From Promethearchaeum syntrophicum (GTDB lineage Archaea; Asgardarchaeota; Lokiarchaeia; Sigyniarchaeales; Promethearchaeaceae), in NCBI RefSeq assembly GCF_008000775.2, contig NZ_CP042905.2, forward strand, positions 3,000,001 to 3,032,000: 32,000 bases of DNA. The letters run 5' to 3'. The notes beneath the pieces are model-generated. The model ran no database searches and had not been told where the DNA came from. It was given only the letters and a program-made list of their open reading frames with translations. A program made the position numbers and the translations under genes. This document shows positions 1 to 32,000 of the stretch, in pieces (positions within the stretch are counted from its first letter, which is position 1; each line of letters opens with the position of its first letter).

Positions 1-909
1 GTGGGAAAAGAGTTAAAAAATGGGTATATTGTTGGAGCTTCGTTCTTTTTAGGTTCTTCAGAATTCTATAATAATTTAATTGCTATGGATGAAGAAGAAC
101 GTAAATTAATTAGAATGAATTCCGTCCTTAAAATTAATCAGCTCTATGGCGGGGAAAAATTAAGACGATTGCAACGAATAGAATCACGTTTCTTTAACTC
201 GGGAATGTATGTGACCTTACTGGGGGCAGTTGCATCCTATCAATTGGAAGATGGTCGGGTAGTAAGTGGAATAGGAGGTCAATTTAATTTCGTTAATATG
301 GCACAAGAATTACACAATGGAAGATCTATTATCTGTTGTAGTAGTACGCGAGGTTCTGGGAAAAAGACCAAATCTAATATTAAATTTTCCTATGGACATA
401 CTTCAATTCCTAGATATCTTAAAGATATTGTAGTTACAGAGTACGGAATTGCAGATTTACGGGGTACTAGTGATGAAGATTGTATTAAAGAAATGCTAAA
501 CATAACAGATTCGCGCTTTCAAGAATCTTTATTAAAAGAAGCGAAGAAAGCGAAAAAAATAAATAATGACTATAAGATTCCGGAGAAATTTAAAAATAAC
601 ACCCCAAAAGGTCTGGTGGACAAATTTAGTTCTTTTAGCGAGAGGGGGTTGTTTAAAACATTTCCGTTCGGTCATGATTTCAATGAAGATGAACTCTCAA
701 TAGCTGTTGCATTAAAAACCGTAAAAAATCATGCTGAAGCTCATAAATTGGATATAATTAAGACTTTAATCAAATCTCCTAATTCAAGAACTATAGAAAA
801 AGCCCATCACTATTTGGAATTGTTAGAACTCGAAAATCCAGAAACCAGTCATGATAAAATTAGCCAGAAATTACTACTCAAAGGCTTGAAATTAACGGGA
901 AAGATATAG
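1..909 (+). CDS. acetyl-CoA hydrolase/transferase family protein (4-hydroxybutyrate CoA-transferase-like), C-terminal part; 5' end lies outside the window
   Basis: The frame is open from base 1. It carries the C-terminal-domain signature of the family: SGIGGQFNF...SIICCSSTRGSGKKTKSNIKF...IVVTEYGIADLRGTSDEDCIKEMLNITDSRFQESLLKEAKK. Confidence 0.8.
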   Translation: MGKELKNGYIVGASFFLGSSEFYNNLIAMDEEERKLIRMNSVLKINQLYGGEKLRRLQRIESRFFNSGMYVTLLGAVASYQLEDGRVVSGIGGQFNFVNMAQELHNGRSIICCSSTRGSGKKTKSNIKFSYGHTSIPRYLKDIVVTEYGIADLRGTSDEDCIKEMLNITDSRFQESLLKEAKKAKKINNDYKIPEKFKNNTPKGLVDKFSSFSERGLFKTFPFGHDFNEDELSIAVALKTVKNHAEAHKLDIIKTLIKSPNSRTIEKAHHYLELLELENPETSHDKISQKLLLKGLKLTGKI

Positions 910-916
910 GAAGGTA

Positions 917-974
917 TTTTTTTCTTTTTCAATTCAAATCAATAAAAATTGAAGAAGTTTTCTTTTTTTTTTTT
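917..974 (+). terminator. oligo-T terminator region downstream of the CoA-transferase gene
   Basis: T7 and T5 tracts lie directly after the stop codon. A 7-bp hairpin follows (TTCAATT 928-934 / AATTGAA 947-953), then a T12 run at 963-974. Archaeal termination typically occurs at oligo-T tracts. Confidence 0.4.
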
Positions 975-1492
975 GTAGAAATTTAATCACAATTGGTGAA
1001 ATAAAAAAACAAAATCGGATTATGATTTTCAGTAAATATTTTATAACGTAATTAATCCTATTGCATTTCTCTCTTATACAGCAGGGTTGTGTTCCCCAGA
1101 TTTTTCTTATATCTGCTAATTTAAGTTTCTTGCGATATTTCACTCTTAGAGTGACTTTTTCTGCTTTTAGCTTCTCAAATGTTTCTGATCTATAAGAATT
1201 TACCGTATCTTTTGAAAAAAGTTGTTTTCTGCGTATATAGAAGTTCGCCGCTGAAATTTTGTAAATTTTTTTTGATCAAAAGACGAAATATTACCAAATT
1301 ATTTATCTAGAAAACGATTTAAAAAAAAAATTTATAACCAATATTGATCAAACTCTTTTCAATGAATTAACAAAAAACACAATTAAAATACCAGATCGAT
1401 TATTAAGAATCAATGAAATCAAAATGAATTTCTACAATTCATGAATTCTTGTGTTCAATGTGAAATTCGTTCTGGTTAATGAAATTTAAGTT

Positions 1493-2059
1493 TTGATAAA
1501 AATGGAGTATCTTAAAGCTGATATTGAATCTCTTGGTGAAAGAACCTCAGAAGAAATCATCAAAGATGAAGTATTAGATTTCATGAAAGCTTGTTATCAA
1601 TGTGGAACTTGTTCGGGTTCATGTCCCTCAGGACGTAGGACTGCGATAAGAACTCGTCAACTGATCAGAGAATCATTGCTAAATATAGAAAAAGTTCTTG
1701 CCGATCCAGATATATGGATGTGTACCACATGTTTCACTTGTTTTGAGCGATGTCCCAGATCACTCCCTACGACCAATATAATCCTCAAATTGCGTAATTT
1801 AGCATGTCAAAGAGGTTTTATGATGGCGTCCCATAAAAGCTTAACTCATATTTTATTTAAAACTGGTCATGGAGTCCCTTTAGGAGGAACAGATAATAAA
1901 TGGACACAAGCACGTGTTTCCTATGGATTACCAAAAATTCCCCCAACAACACATTCACATCCAGAAGCTGTAAAAGAAGTTGAATTATTAATGAAATCAA
2001 CAAATTTTGATAAATTAGTTGATTATAAATCTGAAGAAACTAGCAATGAACAAAAATAA
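1493..2059 (+). CDS. hdrC: heterodisulfide reductase subunit C-like protein (two 4Fe-4S motifs)
   Basis: Two CxxCxxCxxxCP motifs are present: CYQCGTCSGSCP and CTTCFTCFERCP. The size is typical of HdrC. The ORF-track start is a TTG at 1493; the ATG at 1502 (MEYLK) is the more likely start. Confidence 0.85.
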   Translation: MIKMEYLKADIESLGERTSEEIIKDEVLDFMKACYQCGTCSGSCPSGRRTAIRTRQLIRESLLNIEKVLADPDIWMCTTCFTCFERCPRSLPTTNIILKLRNLACQRGFMMASHKSLTHILFKTGHGVPLGGTDNKWTQARVSYGLPKIPPTTHSHPEAVKEVELLMKSTNFDKLVDYKSEETSNEQK

Positions 2060-2130
2060 AATTTACAAAAGAAATAAAAAAAATCTTTTCACCACATAAA
2101 AAAATAGGAGATCGTTCGGGGACTTGCAAA

Positions 2131-2907
2131 ATGAGCAGAAAATTTAAAATTGGAATTCAAGAGTTCGAATCATGTGGAAAAGATATAATTAATCTTTTAA
2201 ACTTAAGACCTGAGATGGAAAAATTACTTAAGAACGTGGAAATTACTCTCTTAGGATACACATCTAACATTGACTGGTCAAGATACCCAAGTATAAAAAT
2301 TCGGGAAGAAATATCAGAAACGGATAAATTTGATGTTATTTTATGCATTGGAAGTATTTTACCCGGACAAGAAAAAAGAATCCATGATTTACGGAATAAA
2401 ACAATACAAATTGTAGCAGTTGGCGCTTGCTCTCTATATGGTGTTCGGCCATCAATCTCCACAAGTGGTTTCACGAATGAGGAGTGGGATGAAGTGGAAA
2501 AAGTTACCAAAAACAAGGTTCCAGAATATCAAGATCTTTTTCGTAAATCTGTGTGTGAAATTGTGAAAACAGAATATAGAATACCCGGATGTCCAATAGA
2601 TGAATATTCATTTATGAAATTTATATATGACCTCATTGAGGGTAAATTACCTCGCCTTGAAGTAGCCCCGGTGTGTTGGGAATGTAAATTGAAAGGTAAC
2701 GAATGTATTTTTATGACTAAAGGAATAGTCTGTTTAGGTCCAATAACTCAATCAGGTTGTGGCGCTCGTTGTCCAACACTCGAAAATAAGCCATGTAGCG
2801 GTTGTGGGGGTTTACTCATCGATGCCAATTTAAAGGAATGGTATCAGATGGTCCTTAAATATGGAAAAACAATTGAGGAAGTCAACAAATTCTTTGTTAG
2901 CAGGTAA
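2131..2907 (+). CDS. [NiFe]-hydrogenase small-subunit-like Fe-S protein (sulfhydrogenase delta HydD / FlxC-like); no large-subunit partner in the window
   Basis: It is colinear with the NADH-ubiquinone oxidoreductase 20-kDa / HydD fold: VAVGACSLYG, IPGCP, PVCWECKLKGNECI, CLGPITQSGCGARCP, CSGCGG. The N-terminal CxxC of the proximal cluster is reduced to ESCGKD. Confidence 0.7.
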   Translation: MSRKFKIGIQEFESCGKDIINLLNLRPEMEKLLKNVEITLLGYTSNIDWSRYPSIKIREEISETDKFDVILCIGSILPGQEKRIHDLRNKTIQIVAVGACSLYGVRPSISTSGFTNEEWDEVEKVTKNKVPEYQDLFRKSVCEIVKTEYRIPGCPIDEYSFMKFIYDLIEGKLPRLEVAPVCWECKLKGNECIFMTKGIVCLGPITQSGCGARCPTLENKPCSGCGGLLIDANLKEWYQMVLKYGKTIEEVNKFFVSR

Positions 2908-2915
2908 GATATATC

Positions 2916-5390
2916 ATGGAAAAAACACAATCAAGCACATTAAATAATATTGATATAAAACAAAAAGGTCAGAAAATAGGCGTTTTTGTTTGTCATTGTG
3001 GGAGTAATATAAATGGAGTGGTTGATTGCAAAGCATTAGCTGAGGAATCTCTTAAAAACCCTGGAGTCATTTTTGCTACGGATTATAAGTTCTTGTGTAG
3101 TGATCCTGGGCAACTTCTAATAAAAGACAAAATCGAAGAATTTGGTCTAGATCGAGTGGTTGTAGCTGCTTGTAGTCCCCGAATGCATGAAAAAACATTC
3201 CGTCGTGTATGTCGAAAGGCAGATCTGAATCCTTTTCTCTTTGAGCAAGCAAATATTCGTGAACATTGTACTTGGGTTCATATGAATGAAAAAGAAAAAG
3301 CACACAAAAAGGCAGGGGATATAATTGCAATTTCATGTGCTAGAGCTAAAGAACTGGATATTCTTGATATTATCACTGTACCTATTACAAAAAATGCACT
3401 TATTGTCGGAGGAGGAATAGCGGGAATATCAGCCGCTCTTGATCTGGCAGATATGGGAATTCCTGTAACTCTTGTTGAGTCAACTCCAACAATTGGTGGA
3501 AATATGGCACGATTAGACAAAACTTTTCCAACAATGGATTGTTCAGCTTGTATTTTAACACCAAAAATGACAGATATTGGGCAACATCCGAACATTAATT
3601 TGATGACCTATTCTGAAATTCTCGAAGTAAATGGTTATATTGGAAATTTCGATGTCAAGATTAAGAAAAAACCTCGTTATATAAAAGAAGATAAATGTAA
3701 TGGTTGTGGCGATTGTGTACCTGTGTGTCCAGCAATTACGTCAAATCCCTTTGAAATGCATATGAGTCCAATTAAAGCAGTTTCTATTCCGTTTCCTCAA
3801 GCAGTTCCACAATTATTTACTATTGACATGGATTCTTGCATTAAATGCGGTAATTGTGAGAAAGCATGTGAACTTGAAGCTATTGATCTAAATCAAGCCC
3901 CAATAATAGTTGAGGAAAAATTTGGAGCAATAATATTAAGCACAGGATTTAAAGTGGCAGATTTAACTTTAGTGCATCCTGAATATCATTATGGAGAATA
4001 TTTGAATGTAATTAGCCATCTTGAACTTGAACGAATGCTAACTTCATTTGGTCCCTCTGAAGGTCAAATTATTCGCCCATCGGATTTTAATCGTCCAAAA
4101 AAAATACTGTTCATTTCATGTGTTGGATCCCGATCACAACGCGAAGGCTATAAACCATATTGCTGTAATGTAGGTTGTATGGCAGCTATGAAAGAAGCAC
4201 GATTAATTATTGAACATCATCCAGATACTCAAATAGATATTTCTTATATGGATGTTCGGGCTTCTGGAAAAGGATATGAAGAATTCTGGGAAAAAGCCGC
4301 TCACGAATATGGGATAACCTATTTCCGTGGACGTATTGCAGAATTATATCAAGATGAGATAACACAAAACATCGTCGCTCGTTTAGAAGATACTCTTCTT
4401 AATCAACTTTTTGAAATTGAATATGATCTGGTTATTCTTGTTGGTGCGGTGGATCAAATGGATGATTTACCTAGTATAGTGAAAACTCTAAATCTTCAAC
4501 AAGGAGCAGATGGATGGTTGTTGGAAGCTCATCCAAAACTCCGACCTGTCGATACACATACAGGAGGAATTTTTGTAGCGGGATTTGTCACAGGACCAAA
4601 AGATATTCCTGCTACCGTCGCTCAAGCAAAAGCAGCGGCTTCCGGTGTTGCCACCTTAATTATGCAAGGAGAAGTCGAAATTGAGCCATATTATGCCGTA
4701 ATTGATCCAGAAATGTGTGGAGCGTGTAAAAAATGCGAAGTTACTTGCCCGTTTGGAGCTCCAGTTTTAGTTACTGATAAAGCACAAGAAGGAAAAATCT
4801 TAGAAATTAATCCCGCTTTATGTACAGGTTGTGGAACGTGTGTCGCAGAATGCAAATATGGAGCAATTCAACAAAATAATTTCACAAGCCGGCAATTATT
4901 TGCATCAACTGATAGAGCATCTGAAAAAATTGAATTGGATATTCCCGATTCCAAATGGGAACCAAATATTCTTATATTCGCTTGCAATTGGTGTAGCTAT
5001 ACTGGGGCCGATTTAGCAGGGACCAGTCGGATTCAATACCCTCCCAATGCACGAGTCGTTCGGATGATGTGTTCGGGAAGATTCGAATTAAGTTTTGGAA
5101 TTCAAGCTTTACTTAATGGATTTGATGGAGTAATGGTAGCTGGGTGTCATCTTGGAGATTGCCACTATACCTCAGGAAATTATAAAATGGAGCGTAGAGC
5201 AGAATATATGCCCCCTATACTTAGAAATTTAGGAATTAATCCAAAGAGATTTCGACTTGAGTGGTGTAGCGCATCAGAGGGGTTACGGTGGGCAGAATTA
5301 AATAAACAATTTGTTGAAGAATTGAAAATCTTAGGTCCTTCTTCCATGCGAAAACGGGTTCAACAAATAAGAAATAACATAAATAAATAA
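2916..5390 (+). CDS. hdrA: heterodisulfide reductase subunit A fused to a C-terminal MvhD-like domain
   Basis: N-terminal VFVCHCGSNI; FAD motif VGGGIAGISAALDLA; MDCSACILTPK. Four ferredoxin-type motifs: CNGCGDCVPVCP, CIKCGNCEKAC, CGACKKCEVTCP, CTGCGTCVAEC. The C-terminus carries the MvhD signature ILIFACNWCSYTGADLAG...VRMMCSGR...GVMVAGCHLGDCHY. Confidence 0.9.
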   Translation: MEKTQSSTLNNIDIKQKGQKIGVFVCHCGSNINGVVDCKALAEESLKNPGVIFATDYKFLCSDPGQLLIKDKIEEFGLDRVVVAACSPRMHEKTFRRVCRKADLNPFLFEQANIREHCTWVHMNEKEKAHKKAGDIIAISCARAKELDILDIITVPITKNALIVGGGIAGISAALDLADMGIPVTLVESTPTIGGNMARLDKTFPTMDCSACILTPKMTDIGQHPNINLMTYSEILEVNGYIGNFDVKIKKKPRYIKEDKCNGCGDCVPVCPAITSNPFEMHMSPIKAVSIPFPQAVPQLFTIDMDSCIKCGNCEKACELEAIDLNQAPIIVEEKFGAIILSTGFKVADLTLVHPEYHYGEYLNVISHLELERMLTSFGPSEGQIIRPSDFNRPKKILFISCVGSRSQREGYKPYCCNVGCMAAMKEARLIIEHHPDTQIDISYMDVRASGKGYEEFWEKAAHEYGITYFRGRIAELYQDEITQNIVARLEDTLLNQLFEIEYDLVILVGAVDQMDDLPSIVKTLNLQQGADGWLLEAHPKLRPVDTHTGGIFVAGFVTGPKDIPATVAQAKAAASGVATLIMQGEVEIEPYYAVIDPEMCGACKKCEVTCPFGAPVLVTDKAQEGKILEINPALCTGCGTCVAECKYGAIQQNNFTSRQLFASTDRASEKIELDIPDSKWEPNILIFACNWCSYTGADLAGTSRIQYPPNARVVRMMCSGRFELSFGIQALLNGFDGVMVAGCHLGDCHYTSGNYKMERRAEYMPPILRNLGINPKRFRLEWCSASEGLRWAELNKQFVEELKILGPSSMRKRVQQIRNNINK

Positions 5391-5399
5391 ATAAAATAT

Positions 5400-6476
5400 G
5401 TGAGAGTGAAAATCATTACTAAAAAAAGGAATTATAGGGAAGGAAATATTTCAGACATCATAAAATTTATTGATGAAATTTTAAAAACATATACTGTTAT
5501 TGCACCAACAAAAATTGAAGGAAAACAAACAAAATTCACTCAAATTTCTTCAAGCACTGAAATCCTTCTTAATCCGAATCACCAAACAAGTTTCTCTTTT
5601 AAAGAGTGGTTACTTCCACGAAATCAAATTTTATTGCAGTATAATTTCGATAAAAATGACATTACCATAGATGATTCCGTTGATTTTTCTTCTAAAAAAC
5701 GGATATTATTCGGACCTCATCCATGTGACCTCCATTCAATTCAAATTCTTGATAAAATCTTTTTAGAAGAAAAAGATTTGGATGTTCATTATAAAAAATT
5801 ACGTGAAAATACATTAATTATTGGATTAGGATGTAAAGAACCATTTAAAAATTGTTTTTGTGCAAGTGTAAATACACTTGAGCCACCAGATGGAACTTAT
5901 GATTTATTCCTTTATCTAAAAGGGAAAAAATTCTATGCATTTGAAGGTTCTTCTGAAGGGGCAGATTTAATAAAAAAATTGAAATCTAAAGTGTCAATTG
6001 ATGGAGAGAAACAGATATCCTTAATAAATAAACACATTGCTTCTTCACAAACATTTAAATTCCCAAAAGATGAAGATATTGGAGCAAAAATCAAAGAAAC
6101 CTACGGATCTGAGTTTTGGGATGATCTTGGTAAAAAATGTTTTGGATGCGCAGGTTGCACAATCGTTTGCCCAACATGTTATTGCTTCTTTGTGGATGAC
6201 AAAGTAGAAAATGATGGAAAGAAAAAAATGTATAAACGTATTAGAGATTGGGATTCTTGTACTCTAAATAATTGGGCTTTAGCAGCAGGAGGTCATAATT
6301 TTCAAAATAATCGAGGAATTCGCTTAAATAGACGATTTATGCACAAATTCTCACAATTAAAAACGAAATTAGGAAGGATTGCTTGTGTTGGATGCGGTCG
6401 TTGTATTGATATATGTCCTACAGGTGCAAGTAACCCAGTAAATGTCATAAAAGATCTAATTAAATTCAAAAAATAA
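5400..6476 (+). CDS. 4Fe-4S cluster protein, sulfhydrogenase beta (HydB) / FlxB / AsrA-like
   Basis: Motifs CFGCAGCTIVCPTCYCF and CVGCGRCIDICP, plus the upstream GCKEPFKNCFCAS, are typical of HydB/AsrA-type subunits. The start is a GTG; there is a 9-bp gap from hdrA. Confidence 0.7.
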   Translation: MRVKIITKKRNYREGNISDIIKFIDEILKTYTVIAPTKIEGKQTKFTQISSSTEILLNPNHQTSFSFKEWLLPRNQILLQYNFDKNDITIDDSVDFSSKKRILFGPHPCDLHSIQILDKIFLEEKDLDVHYKKLRENTLIIGLGCKEPFKNCFCASVNTLEPPDGTYDLFLYLKGKKFYAFEGSSEGADLIKKLKSKVSIDGEKQISLINKHIASSQTFKFPKDEDIGAKIKETYGSEFWDDLGKKCFGCAGCTIVCPTCYCFFVDDKVENDGKKKMYKRIRDWDSCTLNNWALAAGGHNFQNNRGIRLNRRFMHKFSQLKTKLGRIACVGCGRCIDICPTGASNPVNVIKDLIKFKK

Positions 6477-6506
6477 TAATCTTGTTAAAGAACTGGATGT
6501 AAAGAT

Positions 6507-7388
6507 ATGGATAATAAAAAAATAGACACTAAAACGAACAGTTGGAAACCGATGACTGCCCGTCTTTCTAAAATTGTGCCTCAATCTTCTTTTGAAAAAT
6601 TGTATTCAATAGAACTTGAAAATCCGAATGAAAAAAAGCAGTTCACTTGGATGCCGGGTCAATTTCTTGAGCTTTCAGTTTTTGGAATTGGGGAAGCTCC
6701 ATTTTCAATTTCGAGTTCCCCTACAAGTGGTACTTTGGAAATATGTGTTCGGGCAACTGGATCAATTACTAATGCACTTGAAAAAATGAAAGAAGGAGAA
6801 AAAGTAGGGATACGTGGACCATTTGGGAACTCTTTTGTTGTTCCTGAAGCAAAAGGAAAGAATTTAGTTTTAGTTGCAGGAGGGATTGGTCTTGTTCCTT
6901 TACGTTCAATGATAAATTATGTATTGGATAAGCGGGAAGAATTCAAAGAAGTATTTATTTTTTACGGAACACGAGATCCAACCCAAATTCTGTTCCAAGA
7001 TGAAATTGAACAATGGCAAAAACGCAATGATATTCAATTTATGTTAACGGTCGATCGAGGATCTCCTGATGCAGGATTTGGTGAACCAGATCCTAGTGGA
7101 AAATATCAAGGAAATGTAGGGGTGGTAACAACTCTTTTTTCAAAAATAGATATTCCGTCAAAAAATACAATGGGATTTATTGTTGGACCCCCAGTGATGT
7201 TTAAATTTGTTGTTAAGGAATTTGAAAAACTCCAAATTAAACCATCAAATATTATTGTTTCACTTGAACGAGTTATGCATTGTGGAATCGGCAAATGCGC
7301 ACATTGTCAAATTGGGGATATTTTAGTATGTAGAGATGGTCCCATATTCACTTATGAACAAGTTCAATCAATGCCAGATGCAATTTAG
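6507..7388 (+). CDS. FAD/NAD(P)-binding 2Fe-2S oxidoreductase, sulfhydrogenase gamma (HydG) / FlxA / AsrB / PyrK-like
   Basis: Ferredoxin-reductase-type barrel (PGQFLELSV...APFSISS), nucleotide-binding LVLVAGGIGLVPLRS, and a C-terminal 2Fe-2S motif CGIGKCAHCQIGDILVCRDGP. Confidence 0.8.
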   Translation: MDNKKIDTKTNSWKPMTARLSKIVPQSSFEKLYSIELENPNEKKQFTWMPGQFLELSVFGIGEAPFSISSSPTSGTLEICVRATGSITNALEKMKEGEKVGIRGPFGNSFVVPEAKGKNLVLVAGGIGLVPLRSMINYVLDKREEFKEVFIFYGTRDPTQILFQDEIEQWQKRNDIQFMLTVDRGSPDAGFGEPDPSGKYQGNVGVVTTLFSKIDIPSKNTMGFIVGPPVMFKFVVKEFEKLQIKPSNIIVSLERVMHCGIGKCAHCQIGDILVCRDGPIFTYEQVQSMPDAI

Positions 7389-7397
7389 TGATAACTT

Positions 7398-9236
7398 ATG
7401 AAAAAAAACAATGAACAAATCAATGAAAATATTATGAAAATTAAAGATCAACCAGAATCTATCCAACAATTAATTGATTTAGGAAAAATCTACCTTCAAA
7501 AACATGATATATTAGAAGCACGCTATTATTTCTTAAATGCTATTAATCAATATCCAGATAAAGTTGATGGATACCTATCTATGGGAATGTTTGCATATAA
7601 GGATAATAATTTGGATGTTGCGCATGATTATTTTAACCAAGCGATTGATATTGATGAAGAAAATATTAATGCTTGGCTTGGTCTAGCAAAAATAAATTTA
7701 AAACTTACAGCTCTAACAAGTACAAAACGCTATATTAAACGAGCATTAAAACTTGCCCCCAAAAATCCAGAAGTTCTTTTAATTTGGGGAGTATATAATT
7801 TTTTAATTCATAAATATGGATTATCTGAAAAAATTTTACTCCAAGTCGTATCCTCATCAAAAAATGAAACATTCCTGAATGCAACTTTTTATTTAGGTTT
7901 GTTGTATGCAAAACAGAGAGAATTTATGAAGGCAGCTAGTAAATTCCGCCATTTATCTGAAATTGAAACTTATAAAGATAGAAATCTATTTAATGATGCG
8001 GTTGTTCAAAATAATTTAGGTGTTATTGAATTTCAATTAGGAAATTATGATAAAGCAGAAGAGATTTTTAAGAATTTGCTTGTTCGGAAAACAACGTTTG
8101 AATCCACAGTATTAATGAATCTTGCTCAAATGTATTGGATCCAAGATAAAATCGATGACGCAGTTAAATCTATTAATCAAGCACATAACATTGATGTAAA
8201 AATTTGGCCATGGATGCAGGAATTAAATGAATACTTACAAACTGGGGAAGAAGGATTAGCGAATAAAATTAAGTCTTTACTAAAACATAACCCTGATGGA
8301 TTAAACTTGTCAATGTATTTAGGGTGTGTGATCCCCAACCGTTATCCGTTTATTGAAGCCGCTTCTCGGCATGTACTTGATTTCTTTGAAATTGGAATTC
8401 AAGAGCTTGAAGGAGCCTCTTGTTGTCCCGCTCCTGGTGTTTTTAGATCCTTTGATTTTCTTACGTGGTACGTAGTTGGAGCAAGAAATATTACATTGAG
8501 TGAAAAATTAGGCGTGGATATGTGCACAATGTGTAACGGTTGTTATGGAACGTTAAATGATGTCAATTGGGAACTTAAAGAAAATAAATCCATACGCGAT
8601 GAAGTAAATCAAAAATTGAAAGATATTGATCGTGAATTTAAAGGTTCTATTAATGTTCGTCATATAATTGATGTGTTTTATAATAGTGTCGGTGTAAAAG
8701 AAATTAAAAAAAAAATTGTAAATCCAATGAAATTAAATGTTGCAGTCCATTATGGATGTCATCTCCTAAAACCTTCTTTTAATAAACCTTGGAAAGAATC
8801 GAGTGAAGCTCCAACATTCTTTGATGAATTGGTGGAAATCACTGGAGCAAAATCCATTCCTTATAAAGATAAAATGATGTGTTGCGGAGCAGGTGGAGCA
8901 GTTCGTGGAGGAATGAAGGAAGTATCATTGGATTTTACGTATGAAAAACTTCTAAATATGCGGAAAGCGGGAGTAGATATTATAGTAGTTTGCTGTCCTT
9001 TCTGTCATTTACAGTTTGATTTAGGCCAAATTGAAATAAATAGTATTTATAAGGATAAAATAGCAGAACCGTTTAAAATTCCGGTTATCTATTACACTCA
9101 ACTCTTGGGATTGGCATTAGGTATGGATCCTTTTAAATTAGGTCTATTAAAAACTCCGAAAGGAAAAGGTGTTCCTCCATTCATTCCTGTTGAGTCAATT
9201 TTTTCTCGTTATATTGAACAGATTGATTGGATTTGA
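7398..9236 (+). CDS. hdrB: TPR-repeat domain fused to heterodisulfide reductase subunit B (two CCG domains)
   Basis: Residues about 20-300 form multiple TPR-like units (LGKIYLQKHDILEARYYFLNAINQYPD, NAWLGLAKINL, NNLGVIEFQLGNYDKAEEIF, MNLAQMYWIQDKIDDAV). Residues about 300-612 hold two CCG domains (LGCVIP...ASCCPAPG...CTMCNGC and YGCHLL...MMCCGAGG...VVCCPFC). Confidence 0.85.
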   Translation: MKKNNEQINENIMKIKDQPESIQQLIDLGKIYLQKHDILEARYYFLNAINQYPDKVDGYLSMGMFAYKDNNLDVAHDYFNQAIDIDEENINAWLGLAKINLKLTALTSTKRYIKRALKLAPKNPEVLLIWGVYNFLIHKYGLSEKILLQVVSSSKNETFLNATFYLGLLYAKQREFMKAASKFRHLSEIETYKDRNLFNDAVVQNNLGVIEFQLGNYDKAEEIFKNLLVRKTTFESTVLMNLAQMYWIQDKIDDAVKSINQAHNIDVKIWPWMQELNEYLQTGEEGLANKIKSLLKHNPDGLNLSMYLGCVIPNRYPFIEAASRHVLDFFEIGIQELEGASCCPAPGVFRSFDFLTWYVVGARNITLSEKLGVDMCTMCNGCYGTLNDVNWELKENKSIRDEVNQKLKDIDREFKGSINVRHIIDVFYNSVGVKEIKKKIVNPMKLNVAVHYGCHLLKPSFNKPWKESSEAPTFFDELVEITGAKSIPYKDKMMCCGAGGAVRGGMKEVSLDFTYEKLLNMRKAGVDIIVVCCPFCHLQFDLGQIEINSIYKDKIAEPFKIPVIYYTQLLGLALGMDPFKLGLLKTPKGKGVPPFIPVESIFSRYIEQIDWI

Positions 9237-9269
9237 GTATGAAAGTATTAATCGTTGTATAAGAAAATT

Positions 9270-9278
9270 AAAAAAAAA
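9270..9278 (-). terminator. oligo-T (T9 on the minus strand) downstream of the protease gene
   Basis: An A9 run on the plus strand equals T9 in the minus-strand transcript. It lies about 26 nt after the stop codon at 9304. Confidence 0.35.
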
Positions 9279-9303
9279 CAGATTAAAAATTAAAGCTTAT
9301 TTG

Positions 9304-11364
9304 CTATAACGTAGTTAATCCGGAGGTATTTCCATCGTATTCTTCAGGGGTGTCTGCTCCTGATTGTGGATATGCAGCAAGTGCGTAATCAAATGCATTT
9401 TCCATAAATGTTGAAGGATTGCTGCCATAATGATTAATTAAAGTATATTCTAAGAAGAAATATGTCCACATTCCATTTTGTTGGGCGGAATAATCATAAC
9501 CATAACCACTGTCTGAACAAGTTGTAGTGCAATAAACAGCATTACTGTTAGGCATGGACATTAATTCAGGTCCAAATCCACCAGAATAACAATGATCAAT
9601 AAATACAAAAACACTTTCTGCAACGGCGTTATCTAAAATTCCAGCTACTTCAGTGTCATATAAATCACCATCTTCTCCACTTTCTCCAGAAGCACAATCC
9701 CATGCACATATATATGAAGATCCTGATCCATCACCTGAACCATGACCAGAAGTAATATATGCTACATCACCTTCTTGACTTGCTAGCCATTGCAAATAGT
9801 ATTTAATATTATATTCTGTAGCATATCCATCGTATTTTGGATAATTTGTGGTATGTCCATCACCTAAAACAATTACATTTTCACTTGAATAACCGCAAAC
9901 TTGTGTGAGATAATTGAACCAATCAGTTGCATCTTCATCACAATATGAAAGATCACTTATAGCTTTATAATCAGAAATTCCAACTATTAACGCGAATTTT
10001 CCCCCAGAACTTGGGATGTTATCAACGGTGACTGATATAGAATCTTCTTCATAGTTTCCTGCTTCATCATAAGCGCGAACAGTTATTGAATGAGAGCCTT
10101 CAGAAGCTGTTGTAGTGTCCCATGACCAAGAATAAGGAGCAGTTAAATCGTCAGTCCATGCACCAGCATCAATCTTATACTGTGTTTTTACTACCCCTAC
10201 ATTATCTGTTGCGGTTGCTGAAATAGAGATGGTATCTTGGACTGTTGCACCATTAGTTGGAGCCGTAATTGATACAACGGGTTTTTCATAGTCTCCACCA
10301 CTAATTGTGTAATAACCAACTGTTGCAGTATAGGCTGTGCTTGAAGCAGATGAAGTATACATTCTTACAGCAATATAATATGTTCCAGCTGTTGTAATGG
10401 TATATGAGCATGTTTCAGGATTAGACGTCGTATATCCTCTTGCTAAATAACTTGTATAATCTGGAGATTGGCAGATATAACAATCAATGTCATTAGAATT
10501 CCCCCATGAAACCGAAACATCCATGAGTCCAGGCTCTGCATTAACTTCGTAATAATCAACTTCATAACCGGCGACAGCACCTACAAAATCACGCGATACA
10601 TGAACGGGGTTACTTGGATTATTATTTACGTTTACAGAAATTGAATCATCAGCATAATTTCCTGCCGCATCATAAGCTCGAGCGTTAATTGTATGAGTCC
10701 CATCTGAAACAGCTGTACTATCCCAACTGAATCCATATGGACTAGTTGTATCATCAGTCCAGGCACCCCCATCAATGTTGCATTGAACTTTGGTTACCCC
10801 CACATTGTCATTCGCGTCAACAGCAATTGAAATGGTTCCACTTACTGTATCTAAATTATTTGGAGATGTAATTGAAACTGTTGGATCTACAGTATCTGAA
10901 CCACCATCATCGATATAATATTTTACAGAAAGTGTATAAGCGGTTGACGAAGCCCAACGACTATACATTCGAACGGCAATGTAATAAGTCCCCTCACTCT
11001 GAATATTATAGGAGCACGTTTCAGGATTATTCGTAGTATACCCCCTTGCTAAATAATTAGTATAATCGGGTGTTGGACAAATATAGCAATCAATATCATA
11101 ACTATTCCCCCAAGATACGGAAACTTCCATCAAACCTGGGACTACATTATCAATTTGAAAATAGTCGACTTCATATCTTGCTACAGCATCATTAAATACG
11201 TCAGTTACTTGAACTGCTCGAATGCCCATTTCACTATTAAGATTTTTACGCACAATTTCGTCTGAATCTACTGCTAAACTCTGATTTTGTGCCGTAAATA
11301 CAATAGTGGTGCTTATGAACATTATCAAAATAAATAATTTAAATCGTTTACTAAAGGATTTCAT
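9304..11364 (-). CDS. secreted clan-CD (caspase/legumain-like) cysteine peptidase with two N-terminal PPC + Ig-like modules
   Basis: Signal peptide MKSFSKRFKLFILIMFISTTIVFTAQ from the ATG at 11364 (the ORF track extends to 11436). Two repeats each combine a pre-peptidase-C-terminal-like domain (YEVDY...DIDCYIC...GTYYIAVRMY) and a bacterial-Ig-like domain (VSITSP...DNVGV...AYDAAGN). The C-terminal caspase-like domain reads FALIVGISDY...ITSGHGSG...FVFIDHCYSGGF, giving a His/Cys dyad. Confidence 0.75.
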   Translation of the reverse strand: MKSFSKRFKLFILIMFISTTIVFTAQNQSLAVDSDEIVRKNLNSEMGIRAVQVTDVFNDAVARYEVDYFQIDNVVPGLMEVSVSWGNSYDIDCYICPTPDYTNYLARGYTTNNPETCSYNIQSEGTYYIAVRMYSRWASSTAYTLSVKYYIDDGGSDTVDPTVSITSPNNLDTVSGTISIAVDANDNVGVTKVQCNIDGGAWTDDTTSPYGFSWDSTAVSDGTHTINARAYDAAGNYADDSISVNVNNNPSNPVHVSRDFVGAVAGYEVDYYEVNAEPGLMDVSVSWGNSNDIDCYICQSPDYTSYLARGYTTSNPETCSYTITTAGTYYIAVRMYTSSASSTAYTATVGYYTISGGDYEKPVVSITAPTNGATVQDTISISATATDNVGVVKTQYKIDAGAWTDDLTAPYSWSWDTTTASEGSHSITVRAYDEAGNYEEDSISVTVDNIPSSGGKFALIVGISDYKAISDLSYCDEDATDWFNYLTQVCGYSSENVIVLGDGHTTNYPKYDGYATEYNIKYYLQWLASQEGDVAYITSGHGSGDGSGSSYICAWDCASGESGEDGDLYDTEVAGILDNAVAESVFVFIDHCYSGGFGPELMSMPNSNAVYCTTTCSDSGYGYDYSAQQNGMWTYFFLEYTLINHYGSNPSTFMENAFDYALAAYPQSGADTPEEYDGNTSGLTTL
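10024..11175 (-). repeat. intragenic tandem duplication, two units with a period of about 609 nt (203 aa) encoding PPC + Ig-like modules
   Basis: Residues about 88-270 and 291-471 of the protease align end to end, for example SVSWGNSYDIDCYICPTPDYTNYLARGYTTNNPETCSY against SVSWGNSNDIDCYICQSPDYTSYLARGYTTSNPETCSY. Confidence 0.85.
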
Positions 11365-11614
11365 AATATCATCTTCTAACAATTGGAAAAAACCCAATCC
11401 GAGATAATAAAATAAGATTTTGAAAGGTTTTTCCAATTGTTAAATATTTTAATAAATAGATTTATAAATTTATGGATCTTTTTTATATTAATATATAAAT
11501 ATTAAAAAAAAAATCCCACAAAATATAAAAAAAAAGGATTTTATTTTTTTCATTTAAAAGGAAAAAAATAATTTTTAAGTAGAATACCGACAAAATTAGA
11601 TTAGGGAAAAATTT

Positions 11615-12181
11615 ATGCGGAAAAATAAATTATTTTTGTGTTTGTTATTAGTAAGTATTCTCGGAATTTCGACATTCGGAAACGCTACTGCCTATAATAA
11701 TCGTAATGTTGAACTCTCTGATGAAGTTTACCTAATAGTTAGTGCCGAGTACCCTGAATCTGAAGATGATGGGCCGGAAGATCCACCTGAACTTTTACCT
11801 AATGACGAAATTATAGAATTTATAAATGCGACCTATTATGATATTGATGGTGACGGGTCTGAAGATGATGTCCTAACTGATTTCATTTTTAGAGTTCCTA
11901 CTGGAAACTTTGCATTTATGAGATGTGATATATATGTCGAATTAGAATTACCATCAACAACAACATTTTATGCCTATTTCAGATTTTTCGGAGCATTTAG
12001 TGAAGTTGCATTCTTCTTGGATTGGATTAATGTTGCAACTGAGGGTGGAGATTATATATTCACTGTTGTAATTGATTATGTTGGAACAGATATAACGGGA
12101 TATCCCTTATCAGGAATTATTTCAGATTTTATTGTGTTTGATCCACCAGTTAACGGTCCTATAGGTGGATTTCCTGGTTGA
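11615..12181 (+). CDS. small secreted acidic protein, function unknown
   Basis: Signal peptide MRKNKLFLCLLLVSILGISTFGNATA, an acidic Pro/Glu/Asp stretch, and a DxDxDG-type loop YYDIDGDGSEDD. No family was recognised. Confidence 0.5.
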   Translation: MRKNKLFLCLLLVSILGISTFGNATAYNNRNVELSDEVYLIVSAEYPESEDDGPEDPPELLPNDEIIEFINATYYDIDGDGSEDDVLTDFIFRVPTGNFAFMRCDIYVELELPSTTTFYAYFRFFGAFSEVAFFLDWINVATEGGDYIFTVVIDYVGTDITGYPLSGIISDFIVFDPPVNGPIGGFPG

Positions 12182-12334
12182 ATATTATTTAATAATTTTT
12201 TTTTCTCCAAAATAGAAAAATGTTAGAGTAATCTAATACTCAATTAGATGATTGTTCGAGAATCTTAGTAATAAATAAATATTATTTTACTACTAATGTG
12301 TTAAATTCTTATCAAAAAAAAAAAAGATAAAAAA

Positions 12335-13522
12335 ATGACTTCAAATCGTACTTTTTCACCTCAAGAAATGAATGTTTTAATCGCTCTACAAGAAAAACCA
12401 AGTGCAACTTTGGAAGAATTAGCAAGAGTAACATCTTTTGGCACATCTCTTGTTTATAAAATCTTAAAAAGATTAACTGAAACTAAAATTCATGAAAAAC
12501 CCGCATTCAGCATTACTGCTCATCCAAATCAATTTGCTTTGGGTTTAGAAGTTATCGATGTAATTGTTAAGTGTAAGAACTTATCTCAAATTCAAATTAT
12601 GCACCAACTTTCAATAATCCATCCATATACAATTTATAGGGCAAAATGCTTTGGGGAAGTGAATGGTATTTTCTTTCAATTTAGAATTCCAATAGGGACA
12701 AAACAATTTATCGAGGCATTATTTTCAAGACTAAAAGAGAAAAAATATATTGAAAGTTACCAAATTCTTGAATTCGGTGCTAAAAATGTGATCTATACTA
12801 CCGTTAAATTAGAATCTTGGAATTTAGAACAATTATCCTGGAATTTTAATTGGAATAATTGGTTCCAAACAGAAATTGAACTTTCACAGAAAGATAAATC
12901 AATTCAGAAAAAATCCGAAAAAAATCTTCAAAATACAGTTCGGCACCCAGGATATATAAAAAAATGGTTTAAAAAGCGCGACGTTGCTATACTTAATGAA
13001 TGTGTAATTGATGCTAGAAGAAAAAATAAGGAAATTATGGATGTACTTGAGACGAAAAATCAAATTAATTTCTCACCCCAGTCTTTCAGTCGAAGATTTA
13101 TGAAAATCAAGGAAGAGTGTATTGATTTTTATAGGGTTTTCATTGATCCCAACGCTTTTCAACTAATTACTCCAGTGCTTATTCTAGGAAAAGGTGAAAA
13201 AATGGAAATTAAAAAATTAGTAATACGATTGCAGAAAGATCCCATTCCCTTTAATTCCGTTTTAAAATCGAAAAATTCTCATTTTTTCTGGTATTTACAT
13301 CTCCCTTCACTCTATCTTACACAAATATTACATAAATTACAAGCAATTTTAACTGAAATACAGTTTTTCTACATTGATGTGGGAACTGTCAAATCATGGG
13401 GAATGTGGCATGAAACATATGATAATGATAACCATGATTGGATTCATACCCATGAATTCATGGTGGATGATGTTTTAATTGGAATCTCGAAATTTGCTAA
13501 AGATAATATTGTAAAAGAATAA
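12335..13522 (+). CDS. putative transcription regulator with two winged-HTH (Lrp/AsnC- or TrmB-like) modules
   Basis: N-terminal wHTH MNVLIALQEKPSATLEELARVTSFGTSLVYKILKRL followed by an Lrp-like effector-type segment. A second HTH-like unit begins around RDVAILNECVIDARRKNKEIMDVLE. Confidence 0.55.
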   Translation: MTSNRTFSPQEMNVLIALQEKPSATLEELARVTSFGTSLVYKILKRLTETKIHEKPAFSITAHPNQFALGLEVIDVIVKCKNLSQIQIMHQLSIIHPYTIYRAKCFGEVNGIFFQFRIPIGTKQFIEALFSRLKEKKYIESYQILEFGAKNVIYTTVKLESWNLEQLSWNFNWNNWFQTEIELSQKDKSIQKKSEKNLQNTVRHPGYIKKWFKKRDVAILNECVIDARRKNKEIMDVLETKNQINFSPQSFSRRFMKIKEECIDFYRVFIDPNAFQLITPVLILGKGEKMEIKKLVIRLQKDPIPFNSVLKSKNSHFFWYLHLPSLYLTQILHKLQAILTEIQFFYIDVGTVKSWGMWHETYDNDNHDWIHTHEFMVDDVLIGISKFAKDNIVKE

Positions 13523-13572
13523 TCCAAAAAAAAAACAATAAAAATGGAAATTTATTGCGTTATATTTTATAT

Positions 13573-14076
13573 TTATTTTTCTAAATAATAGAGTATTTCT
13601 TCCTCTAAAGTATCCTTATATTCAGGATTTTCATCAATTTTCCCTAAACAATCTCCCGTTTTATTAAAAATATACATTGCTGGAATATGAAACATATCAA
13701 ATTTTAGATCTATGGCTTCTGGAGGACTTGGAGGTGAAATCCATATAGGTTTCCCTTTTTCACGTGCATATGGTGCTTTAACCTTAATATTTGATAAAAC
13801 TTCTACTTTGAAACGTTCATCTTTTACTGTATCATCAATTTTAGCAAGTTCAGGTAAGTTCTTTACGCAATCTTTGCACCATGAAGCACCAAAAGCAACT
13901 ATCGTAATTTTTTCAGCATTTTTATCTAAAAAATCTTTAATTTTATTAGTTTTTTCTAAATTAGGATGATATTTACGAAAATTTCCTTTGTAAAGTTCAT
14001 TAGATGCAATGTAATCCTTACTTGGAGTCGTTTTTGATTTTATATCAGATAATTTTAATTTTTCTTTGTCGAACAT
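13573..14076 (-). CDS. thioredoxin-fold protein (WCxxC active site)
   Basis: TIVAFGASWCKDCVKNLPELAKI carries the WCKDC redox motif in a thioredoxin/TlpA-like context. There is an N-terminal extension of about 60 aa. Confidence 0.75.
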   Translation of the reverse strand: MFDKEKLKLSDIKSKTTPSKDYIASNELYKGNFRKYHPNLEKTNKIKDFLDKNAEKITIVAFGASWCKDCVKNLPELAKIDDTVKDERFKVEVLSNIKVKAPYAREKGKPIWISPPSPPEAIDLKFDMFHIPAMYIFNKTGDCLGKIDENPEYKDTLEEEILYYLEK

Positions 14077-14533
14077 AATTAAAAGTTAATTCCAACGAAT
14101 AAATTTTCACTGATTTTGATTCATAAGTTAAAAAGAGATTTTATTTATGTTTTGCAAGATTTTGCGCTTGGTTATTGGATTCTTTAAACGGGTTGAATTT
14201 CCTCAACCATCTCACAAAAGGGGAAACTTCTCTTAGATGCTGCATCCCGAACGAATTTCCTTCGATAGAAAGGAAAAATACAAATTGCCCGTTTGAAAAC
14301 ATTTTTACTATTATTAAGAGCACTTTTAAAAACATTTTTTTCTTTTGTGTTATGTGTTTCCATACTAGTTTTAATTTTAATGCTGTTTATAAATCCACAT
14401 AATATCACCATTATATCTGCAGAATTCTAAGGTTTATTCTGATAATTGGTTATAAAATTTGATTTTATCTTAGAATTTATTAAATCAAATTTAACATTCA
14501 AGCGAAAACTCTAAAATCAAGAGTAAAAAATAA

Positions 14534-14607
14534 TGCTTCGGGTCGGATTTGAACCAACGATGCCTGGATCTTCAGTCCAGTGCCTTCCCGAGCTAGGCCA
14601 CCGAAGC
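14534..14607 (-). tRNA. tRNA-Phe (anticodon GAA)
   Basis: The reverse complement folds by hand into a cloverleaf: acceptor GCTTCGG/CCGAAGC, D arm GCCT/AGGC, anticodon stem CTGGA/TCCAG with loop CTGAAGA (GAA), T arm GTTGG-TTCAAAT-CCGAC, discriminator A. Length is 74 nt and CCA is not encoded. Confidence 0.9.
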
Positions 14608-14848
14608 ATATTTGGGATTTATCCATTTACGTCAATTTTTAAAGATATAAAATGTTTAAGTTGACAGAAATGATTCAATCTTAAATTACCTAATTTTGCA
14701 TATTATTAAAGATTTTCTACAATCGTTCCAATTCGAATTAAAAGTTTTCTCTTTTTGCATATCTCTTCTTTCTTTCATCTTAATAGATCATTTCATGGAA
14801 ATAATGAGATAAGAAATAAAAAAAAAACAAAATTGAAATAATTAATTT

Positions 14849-16438
14849 TTATCGAGCTTTCTTTGCTTTATGAACCTCTTTTCCAGCATTTCTTAAAGCT
14901 TTTGGTAAAGCTTTCGTATATGCTTGTTGTTCTATTTTATTTTTTGCCTCAGTGGCTTCTTTAATTTTTGATATTATCATAGTTAATTCAGCTTTAGTTC
15001 CATCGGAAAGAAATTTCGCTTCTTTAACCAATATACTCTCGGCTCGTTTAATATTCAATTCTGTTATTCGGTTTTGTATTTTTCTCTCTTGGCGTTTTGC
15101 TTTCTGAACATTTCCAGTTATTGACATAGCAGTCGTTCCTTTTAATCCCATTTCTATAATCATTAATTGAATATTTCGATGCCCACCTAGTACTTCAATT
15201 AATCTTGATAAATTTTCTAGTCGATTAATGCTCGAATTGGAATTAAACTCACTGATAGAACCACGTCCACCCATTGTTTGAACTACTTCATATGCAGCTT
15301 GATTATAAAATTTACTAATTAAATATTTTCCTTGTGCTGCTTGAACGGCTACACTTCCTTCATCTGTTGGATTAGGTTTTTCCCCATGATGGATTTTGTT
15401 ACCCACCTTTTTATCATAAAAATCAGCAATCTGGAACGCAAAGGCTGTGTATGCTGCAGCTTTAGAATAAATATCGTCTAAAGTATGGCTGATTCCTTGA
15501 TTTTTAAATAAAGGTTTTCCAAATTGATGCCGAATTTGAGAGTAAATTACACCATGTGCAAGCGCACTCCAAATTCCTGCAATCCCCGCACCAATAATTG
15601 CTACTCGTTCGGGAGTAAGCCCACGGAATAATCGTTTATAACCTTCACCTGGTTTTGCTAACATTCGGTCTGCAGGAACAGTAACATTATCATATGTTAC
15701 TTTTCCAACACCAATGCCCTCCGCCCCCGGGATTCTTAAACGTTCTGTTTTTAATCCTTCATCTCCACGCTCGAATAAAGTGAGCATCATAGTCATTCGA
15801 GGATTTGAAATGTCAGTAACTCCATATGAGCTAAAATAATCAGCTACAGCACCATTTGTTGTATATATTTTGGTCCCATTGTAGGTAATCGAGCCATCAT
15901 CGCCAATATTGGCTTGCATTTTCATGTTTACCGCATCTGAGCCGTGATCAATTTCGGTAATCCCAATCCCACCAATAGATTGCCCGTTATATATTTTTTT
16001 TAATGCTTTTTCTTGAATCTCTGTTCGATTCGGATTATGAAATAAGGAATTTCCTACCAGGATAGAAGACGCGGTTGCTGCCATATCAGCTTCAGGGCTT
16101 AAGGATACATTACAGAGGTTAAGGAGCATTTGTCTTTTACATGACCCTTCATTGCCATCATAAGGGTTCATTCGCTGGAGTTGATAATTTTCACCCCATT
16201 TTGGAAAAAGGGCGTATGCATCTCCATTTTTATAGGCTTCATTTGAAAAAGAAACGAGTTTTACATTCTTTTCTTGGAAATCTGATACCATATCTCTTTC
16301 CTCCTTAGATAATATGGGAAATAGATTGGCGTTGATAAATGAATAACGATTTTTTAAGTTGAGTGCTTTCTCGTAATTTTTTTCTAAGAGATTAGTATAA
16401 AGTGCTTCATTAATGTTTAGTTTCAATTTTTTCACCAT
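14849..16438 (-). CDS. acyl-CoA dehydrogenase family protein with N-terminal and Lys-rich C-terminal extensions
   Basis: ACAD motifs GIGITEIDHGSDAVNMK, YNGTKIYTTNGAVADYF, RHQFGKPLFKNQGISHTLDDIY and VQTMGGRGSISEF. It is 529 aa, whereas I recall typical ACADs at roughly 380 aa. Confidence 0.85.
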   Translation of the reverse strand: MVKKLKLNINEALYTNLLEKNYEKALNLKNRYSFINANLFPILSKEERDMVSDFQEKNVKLVSFSNEAYKNGDAYALFPKWGENYQLQRMNPYDGNEGSCKRQMLLNLCNVSLSPEADMAATASSILVGNSLFHNPNRTEIQEKALKKIYNGQSIGGIGITEIDHGSDAVNMKMQANIGDDGSITYNGTKIYTTNGAVADYFSSYGVTDISNPRMTMMLTLFERGDEGLKTERLRIPGAEGIGVGKVTYDNVTVPADRMLAKPGEGYKRLFRGLTPERVAIIGAGIAGIWSALAHGVIYSQIRHQFGKPLFKNQGISHTLDDIYSKAAAYTAFAFQIADFYDKKVGNKIHHGEKPNPTDEGSVAVQAAQGKYLISKFYNQAAYEVVQTMGGRGSISEFNSNSSINRLENLSRLIEVLGGHRNIQLMIIEMGLKGTTAMSITGNVQKAKRQERKIQNRITELNIKRAESILVKEAKFLSDGTKAELTMIISKIKEATEAKNKIEQQAYTKALPKALRNAGKEVHKAKKAR

Positions 16439-16989
16439 GGTTTTCTTTGATTATTCTATAATCAAATTTACCCAAATTTTTCTTTCTTTTTGACAATTTA
16501 AATGATTTGCTAAAAATTCTATGAAGAATGTGAATTAATCAAGTAAGGATTATTCTTCAGAATTTTTTTATTGATTTTTTACAAAATTAGGATCTTTCTT
16601 GAAGTGAATTTGTTCTTATGAAAATTCAGGGATAATGGTAAGGAAATCTTCCACTAGCTTATTGGTTCGCATCTTTGGGAAAAAAACCCTTCTCTTTAGT
16701 TTTTATGTGCCTTCTTTTCATTTTTCTTTTCACCTTTTTTTTAGGATATTAATTTCTGTTTGAAAAAAATTTTTAATTTTTAATGAAATAACTGTTTTCC
16801 GGTTCTGATAAATAAACATTCTTTTCATTGTCAAGTTTCATTTTTGGGTGTGCCATATTTTTCTATTCTCCTGGTTCTTGTTTGAATATTTCTTGCAAGT
16901 AATAATCATTCTTTATTCGTTCAGATCTCGAAGTTTTCTTTTTTTCATTATTCATTGTTTCTCACCTAAATTTCGTAGTTTATTTTCTA

Positions 16990-17056
16990 TTCGAATTTTA
17001 AAATAAATCGAATATTCGAAAATAAACGTTCGAAATTAATATACTAAAACGAATAT
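16990..17056. promoter_or_regulatory. array of TTCGAA / TCGAATATTCGA palindromic elements upstream of the wHTH gene
   Basis: TTCGAA at 16990-16995, the perfect 12-bp palindrome TCGAATATTCGA at 17008-17019, TTCGAA at 17029-17034, and a CGAATAT half-site within 17047-17056. Spacing is about 20 bp. An AT-rich TATA-like stretch (ATAAATATTTAAAT) follows, before the GTG start at 17143. Confidence 0.3.
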
Positions 17057-17142
17057 AAATATTTAAATGTATCCAACCTCTAATCTATTTAGGAGAAAAT
17101 ATATTATTAAAATATAGACTAAATTCAAAAAGTGATATACTC

Positions 17143-17868
17143 GTGAGTGTTAAAAGCAAAATCAAAGAAAATACCGACAAAAAGAAAAGAAAAAAGGACG
17201 ATCTCTTTAAATCTCAAATTAACTATCAATTGTGGGGTTTATTTTCAATGTATAAACGATTATCTTTAAGTGAACTCTCAGACAAACTGAAAAAATCGAA
17301 ATCTACAATTCACCCTTATATAAAAGATTATTTAGAAAGAGATATAATTGAAGTGAAAGAAGAGAAACAAGTACGTGGCAATATCAAGGCTAAAATTTAT
17401 GGGTTTAAAAAAGGATACCATGAAAGAATTTTTTCCTGCTCCAATGATAAAAATTGCTTAGAGAAAAAAGAATTCGATAAAGAGTTTGGGAATAAAATAG
17501 TTCGAGAAAATATTATGAAAACAAAATTGTATATTAAAAATTTAGAAACTCAACTTAAATTCTTTGAAAAAATCCTAAATTCAGGAATTAATGGCCCGGA
17601 TGAGCGTGCGTTAAATATTCTTAAAGAAATTTATGAGTTAGACCCAGCAAAAAATTCAATGTTCAAAAAGAAAAGTGTTTATAGTATCGTCGCTTACAAT
17701 AGCAAGGATTCTCACCATCTATTACATCAAATGATGAATGAGCTGGTAATAAAATTCAATGAGGCAACAGCTGGGGAAGAAGACGAATTCCCGGATCTTG
17801 AAAAGCCGTATTATTTCTTATCCTTTGGCATGCCTCTTAAAAAGATGATGGAATATCTGAAATCTTAA
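17143..17868 (+). CDS. winged-HTH (ArsR/MarR-like) DNA-binding protein, function unknown
   Basis: HTH-like segment LSLSELSDKLKKSKSTIHPYIKDYLERDIIEV followed by a beta-wing-like VRGNIKAKIYGF. The start is a GTG and the start position is uncertain. Confidence 0.5.
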   Translation: MSVKSKIKENTDKKKRKKDDLFKSQINYQLWGLFSMYKRLSLSELSDKLKKSKSTIHPYIKDYLERDIIEVKEEKQVRGNIKAKIYGFKKGYHERIFSCSNDKNCLEKKEFDKEFGNKIVRENIMKTKLYIKNLETQLKFFEKILNSGINGPDERALNILKEIYELDPAKNSMFKKKSVYSIVAYNSKDSHHLLHQMMNELVIKFNEATAGEEDEFPDLEKPYYFLSFGMPLKKMMEYLKS

Positions 17869-17894
17869 TTAAAAATCTTCCATGTAATTCTTTC

Positions 17895-17902
17895 TTTTTT
17901 TT
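17895..17902 (+). terminator. oligo-T tract downstream of the wHTH gene
   Basis: A T8 run within TTTCTTTTTTTTATTTT, about 27 nt after the stop codon at 17868. Confidence 0.4.
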
Positions 17903-17954
17903 ATTTTCTTCAAATTCTTCATTAATAATAGTTGAAAAAATAATAATACCGCTT

Positions 17955-18698
17955 CTATACGAATATTCTCACTAAATAACCCCCACCAGTCTCTTCTTTC
18001 ATCACAATCTCATATTTCATTTTCGATTCTAATACAATTTTTGCAAGTGAATCTGGATCTACATGAAGTATTTTAAAATAATTGCCTTTTAATCCTTTAT
18101 ATTCCATCTGTAAGCGAATTTCTCCAAGATAACTCCCCTCCTCTTGATTTTTCTTCTGATACGCCAGATGAATAGGTTTTGTAGTAACACGTAGATCTGA
18201 GCTATCAAAGATAATATTACCATTTTGGTTTAATTGAGATTTGCAGTGCATTAAGAATTTCTTTAGCCCATTTAAATTTTCAACAAATCCGATGGAACGT
18301 CCTAAAAGGAGAATGGTATCAAAATTTTCTTTATGCAAATCACAAAAATCGTAATAGGACATACATTCAACATTTTTTAACCCCCTTTCCTTCATGATAT
18401 CACATGCATGGGTCGAAATATCAATAGAATGTACCTTTAATCCCCTTTTTTGAAGTTCTAGGCTATGAGGTCCGACCCCAGCTCCAATATCCAGGGTTTT
18501 ACCTTTACATAATTTTAGTGCTTCTTTCTCAAATAATGAAAAATCTGAAGGGTTTCGAAAATAATATTCCACTGGATGCTTATCTTTTGATCCATCATCC
18601 CGATTCATAAATAAATCTCCAACTTCTTTACCCAGAAAATAATCCGCTAGAGCTAACCCAAAAGGTTCCATCGCTTTAATTAATGAATTTTTCTGCAT
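17955..18698 (-). CDS. class I SAM-dependent methyltransferase
   Basis: Motif I TLDIGAGVGPHSLEL, the acidic loop VHSIDIS, and motif-III-like FDTILLLG. Confidence 0.8.
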   Translation of the reverse strand: MQKNSLIKAMEPFGLALADYFLGKEVGDLFMNRDDGSKDKHPVEYYFRNPSDFSLFEKEALKLCKGKTLDIGAGVGPHSLELQKRGLKVHSIDISTHACDIMKERGLKNVECMSYYDFCDLHKENFDTILLLGRSIGFVENLNGLKKFLMHCKSQLNQNGNIIFDSSDLRVTTKPIHLAYQKKNQEEGSYLGEIRLQMEYKGLKGNYFKILHVDPDSLAKIVLESKMKYEIVMKEETGGGYLVRIFV

Positions 18699-18830
18699 GC
18701 TAATAAAGAATTATACTGACATTATTAATTTACTCAATTTTTGTTAATTTTGTCTATATTTGTAATTTCTTACCGAAAATGTTATTAACTAAAGAAAAAA
18801 CAATTAAGCCTCTACAAAAAAGATATTAAT

Positions 18831-20159
18831 ATGGGAGAAAAAGAAGGGGTTAACCTAACCTCTAATCAGCAAACGTTTAAACATTATATCTTGTTTTGGA
18901 TCGGCCAGTTATTTTCACTTTTTGGATCATCAGTTGTGACTTTTGTTTTGGTCTATTGGATCACAATAGAATATCAAAGCGCAATCATTTTATCATTAGC
19001 AGTTTTTTTTGCTCTAATCCCACAAATTAGTGTTACCCTTTTTGCAGGAGTTTTTATTGATCGCTTAGATCGAAAAAAAATAATTATTTTCGCAGACTTA
19101 TTCCAAGCAATTACAACCCTAATTCTGATCATCATTTTTTATTTTAATTTGGCATCAATTTGGGTCGTAATTTCTTTAATGATCCTTCGAAGTTTTTTTC
19201 AAGCCATCCATCAACCCGCTGTCGCGGCAATTATTCCCGTAATGATCCCAAAAGAAAAACTATCCAGAATGAACGCAATAAACTTGTTAATCTCAAGTGC
19301 AGTTAATACTATCGCTCCGATAATTACAGGTATACTAATTCTATTTTGGGATTTCCAAACGCTACTTTGGATCGATATTGGAACTTTCCTTCTTGCAATA
19401 ATACCCGCAATTTTAATAACGATTCCTTCAGTAAGAAAAGAACAAAAAACAAAGACCAATGAAAAAATCTCTTTTAAAAAAGAATTAAAAGAAGGATACC
19501 ATGCAATAATGCATATTAAAGGAATGTTGGCATTTTTTGCATTAGCTGTAATTCTTAATTTTCTAGGAAGCCCAAGTCATGTTCTTCGTTCGTACTTTAT
19601 ATTGATATTCCATGAAGGAAATATACAAATGTTATCATATATATCAGCCGCAATGCAGATCGGAATGTTATGTGGCAGTTTGCTTATTTTATTGAGAAAA
19701 CAATGGAAAAGAAAAAGTGCGATGATAATAATTGCTTATTTTATTTCATGTATTGGTTATTTATTATCTTCTTGGGCACCTATTGGTAATTTTCTTTTAA
19801 TCATGGTTGGGTTATTTCTGTTTGCATTTGGAATCCCAATAGTAAACAGTCTTTATTTAACAATTCTTCAGGAAACTATCCCACTTGATATGCAAGGGCG
19901 AGTTAATTCTGTTGATTTTGCACTCTCTTTATCGATCATGCCCATTGCTAGCCTTATTTCAGGTCCTATCGTAGAATGGATAGGAATCAGATATTTCTAT
20001 GTGATCTTATCTACATTATCTCTCATTATTTTAACAATTACCGTGATTTTTACTGATCTTCGATATATGGACAAGGGAATTGTTAATAAAGAAAATTTAT
20101 ATAATTTAAAAGAAGTAAAAGAAGACTCGATTATAAACCTGACTGACAACCACATTTAA
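18831..20159 (+). CDS. MFS transporter (EntS/Mef-like drug:H+ antiporter type)
   Basis: About 12 hydrophobic helices and the loop 2-3 motif GVFIDRLDRKKII typical of this MFS subfamily. Confidence 0.8.
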   Translation: MGEKEGVNLTSNQQTFKHYILFWIGQLFSLFGSSVVTFVLVYWITIEYQSAIILSLAVFFALIPQISVTLFAGVFIDRLDRKKIIIFADLFQAITTLILIIIFYFNLASIWVVISLMILRSFFQAIHQPAVAAIIPVMIPKEKLSRMNAINLLISSAVNTIAPIITGILILFWDFQTLLWIDIGTFLLAIIPAILITIPSVRKEQKTKTNEKISFKKELKEGYHAIMHIKGMLAFFALAVILNFLGSPSHVLRSYFILIFHEGNIQMLSYISAAMQIGMLCGSLLILLRKQWKRKSAMIIIAYFISCIGYLLSSWAPIGNFLLIMVGLFLFAFGIPIVNSLYLTILQETIPLDMQGRVNSVDFALSLSIMPIASLISGPIVEWIGIRYFYVILSTLSLIILTITVIFTDLRYMDKGIVNKENLYNLKEVKEDSIINLTDNHI

Positions 20160-20477
20160 TGTTCAATAATAACAAGAAAAATAATTTAAGTCAGTTTGAC
20201 GACTTGATTATTACCCCAAAACTCCCATATTTTAAAATTTATGGGTGCTATGAATGCTCTCCTAAAGAAATTTTGATAAAAAAGAGATTGAAAGTTGTGC
20301 ATCCAAGTTTGATCAATAAAGGTTGAAATTAAGAAAATTGATATAACTAAGTGTTTCTTCAAAAGAAATTGAATCTATGAATATATTTAAAAAACCGAAT
20401 AAAAGTTCTACTAAAAATGTCTTTTTTGAAAATATCATGAAAAGATTTTTAGGTTTAAACGCTAATACTAAATTTCA

Positions 20478-22334
20478 ATGGCGTTTGATTCAGAAAATGG
20501 CCTTCCTTTTCTTGCTACTGCATTGTTGACTAGCGTTGGGTTGTTGATGCTTATAGTTTCGCTTTTAAAAGGAAACAAAAGAATTAAACGTTGGATAATA
20601 CCTGTAATCATTCACAATATTTCTCTCTATGTGCAATTCGTAGATAATTCATTTTTTGAAGATAAGTATACCGTTATTCACCTTATCATATCTGGGATAG
20701 GTTTAATATCCTTAATCATAATAGCGATTATAGAATATAACGAGGAATTTCCTCTAAATCACGCGATTGAACGAAAAAGAATTCTGCAATATATTTTTTA
20801 TTCACTTACTTCAATTCTCGTATATATTCTTCTTTTACACCTAATCTTTAATACATCAGAAAAACTCTATACATTTTTTTATTATATCCTTGCTATTGGA
20901 ATTTTATTCTCAATTTTTTTGCTTTTAAGAATTTATAAAAAAAAAAAAAGAACACCAACTCATATGAGCATAGTTATTATCCTTGTGATAATAGAAGTAG
21001 ATCTAATTTTATATATAATTACAGATTTTACGACGACCGATTTATATCCATTTCTTCGTGTTTTTGATGCCGGAATAGGAATTGGGATGTTATTTTTTGC
21101 TTTTATCGCATCGGTCGAAAATCAATTATTAGAGATCTATGAAAAAGAAAGGTTGCAAAATAAATTATTAAGGCGAACTCAAGATAAAATCATTTCCCAA
21201 ACTCAATTAAGTTCTATTCAGATTATTTCAGGAGGGTTTGCTCATGATTTTAATAATATTCTCACTTCAATCATTGGAAATATAAGTTTAATTGAAGATT
21301 ACCCAATATTTCAAGGAGAAGGAAAGGAATTCATCATTGATCTTAAATCAGCATCATCTCAAGCAAAAAATATGGTAAATCAGCTTTTGGTATTTTCTAA
21401 GGGAGAGGAATTTTTAAATAAGGAAATCATCACCTTTAAAGAAATATTGAAAATTACCACTGATTTTACATTACGAGGGAGAAAATCAAAACCTATATAT
21501 GATATTGATAAAAATTTATGGGCTATATATGGAGATCCAATCCGAATAAGTCAAATCATTCAGAATTTGGTGATTAATGCTGATCAATCCATGCCAGAAG
21601 GAGGTATAATTGAGCTGAATGCACAAAATGTGGAAATCGAGGATAATAATCAGTTCAATTTACAACCTGGAAAATATCTTCTATTTCAGATAAAAGATTC
21701 TGGTGTCGGAATTCCTTCCAATATTCAAGAAAAAATCTTTACTCCATTTTTTACTACCAAACCAGAAGGACAGGGATTTGGATTAAGCATATGTAAGAAA
21801 ATTGTAGAAGATCATCAAGGTTATATAAATTTCAAGACAACAGTTGACAAAGGTTCGATTTTTTATTTTTATACGCCTGCAAAAATGAATAGTACAATAT
21901 TAAATGTGAAACATGAACAACTAAAAGATAAGTTTTCAGGTTTTGGGTTAATTTTAGACGATAATATCTTGGTTTTACGTGTTATTGAAAGCATGCTTAA
22001 GAATTTGGGAATCAAAGCAATTACATCTTCTGAAAGTACAACATTTCTTTCAACATATGAAGATCTGCTTAAGAAAAAGATAAACGTTGATATTCTAATT
22101 GTAGATCTAACTTTACCAGGTGATATCGGAGGAAAGCAATTAATTAATGATATTCGAAGATTCAATCCAGAAGCTTACGTGGTTGTTTCAAGCGGATATT
22201 CTAATGATTTTGTATTACAAAATTATCAAGATTACGGATTTAATGATTTACTTAGGAAACCTTATGATAAGAATGAATTAATAAAGGTATTAGAGAAAGC
22301 TTTCAAAAATAAAAACCCTAACCCAAATATTTAA
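20478..22334 (+). CDS. membrane-bound hybrid sensor histidine kinase with a C-terminal receiver domain
   Basis: Multi-TM N-terminus; H-box GGFAHDFNNILTSIIG; N/G boxes QNLVINADQSMPEGG, DSGVGIP, FFTTKPEGQGFGLSICKKIV. The REC domain reads LILDDN...ILIVDLTLPG...LRKPYD. Confidence 0.85.
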   Translation: MAFDSENGLPFLATALLTSVGLLMLIVSLLKGNKRIKRWIIPVIIHNISLYVQFVDNSFFEDKYTVIHLIISGIGLISLIIIAIIEYNEEFPLNHAIERKRILQYIFYSLTSILVYILLLHLIFNTSEKLYTFFYYILAIGILFSIFLLLRIYKKKKRTPTHMSIVIILVIIEVDLILYIITDFTTTDLYPFLRVFDAGIGIGMLFFAFIASVENQLLEIYEKERLQNKLLRRTQDKIISQTQLSSIQIISGGFAHDFNNILTSIIGNISLIEDYPIFQGEGKEFIIDLKSASSQAKNMVNQLLVFSKGEEFLNKEIITFKEILKITTDFTLRGRKSKPIYDIDKNLWAIYGDPIRISQIIQNLVINADQSMPEGGIIELNAQNVEIEDNNQFNLQPGKYLLFQIKDSGVGIPSNIQEKIFTPFFTTKPEGQGFGLSICKKIVEDHQGYINFKTTVDKGSIFYFYTPAKMNSTILNVKHEQLKDKFSGFGLILDDNILVLRVIESMLKNLGIKAITSSESTTFLSTYEDLLKKKINVDILIVDLTLPGDIGGKQLINDIRRFNPEAYVVVSSGYSNDFVLQNYQDYGFNDLLRKPYDKNELIKVLEKAFKNKNPNPNI

Positions 22335-22568
22335 CCACGCCAGTTAGAGATAATTCAAATAATCTGATGGAAATACTCGTATTTATTTTTCTTTTTACCA
22401 TATGTTTCATATGATTCTATCAAATCAGATAGGTCACAATGGATCATACGGACAATGCATATGTAATAATTCGACCAATTATTACTCAGGATGAAATTTT
22501 TGTAAGAAAAGATTATTATTCATATTTACCTAAGAAAATTCATCCTTTAGTGAAAAGGTGTAAAAATT

Positions 22569-23351
22569 ATGATATTGCAATTAGGAATTGGTGGTTGGAT
22601 AGGCATAGTAGCGGGAGTTATTATATTTGCTTGCTGCGTTATTGCCTCAGGGCTTAAAATTGCCCTTGAATATGAACGACTTGTAATCTTCCGACTCGGG
22701 AGATATGCTAGAACAATCGGTCCGGGTATAGTTTTTATATTTCCAATACTAGAATCTGCTAAAAAGGTAGATCTACGGATTATTACGCAAGATATACCCC
22801 GACAAGAAGTTATGACTAAAGATAACATCCCAGTATTGGCAAATACTGTCGTTTATTTTAAAGTTGAGAACCCTGAAGATGCTGTAATTAAAATCGAGAA
22901 TTATGTCTACGCTGTGCGCCAGTATACCCAAGCCGCGTTACGTGACACTTTCGGAACAATGGAATTGGATGAAGTTCTCGGTGAACGTGATAAAATTGCA
23001 CAAGATATTCGCAAAATCGTTGATGCAGAGACATCAGATTGGGGAATTGACATCAAAGGGATAAAGATTCAAGAAATGGAACTACCGGCTGAGATGAAAC
23101 GTGCATTTGCAAAACAAGCAGAAGCAGAACGTGATAAGCGTGCAGCGATTATCAAAGCTGAAGGTGAATACTTAGCCGCGAAACGATTAACTGAAGCAGC
23201 AGCCCTAATGTCCGCAGAACCAGCAGCAATTCAACTTCGAACATTACAAACCATTCGTGATATTAGTAAAGATCCATCTGAGAAAGTTGTTATCTTTATG
23301 CCAAGTGGTTTGAGTAAGGTCGATGATTTAATTAAAACGATAAAACCTTAA
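22569..23351 (+). CDS. SPFH/band-7 family protein (stomatin/prohibitin-like)
   Basis: N-terminal TM hairpin followed by EYERLVIFRLGRY...ITQDIPRQEVMTKDNIPV...AVRQYTQAALRDTFG...AEAERDKRAAIIKAEGE. Confidence 0.9.
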   Translation: MILQLGIGGWIGIVAGVIIFACCVIASGLKIALEYERLVIFRLGRYARTIGPGIVFIFPILESAKKVDLRIITQDIPRQEVMTKDNIPVLANTVVYFKVENPEDAVIKIENYVYAVRQYTQAALRDTFGTMELDEVLGERDKIAQDIRKIVDAETSDWGIDIKGIKIQEMELPAEMKRAFAKQAEAERDKRAAIIKAEGEYLAAKRLTEAAALMSAEPAAIQLRTLQTIRDISKDPSEKVVIFMPSGLSKVDDLIKTIKP

Positions 23352-23367
23352 GGACGGGGATAAGCTA

Positions 23368-24039
23368 TTGAGTTTGAAATCCGGACTGCGTTATACGCAA
23401 ATAGCTTTTAATGGTTCTATACGACAAGTGAGAAGAATATTACCTCAAATACGCTATGACCCTCGAATTATCATAGAAGCCGGTACGCCTTTCGTAAAGC
23501 GCGAAGGAATGGCTGGAGTTCGTTTTATAAGGAGAATGTGGCGAGGGATTGTGGTAGCAGATTTAAAGATCACTGATGGTGCTCGAGAAGAGGTAATGTT
23601 TGCGGCAAATGCTGGAGCAACAGCTGTTACAGTCATGGGATCATCTCCAATCGAAACATTAGACATATTCTGTGATACATGTGCTAGGTTAAATATATAT
23701 TCGCAAATAGATATGCTTGGAGTTGAAAATCCATTAAGAACTATAATGAAAATGAGGATTCCACCTGATTTTGTTGTAATCCATAAAGGTCGTGATGAGG
23801 AATCCAATACCCGAAACATAATTCGATATAAAGATATTGGGAAGGTTCGGTCGAAATTTGAAACGAAAATCAGTGTAGCAGGAGGATTGACGCTTGATGG
23901 TGTTCGCAGCGCTTTTTTCAATGGTGCAGATGTGGCAATTTTGAACATTGTCAGTGCTTCGGATCCAAATGAGGGATTATTGGAGTCTTCAAACTTTAGG
24001 CAACTGATTCCTATGATATTGAGTGAAGTCGGAAGTTAA
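23368..24039 (+). CDS. 3-hexulose-6-phosphate synthase-like protein (OMP decarboxylase / KGPDC superfamily)
   Basis: IIIEAGTPF, VVADLKITDGA (DxKxxD), VIHKGRDEE and SVAGGL are colinear with HPS. The position of the first conserved Asp (QVAxD) reads QIAFN. The start is a TTG. Confidence 0.65.
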   Translation: MSLKSGLRYTQIAFNGSIRQVRRILPQIRYDPRIIIEAGTPFVKREGMAGVRFIRRMWRGIVVADLKITDGAREEVMFAANAGATAVTVMGSSPIETLDIFCDTCARLNIYSQIDMLGVENPLRTIMKMRIPPDFVVIHKGRDEESNTRNIIRYKDIGKVRSKFETKISVAGGLTLDGVRSAFFNGADVAILNIVSASDPNEGLLESSNFRQLIPMILSEVGS

Positions 24040-24066
24040 TTTTGTAAAAAGTAACAATAATATGCC

Positions 24067-24078
24067 TTTTTTTTTTTT
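24067..24078 (+). terminator. oligo-T (T12) terminator after the HPS-like gene
   Basis: A T12 run lies 28 nt after the stop codon at 24039. An A6 run at about 24095-24100 could serve the converging minus-strand kinase gene. Confidence 0.45.
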
Positions 24079-24110
24079 ATTAAATTTTTTTCAATCAAAA
24101 AATATTCCAA

Positions 24111-25874
24111 TTAGTTACATTGATTAGGATTTAGTGCCATTGATAAAGTACTGGCTAAATCTATAATGGTATAAGGTTTATGCAAAAAGAAAACCATGAT
24201 TTCATAATCATTTCTTTCTTTAATTTCAGGTATCTCATATCCACTAGAAAGTATAATTTTAACATTAGGATTAATTTTTTGTAAAATAGTTGTGCATTCT
24301 TGACCTCCTATTCCACCAGGAATAGTGCAATCTAAAATTAATAGATCATAGGGTTTACCAATTTTATAAGATTTTTCGTATTTATCACAAGCTTCTGAAC
24401 CAGTTTTCGACATATCAACGGTAAAACTAATTTTTTTTAGCATTTGCTCCAGAGTTCTTAAAATTGCAACATCGTCGTCCATTATCAGAATTCTTTTTCC
24501 TGAAAAATTTGGTATTTTTTTATCAGGTACGATCTCGTTTTTCGAAGTTCCTGGAATTGCTGGTAATATAACCATAAATTTTGTTCCTTGACCGACCTGT
24601 GATTTTACTTCGATATACCCCAAATGATTTAAGACAATCATCTTGGATATATACAAACCTAACCCAGTCCCCTCTTTTTTGGTTGTGAAAAATGCTTCAA
24701 ATACGGATTTTAACTTATTTTCAGATATCCCAACTCCCGTATCTTGAAAAATAATTTTTAAATAATCTCCTGGTTGTAAATTAAATTCATTACCTCTTGA
24801 ACATGTACTATTTTCCAGATAGATATCTAAATGACCCCCTTCTTGCATTGCTTGAATTGCATTAATCACTAGATTTTGGATAACTTGAGAAATTTGACTT
24901 TTATCCCCTTTAATCCCATATAAATTCTCTTGAATGTGAATTTTTGGTTTAATGTTACTCCCTCGTGAAGAAAATCTAACCACGTCTTTTATTAATTCTT
25001 CGAAGTTCTGAATATTTTCAATTTTAGGCTGGTGACTCTTTGAAAAATTTTGTAGTTGAGTAGTTAAGAGCTTTGCACGGATGGAGGCTTTTTCGGCTTC
25101 TTCAATTAATAATTTTGTATCTGCGGGAATTTCAAAATCATTAATGAAATCAGTATTAAGTAAACTTAAAACTCCCAATATGCTAGTAAGAAGATTATTG
25201 AAGTCATGAGCAATTCCTCCAGCCAATGTTTGTAAAGAAATGAGTTTTTCTTGGTCGATTAATTTCTTTTGTGTTTGTTTTAAAATTTCAAATTGTTCTT
25301 GTTGTTTTTTTATAAGTGCATTGATGATATAATGCAAGATCATTGAAATTATAAAGGCTACTAAAATATTCGGTATTAAATCTGTTAAAGTATTTGCATA
25401 ATATACACCTGAATCAGGATCAATCGGTTGCCCCCAAGTAAATTTTTCGGTGATGATCCCAATGGTAATTCCAATTATATCGATTAAAAATAGGAGGATT
25501 GAGAAAAGGGGGGTTTTTGTAAGGATTCCTGATATTATTAGAATCAATGAAAGAAATGTGAACATATATGCGGAAAATATCTCCAATCCTCTAAAAATAA
25601 ACATAAAATTCAAACCTAAAATTAAAATATATGAACTGAGATTATATTTACCCAATTTTAATAAAATGAACGAAATTAATGCTATGAGAAAAACAATTAG
25701 GGAAAAAAAACTAAATGTTTCTTCGTTAAGATAAATAATAATCGTGATAAGAAAGGTTGCAACTATTAGAATAGTTAGAAAACTTTTAATTATTAATTCT
25801 CTTACCCATTCTATAGTAATTTTCTCTTCCTCATTAAATTTCCATGTTTTTAGTTTAGGGAATAATCTCTTCAT
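24111..25874 (-). CDS. membrane-bound hybrid sensor histidine kinase with a C-terminal receiver domain (paralog of 20478-22334)
   Basis: Multi-TM N-terminus; GGIAHDFNNLLTSILG; QNLVINAIQAMQEGG; DTGVGIS; FFTTKKEGTGLGLYISKMIV. The REC domain reads ILIMDDD...LLILDCTIPGG...LHKPYT. Confidence 0.85.
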   Translation of the reverse strand: MKRLFPKLKTWKFNEEEKITIEWVRELIIKSFLTILIVATFLITIIIYLNEETFSFFSLIVFLIALISFILLKLGKYNLSSYILILGLNFMFIFRGLEIFSAYMFTFLSLILIISGILTKTPLFSILLFLIDIIGITIGIITEKFTWGQPIDPDSGVYYANTLTDLIPNILVAFIISMILHYIINALIKKQQEQFEILKQTQKKLIDQEKLISLQTLAGGIAHDFNNLLTSILGVLSLLNTDFINDFEIPADTKLLIEEAEKASIRAKLLTTQLQNFSKSHQPKIENIQNFEELIKDVVRFSSRGSNIKPKIHIQENLYGIKGDKSQISQVIQNLVINAIQAMQEGGHLDIYLENSTCSRGNEFNLQPGDYLKIIFQDTGVGISENKLKSVFEAFFTTKKEGTGLGLYISKMIVLNHLGYIEVKSQVGQGTKFMVILPAIPGTSKNEIVPDKKIPNFSGKRILIMDDDVAILRTLEQMLKKISFTVDMSKTGSEACDKYEKSYKIGKPYDLLILDCTIPGGIGGQECTTILQKINPNVKIILSSGYEIPEIKERNDYEIMVFFLHKPYTIIDLASTLSMALNPNQCN

Positions 25875-25977
25875 AATGAATCAAGATTTAGGGTTTTATT
25901 TCTACAATTGAATGTCAGTGTTATATTTTTTTTCTTGCCTTAATGGTTTTGTCGGATTGTAATGAAAATGAGAATTA

Positions 25978-26523
25978 TCACTTTTCGTTTTTTTTCCCCA
26001 ATTGCATAGAAAAATGATTCCATCTTAAGTAGATATACGAAACTATGAGCAGATGAACAACCCAACATCCCAAAATTCCAAAATAGAAGACAATTTTACC
26101 AAGAATAAGACCGAGAAAAAAGCTAAAAATTATAAAAATCAATCCCAGAGCATTGTTTTTACTCAGGATAAGAATATGGATATGGTAAATCCCAAAAATT
26201 CCAGCAGAAATAAGAATTGTAAAAAATGGAGTAAAATAACTTAATAAAAAATTAAAAATAATCCCGCGGAACAGAAGTTCTTCAAAAAGGAGGGTTATGG
26301 GAAATAAAAAATATAACGAGTATTTATGGTTTCCTTTAAGCGCGGTAATGAAAGATACAGAGGAGATATCGATTCTACCTTTTGAAATAAAAATGTGAGT
26401 AAAAACTTCAGCAATGATAAGAAGAACTAAAATTCCCCCCACTAAAATCGAACTTTCGATATAGAAATCCAAACCATCACTAACTAGTGGATAATTCTCC
26501 AATCCAACCCAAAAAGGTCGCAA
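25978..26523 (-). CDS. CPBP family intramembrane glutamic endopeptidase (CAAX protease / Abi family)
   Basis: Polytopic membrane protein with the EExxxR motif (FEELLFRGIIF) and the FxxxH motif (FGIYHIH). The start is a TTG. Confidence 0.75.
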   Translation of the reverse strand: MRPFWVGLENYPLVSDGLDFYIESSILVGGILVLLIIAEVFTHIFISKGRIDISSVSFITALKGNHKYSLYFLFPITLLFEELLFRGIIFNFLLSYFTPFFTILISAGIFGIYHIHILILSKNNALGLIFIIFSFFLGLILGKIVFYFGILGCWVVHLLIVSYIYLRWNHFSMQLGKKNEK

Positions 26524-26672
26524 TGGATCAAAAATAAAAAAAAAAATGATTAGAACGATGGCTAAAAATGGAATTGTTAAACCTTTAAATCTGTCAATTC
26601 GTGATTTTGATGATGGAATTGATGGAGATTTTAAAGGACGCTCTGAGTTTATTTTGATTCACCTGATTTATC

Positions 26673-27431
26673 TTAAATTTCTCGAATTTTTATTTTCTTT
26701 TTTAATGACTCAGAAAATGAATAATTCAGTAGTTTTTGATTTCTTAAAATAAATTTACTCCCAATTCCTTTAAATCCTTCTATAATTCCAGTTATATTCT
26801 TAGGTTTTCCATTTTTTGAATAATTTACTTTAGCTTCCGAAATAGCATGCAGTGCAAAGAAAGGATTTCCTAAAACATCCAAAAATCGTTGAGCTTTTTT
26901 ATCCCCAACATCTACTAATCCCTCAAGGAAATATTTTTGATCCTCGGCCGAAATCTCTTCTTTTAAGGATTCTTGATCAATATTGGGAATGATTTCGGGT
27001 AAAAATCCGTTAGATTGCTCTAATTTTGCAATTTCAACTATTATTTTAGCAGTTTCAAGAGCATTTTTTGTAGGGATAACTGGAATATTCATTTTATACG
27101 TTGCATATATTAAAGCCCCATAAATTGAACTTTCCTTAACAAATTTTCTGGAAAAAGTTTTTTCTAGAGATTCAATAATTAATATTGGGAATTGAAAAAC
27201 ATTCTTTAATTTGGATAGCTGTTGGAAAAACCGAGTATCAAAAATTGAAGAAACTAAGTCATCCCCCCTCTTTCGTTCAATTGCACAACGCGAAGATAAA
27301 ATGTAATCACCGAAATCAAGAGTTTCAATACGAATATCACATTCTAAATCATCAAAAGCTCTTCTAATTTCTCCTCGTTCCCGTTCATCAATAATAATTT
27401 TTGGGGGCGAATCAGAGATTTTATTGTTCAT
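26673..27431 (-). CDS. xpf: short-form archaeal XPF: ERCC4 nuclease domain + (HhH)2
   Basis: Complete ERCC4 signature IIIDERERGE...LDFGDYILSSRCAIERKRGDDL, then two HhH motifs (VGDKKAQRFLDVLG; FKGIGSKFILRN). It is colinear with crenarchaeal short XPF as I recall it. Confidence 0.85.
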   Translation of the reverse strand: MNNKISDSPPKIIIDERERGEIRRAFDDLECDIRIETLDFGDYILSSRCAIERKRGDDLVSSIFDTRFFQQLSKLKNVFQFPILIIESLEKTFSRKFVKESSIYGALIYATYKMNIPVIPTKNALETAKIIVEIAKLEQSNGFLPEIIPNIDQESLKEEISAEDQKYFLEGLVDVGDKKAQRFLDVLGNPFFALHAISEAKVNYSKNGKPKNITGIIEGFKGIGSKFILRNQKLLNYSFSESLKKKIKIREI

Positions 27432-27480
27432 TAAAAAATTGCACCCTAAACATTTATTTGCTGTATAATTAAAATCATTT

Positions 27481-28167
27481 TTGAAGATGAGTGATAGTCT
27501 AATGTTGAGTAAATTACATGTTATTATAGACGGAGATTCATATGAAAACTTCCAAAAATTGATAGATGAACTAGAAAAACTCGATTTTTATGTAGAACGG
27601 AAAGGTATTGGGAAAAAAATTGTCCAAATCCCCCCTAATGGGGGAGTACTAATCTTAAAATCAAAAGACTTGGAAGGAAAATCTTCAATGTCGAATATCC
27701 AAAAAAAAATGCAGGATTTCTTTAAACTAATACCGAATGGGGTAATTATTTATGAGAATTTCAACCAATTAGGTGGAATAAAGAGAGATCTAATTCAAAA
27801 AATATTGTTTAATCAAATTTTTAACACAGAATCGACATTTAACGGAATTGTCCCAACGAGAAAACCATCAGAAACCGCATTATGCATTAAAAGTATAGCA
27901 AAAAGGGAGCAAATTGAAGATAATCCTCCAATTTTAAGTAGAACAAAAAGAAAGTCAAAGTATCTTTCAGATTATCAAGTTTTTTTTATTGAAGGCTTAC
28001 TTCAATGTGGACCTAAAAAAGCCAAAGCCCTTCTGAAGGTTTTTAATACCCCTCAAGAAATAATTAATACTATTCTTTATGATCCAGATAAAATTTCACG
28101 AATAAAGGGATTTGGTAAAAAATTTATAGAAACTAATCAAAAACTTCTTCAAGGTAATCTAAAATAG
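27481..28167 (+). CDS. ERCC4-like + (HhH)2 paralog lacking the nuclease catalytic motif (ERCC1/EME1-like, degenerate)
   Basis: It is colinear with the adjacent XPF (VIIDGDS, VIIYENF, PTRKPSETALCIKSIAKRE, CGPKKAKALLKVF, IKGFGKKFIETNQKLL). GDY is absent and the ERK position reads LILKSKDLE. The track start is a TTG at 27481; an ATG lies at 27487. Confidence 0.65.
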   Translation: MKMSDSLMLSKLHVIIDGDSYENFQKLIDELEKLDFYVERKGIGKKIVQIPPNGGVLILKSKDLEGKSSMSNIQKKMQDFFKLIPNGVIIYENFNQLGGIKRDLIQKILFNQIFNTESTFNGIVPTRKPSETALCIKSIAKREQIEDNPPILSRTKRKSKYLSDYQVFFIEGLLQCGPKKAKALLKVFNTPQEIINTILYDPDKISRIKGFGKKFIETNQKLLQGNLK

Positions 28168-28202
28168 CAACTTTTTTTTAGTTTAAACACAAATCGATCT
28201 AT

Positions 28203-28574
28203 ATGCAAGATTCTTTTGATTCAAATTGTCATTTCAAGGTAGGATGTAAATTTTGGATTAAAGGATCAAATGATTTTACTATGGGTCCAGGCGATGTTAA
28301 GTTAATTAAAAAACTAATAGAATTTAAAAATCTGACAAAAGCAGCCAATGTTTGTAACTATTCCTACAAATATGCTTGGAAAAAGATTAAAAATATTTCA
28401 GAAAAAACCGGTAAAGCAATCGTTAAAAGCCACAGAGGAGGTAAAGGCGGTGGTGGCGAGGTTTCGGTGACTCCATGGGGAATCCATTTGGTATCATTAT
28501 TTGAAAGTGCTGAAATGCAACTAAATAAAGTGATCAGTAAAATTAATGCTGATTTTGTAAAAAAACAATCATAA
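28203..28574 (+). CDS. ModE N-terminal-domain-like winged-HTH protein
   Basis: LTKAANVCNYSYKYAWKKIKNISEKTGKAIVKSHRGGKGGGGEVSVTPWG matches the ModE/LysR-type HTH pattern (SYKxAW...GGxGGGG...T). No molybdate-binding Mop domain is present. Confidence 0.7.
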   Translation: MQDSFDSNCHFKVGCKFWIKGSNDFTMGPGDVKLIKKLIEFKNLTKAANVCNYSYKYAWKKIKNISEKTGKAIVKSHRGGKGGGGEVSVTPWGIHLVSLFESAEMQLNKVISKINADFVKKQS

Positions 28575-28622
28575 GAAAGAATTTTAACGAAAAAAATTAT
28601 AAAATATCTATAGGGGATTTTT

Positions 28623-30296
28623 TTGAATAGTGGCATAACTAAAATTGAAAATACAACACCGGAAGAAGAATTCACAATCATTATTGACATTGGAGAGGGA
28701 AATACAAAAGTCGGGTTTGCTGGAGATGAGAAGCCAATAATGTTTCCGACTGTTGTAGGAAAACCAAAGTATAGACAAACCATGATGACAGGTGTTAACG
28801 CCCAAGAGATTTACGTTGGGGAAGATACAACAAAAATGCGGGGAGTTCTCAAAATTGCTCATCCAATTAAGCGGGGAACAGTAATGGATTGGGATAATTA
28901 TTATGCTATATTAAATCACATATTCTTTGACACCTTGCGAGTAGATGCAAAAAAATGCAATGTCATTTATCTGGTGCCCCCCTTAACAAACCCCGAAACG
29001 TACCAATATTTTGCCAAAGTTTTATTTGAAACTCACCAAGTTAAATCTGTAGCAATAATTGATACTGCAACCACATCAGTATTTTCTATTGGGGAAACAA
29101 CGGGATTATCTATTGAGATTGGGTGTGGATTATGCACTATTTGTCCAGTAATGGATGGAAAAATCTTTGGTCCAAGCGTTCAAAAACTTAATTTAGCGGG
29201 AATGGATGTCGAGGATTATTTAGAAAAGTTGCTAACTCAGTACGGAATCTTTCAAAAGAGGGAGATTATCCAAGATATTAAAGAAAGAACCTTAAAAATT
29301 GCAATGGATCCTAATGCGGCTTCTCAAGATCCTTCTTTCAATGTGAAATATTTACTCCCTGATGGAGAAAAATTGGAGTTAAGTTCTTACTTCATAATTA
29401 TGGCAGGGGAAATTATTTTTAACCCAATTTTAGTGGGAATTAGTGGTAGGAGTATACAAAGTGCAATTATTGATTCTCTTCGTGCGACAGATCCTAATTA
29501 TTGGAGACAATTACTTCAAAAGATTGTATTGTCAGGAGGAACTTCCTACATTAGTGGATTAAAGGACAGGTTGGAAGCTGAAATAAAAAAAAACCTAGTT
29601 GAACTAGGAGATTTACCTCCTATTGTTGATGAGACAACAAATATTCTAGTACCAGAACCAGTAAATGGAAATTCATCTTCCTTAGAAGATTCAACTTCTA
29701 TGGTGCAAATTCTGGGAAAAGAAAGTAAACCAGAAAATTGTTCACGATGTGGCGAATTATTAGAGAAAGGAAGTGATTTTTGTCAATCTTGTGGACAGCA
29801 TGTGGATCAAAAACAAATTGAAATATTAGGTGCAACACATTCATCATATCCTACAATATGTTCAAAATGTTTTCAAAAATTAGATGGGATAATTTCAGTC
29901 TGCCCTTATTGTAATAATAAATTAAAACCTATAATCTCTGAAGATAAATTAGATCGTAAAGAAAAGAAACTTTTAAAGAAAACCTCTGTTTCTGAAAAGG
30001 AATTGAAAGAATTATCATTACAAGTGGAAAGTGAATATGGTGGCTTTGATGAATTAGAAGAAATTAATGAGAAAAAACCTCCACTTATCGGTAAGCTAAA
30101 TATAAAAGTCCCTAAAAAGGATCCAGAAGAAATAGTTCAAATTGTGTTACATGATGATAGATTTTACGCTGCTTTTAAAGGCGCTTCAGTTTTAGGGTCT
30201 TTACCAAGTTTCAAGCCCTTTTTGGTTGATAAAGCCACTTTTGATGCAAATCCAGATGCTTGTAAGGTTGACTTTTATTCTATCATTAATCAATAA
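28623..30296 (+). CDS. actin-family (actin/Arp-like) protein with an internal double zinc-ribbon insertion
   Basis: Actin hallmarks appear in the right order: IIIDIGEGNTKVGFAGDEKPIMFPTVVGKPKY, LAGMDVEDYL, IIQDIKERTLKIA, YLLPDGEKLEL, VLSGGTSYISGLKDRL, RFYAAFKGASVLGSL. An insertion spans residues about 326-503 and contains CSRCGELLEKGSDFCQSCG and CSKCFQKLDGIISVCPYCN. The start is a TTG. Confidence 0.85.
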   Translation: MNSGITKIENTTPEEEFTIIIDIGEGNTKVGFAGDEKPIMFPTVVGKPKYRQTMMTGVNAQEIYVGEDTTKMRGVLKIAHPIKRGTVMDWDNYYAILNHIFFDTLRVDAKKCNVIYLVPPLTNPETYQYFAKVLFETHQVKSVAIIDTATTSVFSIGETTGLSIEIGCGLCTICPVMDGKIFGPSVQKLNLAGMDVEDYLEKLLTQYGIFQKREIIQDIKERTLKIAMDPNAASQDPSFNVKYLLPDGEKLELSSYFIIMAGEIIFNPILVGISGRSIQSAIIDSLRATDPNYWRQLLQKIVLSGGTSYISGLKDRLEAEIKKNLVELGDLPPIVDETTNILVPEPVNGNSSSLEDSTSMVQILGKESKPENCSRCGELLEKGSDFCQSCGQHVDQKQIEILGATHSSYPTICSKCFQKLDGIISVCPYCNNKLKPIISEDKLDRKEKKLLKKTSVSEKELKELSLQVESEYGGFDELEEINEKKPPLIGKLNIKVPKKDPEEIVQIVLHDDRFYAAFKGASVLGSLPSFKPFLVDKATFDANPDACKVDFYSIINQ

Positions 30297-30412
30297 TTAA
30301 ATTAACACTATTTTCTGTATCAATATTTTTTTAATATTTGTTTAATTATTTTGCTACAGAAAATGAATTCCTTCAATTTATGAAAGGTTATAATAGGAAA
30401 GGTTTTAGAAAA

Positions 30413-31561
30413 ATGAAACAACGACATAATATTTTAGCATTTTTATTCTTATCAGTACTAATAATATCCTCATTCGATTATTCGGTGGCGACATCACGAA
30501 AAGATTTACTTGAAGACTTTTGCATTTCCAATCAAACAGCAACGGGCGGTTTTATGGATTTTAATAATGGAACTGCAGATACAATTTCAGAATTTACATC
30601 TTATGCGAATTTGTTCATTCTTAATGAAATAGATCCAAATTTAGAAAAAATTGATAAATCTAAAGCGGAATTTTGGGGTATTGACAGATTAAATGATTTC
30701 ACATCAACAACGGGCACTGAAAAAAGTATCCCCGATGCTTACTATGCTTTAGGAATTTTAGTTTATCTAAATGCGACAGCTAATGAAAATTCAACACTTA
30801 ATGATGCAATTACAAAGATGAATGGTTTTTATAATGAAACCAGTCATGGGTATAATGGAGAAAATAGCCCCATTTCAACATTAAGTGATACTTATTATGC
30901 AATCGAATTTCTTGAAAGAGCCGAAAGTCTTTCCTATTCTACCAACTCAACTGAAATAGCATCTTTTGTATTATCATGCTGGGATAGTGAAGACAATGCT
31001 TTTGCGGGAAGTCCTGGAGGCTATGCAAATCCGATTGATTCATATTTTGCTATTCAAAGCTTAAAAAGGCTTGATAAATTGGACCTTTTTAATCAAAAAG
31101 AAGAATTAAGCGATTTTATTGATGAATTCTACTGTGATGATCCTGTTTTTGAAGCTCATAATGGAGGATACTCACATACACAGAATTCACCTTCATCTAG
31201 CTCATTAATGATGACATATTATTGCGTTAGTCTCCAAAACACATTAAATTCTTCAAAATTACATAATGAAACAACTCTTAATTGGATTTTATCCCGTCAA
31301 AGCCCTTATGATTTCGGATTCAATGATTATTCGAGTACTTCTAGTATTGAATATTCTTCTGCAAAATTATCATATTTTGCTATTCGATCAATCTTAATCT
31401 TTGAAGAAGATGCACTTGGAGATAGAAACAGCGATTTAATGAATGAAGAACTTTGGAATTTATCCACAAGTGGATGGATAATTGCTGGCATTGTATTAAT
31501 ATGTATAGGATTAGCTGCACTCGCAGGATATGGTATTTATCGATATAAAAATCGGATTTAA
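30413..31561 (+). CDS. surface-anchored prenyltransferase/terpene-cyclase-like alpha/alpha-toroid repeat protein
   Basis: Signal or anchor sequence MKQRHNILAFLFLSVLIISS (the ORF track begins at 30338). There are 5-6 repeats of a GG(F/Y)...D.YYA(L/I)..L type (GGFMDF, DAYYALGIL, DTYYAIEFL, DSYFAIQSL, MTYYCVSL, LSYFAIRSI). The C-terminal TM is WIIAGIVLICIGLAALAGYGIY with a short basic tail. NxS/T sequons are numerous. Confidence 0.6.
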   Translation: MKQRHNILAFLFLSVLIISSFDYSVATSRKDLLEDFCISNQTATGGFMDFNNGTADTISEFTSYANLFILNEIDPNLEKIDKSKAEFWGIDRLNDFTSTTGTEKSIPDAYYALGILVYLNATANENSTLNDAITKMNGFYNETSHGYNGENSPISTLSDTYYAIEFLERAESLSYSTNSTEIASFVLSCWDSEDNAFAGSPGGYANPIDSYFAIQSLKRLDKLDLFNQKEELSDFIDEFYCDDPVFEAHNGGYSHTQNSPSSSSLMMTYYCVSLQNTLNSSKLHNETTLNWILSRQSPYDFGFNDYSSTSSIEYSSAKLSYFAIRSILIFEEDALGDRNSDLMNEELWNLSTSGWIIAGIVLICIGLAALAGYGIYRYKNRI

Positions 31562-31593
31562 AAAAATTTTTTCTGTTTTTTCAAATTACTACA

Positions 31594-32000
31594 TTACACT
31601 TCTTTTTTGATAAATCTCTTTATATATGCTGCCATTATCATCTCTTCTTTTTGTAAAAATTTTCGTAAAACATCACGAATATAATCCGGATCATATCTTT
31701 CATTCCTGTTGTTTGACATTTCAAGATATCCTGATCCGCGTTGTAAATAATCTGAAGAAGCGACCGAATACCATTTACATTCATCCAAAGGTTCATCATC
31801 TATAGTTATCGAGTTGATTCGACAAAAATTTTCAGATTCTGAATTCAAATAGATTCTTACATTACTGGATACAGCAATATTTCCCAGATATTTCCCCCTA
31901 AATCCCGCCCCACTACCGTCTTGCATTTGAATTTCTTCAATTAATGATTTTTCTAATGTTTTTCGTATATCTATTCCCTTAATTTCAAAATAGGTTGGAT
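31594..32000 (-). CDS. 5'-nucleotidase C-terminal-domain-like protein (N-terminal part outside the window)
   Basis: WYSVASSDYLQRGSGY resembles the 5'-nucleotidase C-terminal substrate-binding domain motif (Y.VATNDFLA.GGDGY). By hand translation the minus-strand frame stays open from 31926 to the window edge. Confidence 0.55.
   Translation of the reverse strand, partial: PTYFEIKGIDIRKTLEKSLIEEIQMQDGSGAGFRGKYLGNIAVSSNVRIYLNSESENFCRINSITIDDEPLDECKWYSVASSDYLQRGSGYLEMSNNRNERYDPDYIRDVLRKFLQKEEMIMAAYIKRFIKKEV

Follow-up and report, generated by a model that had tools for sequence, protein, structure and literature searches.

The six-gene operon considered here, from the cultured Asgard archaeon Promethearchaeum syntrophicum, raises the question of what enzyme could be built from HdrA, HdrB, and HdrC together with three subunits of a soluble hydrogenase when the hydrogenase large subunit is missing. 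The operon lies in a 32,000-nucleotide stretch of the genome (NZ_CP042905.2, positions 3,000,001 to 3,032,000), referred to as the window. Its order from 5′ to 3′ is HdrC, a small-subunit-like (delta-like) protein, an HdrA-MvhD fusion, HydB-like (beta-like) and HydG-like (gamma-like) proteins, and a TPR-HdrB fusion, with gaps of 71, 8, 9, 30, and 9 bp between successive open reading frames (Table 1). The ORF listing and profile searches bear out the sequence-only reading of a same-strand operon of these families with 8-71 bp gaps; HdrABC, MvhD, the small-subunit fold, and the FAD/NAD fold were all confirmed by profile, and motif inspection found the cofactor-binding motifs intact in all six proteins. 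The intergenic region 5′ of hdrC contains only short low-complexity ORFs and no credible small gene.

Table 1. Features of the operon and its upstream flank (window coordinates).
Feature	Position	Strand	Description
CoA-transferase, 3′ part	1..909	+	723-aa divergent 4-hydroxybutyrate CoA-transferase / acetyl-CoA hydrolase family; whole gene L114:439-2610
Presumed promoter region	910..1492	.	A/T-rich, 584-bp, intergenic, 5′ of hdrC
HdrC	1493..2059	+	188 aa; 2x[4Fe-4S]
Delta-like, orphan group 3b-type [NiFe]-hydrogenase small subunit	2131..2907	+	258 aa
HdrA-MvhD fusion	2916..5390	+	824 aa; MvhD [2Fe-2S] domain residues 685-807 (nt ~4968-5336)
Beta-like, HydB/FlxB/AsrA-like iron-sulfur subunit	5400..6476	+	358 aa
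Gamma-like, HydG/FlxA/AsrB-like FAD- and NAD(P)H-binding subunit with [2Fe-2S]	6507..7388	+	293 aa
TPR-HdrB fusion	7398..9236	+	612 aa; TPR residues ~1-290, HdrB catalytic domain residues 304-583

A hydrogenase-less, Flx/Hdr-type interpretation of this gene set came through the computational checks suggested for it and agrees with the published MK-D1 annotation, in which the genes appear in the same order as HdrC, 'FrhG-like', HdrA, FloxB, FloxA, and HdrB (DSAG12_03218-23; PMC7015854). Since the operon is already listed there, it represents a catalogued but so far unstudied form of an established enzyme type and not a new system. The new elements are the apparent origin of the delta-like protein from a group 3b delta subunit in the place of FlxC, the conserved Asp at its proximal cluster, the relationship of the Hdr core to a paralogue linked to aldehyde:ferredoxin oxidoreductase (AOR), the ~10.8-kb indel shared with a CoA-transferase, and the distribution, which includes a divergent metagenome contig.

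The Hdr proteins are readily assigned. HdrC matches TIGR03290 at 191 bits (cut-off 160) and carries CxxCxxCxxxC twice, at residues 34 and 77. The HdrA-MvhD fusion matches the HdrA2 model NF040770 over residues 20-809 at 1013 bits, just below the cut-off of 1100, and its FlpD/MvhD domain scores 163 bits. In its HdrA part, GGGIAG (residue 165), CC (residue 416), and four copies of CxxCxxCxxxC accompany a retained FAD site, the clusters of the N-terminal and thioredoxin-reductase domains, and the ferredoxin domains, both inserted and C-terminal; the MvhD part retains Cys 690/693/719/744/749/784. In TPR-HdrB, the catalytic domain matches TIGR03288 at 400 bits (cut-off 345) and CCG at 107 bits, with two CCG motifs supplying C310/C342-C343/C376/C379 and C454/C495-C496/C532-C533/C536, and multiple TPR families match the protein. 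Full-length TPR-HdrB fusions were found only in the same family, with one paralogue in the genome. The closest paralogue of the Hdr core is the AOR-linked Hdr cluster of this family (MK-D1 DSAG12_02801-02808; L066, L063, L064), at 58-60% identity for HdrC, about 50% for HdrA, about 50% for MvhD, and 50-53% for TPR-HdrB. The TPR-HdrB fusion is common to both; however, in the AOR-linked cluster hdrA is not fused to mvhD, TPR-hdrB is divergently transcribed, and the input is AOR and ferredoxin instead of beta, gamma, and delta.

The remaining three genes resemble the group 3b [NiFe] sulfhydrogenases, such as the alpha-beta-gamma-delta enzymes SHI and SHII of Pyrococcus furiosus (PDB 9e1j, 9nez), to whose beta, gamma, and delta subunits they are homologous. 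The delta-like protein matches Oxidored_q6 at 40 bits (cut-off 27); its best NCBIfam matches are sulfhydrogenase delta ShyD (106 bits) and HydD (99), followed by VhuG (75), and its best PDB match is SHI delta (89 bits). In the alignment, 'SCGKD' replaces the expected C-x-G-C while the remaining 10 Cys are conserved, so that a conserved Asp stands in for one proximal-cluster Cys, as in FrhG, which provides a functional precedent (PMC3591093). The protein is predicted to carry three [4Fe-4S] clusters as an electron wire, the proximal one on Cys3Asp (C15, D18, C100, C154). Alignment and tree place it among the group 3b delta subunits as a long-branch offshoot, with two clade-specific insertions and a monophyletic clade (support 100/100, stem 1.83). 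The beta-like protein has two ferredoxin motifs and additional Cys (Fer4_22, 100 bits), and its clade also sits on a long stem. The gamma-like protein combines NAD_binding_1, FAD_binding_6, and DHODB_Fe-S_bind domains with GGIGLVP and Cys 259/264/267/275; it matches PRK08345 at 265 bits and ShyC at 225, and its identity to gamma subunits encoded in 3b operons reaches 50-51%, against 38.6% to FloxA of its own genome. The donor lineage is not resolved by the beta, gamma, or delta trees. Homologous group 3b operons are common in the phylum.

What sets the operon apart from these enzymes is the absence of the catalytic alpha subunit. Homologues of the delta-like protein at 28-35% identity lie in beta-gamma-delta-alpha operons in all 14 other loci examined, each with the large subunit directly 3′ of delta, and at one such locus, L048, hdrC-hdrB-hdrA-mvhD genes lie immediately next to the 3b operon. 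Here, the genes are instead split by hdrA-mvhD. With alpha lost, the small subunit would therefore survive only as an electron wire, in FlxC's place.

It is proposed, with a probability of about 0.6, that the operon specifies a soluble reductase of the heterodisulfide type that depends on NAD(P)H and operates by flavin-based electron bifurcation or confurcation. Its Hdr core would be a duplicate of the family's AOR-linked Hdr, and its input module the beta-gamma-delta part of a group 3b hydrogenase minus alpha. In a complex of the six products, NAD(P)H would be oxidized at the FAD of the gamma-like subunit, and electrons would pass from its [2Fe-2S] cluster through the beta-like clusters to the three [4Fe-4S] clusters of the delta-like subunit, then through the MvhD [2Fe-2S] cluster to the HdrA FAD, where they would be split. 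One branch would run via HdrC to HdrB, whose non-cubane clusters would reduce a disulfide or persulfide; ferredoxin is the presumed second substrate, and the reaction could run in reverse. The TPR domain, which is Cys-free, may recruit a protein-bound substrate. A direct analogue of this wiring may be seen in the canonical Flx-Hdr of the same genome, with its FlxA/FlxB homologues, ferredoxin-type FlxC, and MvhD. A difficulty for the step from delta to MvhD is that, in sulfhydrogenase, beta should dock against delta at its distal side.

FlxABCD-HdrABC (Flox/Hdr), which occurs in Desulfovibrio vulgaris and other anaerobes, is a NADH dehydrogenase/heterodisulfide reductase (Ramos et al. 2015). 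Like it, the operon unites MvhD and HdrABC with counterparts of FlxA (the gamma-like FAD/NAD(P) subunit with [2Fe-2S]) and FlxB (the beta-like Fe-S subunit of HydB type) in a single cluster that lacks a hydrogenase, and is so labelled in the MK-D1 paper (PMC7015854). However, the claim that the two share the same subunit set had to be corrected, as FlxC of the genome's own Flx cluster is a plain 2x[4Fe-4S] ferredoxin-type protein and its counterpart here has the hydrogenase small-subunit fold of group 3b delta. The operon also differs in the fusion of MvhD to HdrA, the N-terminal TPR domain of HdrB, and the interleaved gene order. The genome lacks DsrC, which has been proposed as the substrate of bacterial Flx-Hdr, and the window has no sulfur-carrier gene, which counts against the proposed reductase. 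The MvhAGD-HdrABC complex of hydrogenotrophic methanogens, whose solved structure is wired from small subunit through MvhD to the HdrA FAD (PDB 5ODC), likewise joins a small-subunit-fold protein with MvhD and HdrABC, as does mvhG-hdrC-hdrB-mvhA of this genome; the operon differs in lacking MvhA, in adding an NAD(P)H diaphorase pair, and in having a 3b rather than a 3c small subunit. HdrA2B2C2 of Methanosarcina acetivorans, an F420H2-dependent bifurcating Hdr, shares the HdrA-MvhD fusion, with the NF040770 match spanning the whole protein, but not beta, gamma, delta, or the TPR domain on HdrB. CoM-S-S-CoB, as in methanogens, is not expected in Promethearchaeum, a non-methanogen.

The beta-gamma modules of P. 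furiosus sulfhydrogenase support NADPH-linked sulfur reduction, which lends some plausibility to a less probable arrangement, in which HdrA is a mere conduit in a non-bifurcating NAD(P)H:disulfide (or polysulfide/persulfide) oxidoreductase that does not involve ferredoxin, or in which something other than NAD(P)H is the physiological donor. Flx is labelled 'of unknown function' by the MK-D1 authors, and HdrA2-type fusions of Methanosarcina use F420H2 (PMC5861303). However, the type I architecture of HdrA is complete, with an inserted ferredoxin domain whose counterpart in the Mvh-Hdr structure serves ferredoxin reduction, known HdrA-containing complexes are bifurcating (PMC5861303), and the motifs for FAD and NAD(P) in the gamma-like subunit are canonical.

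An NAD(P)H- and Hdr-linked hydrogenase would result if the delta-like protein paired in trans with a catalytic subunit encoded elsewhere. The genome is not hydrogenase-poor, as it encodes one group 3c [NiFe] large subunit (MvhA), one group B [FeFe] hydrogenase, and a NuoCD-like orphan, all outside the operon; archaeal fusions of [FeFe] catalytic domains to [NiFe] small-subunit domains are documented (PMC11216029), and a ligand is kept at every proximal-cluster position. Such pairing is nevertheless improbable. PF00374 has a single match in the 4.32-Mb genome, at 3.7316 Mb, and the window is therefore without a [NiFe] large subunit, as had been claimed. The suggested genome-wide search for an orphan large subunit recovered only this one, 0.73 Mb from the operon in its tight mvhG-hdrC-hdrB-mvhA operon, beside a VhuG-type small subunit that scores 217 bits against 75 for the delta-like protein of 3b origin. 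The [FeFe] enzyme is unlinked, 770 kb away, and has been modelled with its own partner (PMC11216029). The NuoCD-like protein, also unlinked, contains just 4 Cys, lacks NiFe motifs, and occurs in 11 of 13 other family genomes, none of which has a delta-like match. The great length of the stem and the insertions specific to the clade are consistent with an old partner having been lost.

Orthologous arrangements bear on the same point and on whether the operon could be a mosaic that is recent in origin by acquisition, decaying, or without function. The divergent metagenome contig L082 keeps the delta-hdrA/mvhD-beta order at 55/73/54% identity, likewise without a large subunit between delta and hdrA, and L081 keeps hdrC-delta-hdrA, with HdrC 98% identical. 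The operon and the upstream CoA-transferase form one ~10.8-kb indel whose site is empty in a genome of the same genus (G217), and no orthologue was found in 160 other genomes (species representatives) of the class; the operon is therefore dispensable for the lineage. This lineage-specific indel and the long beta and delta stems would suit a mosaic, but none of the six ORFs is broken, their ligand sets are complete, the arrangement is kept in orthologues at 91% and 55% identity, and all six genes are uniformly expressed at RPKM 222-320, typical for the genome (PMC7015854), making decay quite unlikely.

Both neighbours on which a role in acyl-CoA oxidation had been suggested are present: the CoA-transferase (AcetylCoA_hyd_C, 120-123 bits; at most 69 bits to 4-hydroxybutyrate CoA-transferases in the PDB) and, at 14.8 kb, an acyl-CoA dehydrogenase (14849-16438, minus strand). 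The link itself is weak, for only the former lies within the indel, and the latter is outside it on the opposite strand. The CoA-transferase is co-inherited with the operon, though its part in the system is uncertain.

It is very improbable that the beta- and gamma-like genes are AsrA and AsrB of an anaerobic sulfite reductase fortuitously placed among hdr genes: AsrA is the top NCBIfam match of the former (183 bits; ShyB 163 and HydB 159, all three under cut-off) and AsrB reaches 210 bits with the latter, but the curated cut-offs (323 and 289 bits) are not reached and the sulfhydrogenase models score similarly, the beta-like gene also follows hdrA/mvhD in L082, and AsrC is absent genome-wide (best match 40 bits, cut-off 324). 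As for the proposed hydrogenase-less reductase, a second Hdr locus of the genome without a large subunit combines an MvhG-like protein and an NAD(P)H flavoprotein of the GltD/NfnB type, which suggests that the design has been reused.

The six co-directional genes of the operon, their subunit families, and the short gaps between them (71, 8, 9, 30, and 9 bp, in order) are as the sequence-only reading had described them, as borne out by the ORF list, by the Pfam and NCBIfam profile scans through which families were assigned, and by a motif check of the expected ligands. HdrC carries two ferredoxin motifs, while HdrA possesses the FAD-binding GxGxxG motif, four ferredoxin motifs, and both the thioredoxin-reductase-domain and the N-terminal cysteines. 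The MvhD domain contains six Cys, HdrB has both CCG motifs, and the gamma-like protein has four Cys and a GGIGLVP motif. With six ORFs and a complete set of expected ligands, the observation is confirmed as written. The diaphorase-type proteins score below the equivalog cut-offs (beta-like, ShyB 163 bits; gamma-like, ShyC 225 and PRK08345 265 bits). The hdrC gene has two start candidates, the TTG at its first listed position and an ATG three codons later, and the 584-bp gap 5′ of the operon holds no credible small gene.

Genes of the operon and related features. Plain numbers are window positions; G000:C1 is the whole contig of the same genome, other G- and C-numbers are other genomes and their contigs, and L-numbers are fetched loci.
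Feature	Position	Strand	Match or content
ORF1 HdrC	1493-2059	+	TIGR03290 191 bits, above cut-off
ORF2 delta-like Oxidored_q6 protein	2131-2907	+	ShyD 106, HydD 99, VhuG 75 bits
ORF3 HdrA-MvhD fusion	2916-5390	+	HdrA2 model NF040770 1013 bits; FlpD 163 bits, residues 685-807
ORF4 HydB/AsrA-like Fe-S protein (beta-like)	5400-6476	+	Fer4_22 100 bits
ORF5 HydG/AsrB-like FAD/NAD(P) protein, [2Fe-2S] (gamma-like)	6507-7388	+	NAD_binding_1, FAD_binding_6, DHODB_Fe-S_bind
ORF6 TPR-HdrB	7398-9236	+	N-terminal TPR, C-terminal HdrB; TIGR03288 400 bits, above cut-off
Caspase-like protein, 710 aa	9304-11436	-	Ig-like, PPC, and caspase (Peptidase_C14) domains; 3′ edge of the indel
Hybrid histidine kinase	20478-22334	+	C-terminal receiver domain
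Hybrid histidine kinase	24111-25874	-	C-terminal receiver domain
Actin-family protein, 557 aa	28623-30296	+	Actin 227 bits; C-terminal double zinc ribbon domain
0.66-Mb Hdr locus	G000:C1:652000-671999 (L013:5637-13298)		Second cluster without large subunit
NuoC/NuoD-fusion-like orphan P0122, 538 aa	G000:C1:817556-819169 (L112:7557-9173)	+	Four Cys
MvhD-domain match	G000:C1:1865294-1865668 (L011)	-	Two in-frame TGA codons
Group B monomeric [FeFe] hydrogenase, 526 aa	G000:C1:3768108-3769688 (L028:1411-2991)	-	TIGR04105 538 bits, above cut-off
TPR-HdrB copy beside mvhG-hdrC-hdrB-mvhA	G165:C11:161000-176726 (L065)		39% identity
Complete 3b operon with Hdr genes	G081:C88:17000-33000 (L048)	-	241 bp between 3b operon and hdrC

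The sequence-only reading assigned the operon the subunit set of bacterial FlxABCD-HdrABC, which stands for FlxA, FlxB, MvhD, and HdrABC but not for FlxC, whose counterpart is replaced by a protein of the group 3b delta type. The gamma-like protein combines FAD/NAD(P) and [2Fe-2S] domains, as FlxA does, and is 38.6% identical to the genome's own FlxA (FloxA). The beta-like protein belongs to the same Pfam family as the genome's FlxB (FloxB), with 33% identity. The FlxD-type [2Fe-2S] adaptor is present in the form of MvhD, though fused to HdrA, and hdrA, hdrB, and hdrC all lie alongside the flx-like genes. However, the operon lacks a gene for FlxC, a ferredoxin-type protein with 2x[4Fe-4S], and contains the Oxidored_q6 protein instead. 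Since the genome's own Flx-Hdr cluster (L037) encodes FloxA, FloxB, MvhD, and an FlxC that matches only Fer4 ferredoxin families, the hydrogenase-derived delta-like protein occupies the place of FlxC in the window operon. The Flx subunit definitions used here rest on the published table for strain MK-D1, the scan of L037, and general knowledge.

Group 3b [NiFe] hydrogenases share with the operon a delta subunit with ligands for three [4Fe-4S] clusters and a beta and gamma diaphorase (31–38% and 36–51% identity to 3b operons, respectively), but the operon lacks their alpha subunit. At all 14 comparison loci (two in bacteria and 12 elsewhere in the phylum), which carry delta homologs of 28–35% identity, the gene order is beta-gamma-delta-alpha, with the [NiFe] large subunit directly 3′ of delta. 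The gamma-like protein reaches 50–51% identity to the gamma subunits of 3b operons, above its identity to the genome's own FloxA, whereas the beta-like protein is about equally distant from 3b-operon beta subunits and the genome's own FloxB. In phylogenetic trees, neither groups with FloxB or FloxA of the same genome and deep branches are unresolved; trees of beta, gamma, and delta gave no resolution of the donor lineage of the module. The operon also resembles MvhAGD-HdrABC (group 3c) in having MvhD and HdrABC with a type I HdrA, but it lacks MvhA, and its small subunit is only distantly MvhG-like by its VhuG score. In architecture, the HdrA-MvhD fusion is like that of HdrA2B2C2 of Methanosarcina, but the HdrA2 model matches residues 20–809 at a score below its 1100-bit cut-off. 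By its composition, the operon would appear to work in the manner of Flx-Hdr without FlxC, using the parts of a 3b hydrogenase without the large subunit.

By analogy, the product of the operon is probably an NAD(P)H-linked bifurcating or confurcating Hdr (probability roughly 0.6). The gamma FAD would first oxidize NAD(P)H. Electrons would leave it by way of the gamma [2Fe-2S] cluster, cross beta and then delta through their clusters (three in delta), and reach the HdrA FAD via the [2Fe-2S] cluster of MvhD. At the HdrA FAD, they would be split between HdrC/HdrB and ferredoxin, or the reaction would run in the reverse direction. This path is drawn from the solved Mvh-Hdr complex and from sulfhydrogenase architecture. 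Among the Hdr-type clusters of the genome, this operon is the one with a recognizable NAD(P)H entry point. A reductase that is non-bifurcating or that is fed by a different donor is unlikely, though it is the strongest of the alternatives; in HdrA2B2C2, the electron donor is F420H2 (PMC5861303).

As for the electron acceptor of the proposed NAD(P)H-linked enzyme, CoM-S-S-CoB is not to be expected as the disulfide substrate. A DsrC-type disulfide is excluded as the substrate since the genome contains no PF04358 (DsrC) match, and no sulfur-carrier gene is found in the window. A protein partner is suggested by the TPR domain of HdrB, which is free of Cys. Tentatively, the small subunit may serve as an Fe-S wire from the NAD(P)H diaphorase to MvhD-HdrA, having lost its catalytic partner, with the TPR domain on HdrB recruiting a protein-bound sulfur or disulfide substrate. 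MvhD could possibly be docked on the face of delta left vacant by the large subunit. The conversion of hydrogenase modules to non-hydrogenase redox enzymes is assumed for complex I. If the wire model is true, the operon, in which a hydrogenase small subunit is reused with no large-subunit homolog alongside, would provide a living example of such a conversion in a cultured Asgard archaeon and a compact test case for the modular evolution of bifurcating enzymes. The TPR domain would likewise open a route to the substrate on which Hdr acts in non-methanogenic archaea and could serve as bait for the thiol substrate.

Among solved structures, the best match of the delta-like protein is the delta subunit of Pyrococcus furiosus sulfhydrogenase I (89 bits), followed by the small subunits of Vhu (61 bits) and Mvh (55 bits). 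A search of 5.8 billion proteins returned one relative at 97% identity and three at 57, 55, and 53% (P0003-P0005, one of which is named Promethearchaeota), below which identity falls to 38% or less among ordinary ‘sulfhydrogenase delta/FrhG’ proteins. In the alignment, Cys is found at 11 of the 12 ligand positions for three [4Fe-4S] clusters. The clade has SCGKD in place of the C-x-G-C of true delta subunits, so that the second proximal-cluster ligand is a conserved Asp (D18), whereas C15, C100, C154, and the eight medial and distal Cys are kept. Since functional FrhG also has Asp at a proximal-cluster ligand position (Mills et al., 2013; PMC3591093), D18 is no argument for cluster loss. Two clade-specific insertions are located at approximately residues 41–51 and 108–113. 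The maximum-likelihood tree recovers the clade as monophyletic (100/100) and places it, apart from MvhG sequences, among 3b delta subunits that radiate without resolution. Its stem, at 1.83 changes per site, is the longest internal one.

It is very unlikely that the delta-like protein pairs in trans with a catalytic partner encoded elsewhere, though the genome holds three candidates, all unlinked to the operon and each judged unlikely. The sequence-only reading had found no [NiFe] large subunit in the operon or window and had called for a whole-genome check for an orphan; the check upheld it, with a single PF00374 match in the 4.32-Mb genome, at 3.73 Mb. The matching protein, 445 aa long, is a large subunit of the VhuA type (group 3c); it is encoded in an mvhG-hdrC-hdrB-mvhA operon and thus already has a cognate small subunit, the 453-aa MvhG, which scores 217 bits against VhuG as compared with 75 bits for the delta-like protein. 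The genome encodes three Oxidored_q6 proteins in total: this MvhG, the delta-like protein of the operon, and, at the 0.66-Mb Hdr locus, an MvhG-like protein of 418 aa. The second candidate, the [FeFe] hydrogenase, is encoded approximately 770 kb past the window; it was overlooked in the 2020 MK-D1 paper, which credits the genome with a single hydrogenase, and this has already been corrected (Greening et al., 2024; PMC11216029). The third, the NuoCD-like orphan, lacks NiFe motifs, has protease, membrane, and unknown genes as neighbors, and is encoded in a genome from which complex I is absent. It is also found in 8 of 135 neighboring-family genomes. As it is kept in 11 of 13 other family genomes, and the delta-like protein has a match in none of the 160 other class genomes, these 13 included, the orphan is not a dedicated partner.

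An identity of the beta- and gamma-like genes as AsrA and AsrB is less likely still: both resemble the AsrABC proteins, but below cut-off (AsrA, 183 vs. 323 bits; AsrB, 210 vs. 289 bits), and AsrC is absent genome-wide, with the best TIGR02912 match at 40 bits vs. a cut-off of 324. The anaerobic sulfite reductase AsrABC was thus rejected. Neither of the two outcomes that the sequence-only reading had named as contrary to it, a cognate large subunit and AsrABC membership, was therefore found. Decay of the operon is similarly remote; in MK-D1, RPKM values for DSAG12_03218 to 03223 (292, 320, 299, 222, 286, and 244) resemble those of typical genes (PMC7015854).

Among the matches listed, full-length TPR-HdrB is found only in the family of the window organism (50, 48, and 39% identity) and in an in-genome paralog at 2.506 Mb (53%), and the other HdrB matches listed from 200 sampled phylum genomes cover the HdrB part alone, mostly in frames of ~300–350 aa. 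For the 2.506-Mb paralog and the copies of the two closest relatives (G094 and G089), TPR-hdrB is divergent from hdrC-hdrA-mvhD-unknown-AOR-ferredoxin, and in this cluster (MK-D1 DSAG12_02801-08) the identity to the window proteins is 58–60% for HdrC, ~50% for HdrA, and ~50% for MvhD. From this distribution and these identities, the window Hdr core is read as a paralog of the AOR-linked Hdr in which hdrA and mvhD were fused and the input module was exchanged. The third TPR-HdrB copy, in G165, directly adjoins mvhG-hdrC-hdrB-mvhA, indicating that the TPR-HdrB form is not bound to one input module. In addition, the complete 3b operon of L048, one of the 14 comparison loci, is followed on the same strand by hdrC-hdrB, several hdrA-like genes, and mvhD, so genes for 3b hydrogenase and for Hdr can occur side by side. 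The ancestral layout of the window operon may have been of this type.

The genome contains at least five Hdr-type clusters. At the 0.66-Mb locus, a gene for an Lrp-type regulator precedes hdrC-hdrB-hdrA-mvhD, after which come the genes for the MvhG-like protein and for an 819-aa GltD/NfnB- and FrhB-like flavoprotein. Seven MvhD-domain matches exist in the genome, and the in-frame TGA codons in one of these may encode selenocysteine, as in VhuD, or mark a broken gene.

The operon has a narrow distribution. No delta-like ortholog (E ≤ 1e-40) was detected in 160 other class genomes, three of which are from same-genus species (74–89% complete), nothing above 38% identity occurs in 200 phylum genomes, and a contig scan of genomes returned only bacterial 3b operons with 28% identity. 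When window positions 1-12200 were searched as DNA against five related genomes, only paralogous hdr segments (65–71%) and the caspase/Ig-domain gene (80%, in the same-genus genome G217) were matched, with no match to the delta, beta, or gamma genes. In G217, contig C226 carries a transporter gene (82% to L113:15083-16489), ~80 bp, the caspase-like gene (87% at the amino acid level), and the next two genes. The same transporter and caspase-like genes are ~10.8 kb apart in the window genome, and the junction is covered by the G217 contig itself. A search at the junctions turned up only A/T-rich words and neither repeats nor IS ends. The ~10.8-kb interval consists of the six-gene operon and a gene for a divergent 723-aa protein of the 4-hydroxybutyrate-CoA-transferase family, and as both lie in this interval, the CoA-transferase is co-inherited with the operon. 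This lends some backing to the proposed link to acyl-CoA metabolism, but the acyl-CoA dehydrogenase at 14.8 kb is encoded on the opposite strand and beyond the indel. The caspase-like gene between the operon and the dehydrogenase holds its position in G217, where the operon is absent. Orthologous loci were found in a metagenome scan, with L081 encoding hdrC-delta-hdrA (98, 91, and 93% amino acid identity) and L082 encoding hdrB-delta-hdrA/mvhD-beta (59, 55, 73, and 54%), where the position of hdrB differs from that in the window. L082 indicates that a delta-hdrA/mvhD-beta core without a large subunit has been kept in a lineage whose proteins have diverged to ~55% identity.

The operon was catalogued before for MK-D1, under labels that are essentially those of the sequence-only reading. 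Imachi et al. (2020; PMC7015854) tabulate ‘heterodisulfide reductase complexes’ in their Supplementary Table 4, one of which has a gene order identical to that of the window: DSAG12_03218 HdrC, 03219 ‘FrhG-like oxidoreductase’ (labeled sulfhydrogenase 2 delta by Prokka), 03220 HdrA, 03221 FloxB, 03222 FloxA, and 03223 HdrB. Two further MK-D1 Hdr clusters correspond to the 0.66-Mb and 3.73-Mb loci found independently here, and the terminal repeat known from the ISNCY element of MK-D1 is found in three 1,769-bp elements of the genome. An origin shift of ~0.573 Mb relates the three Hdr loci to their MK-D1 counterparts, and one of the 1,769-bp elements lies where this shift predicts. The single 4.32-Mb contig, of which the window covers positions 3,000,001-3,032,000, is thus that of MK-D1 or of a nearly identical strain. 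A literature search found no paper analyzing the operon, nor any orphan small subunit wired to Hdr. The advance made here is incremental and computational: it documents a 3b delta in the place of FlxC, an Asp ligand in this delta, HdrB fused to a TPR domain, the AOR-linked-Hdr paralogy, the lineage-specific indel of ~10.8 kb, and the L082 core. Models of Asgard syntrophy and eukaryogenesis hinge on the routes by which MK-D1-type archaea get rid of reduced ferredoxin and NAD(P)H; since the operon is lineage-restricted and already catalogued, its general importance is moderate. Elsewhere in the window, the two hybrid histidine kinase genes lie a few kb apart, and the actin-family gene follows them.

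Follow-up and report, generated by a model that had tools for sequence, protein, structure and literature searches.

HdrABC-type complexes hold a central place in how anaerobes conserve energy, and outside the methanogens both the disulfide on which Hdr acts and the wiring of Hdr to other enzymes are mostly unknown. Among the described relatives of the protein examined here, termed TPR-HdrB, the HdrB subunits of methanogens (5ODC_B, 8RVV_B, and 7BKB_B) share with it the fold, the two CCG domains with their ten Cys residues, and a His residue (H154 in 5ODC_B, H455 here), and their genes likewise sit with hdrA and hdrC. The plain HdrB proteins of Asgard archaea (~340 aa; P0050–P0067, loci L021–L076) come from the same phylum and often from the same genome, and share a catalytic domain that is 50–62% identical, a C-terminal tail, and the association with HdrA-MvhD, HdrC, and polyferredoxin; they differ in having no TPR and in keeping a strict hdrC-hdrB-hdrA-mvhD order. 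The CCG (non-cubane cluster) module is also often fused to other domains, as in HdrD, DsrK, TmcB, TfrB, GlpC, LutA/LldE, and EtfD. Such fusion proteins can act on protein-bound sulfur (DsrK on DsrC) or on quinone- or ETF-linked substrates, and their fusion partners, unlike that of TPR-HdrB, are Fe–S or membrane domains, never TPR. Two further systems bear on the present locus: the NADH-linked FlxABCD-HdrABC complexes of sulfate reducers and syntrophs, for its gene content, and the glycosyltransferases OGT and SPINDLY, for the placement of a TPR superhelix immediately N-terminal to a catalytic domain.

The stretch of DNA analyzed here (32,000 nucleotides, hereafter the window) contains TPR-hdrB at positions 7398..9236 on the + strand, as are all features given below in window coordinates, encoding 612 aa in an ATG-to-stop ORF with no internal stop or frame break. 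The match of its operon to Supplementary Table 4 of Imachi 2020 identifies the gene as P. syntrophicum MK-D1 DSAG12_03223, which is entered there as "Heterodisulfide reductase B" with the TPR unmentioned, and which is transcribed in MK-D1 at 244 RPKM, a level similar to that of its operon mates (222–320 RPKM). An earlier note on this DNA had pointed to positions 8290–8300 as the place where a frameshift might have merged two genes. This is excluded by the junction, which aligns continuously across independent NCBI, JGI, ENA, and Logan assemblies, two complete genomes from cultures among them; TPR-HdrB is thus one genuine gene, not two merged ORFs. At the start of the HdrB part, no conserved internal Met is present, the homologues showing M, L, or I. 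In a search with the TPR profile (A2), the TPR module never turned up as a separate orthologous gene: the matches of at least 264 bits were all fusions or fragments on contigs shorter than 1.5 kb. This profile was used instead of the single TPR-half sequence, which gave just two homologue matches owing to an insensitive word prefilter; an alignment-based scan likewise replaced a single-sequence scan of the species genomes, which gave zero matches. A split ancestor, with a TPR gene beside a plain hdrB, was seen in 0 of 65 plain loci.

The C-terminal half contains, as the earlier note had recognized, a canonical HdrB with two CCG domains. The catalytic module (residues 303–582; 8304..9143) is supported by profile, sequence, and structure matches: Pfam detects the CCG domain twice (PF02754; E = 6.2e-31; 106.8 bits, cut-off 20.6), and the NCBIfam HdrB model TIGR03288 scores 400.4 bits over residues 304–583 (cut-off 345.15), whereas the Methanosarcina-type NF041780 stays below its cut-off (148.5 vs 450) and other NCBIfam models of CCG families fall far short (TfrB 65/385, LdhH 58/800, and TmcB 21/735). 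The phmmer E-values are ~1e-101 to 8rvv_B and 2e-97 to 5odc_B, and Foldseek superposes the predicted module on the solved methanogen HdrB structures (8rvy_B and 5odc_B) with a TM(target) of 0.91–0.92, an rmsd of 1.6–1.7 Å, a probability of 1.00, and an identity of 51–52%. Both CCG domains fit the pattern CX31-40CCX35-36CXXC, with five Cys residues per non-cubane [4Fe–4S] cluster. On alignment with 5ODC_B, the first motif (C310, C342, C343, C379, and C382; 8325..8543) and the second (C454, C495, C496, C533, and C536, with H455; 8757..9005) correspond one-to-one to the cluster ligands C9/41/42/78/81 and C153/193/194/231/234. Nine of the ten Cys residues and H455 are invariant in an alignment of 45 homologues; C310 is conserved there in at least 90% and is invariant in the 16-sequence A2 alignment. 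H154 and E87 of 5ODC_B belong to the proposed proton path of HdrB (PMC13518236, Extended Data Fig. 6), and the latter is replaced by D388 in TPR-HdrB, one of the differences from the methanogen enzyme.

Besides the ~300-aa N-terminal TPR extension, TPR-HdrB also differs from methanogen HdrB in the ~30-aa C-terminal tail (residues 583–612 plus stop; 9144..9236), which is defined by tblastn extents and group comparison. This tail is common to plain Asgard HdrB and missing from methanogen and ANME HdrB, and is predicted with a pLDDT of 88–92 at residues 581–610, dropping to 72 in the final two. Consistent differences between fused and plain Asgard HdrB are limited to K463, F602, and D610, the latter two sitting in the tail, and at 82 conserved positions the fused forms and the methanogen/ANME group have the same residue. 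Remodelling of the active site in the fused forms was considered and discarded on comparison with the plain paralogues, and a switch to a different class of substrate is therefore less favored. Judged by sequence, the HdrB half appears catalytically standard and otherwise unaltered.

The assignment of the N-terminal half to TPR, also made in the earlier note, is borne out by the agreement of Pfam profiles with the helix pairs of an AlphaFold2 model (612 aa; mean pLDDT 91.3, pTM 0.89), although the length of ~300 aa given for the TPR holds for the whole N-terminal extension, the TPR proper comprising seven repeats of ~245 aa in total. A first helix (residues 2–16; 7401..7445; AF2, pLDDT 75–90) precedes the repeats (residues 22–265; 7461..8192), which are supported by Pfam TPR_1/2/8/12/14/16/19, AF2 helices, and Foldseek, and are formed by helix pairs 22–34/38–51, 56–68/72–85, 90–102/106–119, 124–136/140–153, 156–172/176–188, 197–213/217–230, and 235–248/252–265. 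Pfam TPR families cover residues ~27–270 (E = 2.2e-19 for TPR_2, 2.4e-14 for TPR_1, and 1.5e-13 for TPR_12), with scores above the respective cut-offs (68.3 bits vs 27, 52.9 vs 27.8, and 51.1 vs 30.1), and Foldseek matches this part to an 8-repeat consensus TPR and to the TPR domains of OGT and SPINDLY. Within the repeats (45 sequences), conserved residues occur at the structural positions of TPR and, besides these, only at E40, N206, and N241; with the WPW motif (W270 82%, P271 96%, and W272 80%), these three are the only non-structural conserved residues of the TPR half. N206 (96%) and N241 (100%) are the sole near-invariant or invariant non-structural residues in the last two repeats, next to the catalytic domain, and both occupy TPR position 6 (repeats 6 and 7; Asn206-to-Asn241 codon span 8013..8120), as assigned from the Pfam TPR_2 register (residues 203–228 = profile positions 3–28) and the AF2 helix register. 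Apart from these two position-6 Asn residues, the TPR groove is poorly conserved.

Between the repeats and the catalytic module lie the WPW motif (residues 270–272), a capping helix (273–292), and a short connection to HdrB (together 8205..8303; conservation and AF2), with a pLDDT of 93–96 over residues 271–300 and ~10 residues leading from the capping helix into the HdrB strand 303–306. The spacing from WPW to the LGC of HdrB is 34–38 aa in clades A and B and in the window protein, and 41–59 aa in clade C, a member of which is modeled with a pTM of 0.85 and a disordered linker (290–303). For two clades, the prediction is of a TPR packed against the catalytic domain instead of one dangling as a free adaptor; the two pTM values, the lower one obtained despite a disordered linker, and the location of the fusion-specific F602 and D610 in the tail are our grounds for regarding it as a docked arm, although pTM speaks only indirectly for a fixed TPR–HdrB interface. 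The rate of evolution of the TPR is about double that of the catalytic domain: mean column entropy is 1.9–2.7 bits in individual TPR helices vs 1.03 bits in the catalytic module, and identity between paralogue clades is 25–44% vs 54–68%.

Homologues of full length form ~45 clusters from four data sources (37–54% identity), and all those bearing organism names are from Lokiarchaeia (Promethearchaeum, Lokiarchaeum, and Harpocratesius). Scanning 185,579 species genomes for the pattern LGC[VI]IPNR[YF] retrieved 15 loci with TPR upstream, from named Promethearchaeota or archaeal MAGs and including the complete chromosome of Lokiarchaeum ossiferum, and 65 other loci (plain Asgard, ANME, and methanogen) in which HdrB has no TPR. 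Other Asgard archaea, ANME, and methanogens have plain HdrB, and as far as the sequences indicate, the fusion is restricted to Loki-type Asgard archaea. The earlier description of HdrB as a stand-alone protein of ~300 aa thus fits its closest relatives, the plain HdrB of these 65 loci, but not the wider family, in which fusions of CCG and Fe–S domains are common (HdrC–HdrB fusions P0070–P0084 and HdrD/TfrB-type models). Gene order distinguishes the two forms as well. In 61 of the 65 plain loci hdrC lies beside hdrB, in the order hdrC-hdrB(-hdrA), also the methanogen arrangement, whereas the fused gene always stands outside this otherwise rigid order. In the window, hdrA and hdrC lie close by, as they do in 11 of the 15 other fused loci. 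A polyferredoxin gene follows TPR-hdrB in 11/15 loci, and the fused-gene clusters carry non-hydrogenase input modules, with a polyferredoxin gene adjoining in most lineages. Genomes contain 2–3 fused and plain paralogues, with an input module that differs from set to set; in MK-D1, the TPR module is present on two of the five hdrB genes recorded, the context of the second fused paralogue (P0008) being taken from DSAG12_02801-08 (Imachi 2020, Supplementary Table 4) and from the L. ossiferum orthologue. Since the neighbor-joining tree of HdrB domains carries no support values, no single fusion event is claimed. No description of the fusion was found in literature searches on HdrB with TPR or within individual Asgard/Lokiarchaeota papers, and TPR-HdrB counts here as a hitherto undescribed version of a known enzyme, whose members are named plain "HdrB" or "hypothetical protein".

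In the window, TPR-hdrB is the final gene of a six-gene operon with gaps of 8–71 nt. It begins with hdrC (1493..2059; DSAG12_03218; TIGR03290, 191 bits vs a cut-off of 160), followed by a homologue of the Fe–S small subunits FrhG/MvhG/ShyD (2131..2907; DSAG12_03219; Pfam Oxidored_q6), whose NCBIfam matches to ShyD/HydD/VhuG-like models lie below cut-offs and which is labelled 'FrhG-like oxidoreductase' in Imachi 2020. The third gene encodes an HdrA2-type HdrA with a fused C-terminal MvhD (2916..5390; DSAG12_03220; Pfam FlpD at residues 685–807, Fer4, and FAD; NF040770 HdrA2 1013 bits vs a cut-off of 1100). Next come a FloxB/sulfhydrogenase-beta/AsrA-like Fe–S protein (5400..6476; DSAG12_03221; Pfam Fer4_22; NCBIfam AsrA/ShyB/HydB-like matches below cut-offs) and a FloxA/sulfhydrogenase-gamma/AsrB-like [2Fe–2S] protein binding FAD and NAD(P) (6507..7388; DSAG12_03222; Pfam NAD_binding_1, FAD_binding_6, and DHODB_Fe-S_bind, with NCBIfam matches too), which Imachi et al. 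named 'FloxB' and 'FloxA', respectively; the latter is presumed to provide the NAD(P)H site. FloxA-like and FloxB-like proteins, MvhD (=FlxD), and HdrABC recall the FlxABCD-HdrABC system, from which the window operon differs in having an FrhG-like gene instead of an FlxC/FrhB-like one, in the fusion of MvhD to HdrA, and in the TPR of its HdrB. The MvhADG-HdrABC hydrogenase complex, in turn, is marked by a [NiFe] large subunit, MvhA, encoded with MvhG and MvhD, and in the window only the small-subunit-like gene (2131-2907) is present: no NiFeSe_Hases domain was detected by Pfam in window ORFs of at least 100 aa, nor did tblastn with a Loki large subunit give any match in the full 32 kb. The sHdr layout of hdrC1B1A-hyp-C2B2 does not fit either, as no second HdrB/C pair, LbpA, TusA, or DsrE was found in window ORFs. 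No polyferredoxin gene lies next to the TPR-hdrB of the window. An actin homologue occurs in the vicinity, which does not in itself point to a link with the Hdr complex.

From its membership in this operon, TPR-HdrB is most likely the disulfide/thiol end of an NAD(P)H-linked bifurcating Hdr complex, and that the gene is real and encodes a functional HdrB module within an Hdr complex may be held with high confidence. By analogy to HdrABC-MvhAGD and Flx/Flox-Hdr, the six operon products would assemble in the cytoplasm into a complex that bifurcates or confurcates electrons at a flavin. NAD(P)H exchange would take place at the FloxA-like FAD protein, and electrons would pass through the FloxB-like and FrhG-like Fe–S proteins and MvhD to the HdrA flavin, where the electron pair would be split between ferredoxin and the HdrC-to-HdrB branch. 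At the end of this branch, a disulfide would be reduced or, in the confurcating direction conceivable for a syntrophic amino-acid degrader, a dithiol oxidized. The TPR, permanently packed against the catalytic domain as suggested by AF2 models, conservation, and gene neighborhoods, would act as a protein-docking arm, with the active-site chemistry remaining the same.

That the TPR mediates protein–protein contacts is probable. Its likeliest job may be to bring HdrB(C) together, in a paralogue-specific manner, with partner redox modules: a Flox-type module in the present operon, polyferredoxin and an AOR module in sister clades. This assignment is based on the displaced gene order, the paralogue-specific input modules, the polyferredoxin gene in 11/15 loci, and the fast, clade-specific evolution of the TPR. 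In methanogens, polyferredoxin wires Hdr into super-assemblies, and HdrB within a native super-assembly can carry an extra tag at its N-terminus (PMC13518236). With no polyferredoxin beside the window copy, the assembly argument is here borrowed from the sister clades. We lean, on balance, toward the overall reading of a standard HdrB in a bifurcating or confurcating Hdr complex, with the TPR as a docking arm likely serving paralogue-specific assembly; as its partner, a module for assembly or electron transfer, and not a substrate protein, is suggested only tentatively.

The alternative that survives best is that the TPR delivers the substrate, its groove capturing a disulfide, persulfide, or dithiol carrier borne by a protein or peptide for the non-cubane clusters. 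The placement of the superhelix directly N-terminal of the catalytic domain, its structural match to the TPR of OGT and SPINDLY, and the position-6 Asn residues of the last two repeats all argue for it, and the OGT TPR is reported to contain a peptide-binding Asn ladder, so that a protein or peptide substrate fits at least as well as assembly does. This likeness is an analogy for the working mode, not family membership: TPR-HdrB has no GT41 glycosyltransferase domain, its catalytic domain is unrelated, and it has two Asn rungs in seven repeats instead of a long ladder in 11–13. The related CCG enzymes DsrK and sHdr, moreover, work on protein-bound sulfur. As a non-methanogen, the host of TPR-HdrB differs from methanogens in having no known CoM-S-S-CoB; to our knowledge, Lokiarchaeia lack Mcr. 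No CoM biosynthesis genes were seen in the MK-D1 gene table up to DSAG12_01998, weak evidence as this covers about half of it, the only CoM/CoB match ("sulfopyruvate decarboxylase") being a mis-named phosphonopyruvate decarboxylase. TusA/DsrE-like sulfur-relay genes do adjoin another, plain hdr set of MK-D1, but the window contains no sulfur-relay genes and the fused genes have no conserved adjacent carrier gene. The conserved 359-aa neighbor was considered as a disulfide carrier and rejected, having a single Cys and no Pfam domain. Against substrate delivery also stand the poorly conserved remainder of the groove and a catalytic domain that hardly differs from that of plain paralogues encoded in the same genomes and closely resembles methanogen HdrB. 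We consider this role, in which the substrate of HdrB would be a protein, for example a TusA/DsrE/DsrC-like, lipoyl, or thioredoxin-like carrier, rather unlikely, and its specific form, with the groove and the two position-6 Asn residues binding the flexible Cys arm of a carrier to feed a protein-borne disulfide or persulfide to the non-cubane clusters, somewhat less likely still.

Far less probable is a regulatory lid, by which the TPR would gate the active-site entrance of HdrB or its HdrC interface until freed by a ligand or partner. Autoinhibition by TPR has a precedent in protein phosphatase 5, and both the intramolecular packing predicted in two clades despite one disordered linker and the fusion-specific changes in the C-terminal tail are compatible with such gating, but the capping helix, fixed in length and of high confidence in most clades, suggests a static arrangement, and Pfam reveals no sensor or ligand-binding feature. 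A role in localization, with the TPR anchoring the complex at the membrane, the cytoskeleton, or some structure of the cell surface, for which the general versatility of TPR is the sole support, is more doubtful yet, given that the protein has no transmembrane, lipid-binding, or secretion feature, that the partner genes all encode soluble redox proteins, and that no conserved neighbor is a membrane or cytoskeletal protein. The chance that a neighboring TPR gene and hdrB were joined by a sequencing or assembly error is negligible, considering the conservation of the continuous architecture in ~45 clusters of independent assemblies including the two complete cultured genomes, the fixed length of the junction, the absence of both a separate TPR orthologue and a conserved internal start codon, and the plain hdrB of 65 loci never being adjoined by a TPR gene.

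Altogether, TPR-HdrB is a well-supported refinement of annotation and not the demonstration of a new mechanism. Its setting lends it wider interest: the first two Asgard archaea brought into culture belong to Lokiarchaeia, and the syntrophic H2/formate metabolism of this group, which figures in models of eukaryogenesis, is thought to depend on HdrABC-type complexes. Used as bait, the TPR offers a concrete experimental handle on what TPR-HdrB contacts. A polyferredoxin, AOR, or Flox module as its partner would show how bifurcating super-complexes specific to each paralogue are put together in Asgard archaea, in a manner different from the polyferredoxin-only wiring of methanogens. A substrate carrier as its partner would answer the question of the Hdr substrate, and if the groove were indeed to bind a Cys arm, the enzyme containing TPR-HdrB would be the first among HdrABC-type bifurcating enzymes to carry its own receptor for a protein substrate, and the TPR would be a direct handle on the physiological substrate of Hdr in non-methanogenic archaea.

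TPR-hdrB (7398-9236, forward strand; a single unbroken reading frame from ATG to stop in the ORF listing) starts 9 nt past the stop codon of the upstream gene and encodes 612 amino acids. Its C-terminal half carries two CCG domains (Pfam PF02754, E=6.2e-31), its residues 304-583 score 400.4 bits against the NCBIfam HdrB equivalog TIGR03288, above the curated cut-off of 345.15 bits, and phmmer against PDB sequences pairs it with HdrB from Methanothermobacter (8RVV_B, E about 1e-101) and from Methanothermococcus (5ODC_B, E 2e-97). In the alignment, the ten cluster-ligand cysteines C310, C342, C343, C379, C382 and C454, C495, C496, C533, C536 correspond to C9/41/42/78/81 and C153/193/194/231/234 of 5ODC_B. 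His154 of methanogen HdrB, which belongs to the proposed proton path (PMC13518236, Extended Data Fig. 6), is retained as the invariant H455, and E87 of 5ODC_B is replaced by D388. In the catalytic module, the fused forms and methanogen/ANME HdrB share the same conserved residue at 82 positions and differ at five core positions (T385, K399, K463, C532, and Y565); only K463, F602, and D610 consistently distinguish the fused forms from plain Asgard HdrB, the form without TPR. The C-terminal tail (583-612) is common to plain Asgard HdrB and absent in methanogen and ANME HdrB; this tail of ~30 amino acids (window 9144-9236; loci L021-L076, which include plain Asgard hdrB) is conserved as GLLRxPxxKGxPPFxP...F, with F602 and D610 as its residues specific to the fused forms. 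The gene codes for an intact HdrB module, and by the criteria of CCG motifs, TIGR03288 score, fold, and linkage to hdrA and hdrC, its C-terminal half is an HdrB.

Across residues ~27-270, Pfam assigns TPR families (TPR_2, E=2.2e-19). The description in the earlier note, an HdrB half with two CCG domains joined to an N-terminal TPR half, is thus correct for both halves, far beyond chance, on the Pfam, NCBIfam, phmmer, and cysteine-alignment results. In the AlphaFold2 model, computed from a 45-sequence alignment (mean pLDDT 91.3, pTM 0.89), an N-terminal helix (residues 2-16) is followed by seven TPR helix pairs (22-265), a WPW motif (270-272), a capping helix (273-292), a connection of ~10 residues, the HdrB fold (303-573), and the C-terminal tail, in which residues 599-602 form a short helix. 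In a Foldseek search of the PDB, the C-terminal half superimposes on solved HdrB with a target-normalized TM of 0.91-0.92, an rmsd of 1.6-1.7 Å, and 51-52% identity, and the N-terminal half is matched by TPR superhelices, namely an 8-repeat consensus TPR and the TPR domains of OGT, SPINDLY, and APC6; no solved chain combining the two halves is among these matches. In the model of P0041, a 38% identical fused homologue of the group designated clade C, the linker 290-303 is disordered (pLDDT below 50), yet pTM is 0.85. Because pTM is high in both models, the TPR is predicted to be held in a fixed packing against the catalytic domain.

The homologue search, with clusters drawn from NCBI, JGI, ENA, and Logan assemblies, returned about 45 clusters at >=92% query coverage and 37-54% identity, and all named homologues are Lokiarchaeum, Promethearchaeum, Harpocratesius, or "Promethearchaeota/Lokiarchaeota archaeon". 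When one genome per species (185,579 species) was scanned for the pattern LGC[VI]IPNR[YF], 209 matches were obtained, of which 15 have TPR upstream, all in Loki-type Promethearchaeota or archaeal MAGs; the HdrB start alone was matched in Hermod-, Hod-, and Thorarchaeota, Bathyarchaeota, Methanoperedens, ANME-2, and Methanosarcinales. A library of 1.84 billion proteins, clustered at 50% identity, contains 286 matches at E<=1e-30, and among the 150 of these listed the fusion occurs in just three full-length representatives and two fragments. A profile search with the TPR half yields, down to 264 bits, only fusions or, on contigs shorter than 1.5 kb, fragments, and then generic TPR proteins at 157 bits; given this drop, neither a stand-alone orthologue nor another catalytic partner of the TPR module was detected. 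Outside clade C, WPW and LGC are spaced 34-38 residues apart in 30 of 31 sequences (the remaining one is a regex mis-hit); in clade C, the spacing is 41-59 residues in the 12 sequences in which the two motifs could be located. At the HdrB "start" the homologues have M, L, or I, so no internal initiation site is conserved. An artefactual merge of two genes around 8290-8300, which the earlier note had asked to be checked, is ruled out by the independent assemblies, the near-constant spacing, the lack of a stand-alone TPR, and the lack of a conserved internal start. The fusion has persisted throughout the divergence of the Loki-type lineages. In a neighbor-joining tree the fused forms are nested in the Asgard HdrB clade, most as one group with clade C nearby; as the tree carries no support values, a single origin of the fusion is plausible only.

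TPR-hdrB is the last gene of an operon with intergenic gaps of 8-71 nt, comprising hdrC (1493-2059, +), a FrhG/MvhG/ShyD-like homologue of the hydrogenase small subunit (2131-2907, +; Pfam Oxidored_q6), hdrA with fused mvhD (2916-5390, +), a sulfhydrogenase-beta/AsrA-like Fe-S protein (5400-6476), and a sulfhydrogenase-gamma/AsrB-like FAD-NAD(P) protein (6507-7388). In HdrA, MvhD (FlpD domain, residues 685-807) is fused C-terminally, and the closest model is Methanosarcina HdrA2 (1013 bits, just below the 1100 cut-off). No [NiFe] large subunit is encoded anywhere in the 32-kb window, and the FrhG/MvhG-like subunit seems to be a hydrogenase Fe-S subunit put to new use as an electron conduit between the Flox-like module and HdrA-MvhD. 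The gene order is that of DSAG12_03218-03223 in Supplementary Table 4 of Imachi et al. 2020 (PMC7015854), where the products are named HdrC, FrhG-like oxidoreductase, HdrA, FloxB, FloxA, and "Heterodisulfide reductase B" (DSAG12_03223 being a hypothetical protein in KEGG), with RPKM values of 292, 320, 299, 222, 286, and 244, respectively; the TPR domain is unmentioned in that paper and its tables. TPR-hdrB sits in an hdrA/hdrC operon and is transcribed. The operon is similar to Flox-Hdr but without FlxC; having no large subunit, it does not encode an Mvh hydrogenase complex, and it is not an sHdr system.

Other genes in the window include a thioredoxin-fold protein (Thioredoxin_9; 13573-14076, -), 4.3 kb downstream of TPR-hdrB with unrelated genes between; other loci show no conserved linkage of the two. 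A 710-aa protein (9304-11436, -) combines a hydrophobic segment predicted at its N-terminus, two tandem PPC + Big_7 Ig modules that represent an internal duplication, and a caspase (Peptidase_C14) domain at its C-terminus. A 557-aa actin-family protein (28623-30296, +; Pfam Actin E=3.3e-67) with a C-terminal double zinc ribbon is consistent with the Asgard origin of the window. Two paralogous hybrid histidine kinase-receiver proteins (20478-22334, +; 24111-25874, -) have a 37-38% identical counterpart in Lokiarchaeum ossiferum (L. ossiferum; L001 12901-14598), located after its TPR-hdrB and polyferredoxin pair. An Rce1-like CAAX prenyl protease (25978-26523, -) and, within 5 kb of it, a prenyltransferase alpha-alpha-toroid protein (30338-31561, +) may represent a eukaryote-like protein-prenylation pair.

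Strain MK-D1, very probably the source of the window, has two fused paralogues. The second, P0008, a 53% identical fused homologue, is named Promethearchaeum syntrophicum, and by matching gene order we infer that it is DSAG12_02807, whose cluster (Fer4, AOR, hypothetical, MvhD, HdrA, HdrC, HdrB, and polyferredoxin) has the same layout as L. ossiferum L001 and loci L010, L012, and L013. The remaining three hdrB genes of MK-D1 have a normal KEGG assignment (PMC7015854, Supplementary Table 4), and two of their sets are ordered hdrC-hdrB-hdrA. At the loci compared, plain Asgard hdrB adheres strictly to the order hdrC-hdrB-hdrA(-mvhD), and no TPR gene lies close by. The fused gene is always out of that order: in clade A it is divergent from hdrC-hdrA-mvhD, in clade B it is divergent from hdrA and has hdrC on its downstream side, and in clade C it is beside an acyl-CoA dehydrogenase gene and a hydrogenase-HdrC-plain HdrB set. 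A ~250-aa polyferredoxin gene (48-70% identity) immediately follows the fused gene in 11 of 15 loci, a contig edge directly limiting the view at 2 more; it is absent after the window copy and in clade C.

A supercluster conserved in Lokiarchaeia, at L001 2844-12679, L006, L010, L012, L013, and MK-D1 DSAG12_02801-02808, encodes Fer4, tungsten aldehyde:ferredoxin oxidoreductase, a protein of 359 aa lacking any Pfam domain, MvhD, HdrA, and HdrC, with TPR-HdrB and polyferredoxin divergent; it suggests an AOR-coupled Hdr assembly that would parallel methanogen Hdr-polyferredoxin-Fwd wiring. In clade C (L004/L020 2087-10044; L019), the acyl-CoA dehydrogenase gene lies directly upstream of TPR-hdrB, and a 469-aa small-subunit-like gene, hdrC, plain hdrB, and a [NiFe] large subunit lie downstream; an ACAD-like gene is present in the window, too (14849-16438, -), 5.6 kb downstream of TPR-hdrB. 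Outside the window, a plain mvhD-hdrA-hdrB-hdrC set of MK-D1 (DSAG12_01135-01143; Imachi 2020 Suppl. Table 3) directly adjoins TusA/SirA, TusD, DsrE/F-like, and TusB-like sulfur-relay genes, an arrangement reminiscent of sHdr-type systems acting on protein-bound sulfur.

By analogy to HdrABC-MvhAGD and Flx-Hdr, the window operon would specify a soluble flavin-based bifurcating or confurcating complex, in which the FloxA-like flavoprotein would be the NAD(P)H exchange site, the Fe-S subunits and MvhD would carry electrons to the HdrA flavin, and electrons would there be divided between ferredoxin and an HdrC-HdrB branch turning over a disulfide/dithiol couple. The TPR would serve as a docked protein-binding arm, leaving the catalytic chemistry unchanged. 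In M. maripaludis, HdrB has been tagged at its N-terminus with success (PMC13518236). Column entropy averages 1.9-2.7 bits across the TPR helices versus 1.03 in the HdrB module; the conserved TPR positions are canonical structural sites (equivalents of G8, A20, A27, and P32), and conservation outside these is found at E40, the WPW motif, Asn206 (96%), and Asn241 (100%). By both Pfam register and helix register, the two asparagines occupy position 6 of repeats 6 and 7, which adjoin the catalytic domain. Their location, together with the fact that the Hdr substrate in non-methanogens is not known, speaks for the main rival explanation, in which the TPR would deliver a protein-borne sulfur substrate in an OGT-like manner, the likeness to OGT being one of architecture alone. 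From the models and comparative data, we favor instead paralogue-specific assembly with partner modules as the role of the TPR, because where the fusion occurs the canonical operon order is lost, the input modules are atypical, and in most lineages a polyferredoxin gene is present, because the TPR diverges fast between paralogue clades, and because the active site is unaltered.

Neither in full-text literature searches nor within the individual Asgard papers searched was the fusion found described. Altogether, the TPR-HdrB fusion is a real, lineage-restricted, and unremarked form of a known enzyme; it would become considerably more interesting should its TPR turn out to bind a carrier of the substrate.

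Follow-up and report, generated by a model that had tools for sequence, protein, structure and literature searches.

A divergent gene pair in an Asgard archaeon: an active short XPF, its catalytically degenerate paralog, and the case for a candidate asymmetric nuclease

Two divergently oriented genes of the cultured Asgard archaeon Promethearchaeum syntrophicum (strain MK-D1) encode, respectively, a short XPF nuclease with a complete catalytic signature and a paralog from which that signature has gone. The paralog is a pseudonuclease member of the XPF/MUS81 (ERCC4) superfamily, composed of an ERCC4 fold and a (HhH)2 domain. The best reading of the pair is that the two proteins form an asymmetric heterodimer; it draws on synteny and on complementary features of linkers and tails, and we lean modestly towards it. 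In textbooks and reviews, archaeal XPF and Hef are homodimers encoded by one gene, and the heterodimer of one active and one inactive subunit (XPF-ERCC1, MUS81-EME1) is a eukaryotic innovation. A dead paralog beside XPF in an Asgard archaeon that is in culture would be an independent natural replicate of the duplication-subfunctionalisation route to an asymmetric nuclease. No paper describing a family of dead XPFs was found in the literature searched, and a 2026 review of the Asgard archaea lists XPF only (PMC12993045).

Two genes and their proteins

The window is the whole stretch of DNA that was analysed, 32,000 nucleotides long. The features at issue, in window coordinates, are these:

26673..27431, minus strand: active short XPF (252 aa), built of an ERCC4 nuclease domain, a linker of non-canonical type and a (HhH)2 domain interrupted by a beta-hairpin insertion, with a PIP-like motif and a basic tail after it
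26676..26738, minus strand: C-terminus of XPF; PIP-like QKLLNYSF (residues 232-239), then Lys-rich tail SESLKKKIKIREI
26787..26828, minus strand: insertion VNYSKNGKPKNITG between the HhH motifs of XPF; predicted beta-hairpin (model strands 201-204 and 210-214)
26940..27014, minus strand: XPF linker, residues 140-164; 25 aa, net charge -6, without the conserved Arg and the canonical XPF/Hef basic pattern
27258..27278, minus strand: XPF ERKRGDD, residues 52-58, the ERKx3D signature; E52, K54 and D58 invariant among 28 aligned active XPFs
27303..27311, minus strand: XPF GDY, residues 41-43; D42 invariant in the same alignment
27378..27398, minus strand: XPF IIIDERE, residues 12-18, first acidic cluster of the active site; D15 and E18 invariant in the same alignment
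27432..27480, no strand: divergent intergenic region, 49 bp, A+T-rich, its sequence including a TATA-like TATAATTAAAA element
27481..28167, plus strand: catalytically degenerate XPF paralog, 228 aa counted from TTG; ERCC4-fold pseudonuclease domain, canonical linker, (HhH)2
27613..27675, plus strand: degenerate active-site region of the paralog, KKIVQIPPNGGVLILKSKDLE; K-I-V for GDY, L-I-L for ERK, and a new conserved IPP-x-G motif
27904..27978, plus strand: paralog linker REQIEDNPPILSRTKRKSKYLSDYQ; basic, its 21 aa after REQ matching the canonical length; no stretch of the family is more conserved
27985..28149, plus strand: paralog (HhH)2; hairpin 1 LQCGPKKAKALL, hairpin 2 IKGFGKKF, NQKLL end; Pfam HHH_5 at 3.6e-7
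28203..28574, plus strand, co-oriented with the paralog: ModE-like winged-HTH protein, 123 aa; NCBIfam ModE_repress at 1e-15

A preliminary description of this DNA had proposed two divergent open reading frames on these coordinates and strands, 49 bp apart, the first bearing the full ERCC4 signature and the second a catalytically degenerate ERCC4-(HhH)2 paralog that aligns with it in four blocks. All of this has held: the signature by column extraction and a Pfam ERCC4 match at 6.4e-29, the paralog by Foldseek, column extraction and hhalign, and the four blocks by their reappearance, every one, in the hhalign profile-profile alignment. (A technical note: the likely start of the paralog, as in its orthologues, is ATG 27487, which makes the protein 226 aa and the gap 55 bp; NCBI places the start at 27502.) The intervening 49-55 bp are a possible shared bidirectional promoter; a sigma-70 promoter and terminator scan of the region is uninformative, the sigma-70 model not being applicable to archaea.

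The XPF is intact. Its ERCC4 domain carries the complete signature; PDB searches return the Hef nuclease domain (4.5e-20) and A. pernix XPF (2e-14), and its AF2 model (pLDDT 90.7) superimposes on the Hef nuclease domain in Foldseek with a TM of 0.90 and an rmsd of 1.4 Å. A (HhH)2 domain follows: the alignment to ApeXPF reaches residue 194, both hairpin glycine motifs are present, and the model places helices at 162-199 and 225-236. Pfam returns no HhH match for it; its two motifs are set apart by a beta-hairpin insertion of 14 aa, and the same insertion (YTxxGNPKG) recurs in related active XPFs and in the B-type paralogs described below. The NCBIfam equivalog models score this protein well below their cut-offs (NF040956 Arch_Xpf_endonucase, 94.6 bits against 300; the Hef model, 139 against 610), which marks it as belonging to a divergent subfamily of XPF. 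(Degeneration of hairpin 1, which would have paralleled human XPF, is confined to an L005-type subclade, where the Gly is lost in five of six proteins; the window XPF does not share it, and it is excluded as evidence.)

The paralog is 100% identical to a P. syntrophicum "helix-hairpin-helix domain-containing protein". Pfam finds no ERCC4 domain in it, and its annotation goes no further than HhH-domain or hypothetical protein. Its likeness to the neighboring XPF lies far beyond chance (BLASTP E 2e-11, 34% identity over 118 residues), and hhalign of its family with active archaeal XPFs gives a probability of 100% and E 9.8e-43 over 220 columns. The NCBIfam Hef model matches it at 3e-14, and the family profile finds in the PDB full-length ApeXPF (9e-8), the Hef nuclease domain (1e-5; aligned to Hef 1j22 across residues 18-149) and the Hef HhH2 domain 1x2i (7e-4). 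The AF2 model (pLDDT 77, pTM 0.76) likewise retrieves ApeXPF in Foldseek at 7e-7, and the Hef nuclease domain with TM 0.78-0.80 and rmsd 3.1 Å.

What is gone is the active site. The catalytic signature (DxRE ... GDXn ERKX3D) is absent from the paralog: in the hhalign alignment E52, R53 and K54 of XPF stand opposite L57, I58 and L59, and GDY stands opposite K-I-V, in agreement with what had first been read from the LILKSKDLE region. Asp is retained at two motif positions of the window paralog (D17, matching XPF D15, and D63, matching XPF D58); neither of them is a conserved position of the family, and among 37 diverse members no conserved acidic residue remains in the N-terminal domain. Other residues are held instead. 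The close family shows little or no variation at Q49, I50, P51, P52 and G54; across the 37 diverse members R142, D147, P150 and R154 of the linker are invariant, as are G172, G177 and L184 of the (HhH)2 domain, with K180 nearly so, and the hairpin-1 Gly is found in 46 of 46 family members.

A family of dead paralogs

The window paralog belongs to a family of about 45 clusters at 50% identity, every one without the catalytic motif. Column extraction over these clusters and over active XPF and Hef proteins of 190-330 aa finds GDY or ERK in no degenerate member, whereas all but a few of the active proteins have both. The paralog evolves at a dN/dS of 0.16-0.28 against 0.08-0.10 for XPF. Because of these ratios and because about 45 clusters uniformly lack the motif, the paralog must be counted as a protein under purifying selection and not as a pseudogene; a decaying duplicate or a chance likeness can be dismissed outright on the same ratios (well below 1), on the invariant motifs shared by the clusters, on a match to the XPF profile at E 1e-42 and on a confidently predicted fold. 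(The breadth of the family emerged from an exhaustive search of representatives; a word-indexed search with a diverse profile recovered few distant members, and a metagenome scan with the close alignment gave three loci.) Named members are all from Promethearchaeota, except for one short fragment labelled Patescibacteria.

Members of the basal, B-type branch are encoded as the last gene of operons that also specify a secreted, membrane-anchored protein and a polytopic membrane protein; an XPF adjoins in one of three informative cases. Around P0040 (locus L015, outside the A-type subfamily to which the window paralog belongs), neither the 2.6 kb upstream nor the 4 kb downstream contains an XPF. 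The membrane-protein operons and the members with no XPF nearby are a caution against too simple a story of pairing. Two natural composites are also found. P0067 is a tandem of two dead modules (across which MAFFT split the family alignment). In P0076, a Hef, the protein's own nuclease module has degenerated and an extra, active XPF module follows it: an independent, single-chain example of dead-with-active pairing.

Partners, or merely neighbors?

In the A-type subfamily, the divergent pairing with XPF persists across distant relatives: the two genes are directly adjacent in nine loci (the window, L001-L004, L007, L012, L014 and L019), and the identity of the paralogs between paired loci falls to about 35%. 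A tenth locus, L013, has one small gene in between. The gaps run to about 50-130 bp in the orthologous loci whose gene coordinates were read. The small ModE-like gene is a conserved neighbor on the downstream side: a similar or HTH-annotated gene follows the paralog in L001-L004, L012, L014 and L019-L021, and an unannotated reading frame of approximately its size does so in L007 and L013. Pairwise identities of XPFs and of paralogs correlate with r = 0.97. Adjacency and correlation alike would also follow from plain vertical co-inheritance.

Canonical XPF/Hef linkers are 19-22 aa long (those of Hef modules exactly 21) with a mean charge of +3.0 in 43 short XPFs and +1.6 in five Hef modules; the linkers of XPFs that adjoin a paralog are 21-28 aa long with a mean charge of -1.8. 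(The comparison is of column-based length and charge, a strict regular expression being too narrow: it matched 8 of 49 active XPFs.) These XPFs and their sister clade have acidic linkers that lack the invariant Arg; the paralogs retain the 21-aa basic linker together with the Arg. In the window XPF the linker is also modelled with reduced confidence (pLDDT 67-83). At the C-terminus, all nine XPFs adjoining A-type paralogs have NQxLLxxS[Y/F], or a motif close to it, and then a K/R-rich tail of 16-25 aa, a combination missing from most paralogs; in the window XPF the tail is predicted to be disordered (pLDDT <50). The preliminary description, which had the inactive copy without aromatic residues after NQKLL, is right about the window paralog and does not extend to some of its orthologues, which have a canonical PIP box (QHLLRDFF in L012, QTLLKKYF in P0025). 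Linker and tail features thus appear to be distributed between XPF and paralog in complementary fashion, as subfunctionalisation within a heterodimer predicts.

Archaeal XPF and Hef dimerise through both of their domains, and one active site per dimer cuts (PMC2034474). The following scheme may be proposed for the window pair: 1) XPF and paralog would pair as an asymmetric heterodimer, held together by both the nuclease-fold and the (HhH)2 domains, and XPF would contribute the only active site. 2) The near-PIP motif QKLLNYSF would bind PCNA, the likely cofactor of the pair; together with the basic tail it would recruit XPF to the clamp. 3) The canonical linker and HhH2 domain of the dead subunit would grip a 3'-flap or fork substrate by its duplex arm, and the subunit's conserved IPP-x-G may form a new binding groove at the former active site. 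4) The shared divergent promoter region would secure co-expression. The pair would accordingly be XPF-ERCC1- or MUS81-EME1-like in function and of independent origin; duplication of XPF within Promethearchaeota (Lokiarchaeia-type Asgard archaea) is the best explanation of how the two genes arose.

If the paralog is primarily a DNA-binding protein in its own right, why should the adjacent XPFs have lost exactly those linker features that the paralog has kept? Such a protein, probably a homodimer, would serve as a non-catalytic binder or scaffold of branched DNA in the manner of FANCM-FAAP24 or Zip2-Spo16 (both of which Foldseek also matches to the paralog) and would merely be co-regulated with XPF within a repair neighborhood. 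Conservation of the paralog is indeed concentrated in linker and HhH2, the DNA-binding parts; the B-type members sit in their membrane-protein operons, some members have no XPF nearby, and P0067, by joining two dead modules, makes dead-dead pairing viable as well. The window XPF, for its part, has a normal-looking fold and both HhH hairpins and could still form homodimers. The reciprocal linker losses are nevertheless hard to explain if the two proteins never meet, and the tight divergent pairing, which within the window's own subfamily survives at identities as low as about 35%, also argues against a paralog acting alone. We regard that role as unlikely, if deserving of serious consideration.

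A third possibility is that the two proteins do meet, to the detriment of XPF: the paralog would be a negative regulator, titrating XPF out of its active homodimer as a dominant-negative control on a flap nuclease that could be dangerous to the cell. A common fold with common dimerisation domains would allow this, a divergent promoter permits antagonistic as well as coupled regulation, and the PIP-like basic tail is missing from most paralogs. One active site suffices in archaeal XPF/Hef dimers, however (PMC2034474), so a heterodimer with a dead subunit should be active and not inhibited; and the divergence of the XPF linker suggests reliance on the paralog rather than antagonism. Regulation of this kind is improbable.

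The asymmetric heterodimer, to return to the preferred reading, would if true imply that evolution reaches this architecture with ease and without need of eukaryotic complexity. Should it be false, the family is a new and undescribed archaeal pseudonuclease DNA-binding protein, linked in part to membrane-protein operons. In either case a protein family so far without annotation, comprising about 45 sequence clusters, can now be named, and the pair (252 and 226 aa) is small and simple enough for biochemical tests of what asymmetry confers.

Convergence, and comparison with known systems

Is this an archaeal precursor of the eukaryotic solution, or a second arrival at it? The preliminary description had allowed both; the evidence favors convergence over ancestry, the dead-paralog family deriving from archaeal XPF and not from ERCC1. 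Against a vertebrate-only ERCC1 set of so little diversity that signals of deep homology could be missed, hhalign gives the family a probability of 6.9%, and active archaeal XPF 73%. (The human ERCC1 query was itself approximate, with 99% identity to primate ERCC1, and the best 120 matches listed were all vertebrate.) PF03834 (ERCC1/Rad10) has no match at E up to 1 in the window paralog or in any of 37 family members, and PDB profile searches with the family at E up to 10 matched no ERCC1, EME1 or FAAP24 chain. In Foldseek with the paralog model, ERCC1 ranks 49th at E 0.03, far behind ApeXPF. An archaeal-only tree nests the family in the archaeal short-XPF clade that carries the lineage-specific insertion, and the near-exclusive Promethearchaeota names of its members point the same way. 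That the family is nonetheless an archaeal orthologue or ancestor of ERCC1, EME1 or FAAP24, heterodimeric XPF-family nucleases then predating eukaryotes, is suggested by a shared architecture and a similar loss of the active site, found here in an Asgard archaeon, and has in its favor the vertebrate bias of the ERCC1 comparison; we consider it very improbable. The looser proposition, that it is a surviving archaeal relative of the lineage behind ERCC1, EME1, FAAP24 or Spo16 and that asymmetric heterodimers already existed in the Asgard ancestor of eukaryotes, is likewise very improbable. Reviews may have mentioned ERCC1-like genes in Thaumarchaeota. Literature searches turned up nothing on such genes. 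ERCC1 has been stated to be absent from archaea (PMC2034474).

The closest relatives of both window proteins, by sequence and structure, are A. pernix XPF, Sulfolobus XPF and the nuclease-(HhH)2 module of Hef, all with the same two-domain architecture. Crenarchaeal XPF is known to depend on PCNA (PMC2836553), and the window XPF has its PIP-like tail. Unlike the archaeal short XPFs and Hef, described as single-gene homodimers (PMC2034474), the window has a dead second copy kept beside XPF, and its XPF has a non-canonical linker and scores below the equivalog cut-offs.

XPF-ERCC1 (Rad1-Rad10) also joins a partner with an intact ERCC4 active site to one with an ERCC4 fold, replaced catalytic residues and a canonical (HhH)2 domain, and hydrophobic residues occupy the ERK positions of the inactive partner in both cases (L-I-L in the paralog, L-F-L in ERCC1). 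Beyond that the paralog shows no specific sequence relationship to ERCC1 that hhalign or the Pfam Rad10 model can detect. The catalytic partner in the window is a short XPF without a helicase-like N-terminal domain, its heterodimer with the paralog is a proposed one, and no XPA equivalent is known. The origin proposed for the pair is the same as well, ERCC1 being thought to have arisen by duplication of XPF followed by subfunctionalisation, or complementary loss (PMC2034474).

MUS81-EME1/EME2 resembles the pair in combining a short catalytic subunit with a non-catalytic ERCC4-(HhH)2 partner, and both subunits are among the Foldseek matches. MUS81 and EME1, unlike the window proteins, bear extra N-terminal domains and are specific to eukaryotes, and the family has no sequence-level match to EME1. 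FANCM-FAAP24 and Zip2-Spo16, finally, put a pseudonuclease ERCC4 fold and HhH2 to use in recognising branched DNA, and are structural matches to the paralog model. In those complexes neither partner is active, while the window XPF retains its full set of catalytic residues; the B-type relatives and the dead-dead fusion P0067 may be better counterparts of such complexes than the window pair is.

The XPF gene and its dead paralog

The two ORFs of the preliminary description lie exactly where it placed them, on the strands assigned and divergent, with 49 bp between them, in a window whose G+C content is ~30%:

26673-27431, minus strand: XPF ORF, 252 aa
27481-28167, plus strand: paralog ORF, 228 aa

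(A note on starts: the paralog is 100% identical to the NCBI entry [quoted passage not shown], which starts at 27502; because orthologues begin with MSDNLNS, the ATG at 27487 is likely the true start.)

The minus-strand gene encodes a bona fide XPF. It matches Pfam ERCC4 (6.4e-29) and, in the PDB, the Pyrococcus Hef nuclease domain (4.5e-20) and Aeropyrum XPF (2e-14); its ERCC4 signature is as complete as had been claimed, with IIIDERE, GDY and ERKRGDD occupying invariant catalytic columns in an alignment of 28 active XPFs. The nuclease domain of its AF2 model (pLDDT 90.7) superposes on Hef with TM 0.90 and rmsd 1.4 A (Foldseek). The protein is a divergent subtype, scoring under the NCBIfam equivalog cut-offs; in the model, a 14-residue beta-hairpin insertion separates its two HhH motifs, and its C-terminal tail is Lys-rich and disordered.

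What is the other protein? Judged by alignment and predicted fold, it is a catalytically dead XPF paralog. Pfam detects HHH_5 as its sole domain, and BLASTP relates it to its neighbor at E 2e-11. A profile of 37 family members matches A. pernix XPF over its full length (9e-8), the Hef nuclease domain (1e-5) and, by hhalign, the 28 active archaeal XPFs (100%, E 9.8e-43, 220 columns); this last alignment recovers every block of the pairing originally proposed. The AF2 model (pLDDT 77, pTM 0.76) matches A. pernix XPF, Hef, Mus81-Eme1, Zip2-Spo16 and FANCM-FAAP24 (Foldseek). K-I-V aligns with GDY and L-I-L with E-R-K; D17 and D63 still stand at motif positions, both variable across the family, and alignment of family members found no conserved acidic residue in the N-terminal domain. 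The metal ligands, retention of which would have spoken against the preliminary description, are not kept, and its active/inactive pair stands.

At the former GDY position is a new motif, Q-I-P-P-x-G (27613-27645, plus strand), nearly invariant in the window's subfamily (A-type). Where the active-site groove used to be, it may now present a new binding surface, which would compare with ERCC1's XPA-binding groove.

A family with apparently reciprocal losses

The dead paralog is no isolated accident but belongs to a family. When 1.8 billion cluster representatives were searched exhaustively with a profile, 299 relatives emerged; column extraction cleanly separates ~45 clusters (50% identity) from which the whole catalytic signature is gone from the active XPF and Hef proteins, which keep it with few exceptions. 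Every member with a name is assigned to Promethearchaeum sp. or "Promethearchaeota archaeon" except a 1.4-kb fragment labelled Patescibacteria, which is probably mis-binned. Comparison of Promethearchaeum species gives the paralog a dN/dS of 0.16-0.28, against 0.08-0.10 for XPF. Conservation peaks in the linker between nuclease domain and HhH2 (REQIEDxPPxLSR; R142, D147, P150 and R154 invariant) and again in HhH2 (G172, G177, L184).

Linkers were compared for length and charge. The canonical linker, basic in pattern and marked by a conserved Arg, spans 19-22 residues in 43 active short XPFs (mean charge +3.0) and 5 Hef modules (exactly 21 residues; +1.6). All 46 dead paralogs retain it (20-21 residues, mean charges +1.2 and +1.9). 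The 10 XPFs adjoining paralogs have linkers of 21-28 residues, Arg absent, with mean charge -1.8 (-6 in the window), and 6 XPFs of their sister clade are similar (-1.5). At the C-terminus, XPFs adjoining A-type paralogs (9/9) carry NQxLLxxS[Y/F], or a motif close to it, and then a Lys-rich stretch of 16-25 residues, an arrangement that is PIP-like; paralogs usually end 4-9 residues past NQxLL, and 3/46 have a canonical PIP box. Decay of linker and tail thus appears complementary between XPF and paralog. The subfunctionalisation model for XPF-ERCC1 predicts such reciprocal loss (PMC2034474), and it is mainly for this reason that a heterodimer is favored, as a plausible inference.

Neighborhoods and the question of partnership

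The window shares its direct divergent arrangement of XPF and paralog with A-type loci of relatives (L001-L004, L007, L012, L014 and L019); in L013 a single small gene intervenes. Conservation extends over a wider block: Band-7, OMP decarboxylase, CAAX protease (on the far side of XPF from the paralog), XPF, paralog, ModE-like HTH, actin with double zinc ribbon, prenyltransferase. The ModE-repressor-like winged-HTH protein (28203-28574, plus strand; NCBIfam TIGR00637, 1e-15) is small and lacks the molybdate-binding domain; in related loci its gene comes directly after the paralog, co-oriented, and may be co-transcribed with it. The actin homologue (28623-30296, plus strand; Pfam Actin, 3.3e-67), to which a C-terminal double zinc ribbon plus long tail is fused, is encoded two genes downstream of the paralog, with the prenyltransferase next, in all A-type loci with enough sequence. 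Of two hybrid histidine kinase/response-regulator genes (20478-22334, plus strand; 24111-25874, minus strand), the second, between OMP decarboxylase and CAAX protease, looks like a lineage-specific insertion beside the XPF block: that position is empty or differently occupied in syntenic L007, L012 and L013.

Other loci are less regular. In L021, also A-type, a 565-aa ORF (270-1967), by eye resembling an IS transposase, takes XPF's expected place directly upstream of the paralog, 270 bp from the contig end, beyond which any XPF would lie. Around P0040, a protein of an intermediate branch outside A-type (L015), the 2.6 kb upstream and the 4 kb downstream contain no XPF. L017 comes from a related lineage that duplicated XPF recently: two intact genes (3171-3860 and 6001-6708), ~85% identical, are separated by 2 kb. 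Close by are an 852-aa DEAD/Helicase_C gene and one resembling XPG/FEN1, and within 6 kb there is no dead paralog.

Might the paralog instead bind DNA independently, needing no XPF partner? That is a less likely reading than the heterodimer, but a possible one. Paralogs of the basal branch (B-type) end operons with 4-bp overlaps (L005:3700-5762, L010:2521-5783, L011:3005-5696; also L008:1-826) that encode a ~410-aa protein (about 406-433 aa), by eye resembling one with a signal peptide and C-terminal TM anchor; two of the three operons seen (L010, L011) add a polytopic membrane protein of ~260 aa (257-260), and L010 also a TPR protein. Pfam matches none of these other proteins, and the operons couple a putatively DNA-binding pseudonuclease to apparent membrane proteins. 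Adjacency to XPF is inconsistent: an active XPF is divergent from the operon in L005 and ~5 kb off in L010; the 5 kb upstream in L011 show none. (In these relatives XPF keeps company with repair genes: in L005:291-6087 a small HIRAN-domain protein and an 873-aa helicase (DEAD/ResIII/Helicase_C) whose C-terminus weakly resembles RAD51D_N, in L010:1-2175 an XPG_N/XPG_I nuclease.)

Two relatives' proteins also bear on this. 1) P0067 (497 aa) is a natural tandem of ERCC4-(HhH)2 modules, both without ERK, the first resembling the dead family and the second retaining just "ADY", possibly a pseudonuclease pair on one chain. 2) P0076 (1077 aa) is a full-length Hef helicase-nuclease whose own nuclease module lacks ERK (VRM) and DxRE; after it comes one more XPF module, this one fully active (IIIDHRE, GDY, ERKTGVD), apparently an inactive-plus-active arrangement in one chain. 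Its two modules cluster in the tree, a sign of internal duplication; the chain could also be a gene-fusion artefact. Since dead-dead and dead-active combinations both occur, independent binding stays in play beside the favored heterodimer.

Probable convergence on a eukaryotic design

Precursor of the eukaryotic pairs or convergent with them? Both had been offered; convergence is likely, ancestry unlikely. In a weakly supported neighbour-joining tree of 114 sequences, all of them archaeal, the dead family is one clade (bootstrap 59/100; 70/100 with the first module of P0067) nested within short XPFs bearing a YTxxGNPKG insertion, which the basal B-type paralogs still have. hhalign does not link the family profile to vertebrate ERCC1 (6.9%); active archaeal XPFs score 73% (E 3e-5) against it. 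Pfam and PDB profile searches gave the family no Rad10, EME1 or FAAP24 match. The simplest reading is a lineage-specific duplication converging on the eukaryotic solution.

Literature on Asgard or Lokiarchaeota with XPF, ERCC1 or ERCC4, covered mostly through open-access journals, holds no account of the family. Asgard reviews mention XPF alone (PMC12993045), and archaea are credited with a single homodimeric XPF, ERCC1 being absent (PMC2034474); ERCC1-like archaeal proteins may exist outside this family. The XPF/dead-paralog pair would bring a design known from eukaryotes to the archaea in a new version, readily testable in a cultured Asgard archaeon, MK-D1.

Follow-up and report, generated by a model that had tools for sequence, protein, structure and literature searches.

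An actin-related protein of Lokiarchaeia with a predicted zinc-ribbon insertion in the subdomain-3 loop

Eukaryotic actin-related proteins (Arps) include members that act by insertion or by end-capping, such as Arp5, with its insertion in INO80, and Arp11, which caps the Arp1 filament of dynactin at its pointed end; to our knowledge, no eukaryotic Arp carries a zinc ribbon. The double zinc ribbon (DZR), as judged from Pfam architectures, usually sits at a terminus of proteins that have nothing else in common and are often membrane proteins. In the archaeon Haloferax volcanii, FtsZ1 is anchored to the membrane by the double zinc-ribbon protein CdpC (bioRxiv 10.64898/2026.07.16.738847). In the study of the first cultured Asgard archaeon, a supplementary table lists DSAG12_03244 as actin-related with a double zinc ribbon, and the ESP table contains just two other actin-family genes (Imachi et al. 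2020). Its ortholog in L. ossiferum, UYP44711.1, was detected by RT-qPCR and placed among the ARPs (Rodrigues-Oliveira et al. 2022). Published accounts of Asgard ARPs (‘asgardactins’) speak of a fusion or simply of an ARP, and anatomy, family survey, active site, neighbourhood and function are not given. Our search of main texts in the literature found no combination of actin and zinc ribbon; the catalogue entry came to light solely in supplementary tables (Imachi et al. 2020). Thus the architecture, which a sequence-only reading of this DNA had taken to be undescribed unless already catalogued and characterised, is not itself new: it is catalogued, but not characterised. Added here are the insertion site in subdomain 3, its conservation throughout the family, the loss of Gln137 and His161, the acidic character of the ribbons and a persistent neighbouring gene for an alpha/alpha-toroid protein.

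DSAG12_03244 lies in the window, the stretch of 32,000 nt of DNA analysed here, which belongs to the closed 4.32-Mb genome of Promethearchaeum syntrophicum MK-D1, where the identical protein is annotated (Table 1). The ORF and the actin motifs quoted from it by the sequence-only reading (DIGEGNTKVGFAGDEKP, FPTVVGKPKY, LAGMDVEDYL, IIQDIKERTLKIA, YLLPDGEKLEL, VLSGGTSYISGLKDRL, RFYAAFKGASVLGSL and EIGCGL) are present exactly as claimed. The N-terminus MNSG(I/V)T is common to DSAG12_03244 and its homologs, and a TATA-like AT-rich stretch, ATTATAAAAT, is located ~20-25 nt 5' of the TTG start. A scan for bacterial-type promoters and terminators gave the same counts as in shuffled sequences. Transcript abundance of the gene is roughly half that of lokiactin (RPKM 229 vs 501).

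Table 1 Features of the zinc-ribbon Arp locus (positions in the window; residues of the encoded protein)
Feature	Position	Strand	Remarks
ModE-type winged-helix regulator gene, upstream	28203..28574	+	123 aa; TIGR00637 57.6 bits, below cut-off 98.5
Zinc-ribbon actin-related protein gene, DSAG12_03244 / QEE17409.1	28623..30296	+	557 aa, TTG start; ORF list; exact match to NCBI protein
Actin-fold core, N-terminal part	28665..29606	+	Residues 15-328, subdomains 1, 2, 4 and most of 3; Pfam and PDB alignments; pLDDT mostly >90
Phosphate-1 loop D22-I-G-E-G-N-T-K29 (actin D11-K18)	28686..28709	+	S14 position: E in DSAG12_03244, S in 72/86
Thr148, position of actin catalytic Gln137	29064..29066	+	T 63, S 22, A 1 of 86; Gln never
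Phosphate-2 loop E165-I-G-C-G-L-C-T172 (actin D154-H161)	29115..29138	+	G156, G158 invariant
Adenosine motif VLSGGTSYISGLKDRL	29523..29570	+	Residues 301-316; G305, G306 (actin G301, G302) invariant
Insertion in subdomain 3, in place of actin loop 321-326	29607..30128	+	Residues ~329-502; alignment to rabbit actin numbering
Putative zinc ribbon 1, C373-x2-C376 ... C387-x2-C390	29739..29792	+	Four Cys at least 90% conserved in A1; CxxC pairs in 85/85 loci; part of DZR match
Putative zinc ribbon 2, C413-x2-C416 ... C427-x2-C430	29859..29912	+	In 81/85 loci; pLDDT 88-92
Lys/Glu-rich helical segment then acidic-aromatic motif, RKEKKLLKK ... ESEYGGFDELEEI	29955..30068	+	Residues 445-482; AF2 helices 445-454, 458-472, 475-482, pLDDT 62-75
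Actin-fold core, C-terminal part	30129..30293	+	Residues 503-557; PDB matches align it with actin 322-360 and 351-389; pLDDT 81-95
Prenyltransferase-beta-like alpha/alpha-toroid protein gene, downstream	30338..31561	+	Hydrophobic helices at both ends; NCBI start M15 (393 aa)

Pfam Actin (PF00022) matched residues 15-324 of DSAG12_03244 with 227.3 bits (cut-off 27) and was found in all 80 sequences of alignment A1. Prokaryotic actin-like families scored low (MreB, 23.7 bits; ALP_N, 15.2 bits; MamK, 46.9 bits with a cut-off of 400; crenactin, 14.7 bits with a cut-off of 630), in keeping with the earlier view that the protein is much closer to actin than to MreB or crenactin. In a phmmer search against the PDB, residues 18-323 were aligned with actin 32-346, the C-terminal actin block was matched by residues 503-543, and the best matches were HC1 actin and eukaryotic actins (E ~1e-54 to 1e-57). 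The AF2 model has a mean pLDDT of 82.5, with the core mostly above 90 and the linkers 340-358 and 484-495 below 50; in a Foldseek search with this model the top 50 matches were all conventional actins (target-normalised TM ~0.9, E ~1e-34). The modelling thus shows a predicted actin fold that is complete and left unbroken by the insertion, and the sequence-only reading of a eukaryote-like actin homolog from an Asgard archaeon is borne out. The lokiactin of Lokiarchaeum GC14_75 (Lokiarch_36250) is 32.7% identical to DSAG12_03244 in sequence, and eukaryotic actins are 29-35% identical.

DSAG12_03244 is a Lokiarchaeia-specific actin-related protein (‘Asgard ARP’), hereafter the zinc-ribbon Arp. 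The family was present in 80 of 80 Lokiarchaeia-type species genomes retrieved and, among the loci retrieved, in Lokiarchaeia-type genomes only; eukaryote-like actin-family status and transcription are shared with the published Asgard ARPs. In a rough neighbour-joining tree with eukaryotic actins as outgroup, the zinc-ribbon Arps form one clade, in which single-ribbon forms are basal or secondarily reduced. ARPC-like genes were found neither in the window nor in the conserved neighbourhood.

The insertion of about 180 residues with two C4 ribbons and a Lys/Glu-rich helix, as first described, was confirmed, although its span had to be corrected from residues 326-503 to about 324/329-502 (~175-180 residues). 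It occurs at the same site in 85 of 85 related loci, 81 of them with two ribbons (four CxxC) and four with one (two CxxC), is entered through a conserved LLPQLGxIPKP motif and measures 105-183 residues over the family (median 141), that of DSAG12_03244 being the longest. Pfam DZR (PF12773) matched residues 373-431 with 33.1 bits, above the gathering score of 27.3, and 64 of 72 family members in alignment A1 (E <= 1e-3). As in other DZR proteins there are four CxxC knuckles, which are of the CPxCG type and spaced by 14-16 residues inside each ribbon, with 26-34 residues between ribbons; unlike the usual terminal placement, the module is nested inside an ATPase fold. The ribbons are predicted with pLDDT of 77-92 and are net acidic (mean charge -2.6 for ribbon 1 and -0.5 for ribbon 2; whole-protein average -9.6). 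Ribbon 2 is absent from the L. ossiferum lineage, UYP44711.1 having one ribbon only as against two in DSAG12_03244, and from the basal P0078-81 clade. Of 162 family sequences, only 28 have the basic helix motif, and 106 have an [SDE]E[YF] motif. A search with the insertion only, against 1.84 billion representatives, returned family members and generic multi-zinc-ribbon repeat proteins and gave no functional clue. As far as the alignments go, they show that the predicted zinc-ribbon module is an internal insertion in a subdomain-3 loop, rather than a terminal fusion, apparently with one ribbon ancestrally and two in most lineages.

The active site was surveyed in 86 family sequences using actin numbering. 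D11, G13, K18, G156, G158, E214, G301 and G302 are invariant (86/86), D154 is replaced by Glu in 85/86, and D157 is Cys in DSAG12_03244 and Asp in 64/86. The altered phosphate-2 motif pointed out earlier is real in DSAG12_03244, but the EIGCGL variant occurs only within the Promethearchaeum subclade, with ESGDG in most family members. The changes seen family-wide are others: Q137 is replaced by Thr or Ser in 85/86, and His at position 161 is lost in 83/86 (W 69, T 7, S 4, H 3; Thr172 in DSAG12_03244). Since every Gly-rich loop for phosphate and adenosine is kept, as are Asp11, Lys18 and Glu214, the zinc-ribbon Arp probably still binds ATP; with other residues in place of the water-positioning Gln137 and His161, it is likely to hydrolyse ATP poorly or not at all. 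Thr or Ser at position 137 might yet sustain slow hydrolysis.

The insertion is located at actin 321-326, a longitudinal F-actin contact loop. In the model proposed by Holmes in 1990 and in later F-actin models, residues 322-325 reportedly contact 243-245 of the next subunit. Beside the insertion, element 283-294 is remodelled, with I289 changed to Tyr and R290 to Trp, each at least 90% conserved, and the lateral contact 110-115 has merely 10% identity to actin. The D-loop is conserved and of actin length, as is the length of the plug, and Pro243-Asp244-Gly245 (PDG243-245) is invariant. By a crude residue list, the pointed face is 38% identical and 63% similar to actin and the barbed face 32% and 50%, a modest asymmetry. 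Conservation is good in the hydrophobic cleft (actin 139-148 and 346-355), which would equally fit a self-polymerising protein. Compared with lokiactin and eukaryotic actin, the zinc-ribbon Arps share the four-subdomain fold (TM ~0.9), the phosphate and adenosine loops, the D-loop and plug lengths and PDG243-245; they differ in the loss of Gln137 and His161, in carrying 105-183 inserted residues instead of the 321-326 loop and in their 29-35% identity. Since the insertion hits the barbed-end-face contact 322-325 and the neighbouring 283-294 is remodelled, we infer that the zinc-ribbon Arp is unlikely to be the main filament former.

Our best reading, a tentative one that falls a little short of probable, is that of an ATP-binding, hydrolysis-impaired Arp whose pointed face is docked on lokiactin, the product of DSAG12_00956, and whose ribbons serve as a built-in adaptor to the membrane or to the tails of the toroid protein. 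Docking through the pointed face, either at the barbed end of lokiactin or as a terminal or side subunit, is proposed because the pointed-face elements (actin-length D-loop and invariant PDG243-245) stay actin-like while the barbed face is altered. The net-acidic CPxCG ribbons and the charged segments that flank them would then provide the protein-protein adaptor, and the candidate target is either the membrane itself or the membrane-anchored toroid protein encoded downstream, by its basic tails in the cytoplasm. An adaptor role of the ribbons is supported by the precedent of CdpC, whose CPxCG-type zinc ribbons anchor a polymer of the cytoskeleton at the membrane. The two are likened by ribbon type and role as protein or membrane adaptors, not by homology, and CdpC is a separate adaptor protein that serves a tubulin homolog, whereas the ribbons of DSAG12_03244 are embedded in the cytoskeletal protein itself. 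By analogy, eukaryotic Arps may follow a like logic, in which one face of an actin fold no longer behaves as in a canonical polymer and a lineage-specific, partner-binding insertion has been acquired, although the modified face would be the barbed one in the zinc-ribbon Arp and the pointed one in the eukaryotic comparison.

The strongest alternative is a second, self-polymerising actin system, in which the zinc-ribbon module would decorate the filament surface as an accessory domain. The conserved D-loop, hydrophobic cleft, PDG243-245 and actin-length plug would all suit such a polymer, as would the intact nucleotide-binding loops and a transcript level around half that of lokiactin. However, the insertion sits in the longitudinal contact loop close to the filament axis, the lateral contact is hardly conserved, and the two residues needed for polymerisation-coupled hydrolysis in actin, Q137 and H161, are replaced family-wide, so that we regard self-polymerisation as rather unlikely.

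The docked, adaptor-bearing Arp that we prefer draws its candidate partner from the neighbourhood. In 80 of 81 testable loci the toroid gene follows immediately downstream (79 by tblastn and L005 by Pfam), and in the remaining one it is 2.3 kb off. Its product matched Pfam Prenyltrans with 58 bits, and the AF2 model (pLDDT 83.6; terminal helices 7-31 and 365-388) found the beta subunits of RabGGTase and GGTase-III as best Foldseek matches (TMt 0.65-0.72). Outside the two hydrophobic helices the termini are basic, the C-terminal tail being conserved as WR[KR]R[KR][ILV] or YKYKNRI, and the protein contains nine N-x-S/T sequons. Activity as a protein prenyltransferase appears unlikely: the positions of the RabGGTase beta Zn ligands, which we take to be D238, C240 and H290, align to T, S and D in a repeat-level profile alignment that is not conclusive, and these residues, together with the flanking hydrophobic helices with basic termini and the sequons, argue against a cytosolic role of this kind. 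The toroid protein is a possible partner of the zinc-ribbon Arp. FolD is nearly as persistent in synteny (70/75 loci), so the adjacency may reflect frozen gene order, not function. Intergenic gaps are ~100-200 nt, and co-transcription is not proven by such gaps. A more specific proposal, for which we see only a slim chance, is that the zinc-ribbon Arp would be a barbed-end-capping or anchoring subunit that uses its ribbons and charged insertion to couple lokiactin filaments to an extracellular toroid protein, by the short, basic tails of the latter in the cytoplasm.

A nucleic-acid- or chromatin-associated Arp like the nuclear Arp4/5/8, with ribbons that bind DNA or RNA, is improbable. Zinc ribbons are frequently nucleic-acid binders, some members gave weak Pfam matches to TFIIB, NOB1 and YacG-type ribbons, the ModE-type helix-turn-helix gene is conserved upstream on the same strand in 69 of 73 testable loci, and an XPF/ERCC4 pair lies close by in Lokiarchaeales. 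Against this, the ribbons and the protein as a whole are acidic, adjacency to XPF has been lost in a large 35%-identity clade, and Pfam and insertion-only searches detected no DNA-binding domain beyond generic ribbons. We consider very unlikely, too, a cross-linker of actin and FtsZ or tubulin, in which the ribbons would bind a tubulin-family polymer by analogy with the C-terminal zinc ribbon of CdpC, which binds FtsZ1 in Haloferax. The CPxCG-type knuckles are shared with CdpC, whose zinc ribbons bind FtsZ1 and membrane and whose distant multi-ribbon relatives have been reported in Lokiarchaeia (bioRxiv 10.64898/2026.07.16.738847), and MK-D1 co-expresses FtsZ, actin and ESCRT; yet the insertion matched generic ribbons only, no specific sequence relationship to CdpC was seen, and the conserved neighbourhood of the zinc-ribbon Arp loci contains no FtsZ or tubulin gene. 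Finally, an artefact, whether through chimeric assembly or frameshift, both raised as a check by the sequence-only reading, or through the recent arrival of an intein or other mobile element, had nothing in its favour and is ruled out for practical purposes by the closed genome, the single uninterrupted ORF with actin blocks in one frame on both sides, the uniform GC content, the lack of intein or transposase domains in a Pfam search of the protein and the ancient, conserved insertion at one site in 85 independent loci down to 33% identity.

Beyond the domain list, nothing on DSAG12_03244 has been reported in the literature searched, despite its transcription and its universal presence in 80 genomes. 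The question on which the zinc-ribbon Arp bears is how Asgard actin is regulated beyond lokiactin, profilin and gelsolin. Its anatomy at the family level, with a predicted ribbon module at a contact loop, loss of the Gln and His with the pocket kept and a toroid neighbour, leads to testable hypotheses for the role of a prokaryotic ‘Arp’, and the persistent neighbour is a predicted membrane-anchored relative of eukaryotic prenyltransferase beta subunits. If the zinc-ribbon Arp did cap or anchor lokiactin filaments to the tails of that neighbour, it would join the actin cytoskeleton of an archaeon to the cell surface across the membrane, bearing on how Lokiarchaeia build and hold their protrusions.

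All motifs quoted in the sequence-only reading were found in the translation of the gene for the zinc-ribbon Arp, the actin-related protein DSAG12_03244, and both that reading of the sequence and the assignment to the actin-related class proved correct. Pfam searches matched Actin (PF00022) to residues 15-324 with 227.3 bits and the double zinc ribbon DZR (PF12773) to residues 373-431 with 33.1 bits against a gathering score of 27.3, in line with the two C4 zinc ribbons proposed for the insert. MreB reached merely 23.7 bits in Pfam, and the NCBIfam models for MamK, crenactin, salactin, MreB and others all scored far under their cut-offs, confirming that the protein is nearer to actin than to MreB or crenactin. 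A phmmer search of PDB sequences gave 'HC1 actin' as the top match (9wc4, 2.4e-57), followed by dozens of eukaryotic actins (about 1e-54 to 1e-52); residues 18-323 matched actin up to about residue 318-346, and residues 503-543 gave a second, short match to the C-terminal actin block. The AlphaFold2 model, calculated with an 80-sequence alignment as input, had a mean pLDDT of 82.5 and a pTM of 0.68, with the core mostly above 90, values of 77-92 in the ribbon region (about 370-440), three helices within residues 445-482 and disordered linkers at 340-358 and 484-495. The top 50 Foldseek matches in the PDB were conventional actins only (target-normalised TM about 0.9). The actin matches on either side, the confident model and the Foldseek result together indicate an intact fold with a genuine insertion of 175-180 residues.

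Features of the window discussed in the text
Feature	Position	Strand	Remarks
Redox gene cluster	1493..9236	+	4Fe-4S protein, NADH-oxidoreductase 20-kDa-like subunit, HdrA-like flavoprotein, others
Ig-like domain/caspase protein	9304..11436	-	710 aa; Big_7 + PPC + Big_13 Ig-like domains + caspase (Peptidase_C14)
Hybrid histidine kinase/response regulator, first	20478..22334	+	HisKA-HATPase_c-Response_reg; similar to the second
Hybrid histidine kinase/response regulator, second	24111..25874	-	HisKA-HATPase_c-Response_reg; similar to the first
Rce1-like CAAX-protease-family (CPBP) membrane protein	25978..26523	-	three genes from the toroid gene
ERCC4/XPF nuclease	26673..27431	-	252 aa; ERK motif; divergent from the 27481..28167 gene
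XPF-like paralog	27481..28167	+	228 aa; 34% identical to the 252-aa ERCC4/XPF over the C-terminal HhH2 half
ModE-type winged-helix gene	28203..28574	+	123 aa; TIGR00637 57.6 bits, under cut-off
Zinc-ribbon Arp	28623..30296	+	557 codons; TTG start; no interruption
Toroid protein	30338..31561	+	NCBI start M15, 393 aa

A protein search yielded about 80 full-length relatives with Actin and zinc-ribbon Pfam matches (lowest identity 32%), all from Promethearchaeota/Lokiarchaeota genomes or metagenomes, and a scan of GTDB species representatives gave 164. The best 80 of these 164, with five more obtained by exact look-up, formed a set of 85 loci, every one of which carries the insertion. It occupies one identical site in every aligned member, between actin 'ITALAP' and 'IKII', replaces actin residues 321-326 and is 105-183 residues long (median 141), that of the MK-D1 protein being the longest. 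After residue 300, four CxxC knuckles, mostly of CPxCG type, were present in 81 of the 85 loci and two in the other four. The CxxC pairs of ribbon 1 are retained in 85/85, with C373, C376, G377, C387 and C390 at least 90% conserved in the 80-sequence alignment that includes 72 family members; ribbon 2 is absent from the L. ossiferum lineage and a basal clade (P0078-81). Many family members share an LLPQLGxIPKP entry motif and, past the ribbons, an acidic-aromatic E[YF] motif, and the Lys/Glu-rich helix (RKEKKLLKK) is confined to 28/162 sequences, those of Lokiarchaeales-proximal subclades. The insertion alone, searched against 1.84 billion representatives, retrieved members of the family first and, after them, multi-ribbon repeat proteins of generic type, which shows the ribbons to be of the common DZR type and the helical part to be family-specific.

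One contig deposited as 'Candidatus Nanopelagicaceae bacterium' (L061, DATKTW010000100.1) carries the Arp, toroid gene and HTH block of Lokiarchaeial type and is probably mis-binned. One submitter assigned several near-identical family members (L022-L025, L030 and others) to Odin-, Thor-, Hermod- or Hodarchaeota, so that such labels are unreliable for gauging taxonomic spread.

In the nucleotide site, eight positions (D11, G13, K18, G156, G158, E214, G301 and G302, actin numbering) are invariant among 86 family sequences. Position D154 is Glu in 85/86, and D157 is Asp in 64/86, with Cys solely in the Promethearchaeum subclade; the altered phosphate-2 motif EIGCGL noted previously is thus present in the MK-D1 protein but local to this subclade, the family-wide form being 'ESGDG'. 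Ser occupies position S14 in 72/86 sequences (Glu in MK-D1), Trp occupies His161 in 69/86 (Thr in MK-D1), and Gln137 is replaced in all 86 (Thr 63, Ser 22, Ala 1). In actin, the hydrolytic water is held in place by Gln137 and His161. Judged from these replacements and the invariant nucleotide-loop residues, the family is predicted to bind ATP and to hydrolyse it poorly, if at all.

In the Holmes 1990 and later F-actin models, residues 322-325 (subdomain 3) reportedly touch residues 243-245 (subdomain 4) of the following subunit in the same strand. The family keeps PDG at 243-245 without exception, and contact 322-326 is replaced by the insertion. The D-loop is of actin length and conserved (GTEKYKxVMVDV), and identity to actin is 43-46% in the two elements of the hydrophobic cleft, 139-148 and 346-355; it falls to just 20% in element 283-294, where I289 and R290 are changed to Tyr and Trp (each at least 90% conserved), and to 10% in the lateral contact 110-115. 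Pointed-face residues show 38% identity and 63% similarity to actin; the corresponding values are 32% and 50% on the barbed face and 33% and 55% over the full protein, a modest asymmetry. The overall pattern fits an Arp that could turn a pointed face of actin type towards another actin, its own barbed face being remodelled or occupied.

No other feature of the neighbourhood persists as well as the pairing with the toroid gene. A Prenyltrans (PF00432) gene of 358-407 aa follows the Arp gene on the same strand in 6/6 loci with gene calls. Among the 81 loci of the 85-locus set with enough downstream sequence, it was directly adjacent in 80 (79 by tblastn and L005 by Pfam), and in L036 it lies 2.3 kb away. 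FolD comes next in 70/75 loci and is almost as persistent, so gene order alone is no proof of a functional link between Arp and toroid protein. Upstream, the ModE-type gene shares the strand of the Arp in 69/73 loci, and a small CBS-domain gene often separates the two (49/79). The toroid protein gave a confident model (pLDDT 83.6), an alpha/alpha toroid flanked by hydrophobic N-terminal (7-31) and C-terminal (365-388) helices, with eukaryotic RabGGTase/GGTase-III beta subunits as nearest folds (TMt 0.65-0.72; profile E-value 2e-17). The prenyltransferase zinc ligands are apparently unconserved in an alignment at repeat level, and the protein is probably non-catalytic. Its basic termini, conserved extreme C-terminus (WR[KR]R[KR][ILV] or YKYKNRI) and N-x-S/T sequons (1-12 across loci, 9 in MK-D1) suggest an extracytoplasmic protein with short cytoplasmic tails.

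In Lokiarchaeales-proximal genomes the block reaches the Rce1-like, ERCC4/XPF and XPF-like HhH protein genes. The pair of XPF-type genes is kept in these loci and resembles a catalytic/non-catalytic heterodimer of the XPF-ERCC1 type: in Pfam the 228-aa paralog matched HhH_5 only, with no match to the ERCC4 domain, and its Hef/XPF matches were weak. The block with the Rce1-like gene is conserved in nine loci (L001, L002 and L006-L012); its proximity to a prenyltransferase-beta-like gene may be due to chance or may hint at a module for prenylation-like processing. The second hybrid kinase gene breaks the Band_7 - OMPdecase - Rce1-like synteny of related genomes such as L002. Elsewhere in the window, the 710-aa protein is a probable surface-exposed caspase-like protease, and the redox cluster encodes an HdrA-like flavoprotein of 824 aa with an MvhD/FlpD fusion, additional Fe-S subunits and FAD/NAD-binding subunits, and a fusion of a TPR protein with CCG (HdrB-like) domains.

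The zinc-ribbon Arp matches, at 100% identity, QEE17409.1/WP_147664301.1 of Promethearchaeum syntrophicum MK-D1 (4.32-Mb contig), annotated by NCBI as 'zinc ribbon domain-containing protein' and nothing more. An actin with a zinc ribbon is discussed in the main text of no paper in the literature searched. However, the architecture is not undescribed, as had been supposed: the paper on the isolation of MK-D1 lists exactly this gene in a supplementary table of ESPs, at 32.7% identity to Lokiarch_36250, the lokiactin of Lokiarchaeum GC14_75 (Imachi et al. 2020, PMC7015854). It is thus already catalogued and known as transcribed, the same table giving, in RPKM by its header, 229 for DSAG12_03244, 501 for the lokiactin DSAG12_00956 and 248 for a third homolog, DSAG12_02858. 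The 50% identical L. ossiferum ortholog, UYP44711.1 (P0035/P0121), is one of three 'ARPs' that Rodrigues-Oliveira et al. 2022 placed in their actin tree and assayed by RT-qPCR, with a transcript level below that of lokiactin. In the viractin papers the 'asgardactins' fall into five clades, including two specific to Lokiarchaeota; QEE17409 is not among the MK-D1 representatives modelled there.

The zinc-ribbon Arp is a bona fide, conserved and transcribed Lokiarchaeial Arp whose ribbon module lies within the contact loop of subdomain 3. Our tentative reading, held at somewhat below an even chance, is that of an accessory Arp, with ATP binding kept and hydrolysis impaired, and not of a main filament former; such an Arp would probably contact lokiactin through its actin-like pointed face and use the ribbons as a protein-protein adaptor. 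A second actin system polymerising by itself is unlikely. A tie to the membrane or to the basic tails of the toroid protein is the most specific hypothesis to come from the data and rather improbable; a precedent is haloarchaeal CdpC, the FtsZ1 anchor, which shows that zinc ribbons of archaea are able to attach a polymer of the cytoskeleton to the membrane (bioRxiv 10.64898/2026.07.16.738847). Association with DNA or RNA is comparably doubtful, as the ribbons' net acidity argues against nucleic-acid binding (family mean net charge -2.6 for ribbon 1, -0.5 for ribbon 2 and -9.6 for the whole protein). A cross-linker of actin to FtsZ/tubulin is more improbable still, and an artefactual insertion is effectively refuted by the uninterrupted ORF and the shared site in 85/85 loci.

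No anatomy, family analysis or function of the zinc-ribbon Arp was found in the literature searched; the present analysis adds the site of the insertion and its conservation in 85/85 loci examined, the catalytic-residue pattern and the conserved toroid-gene neighbour.
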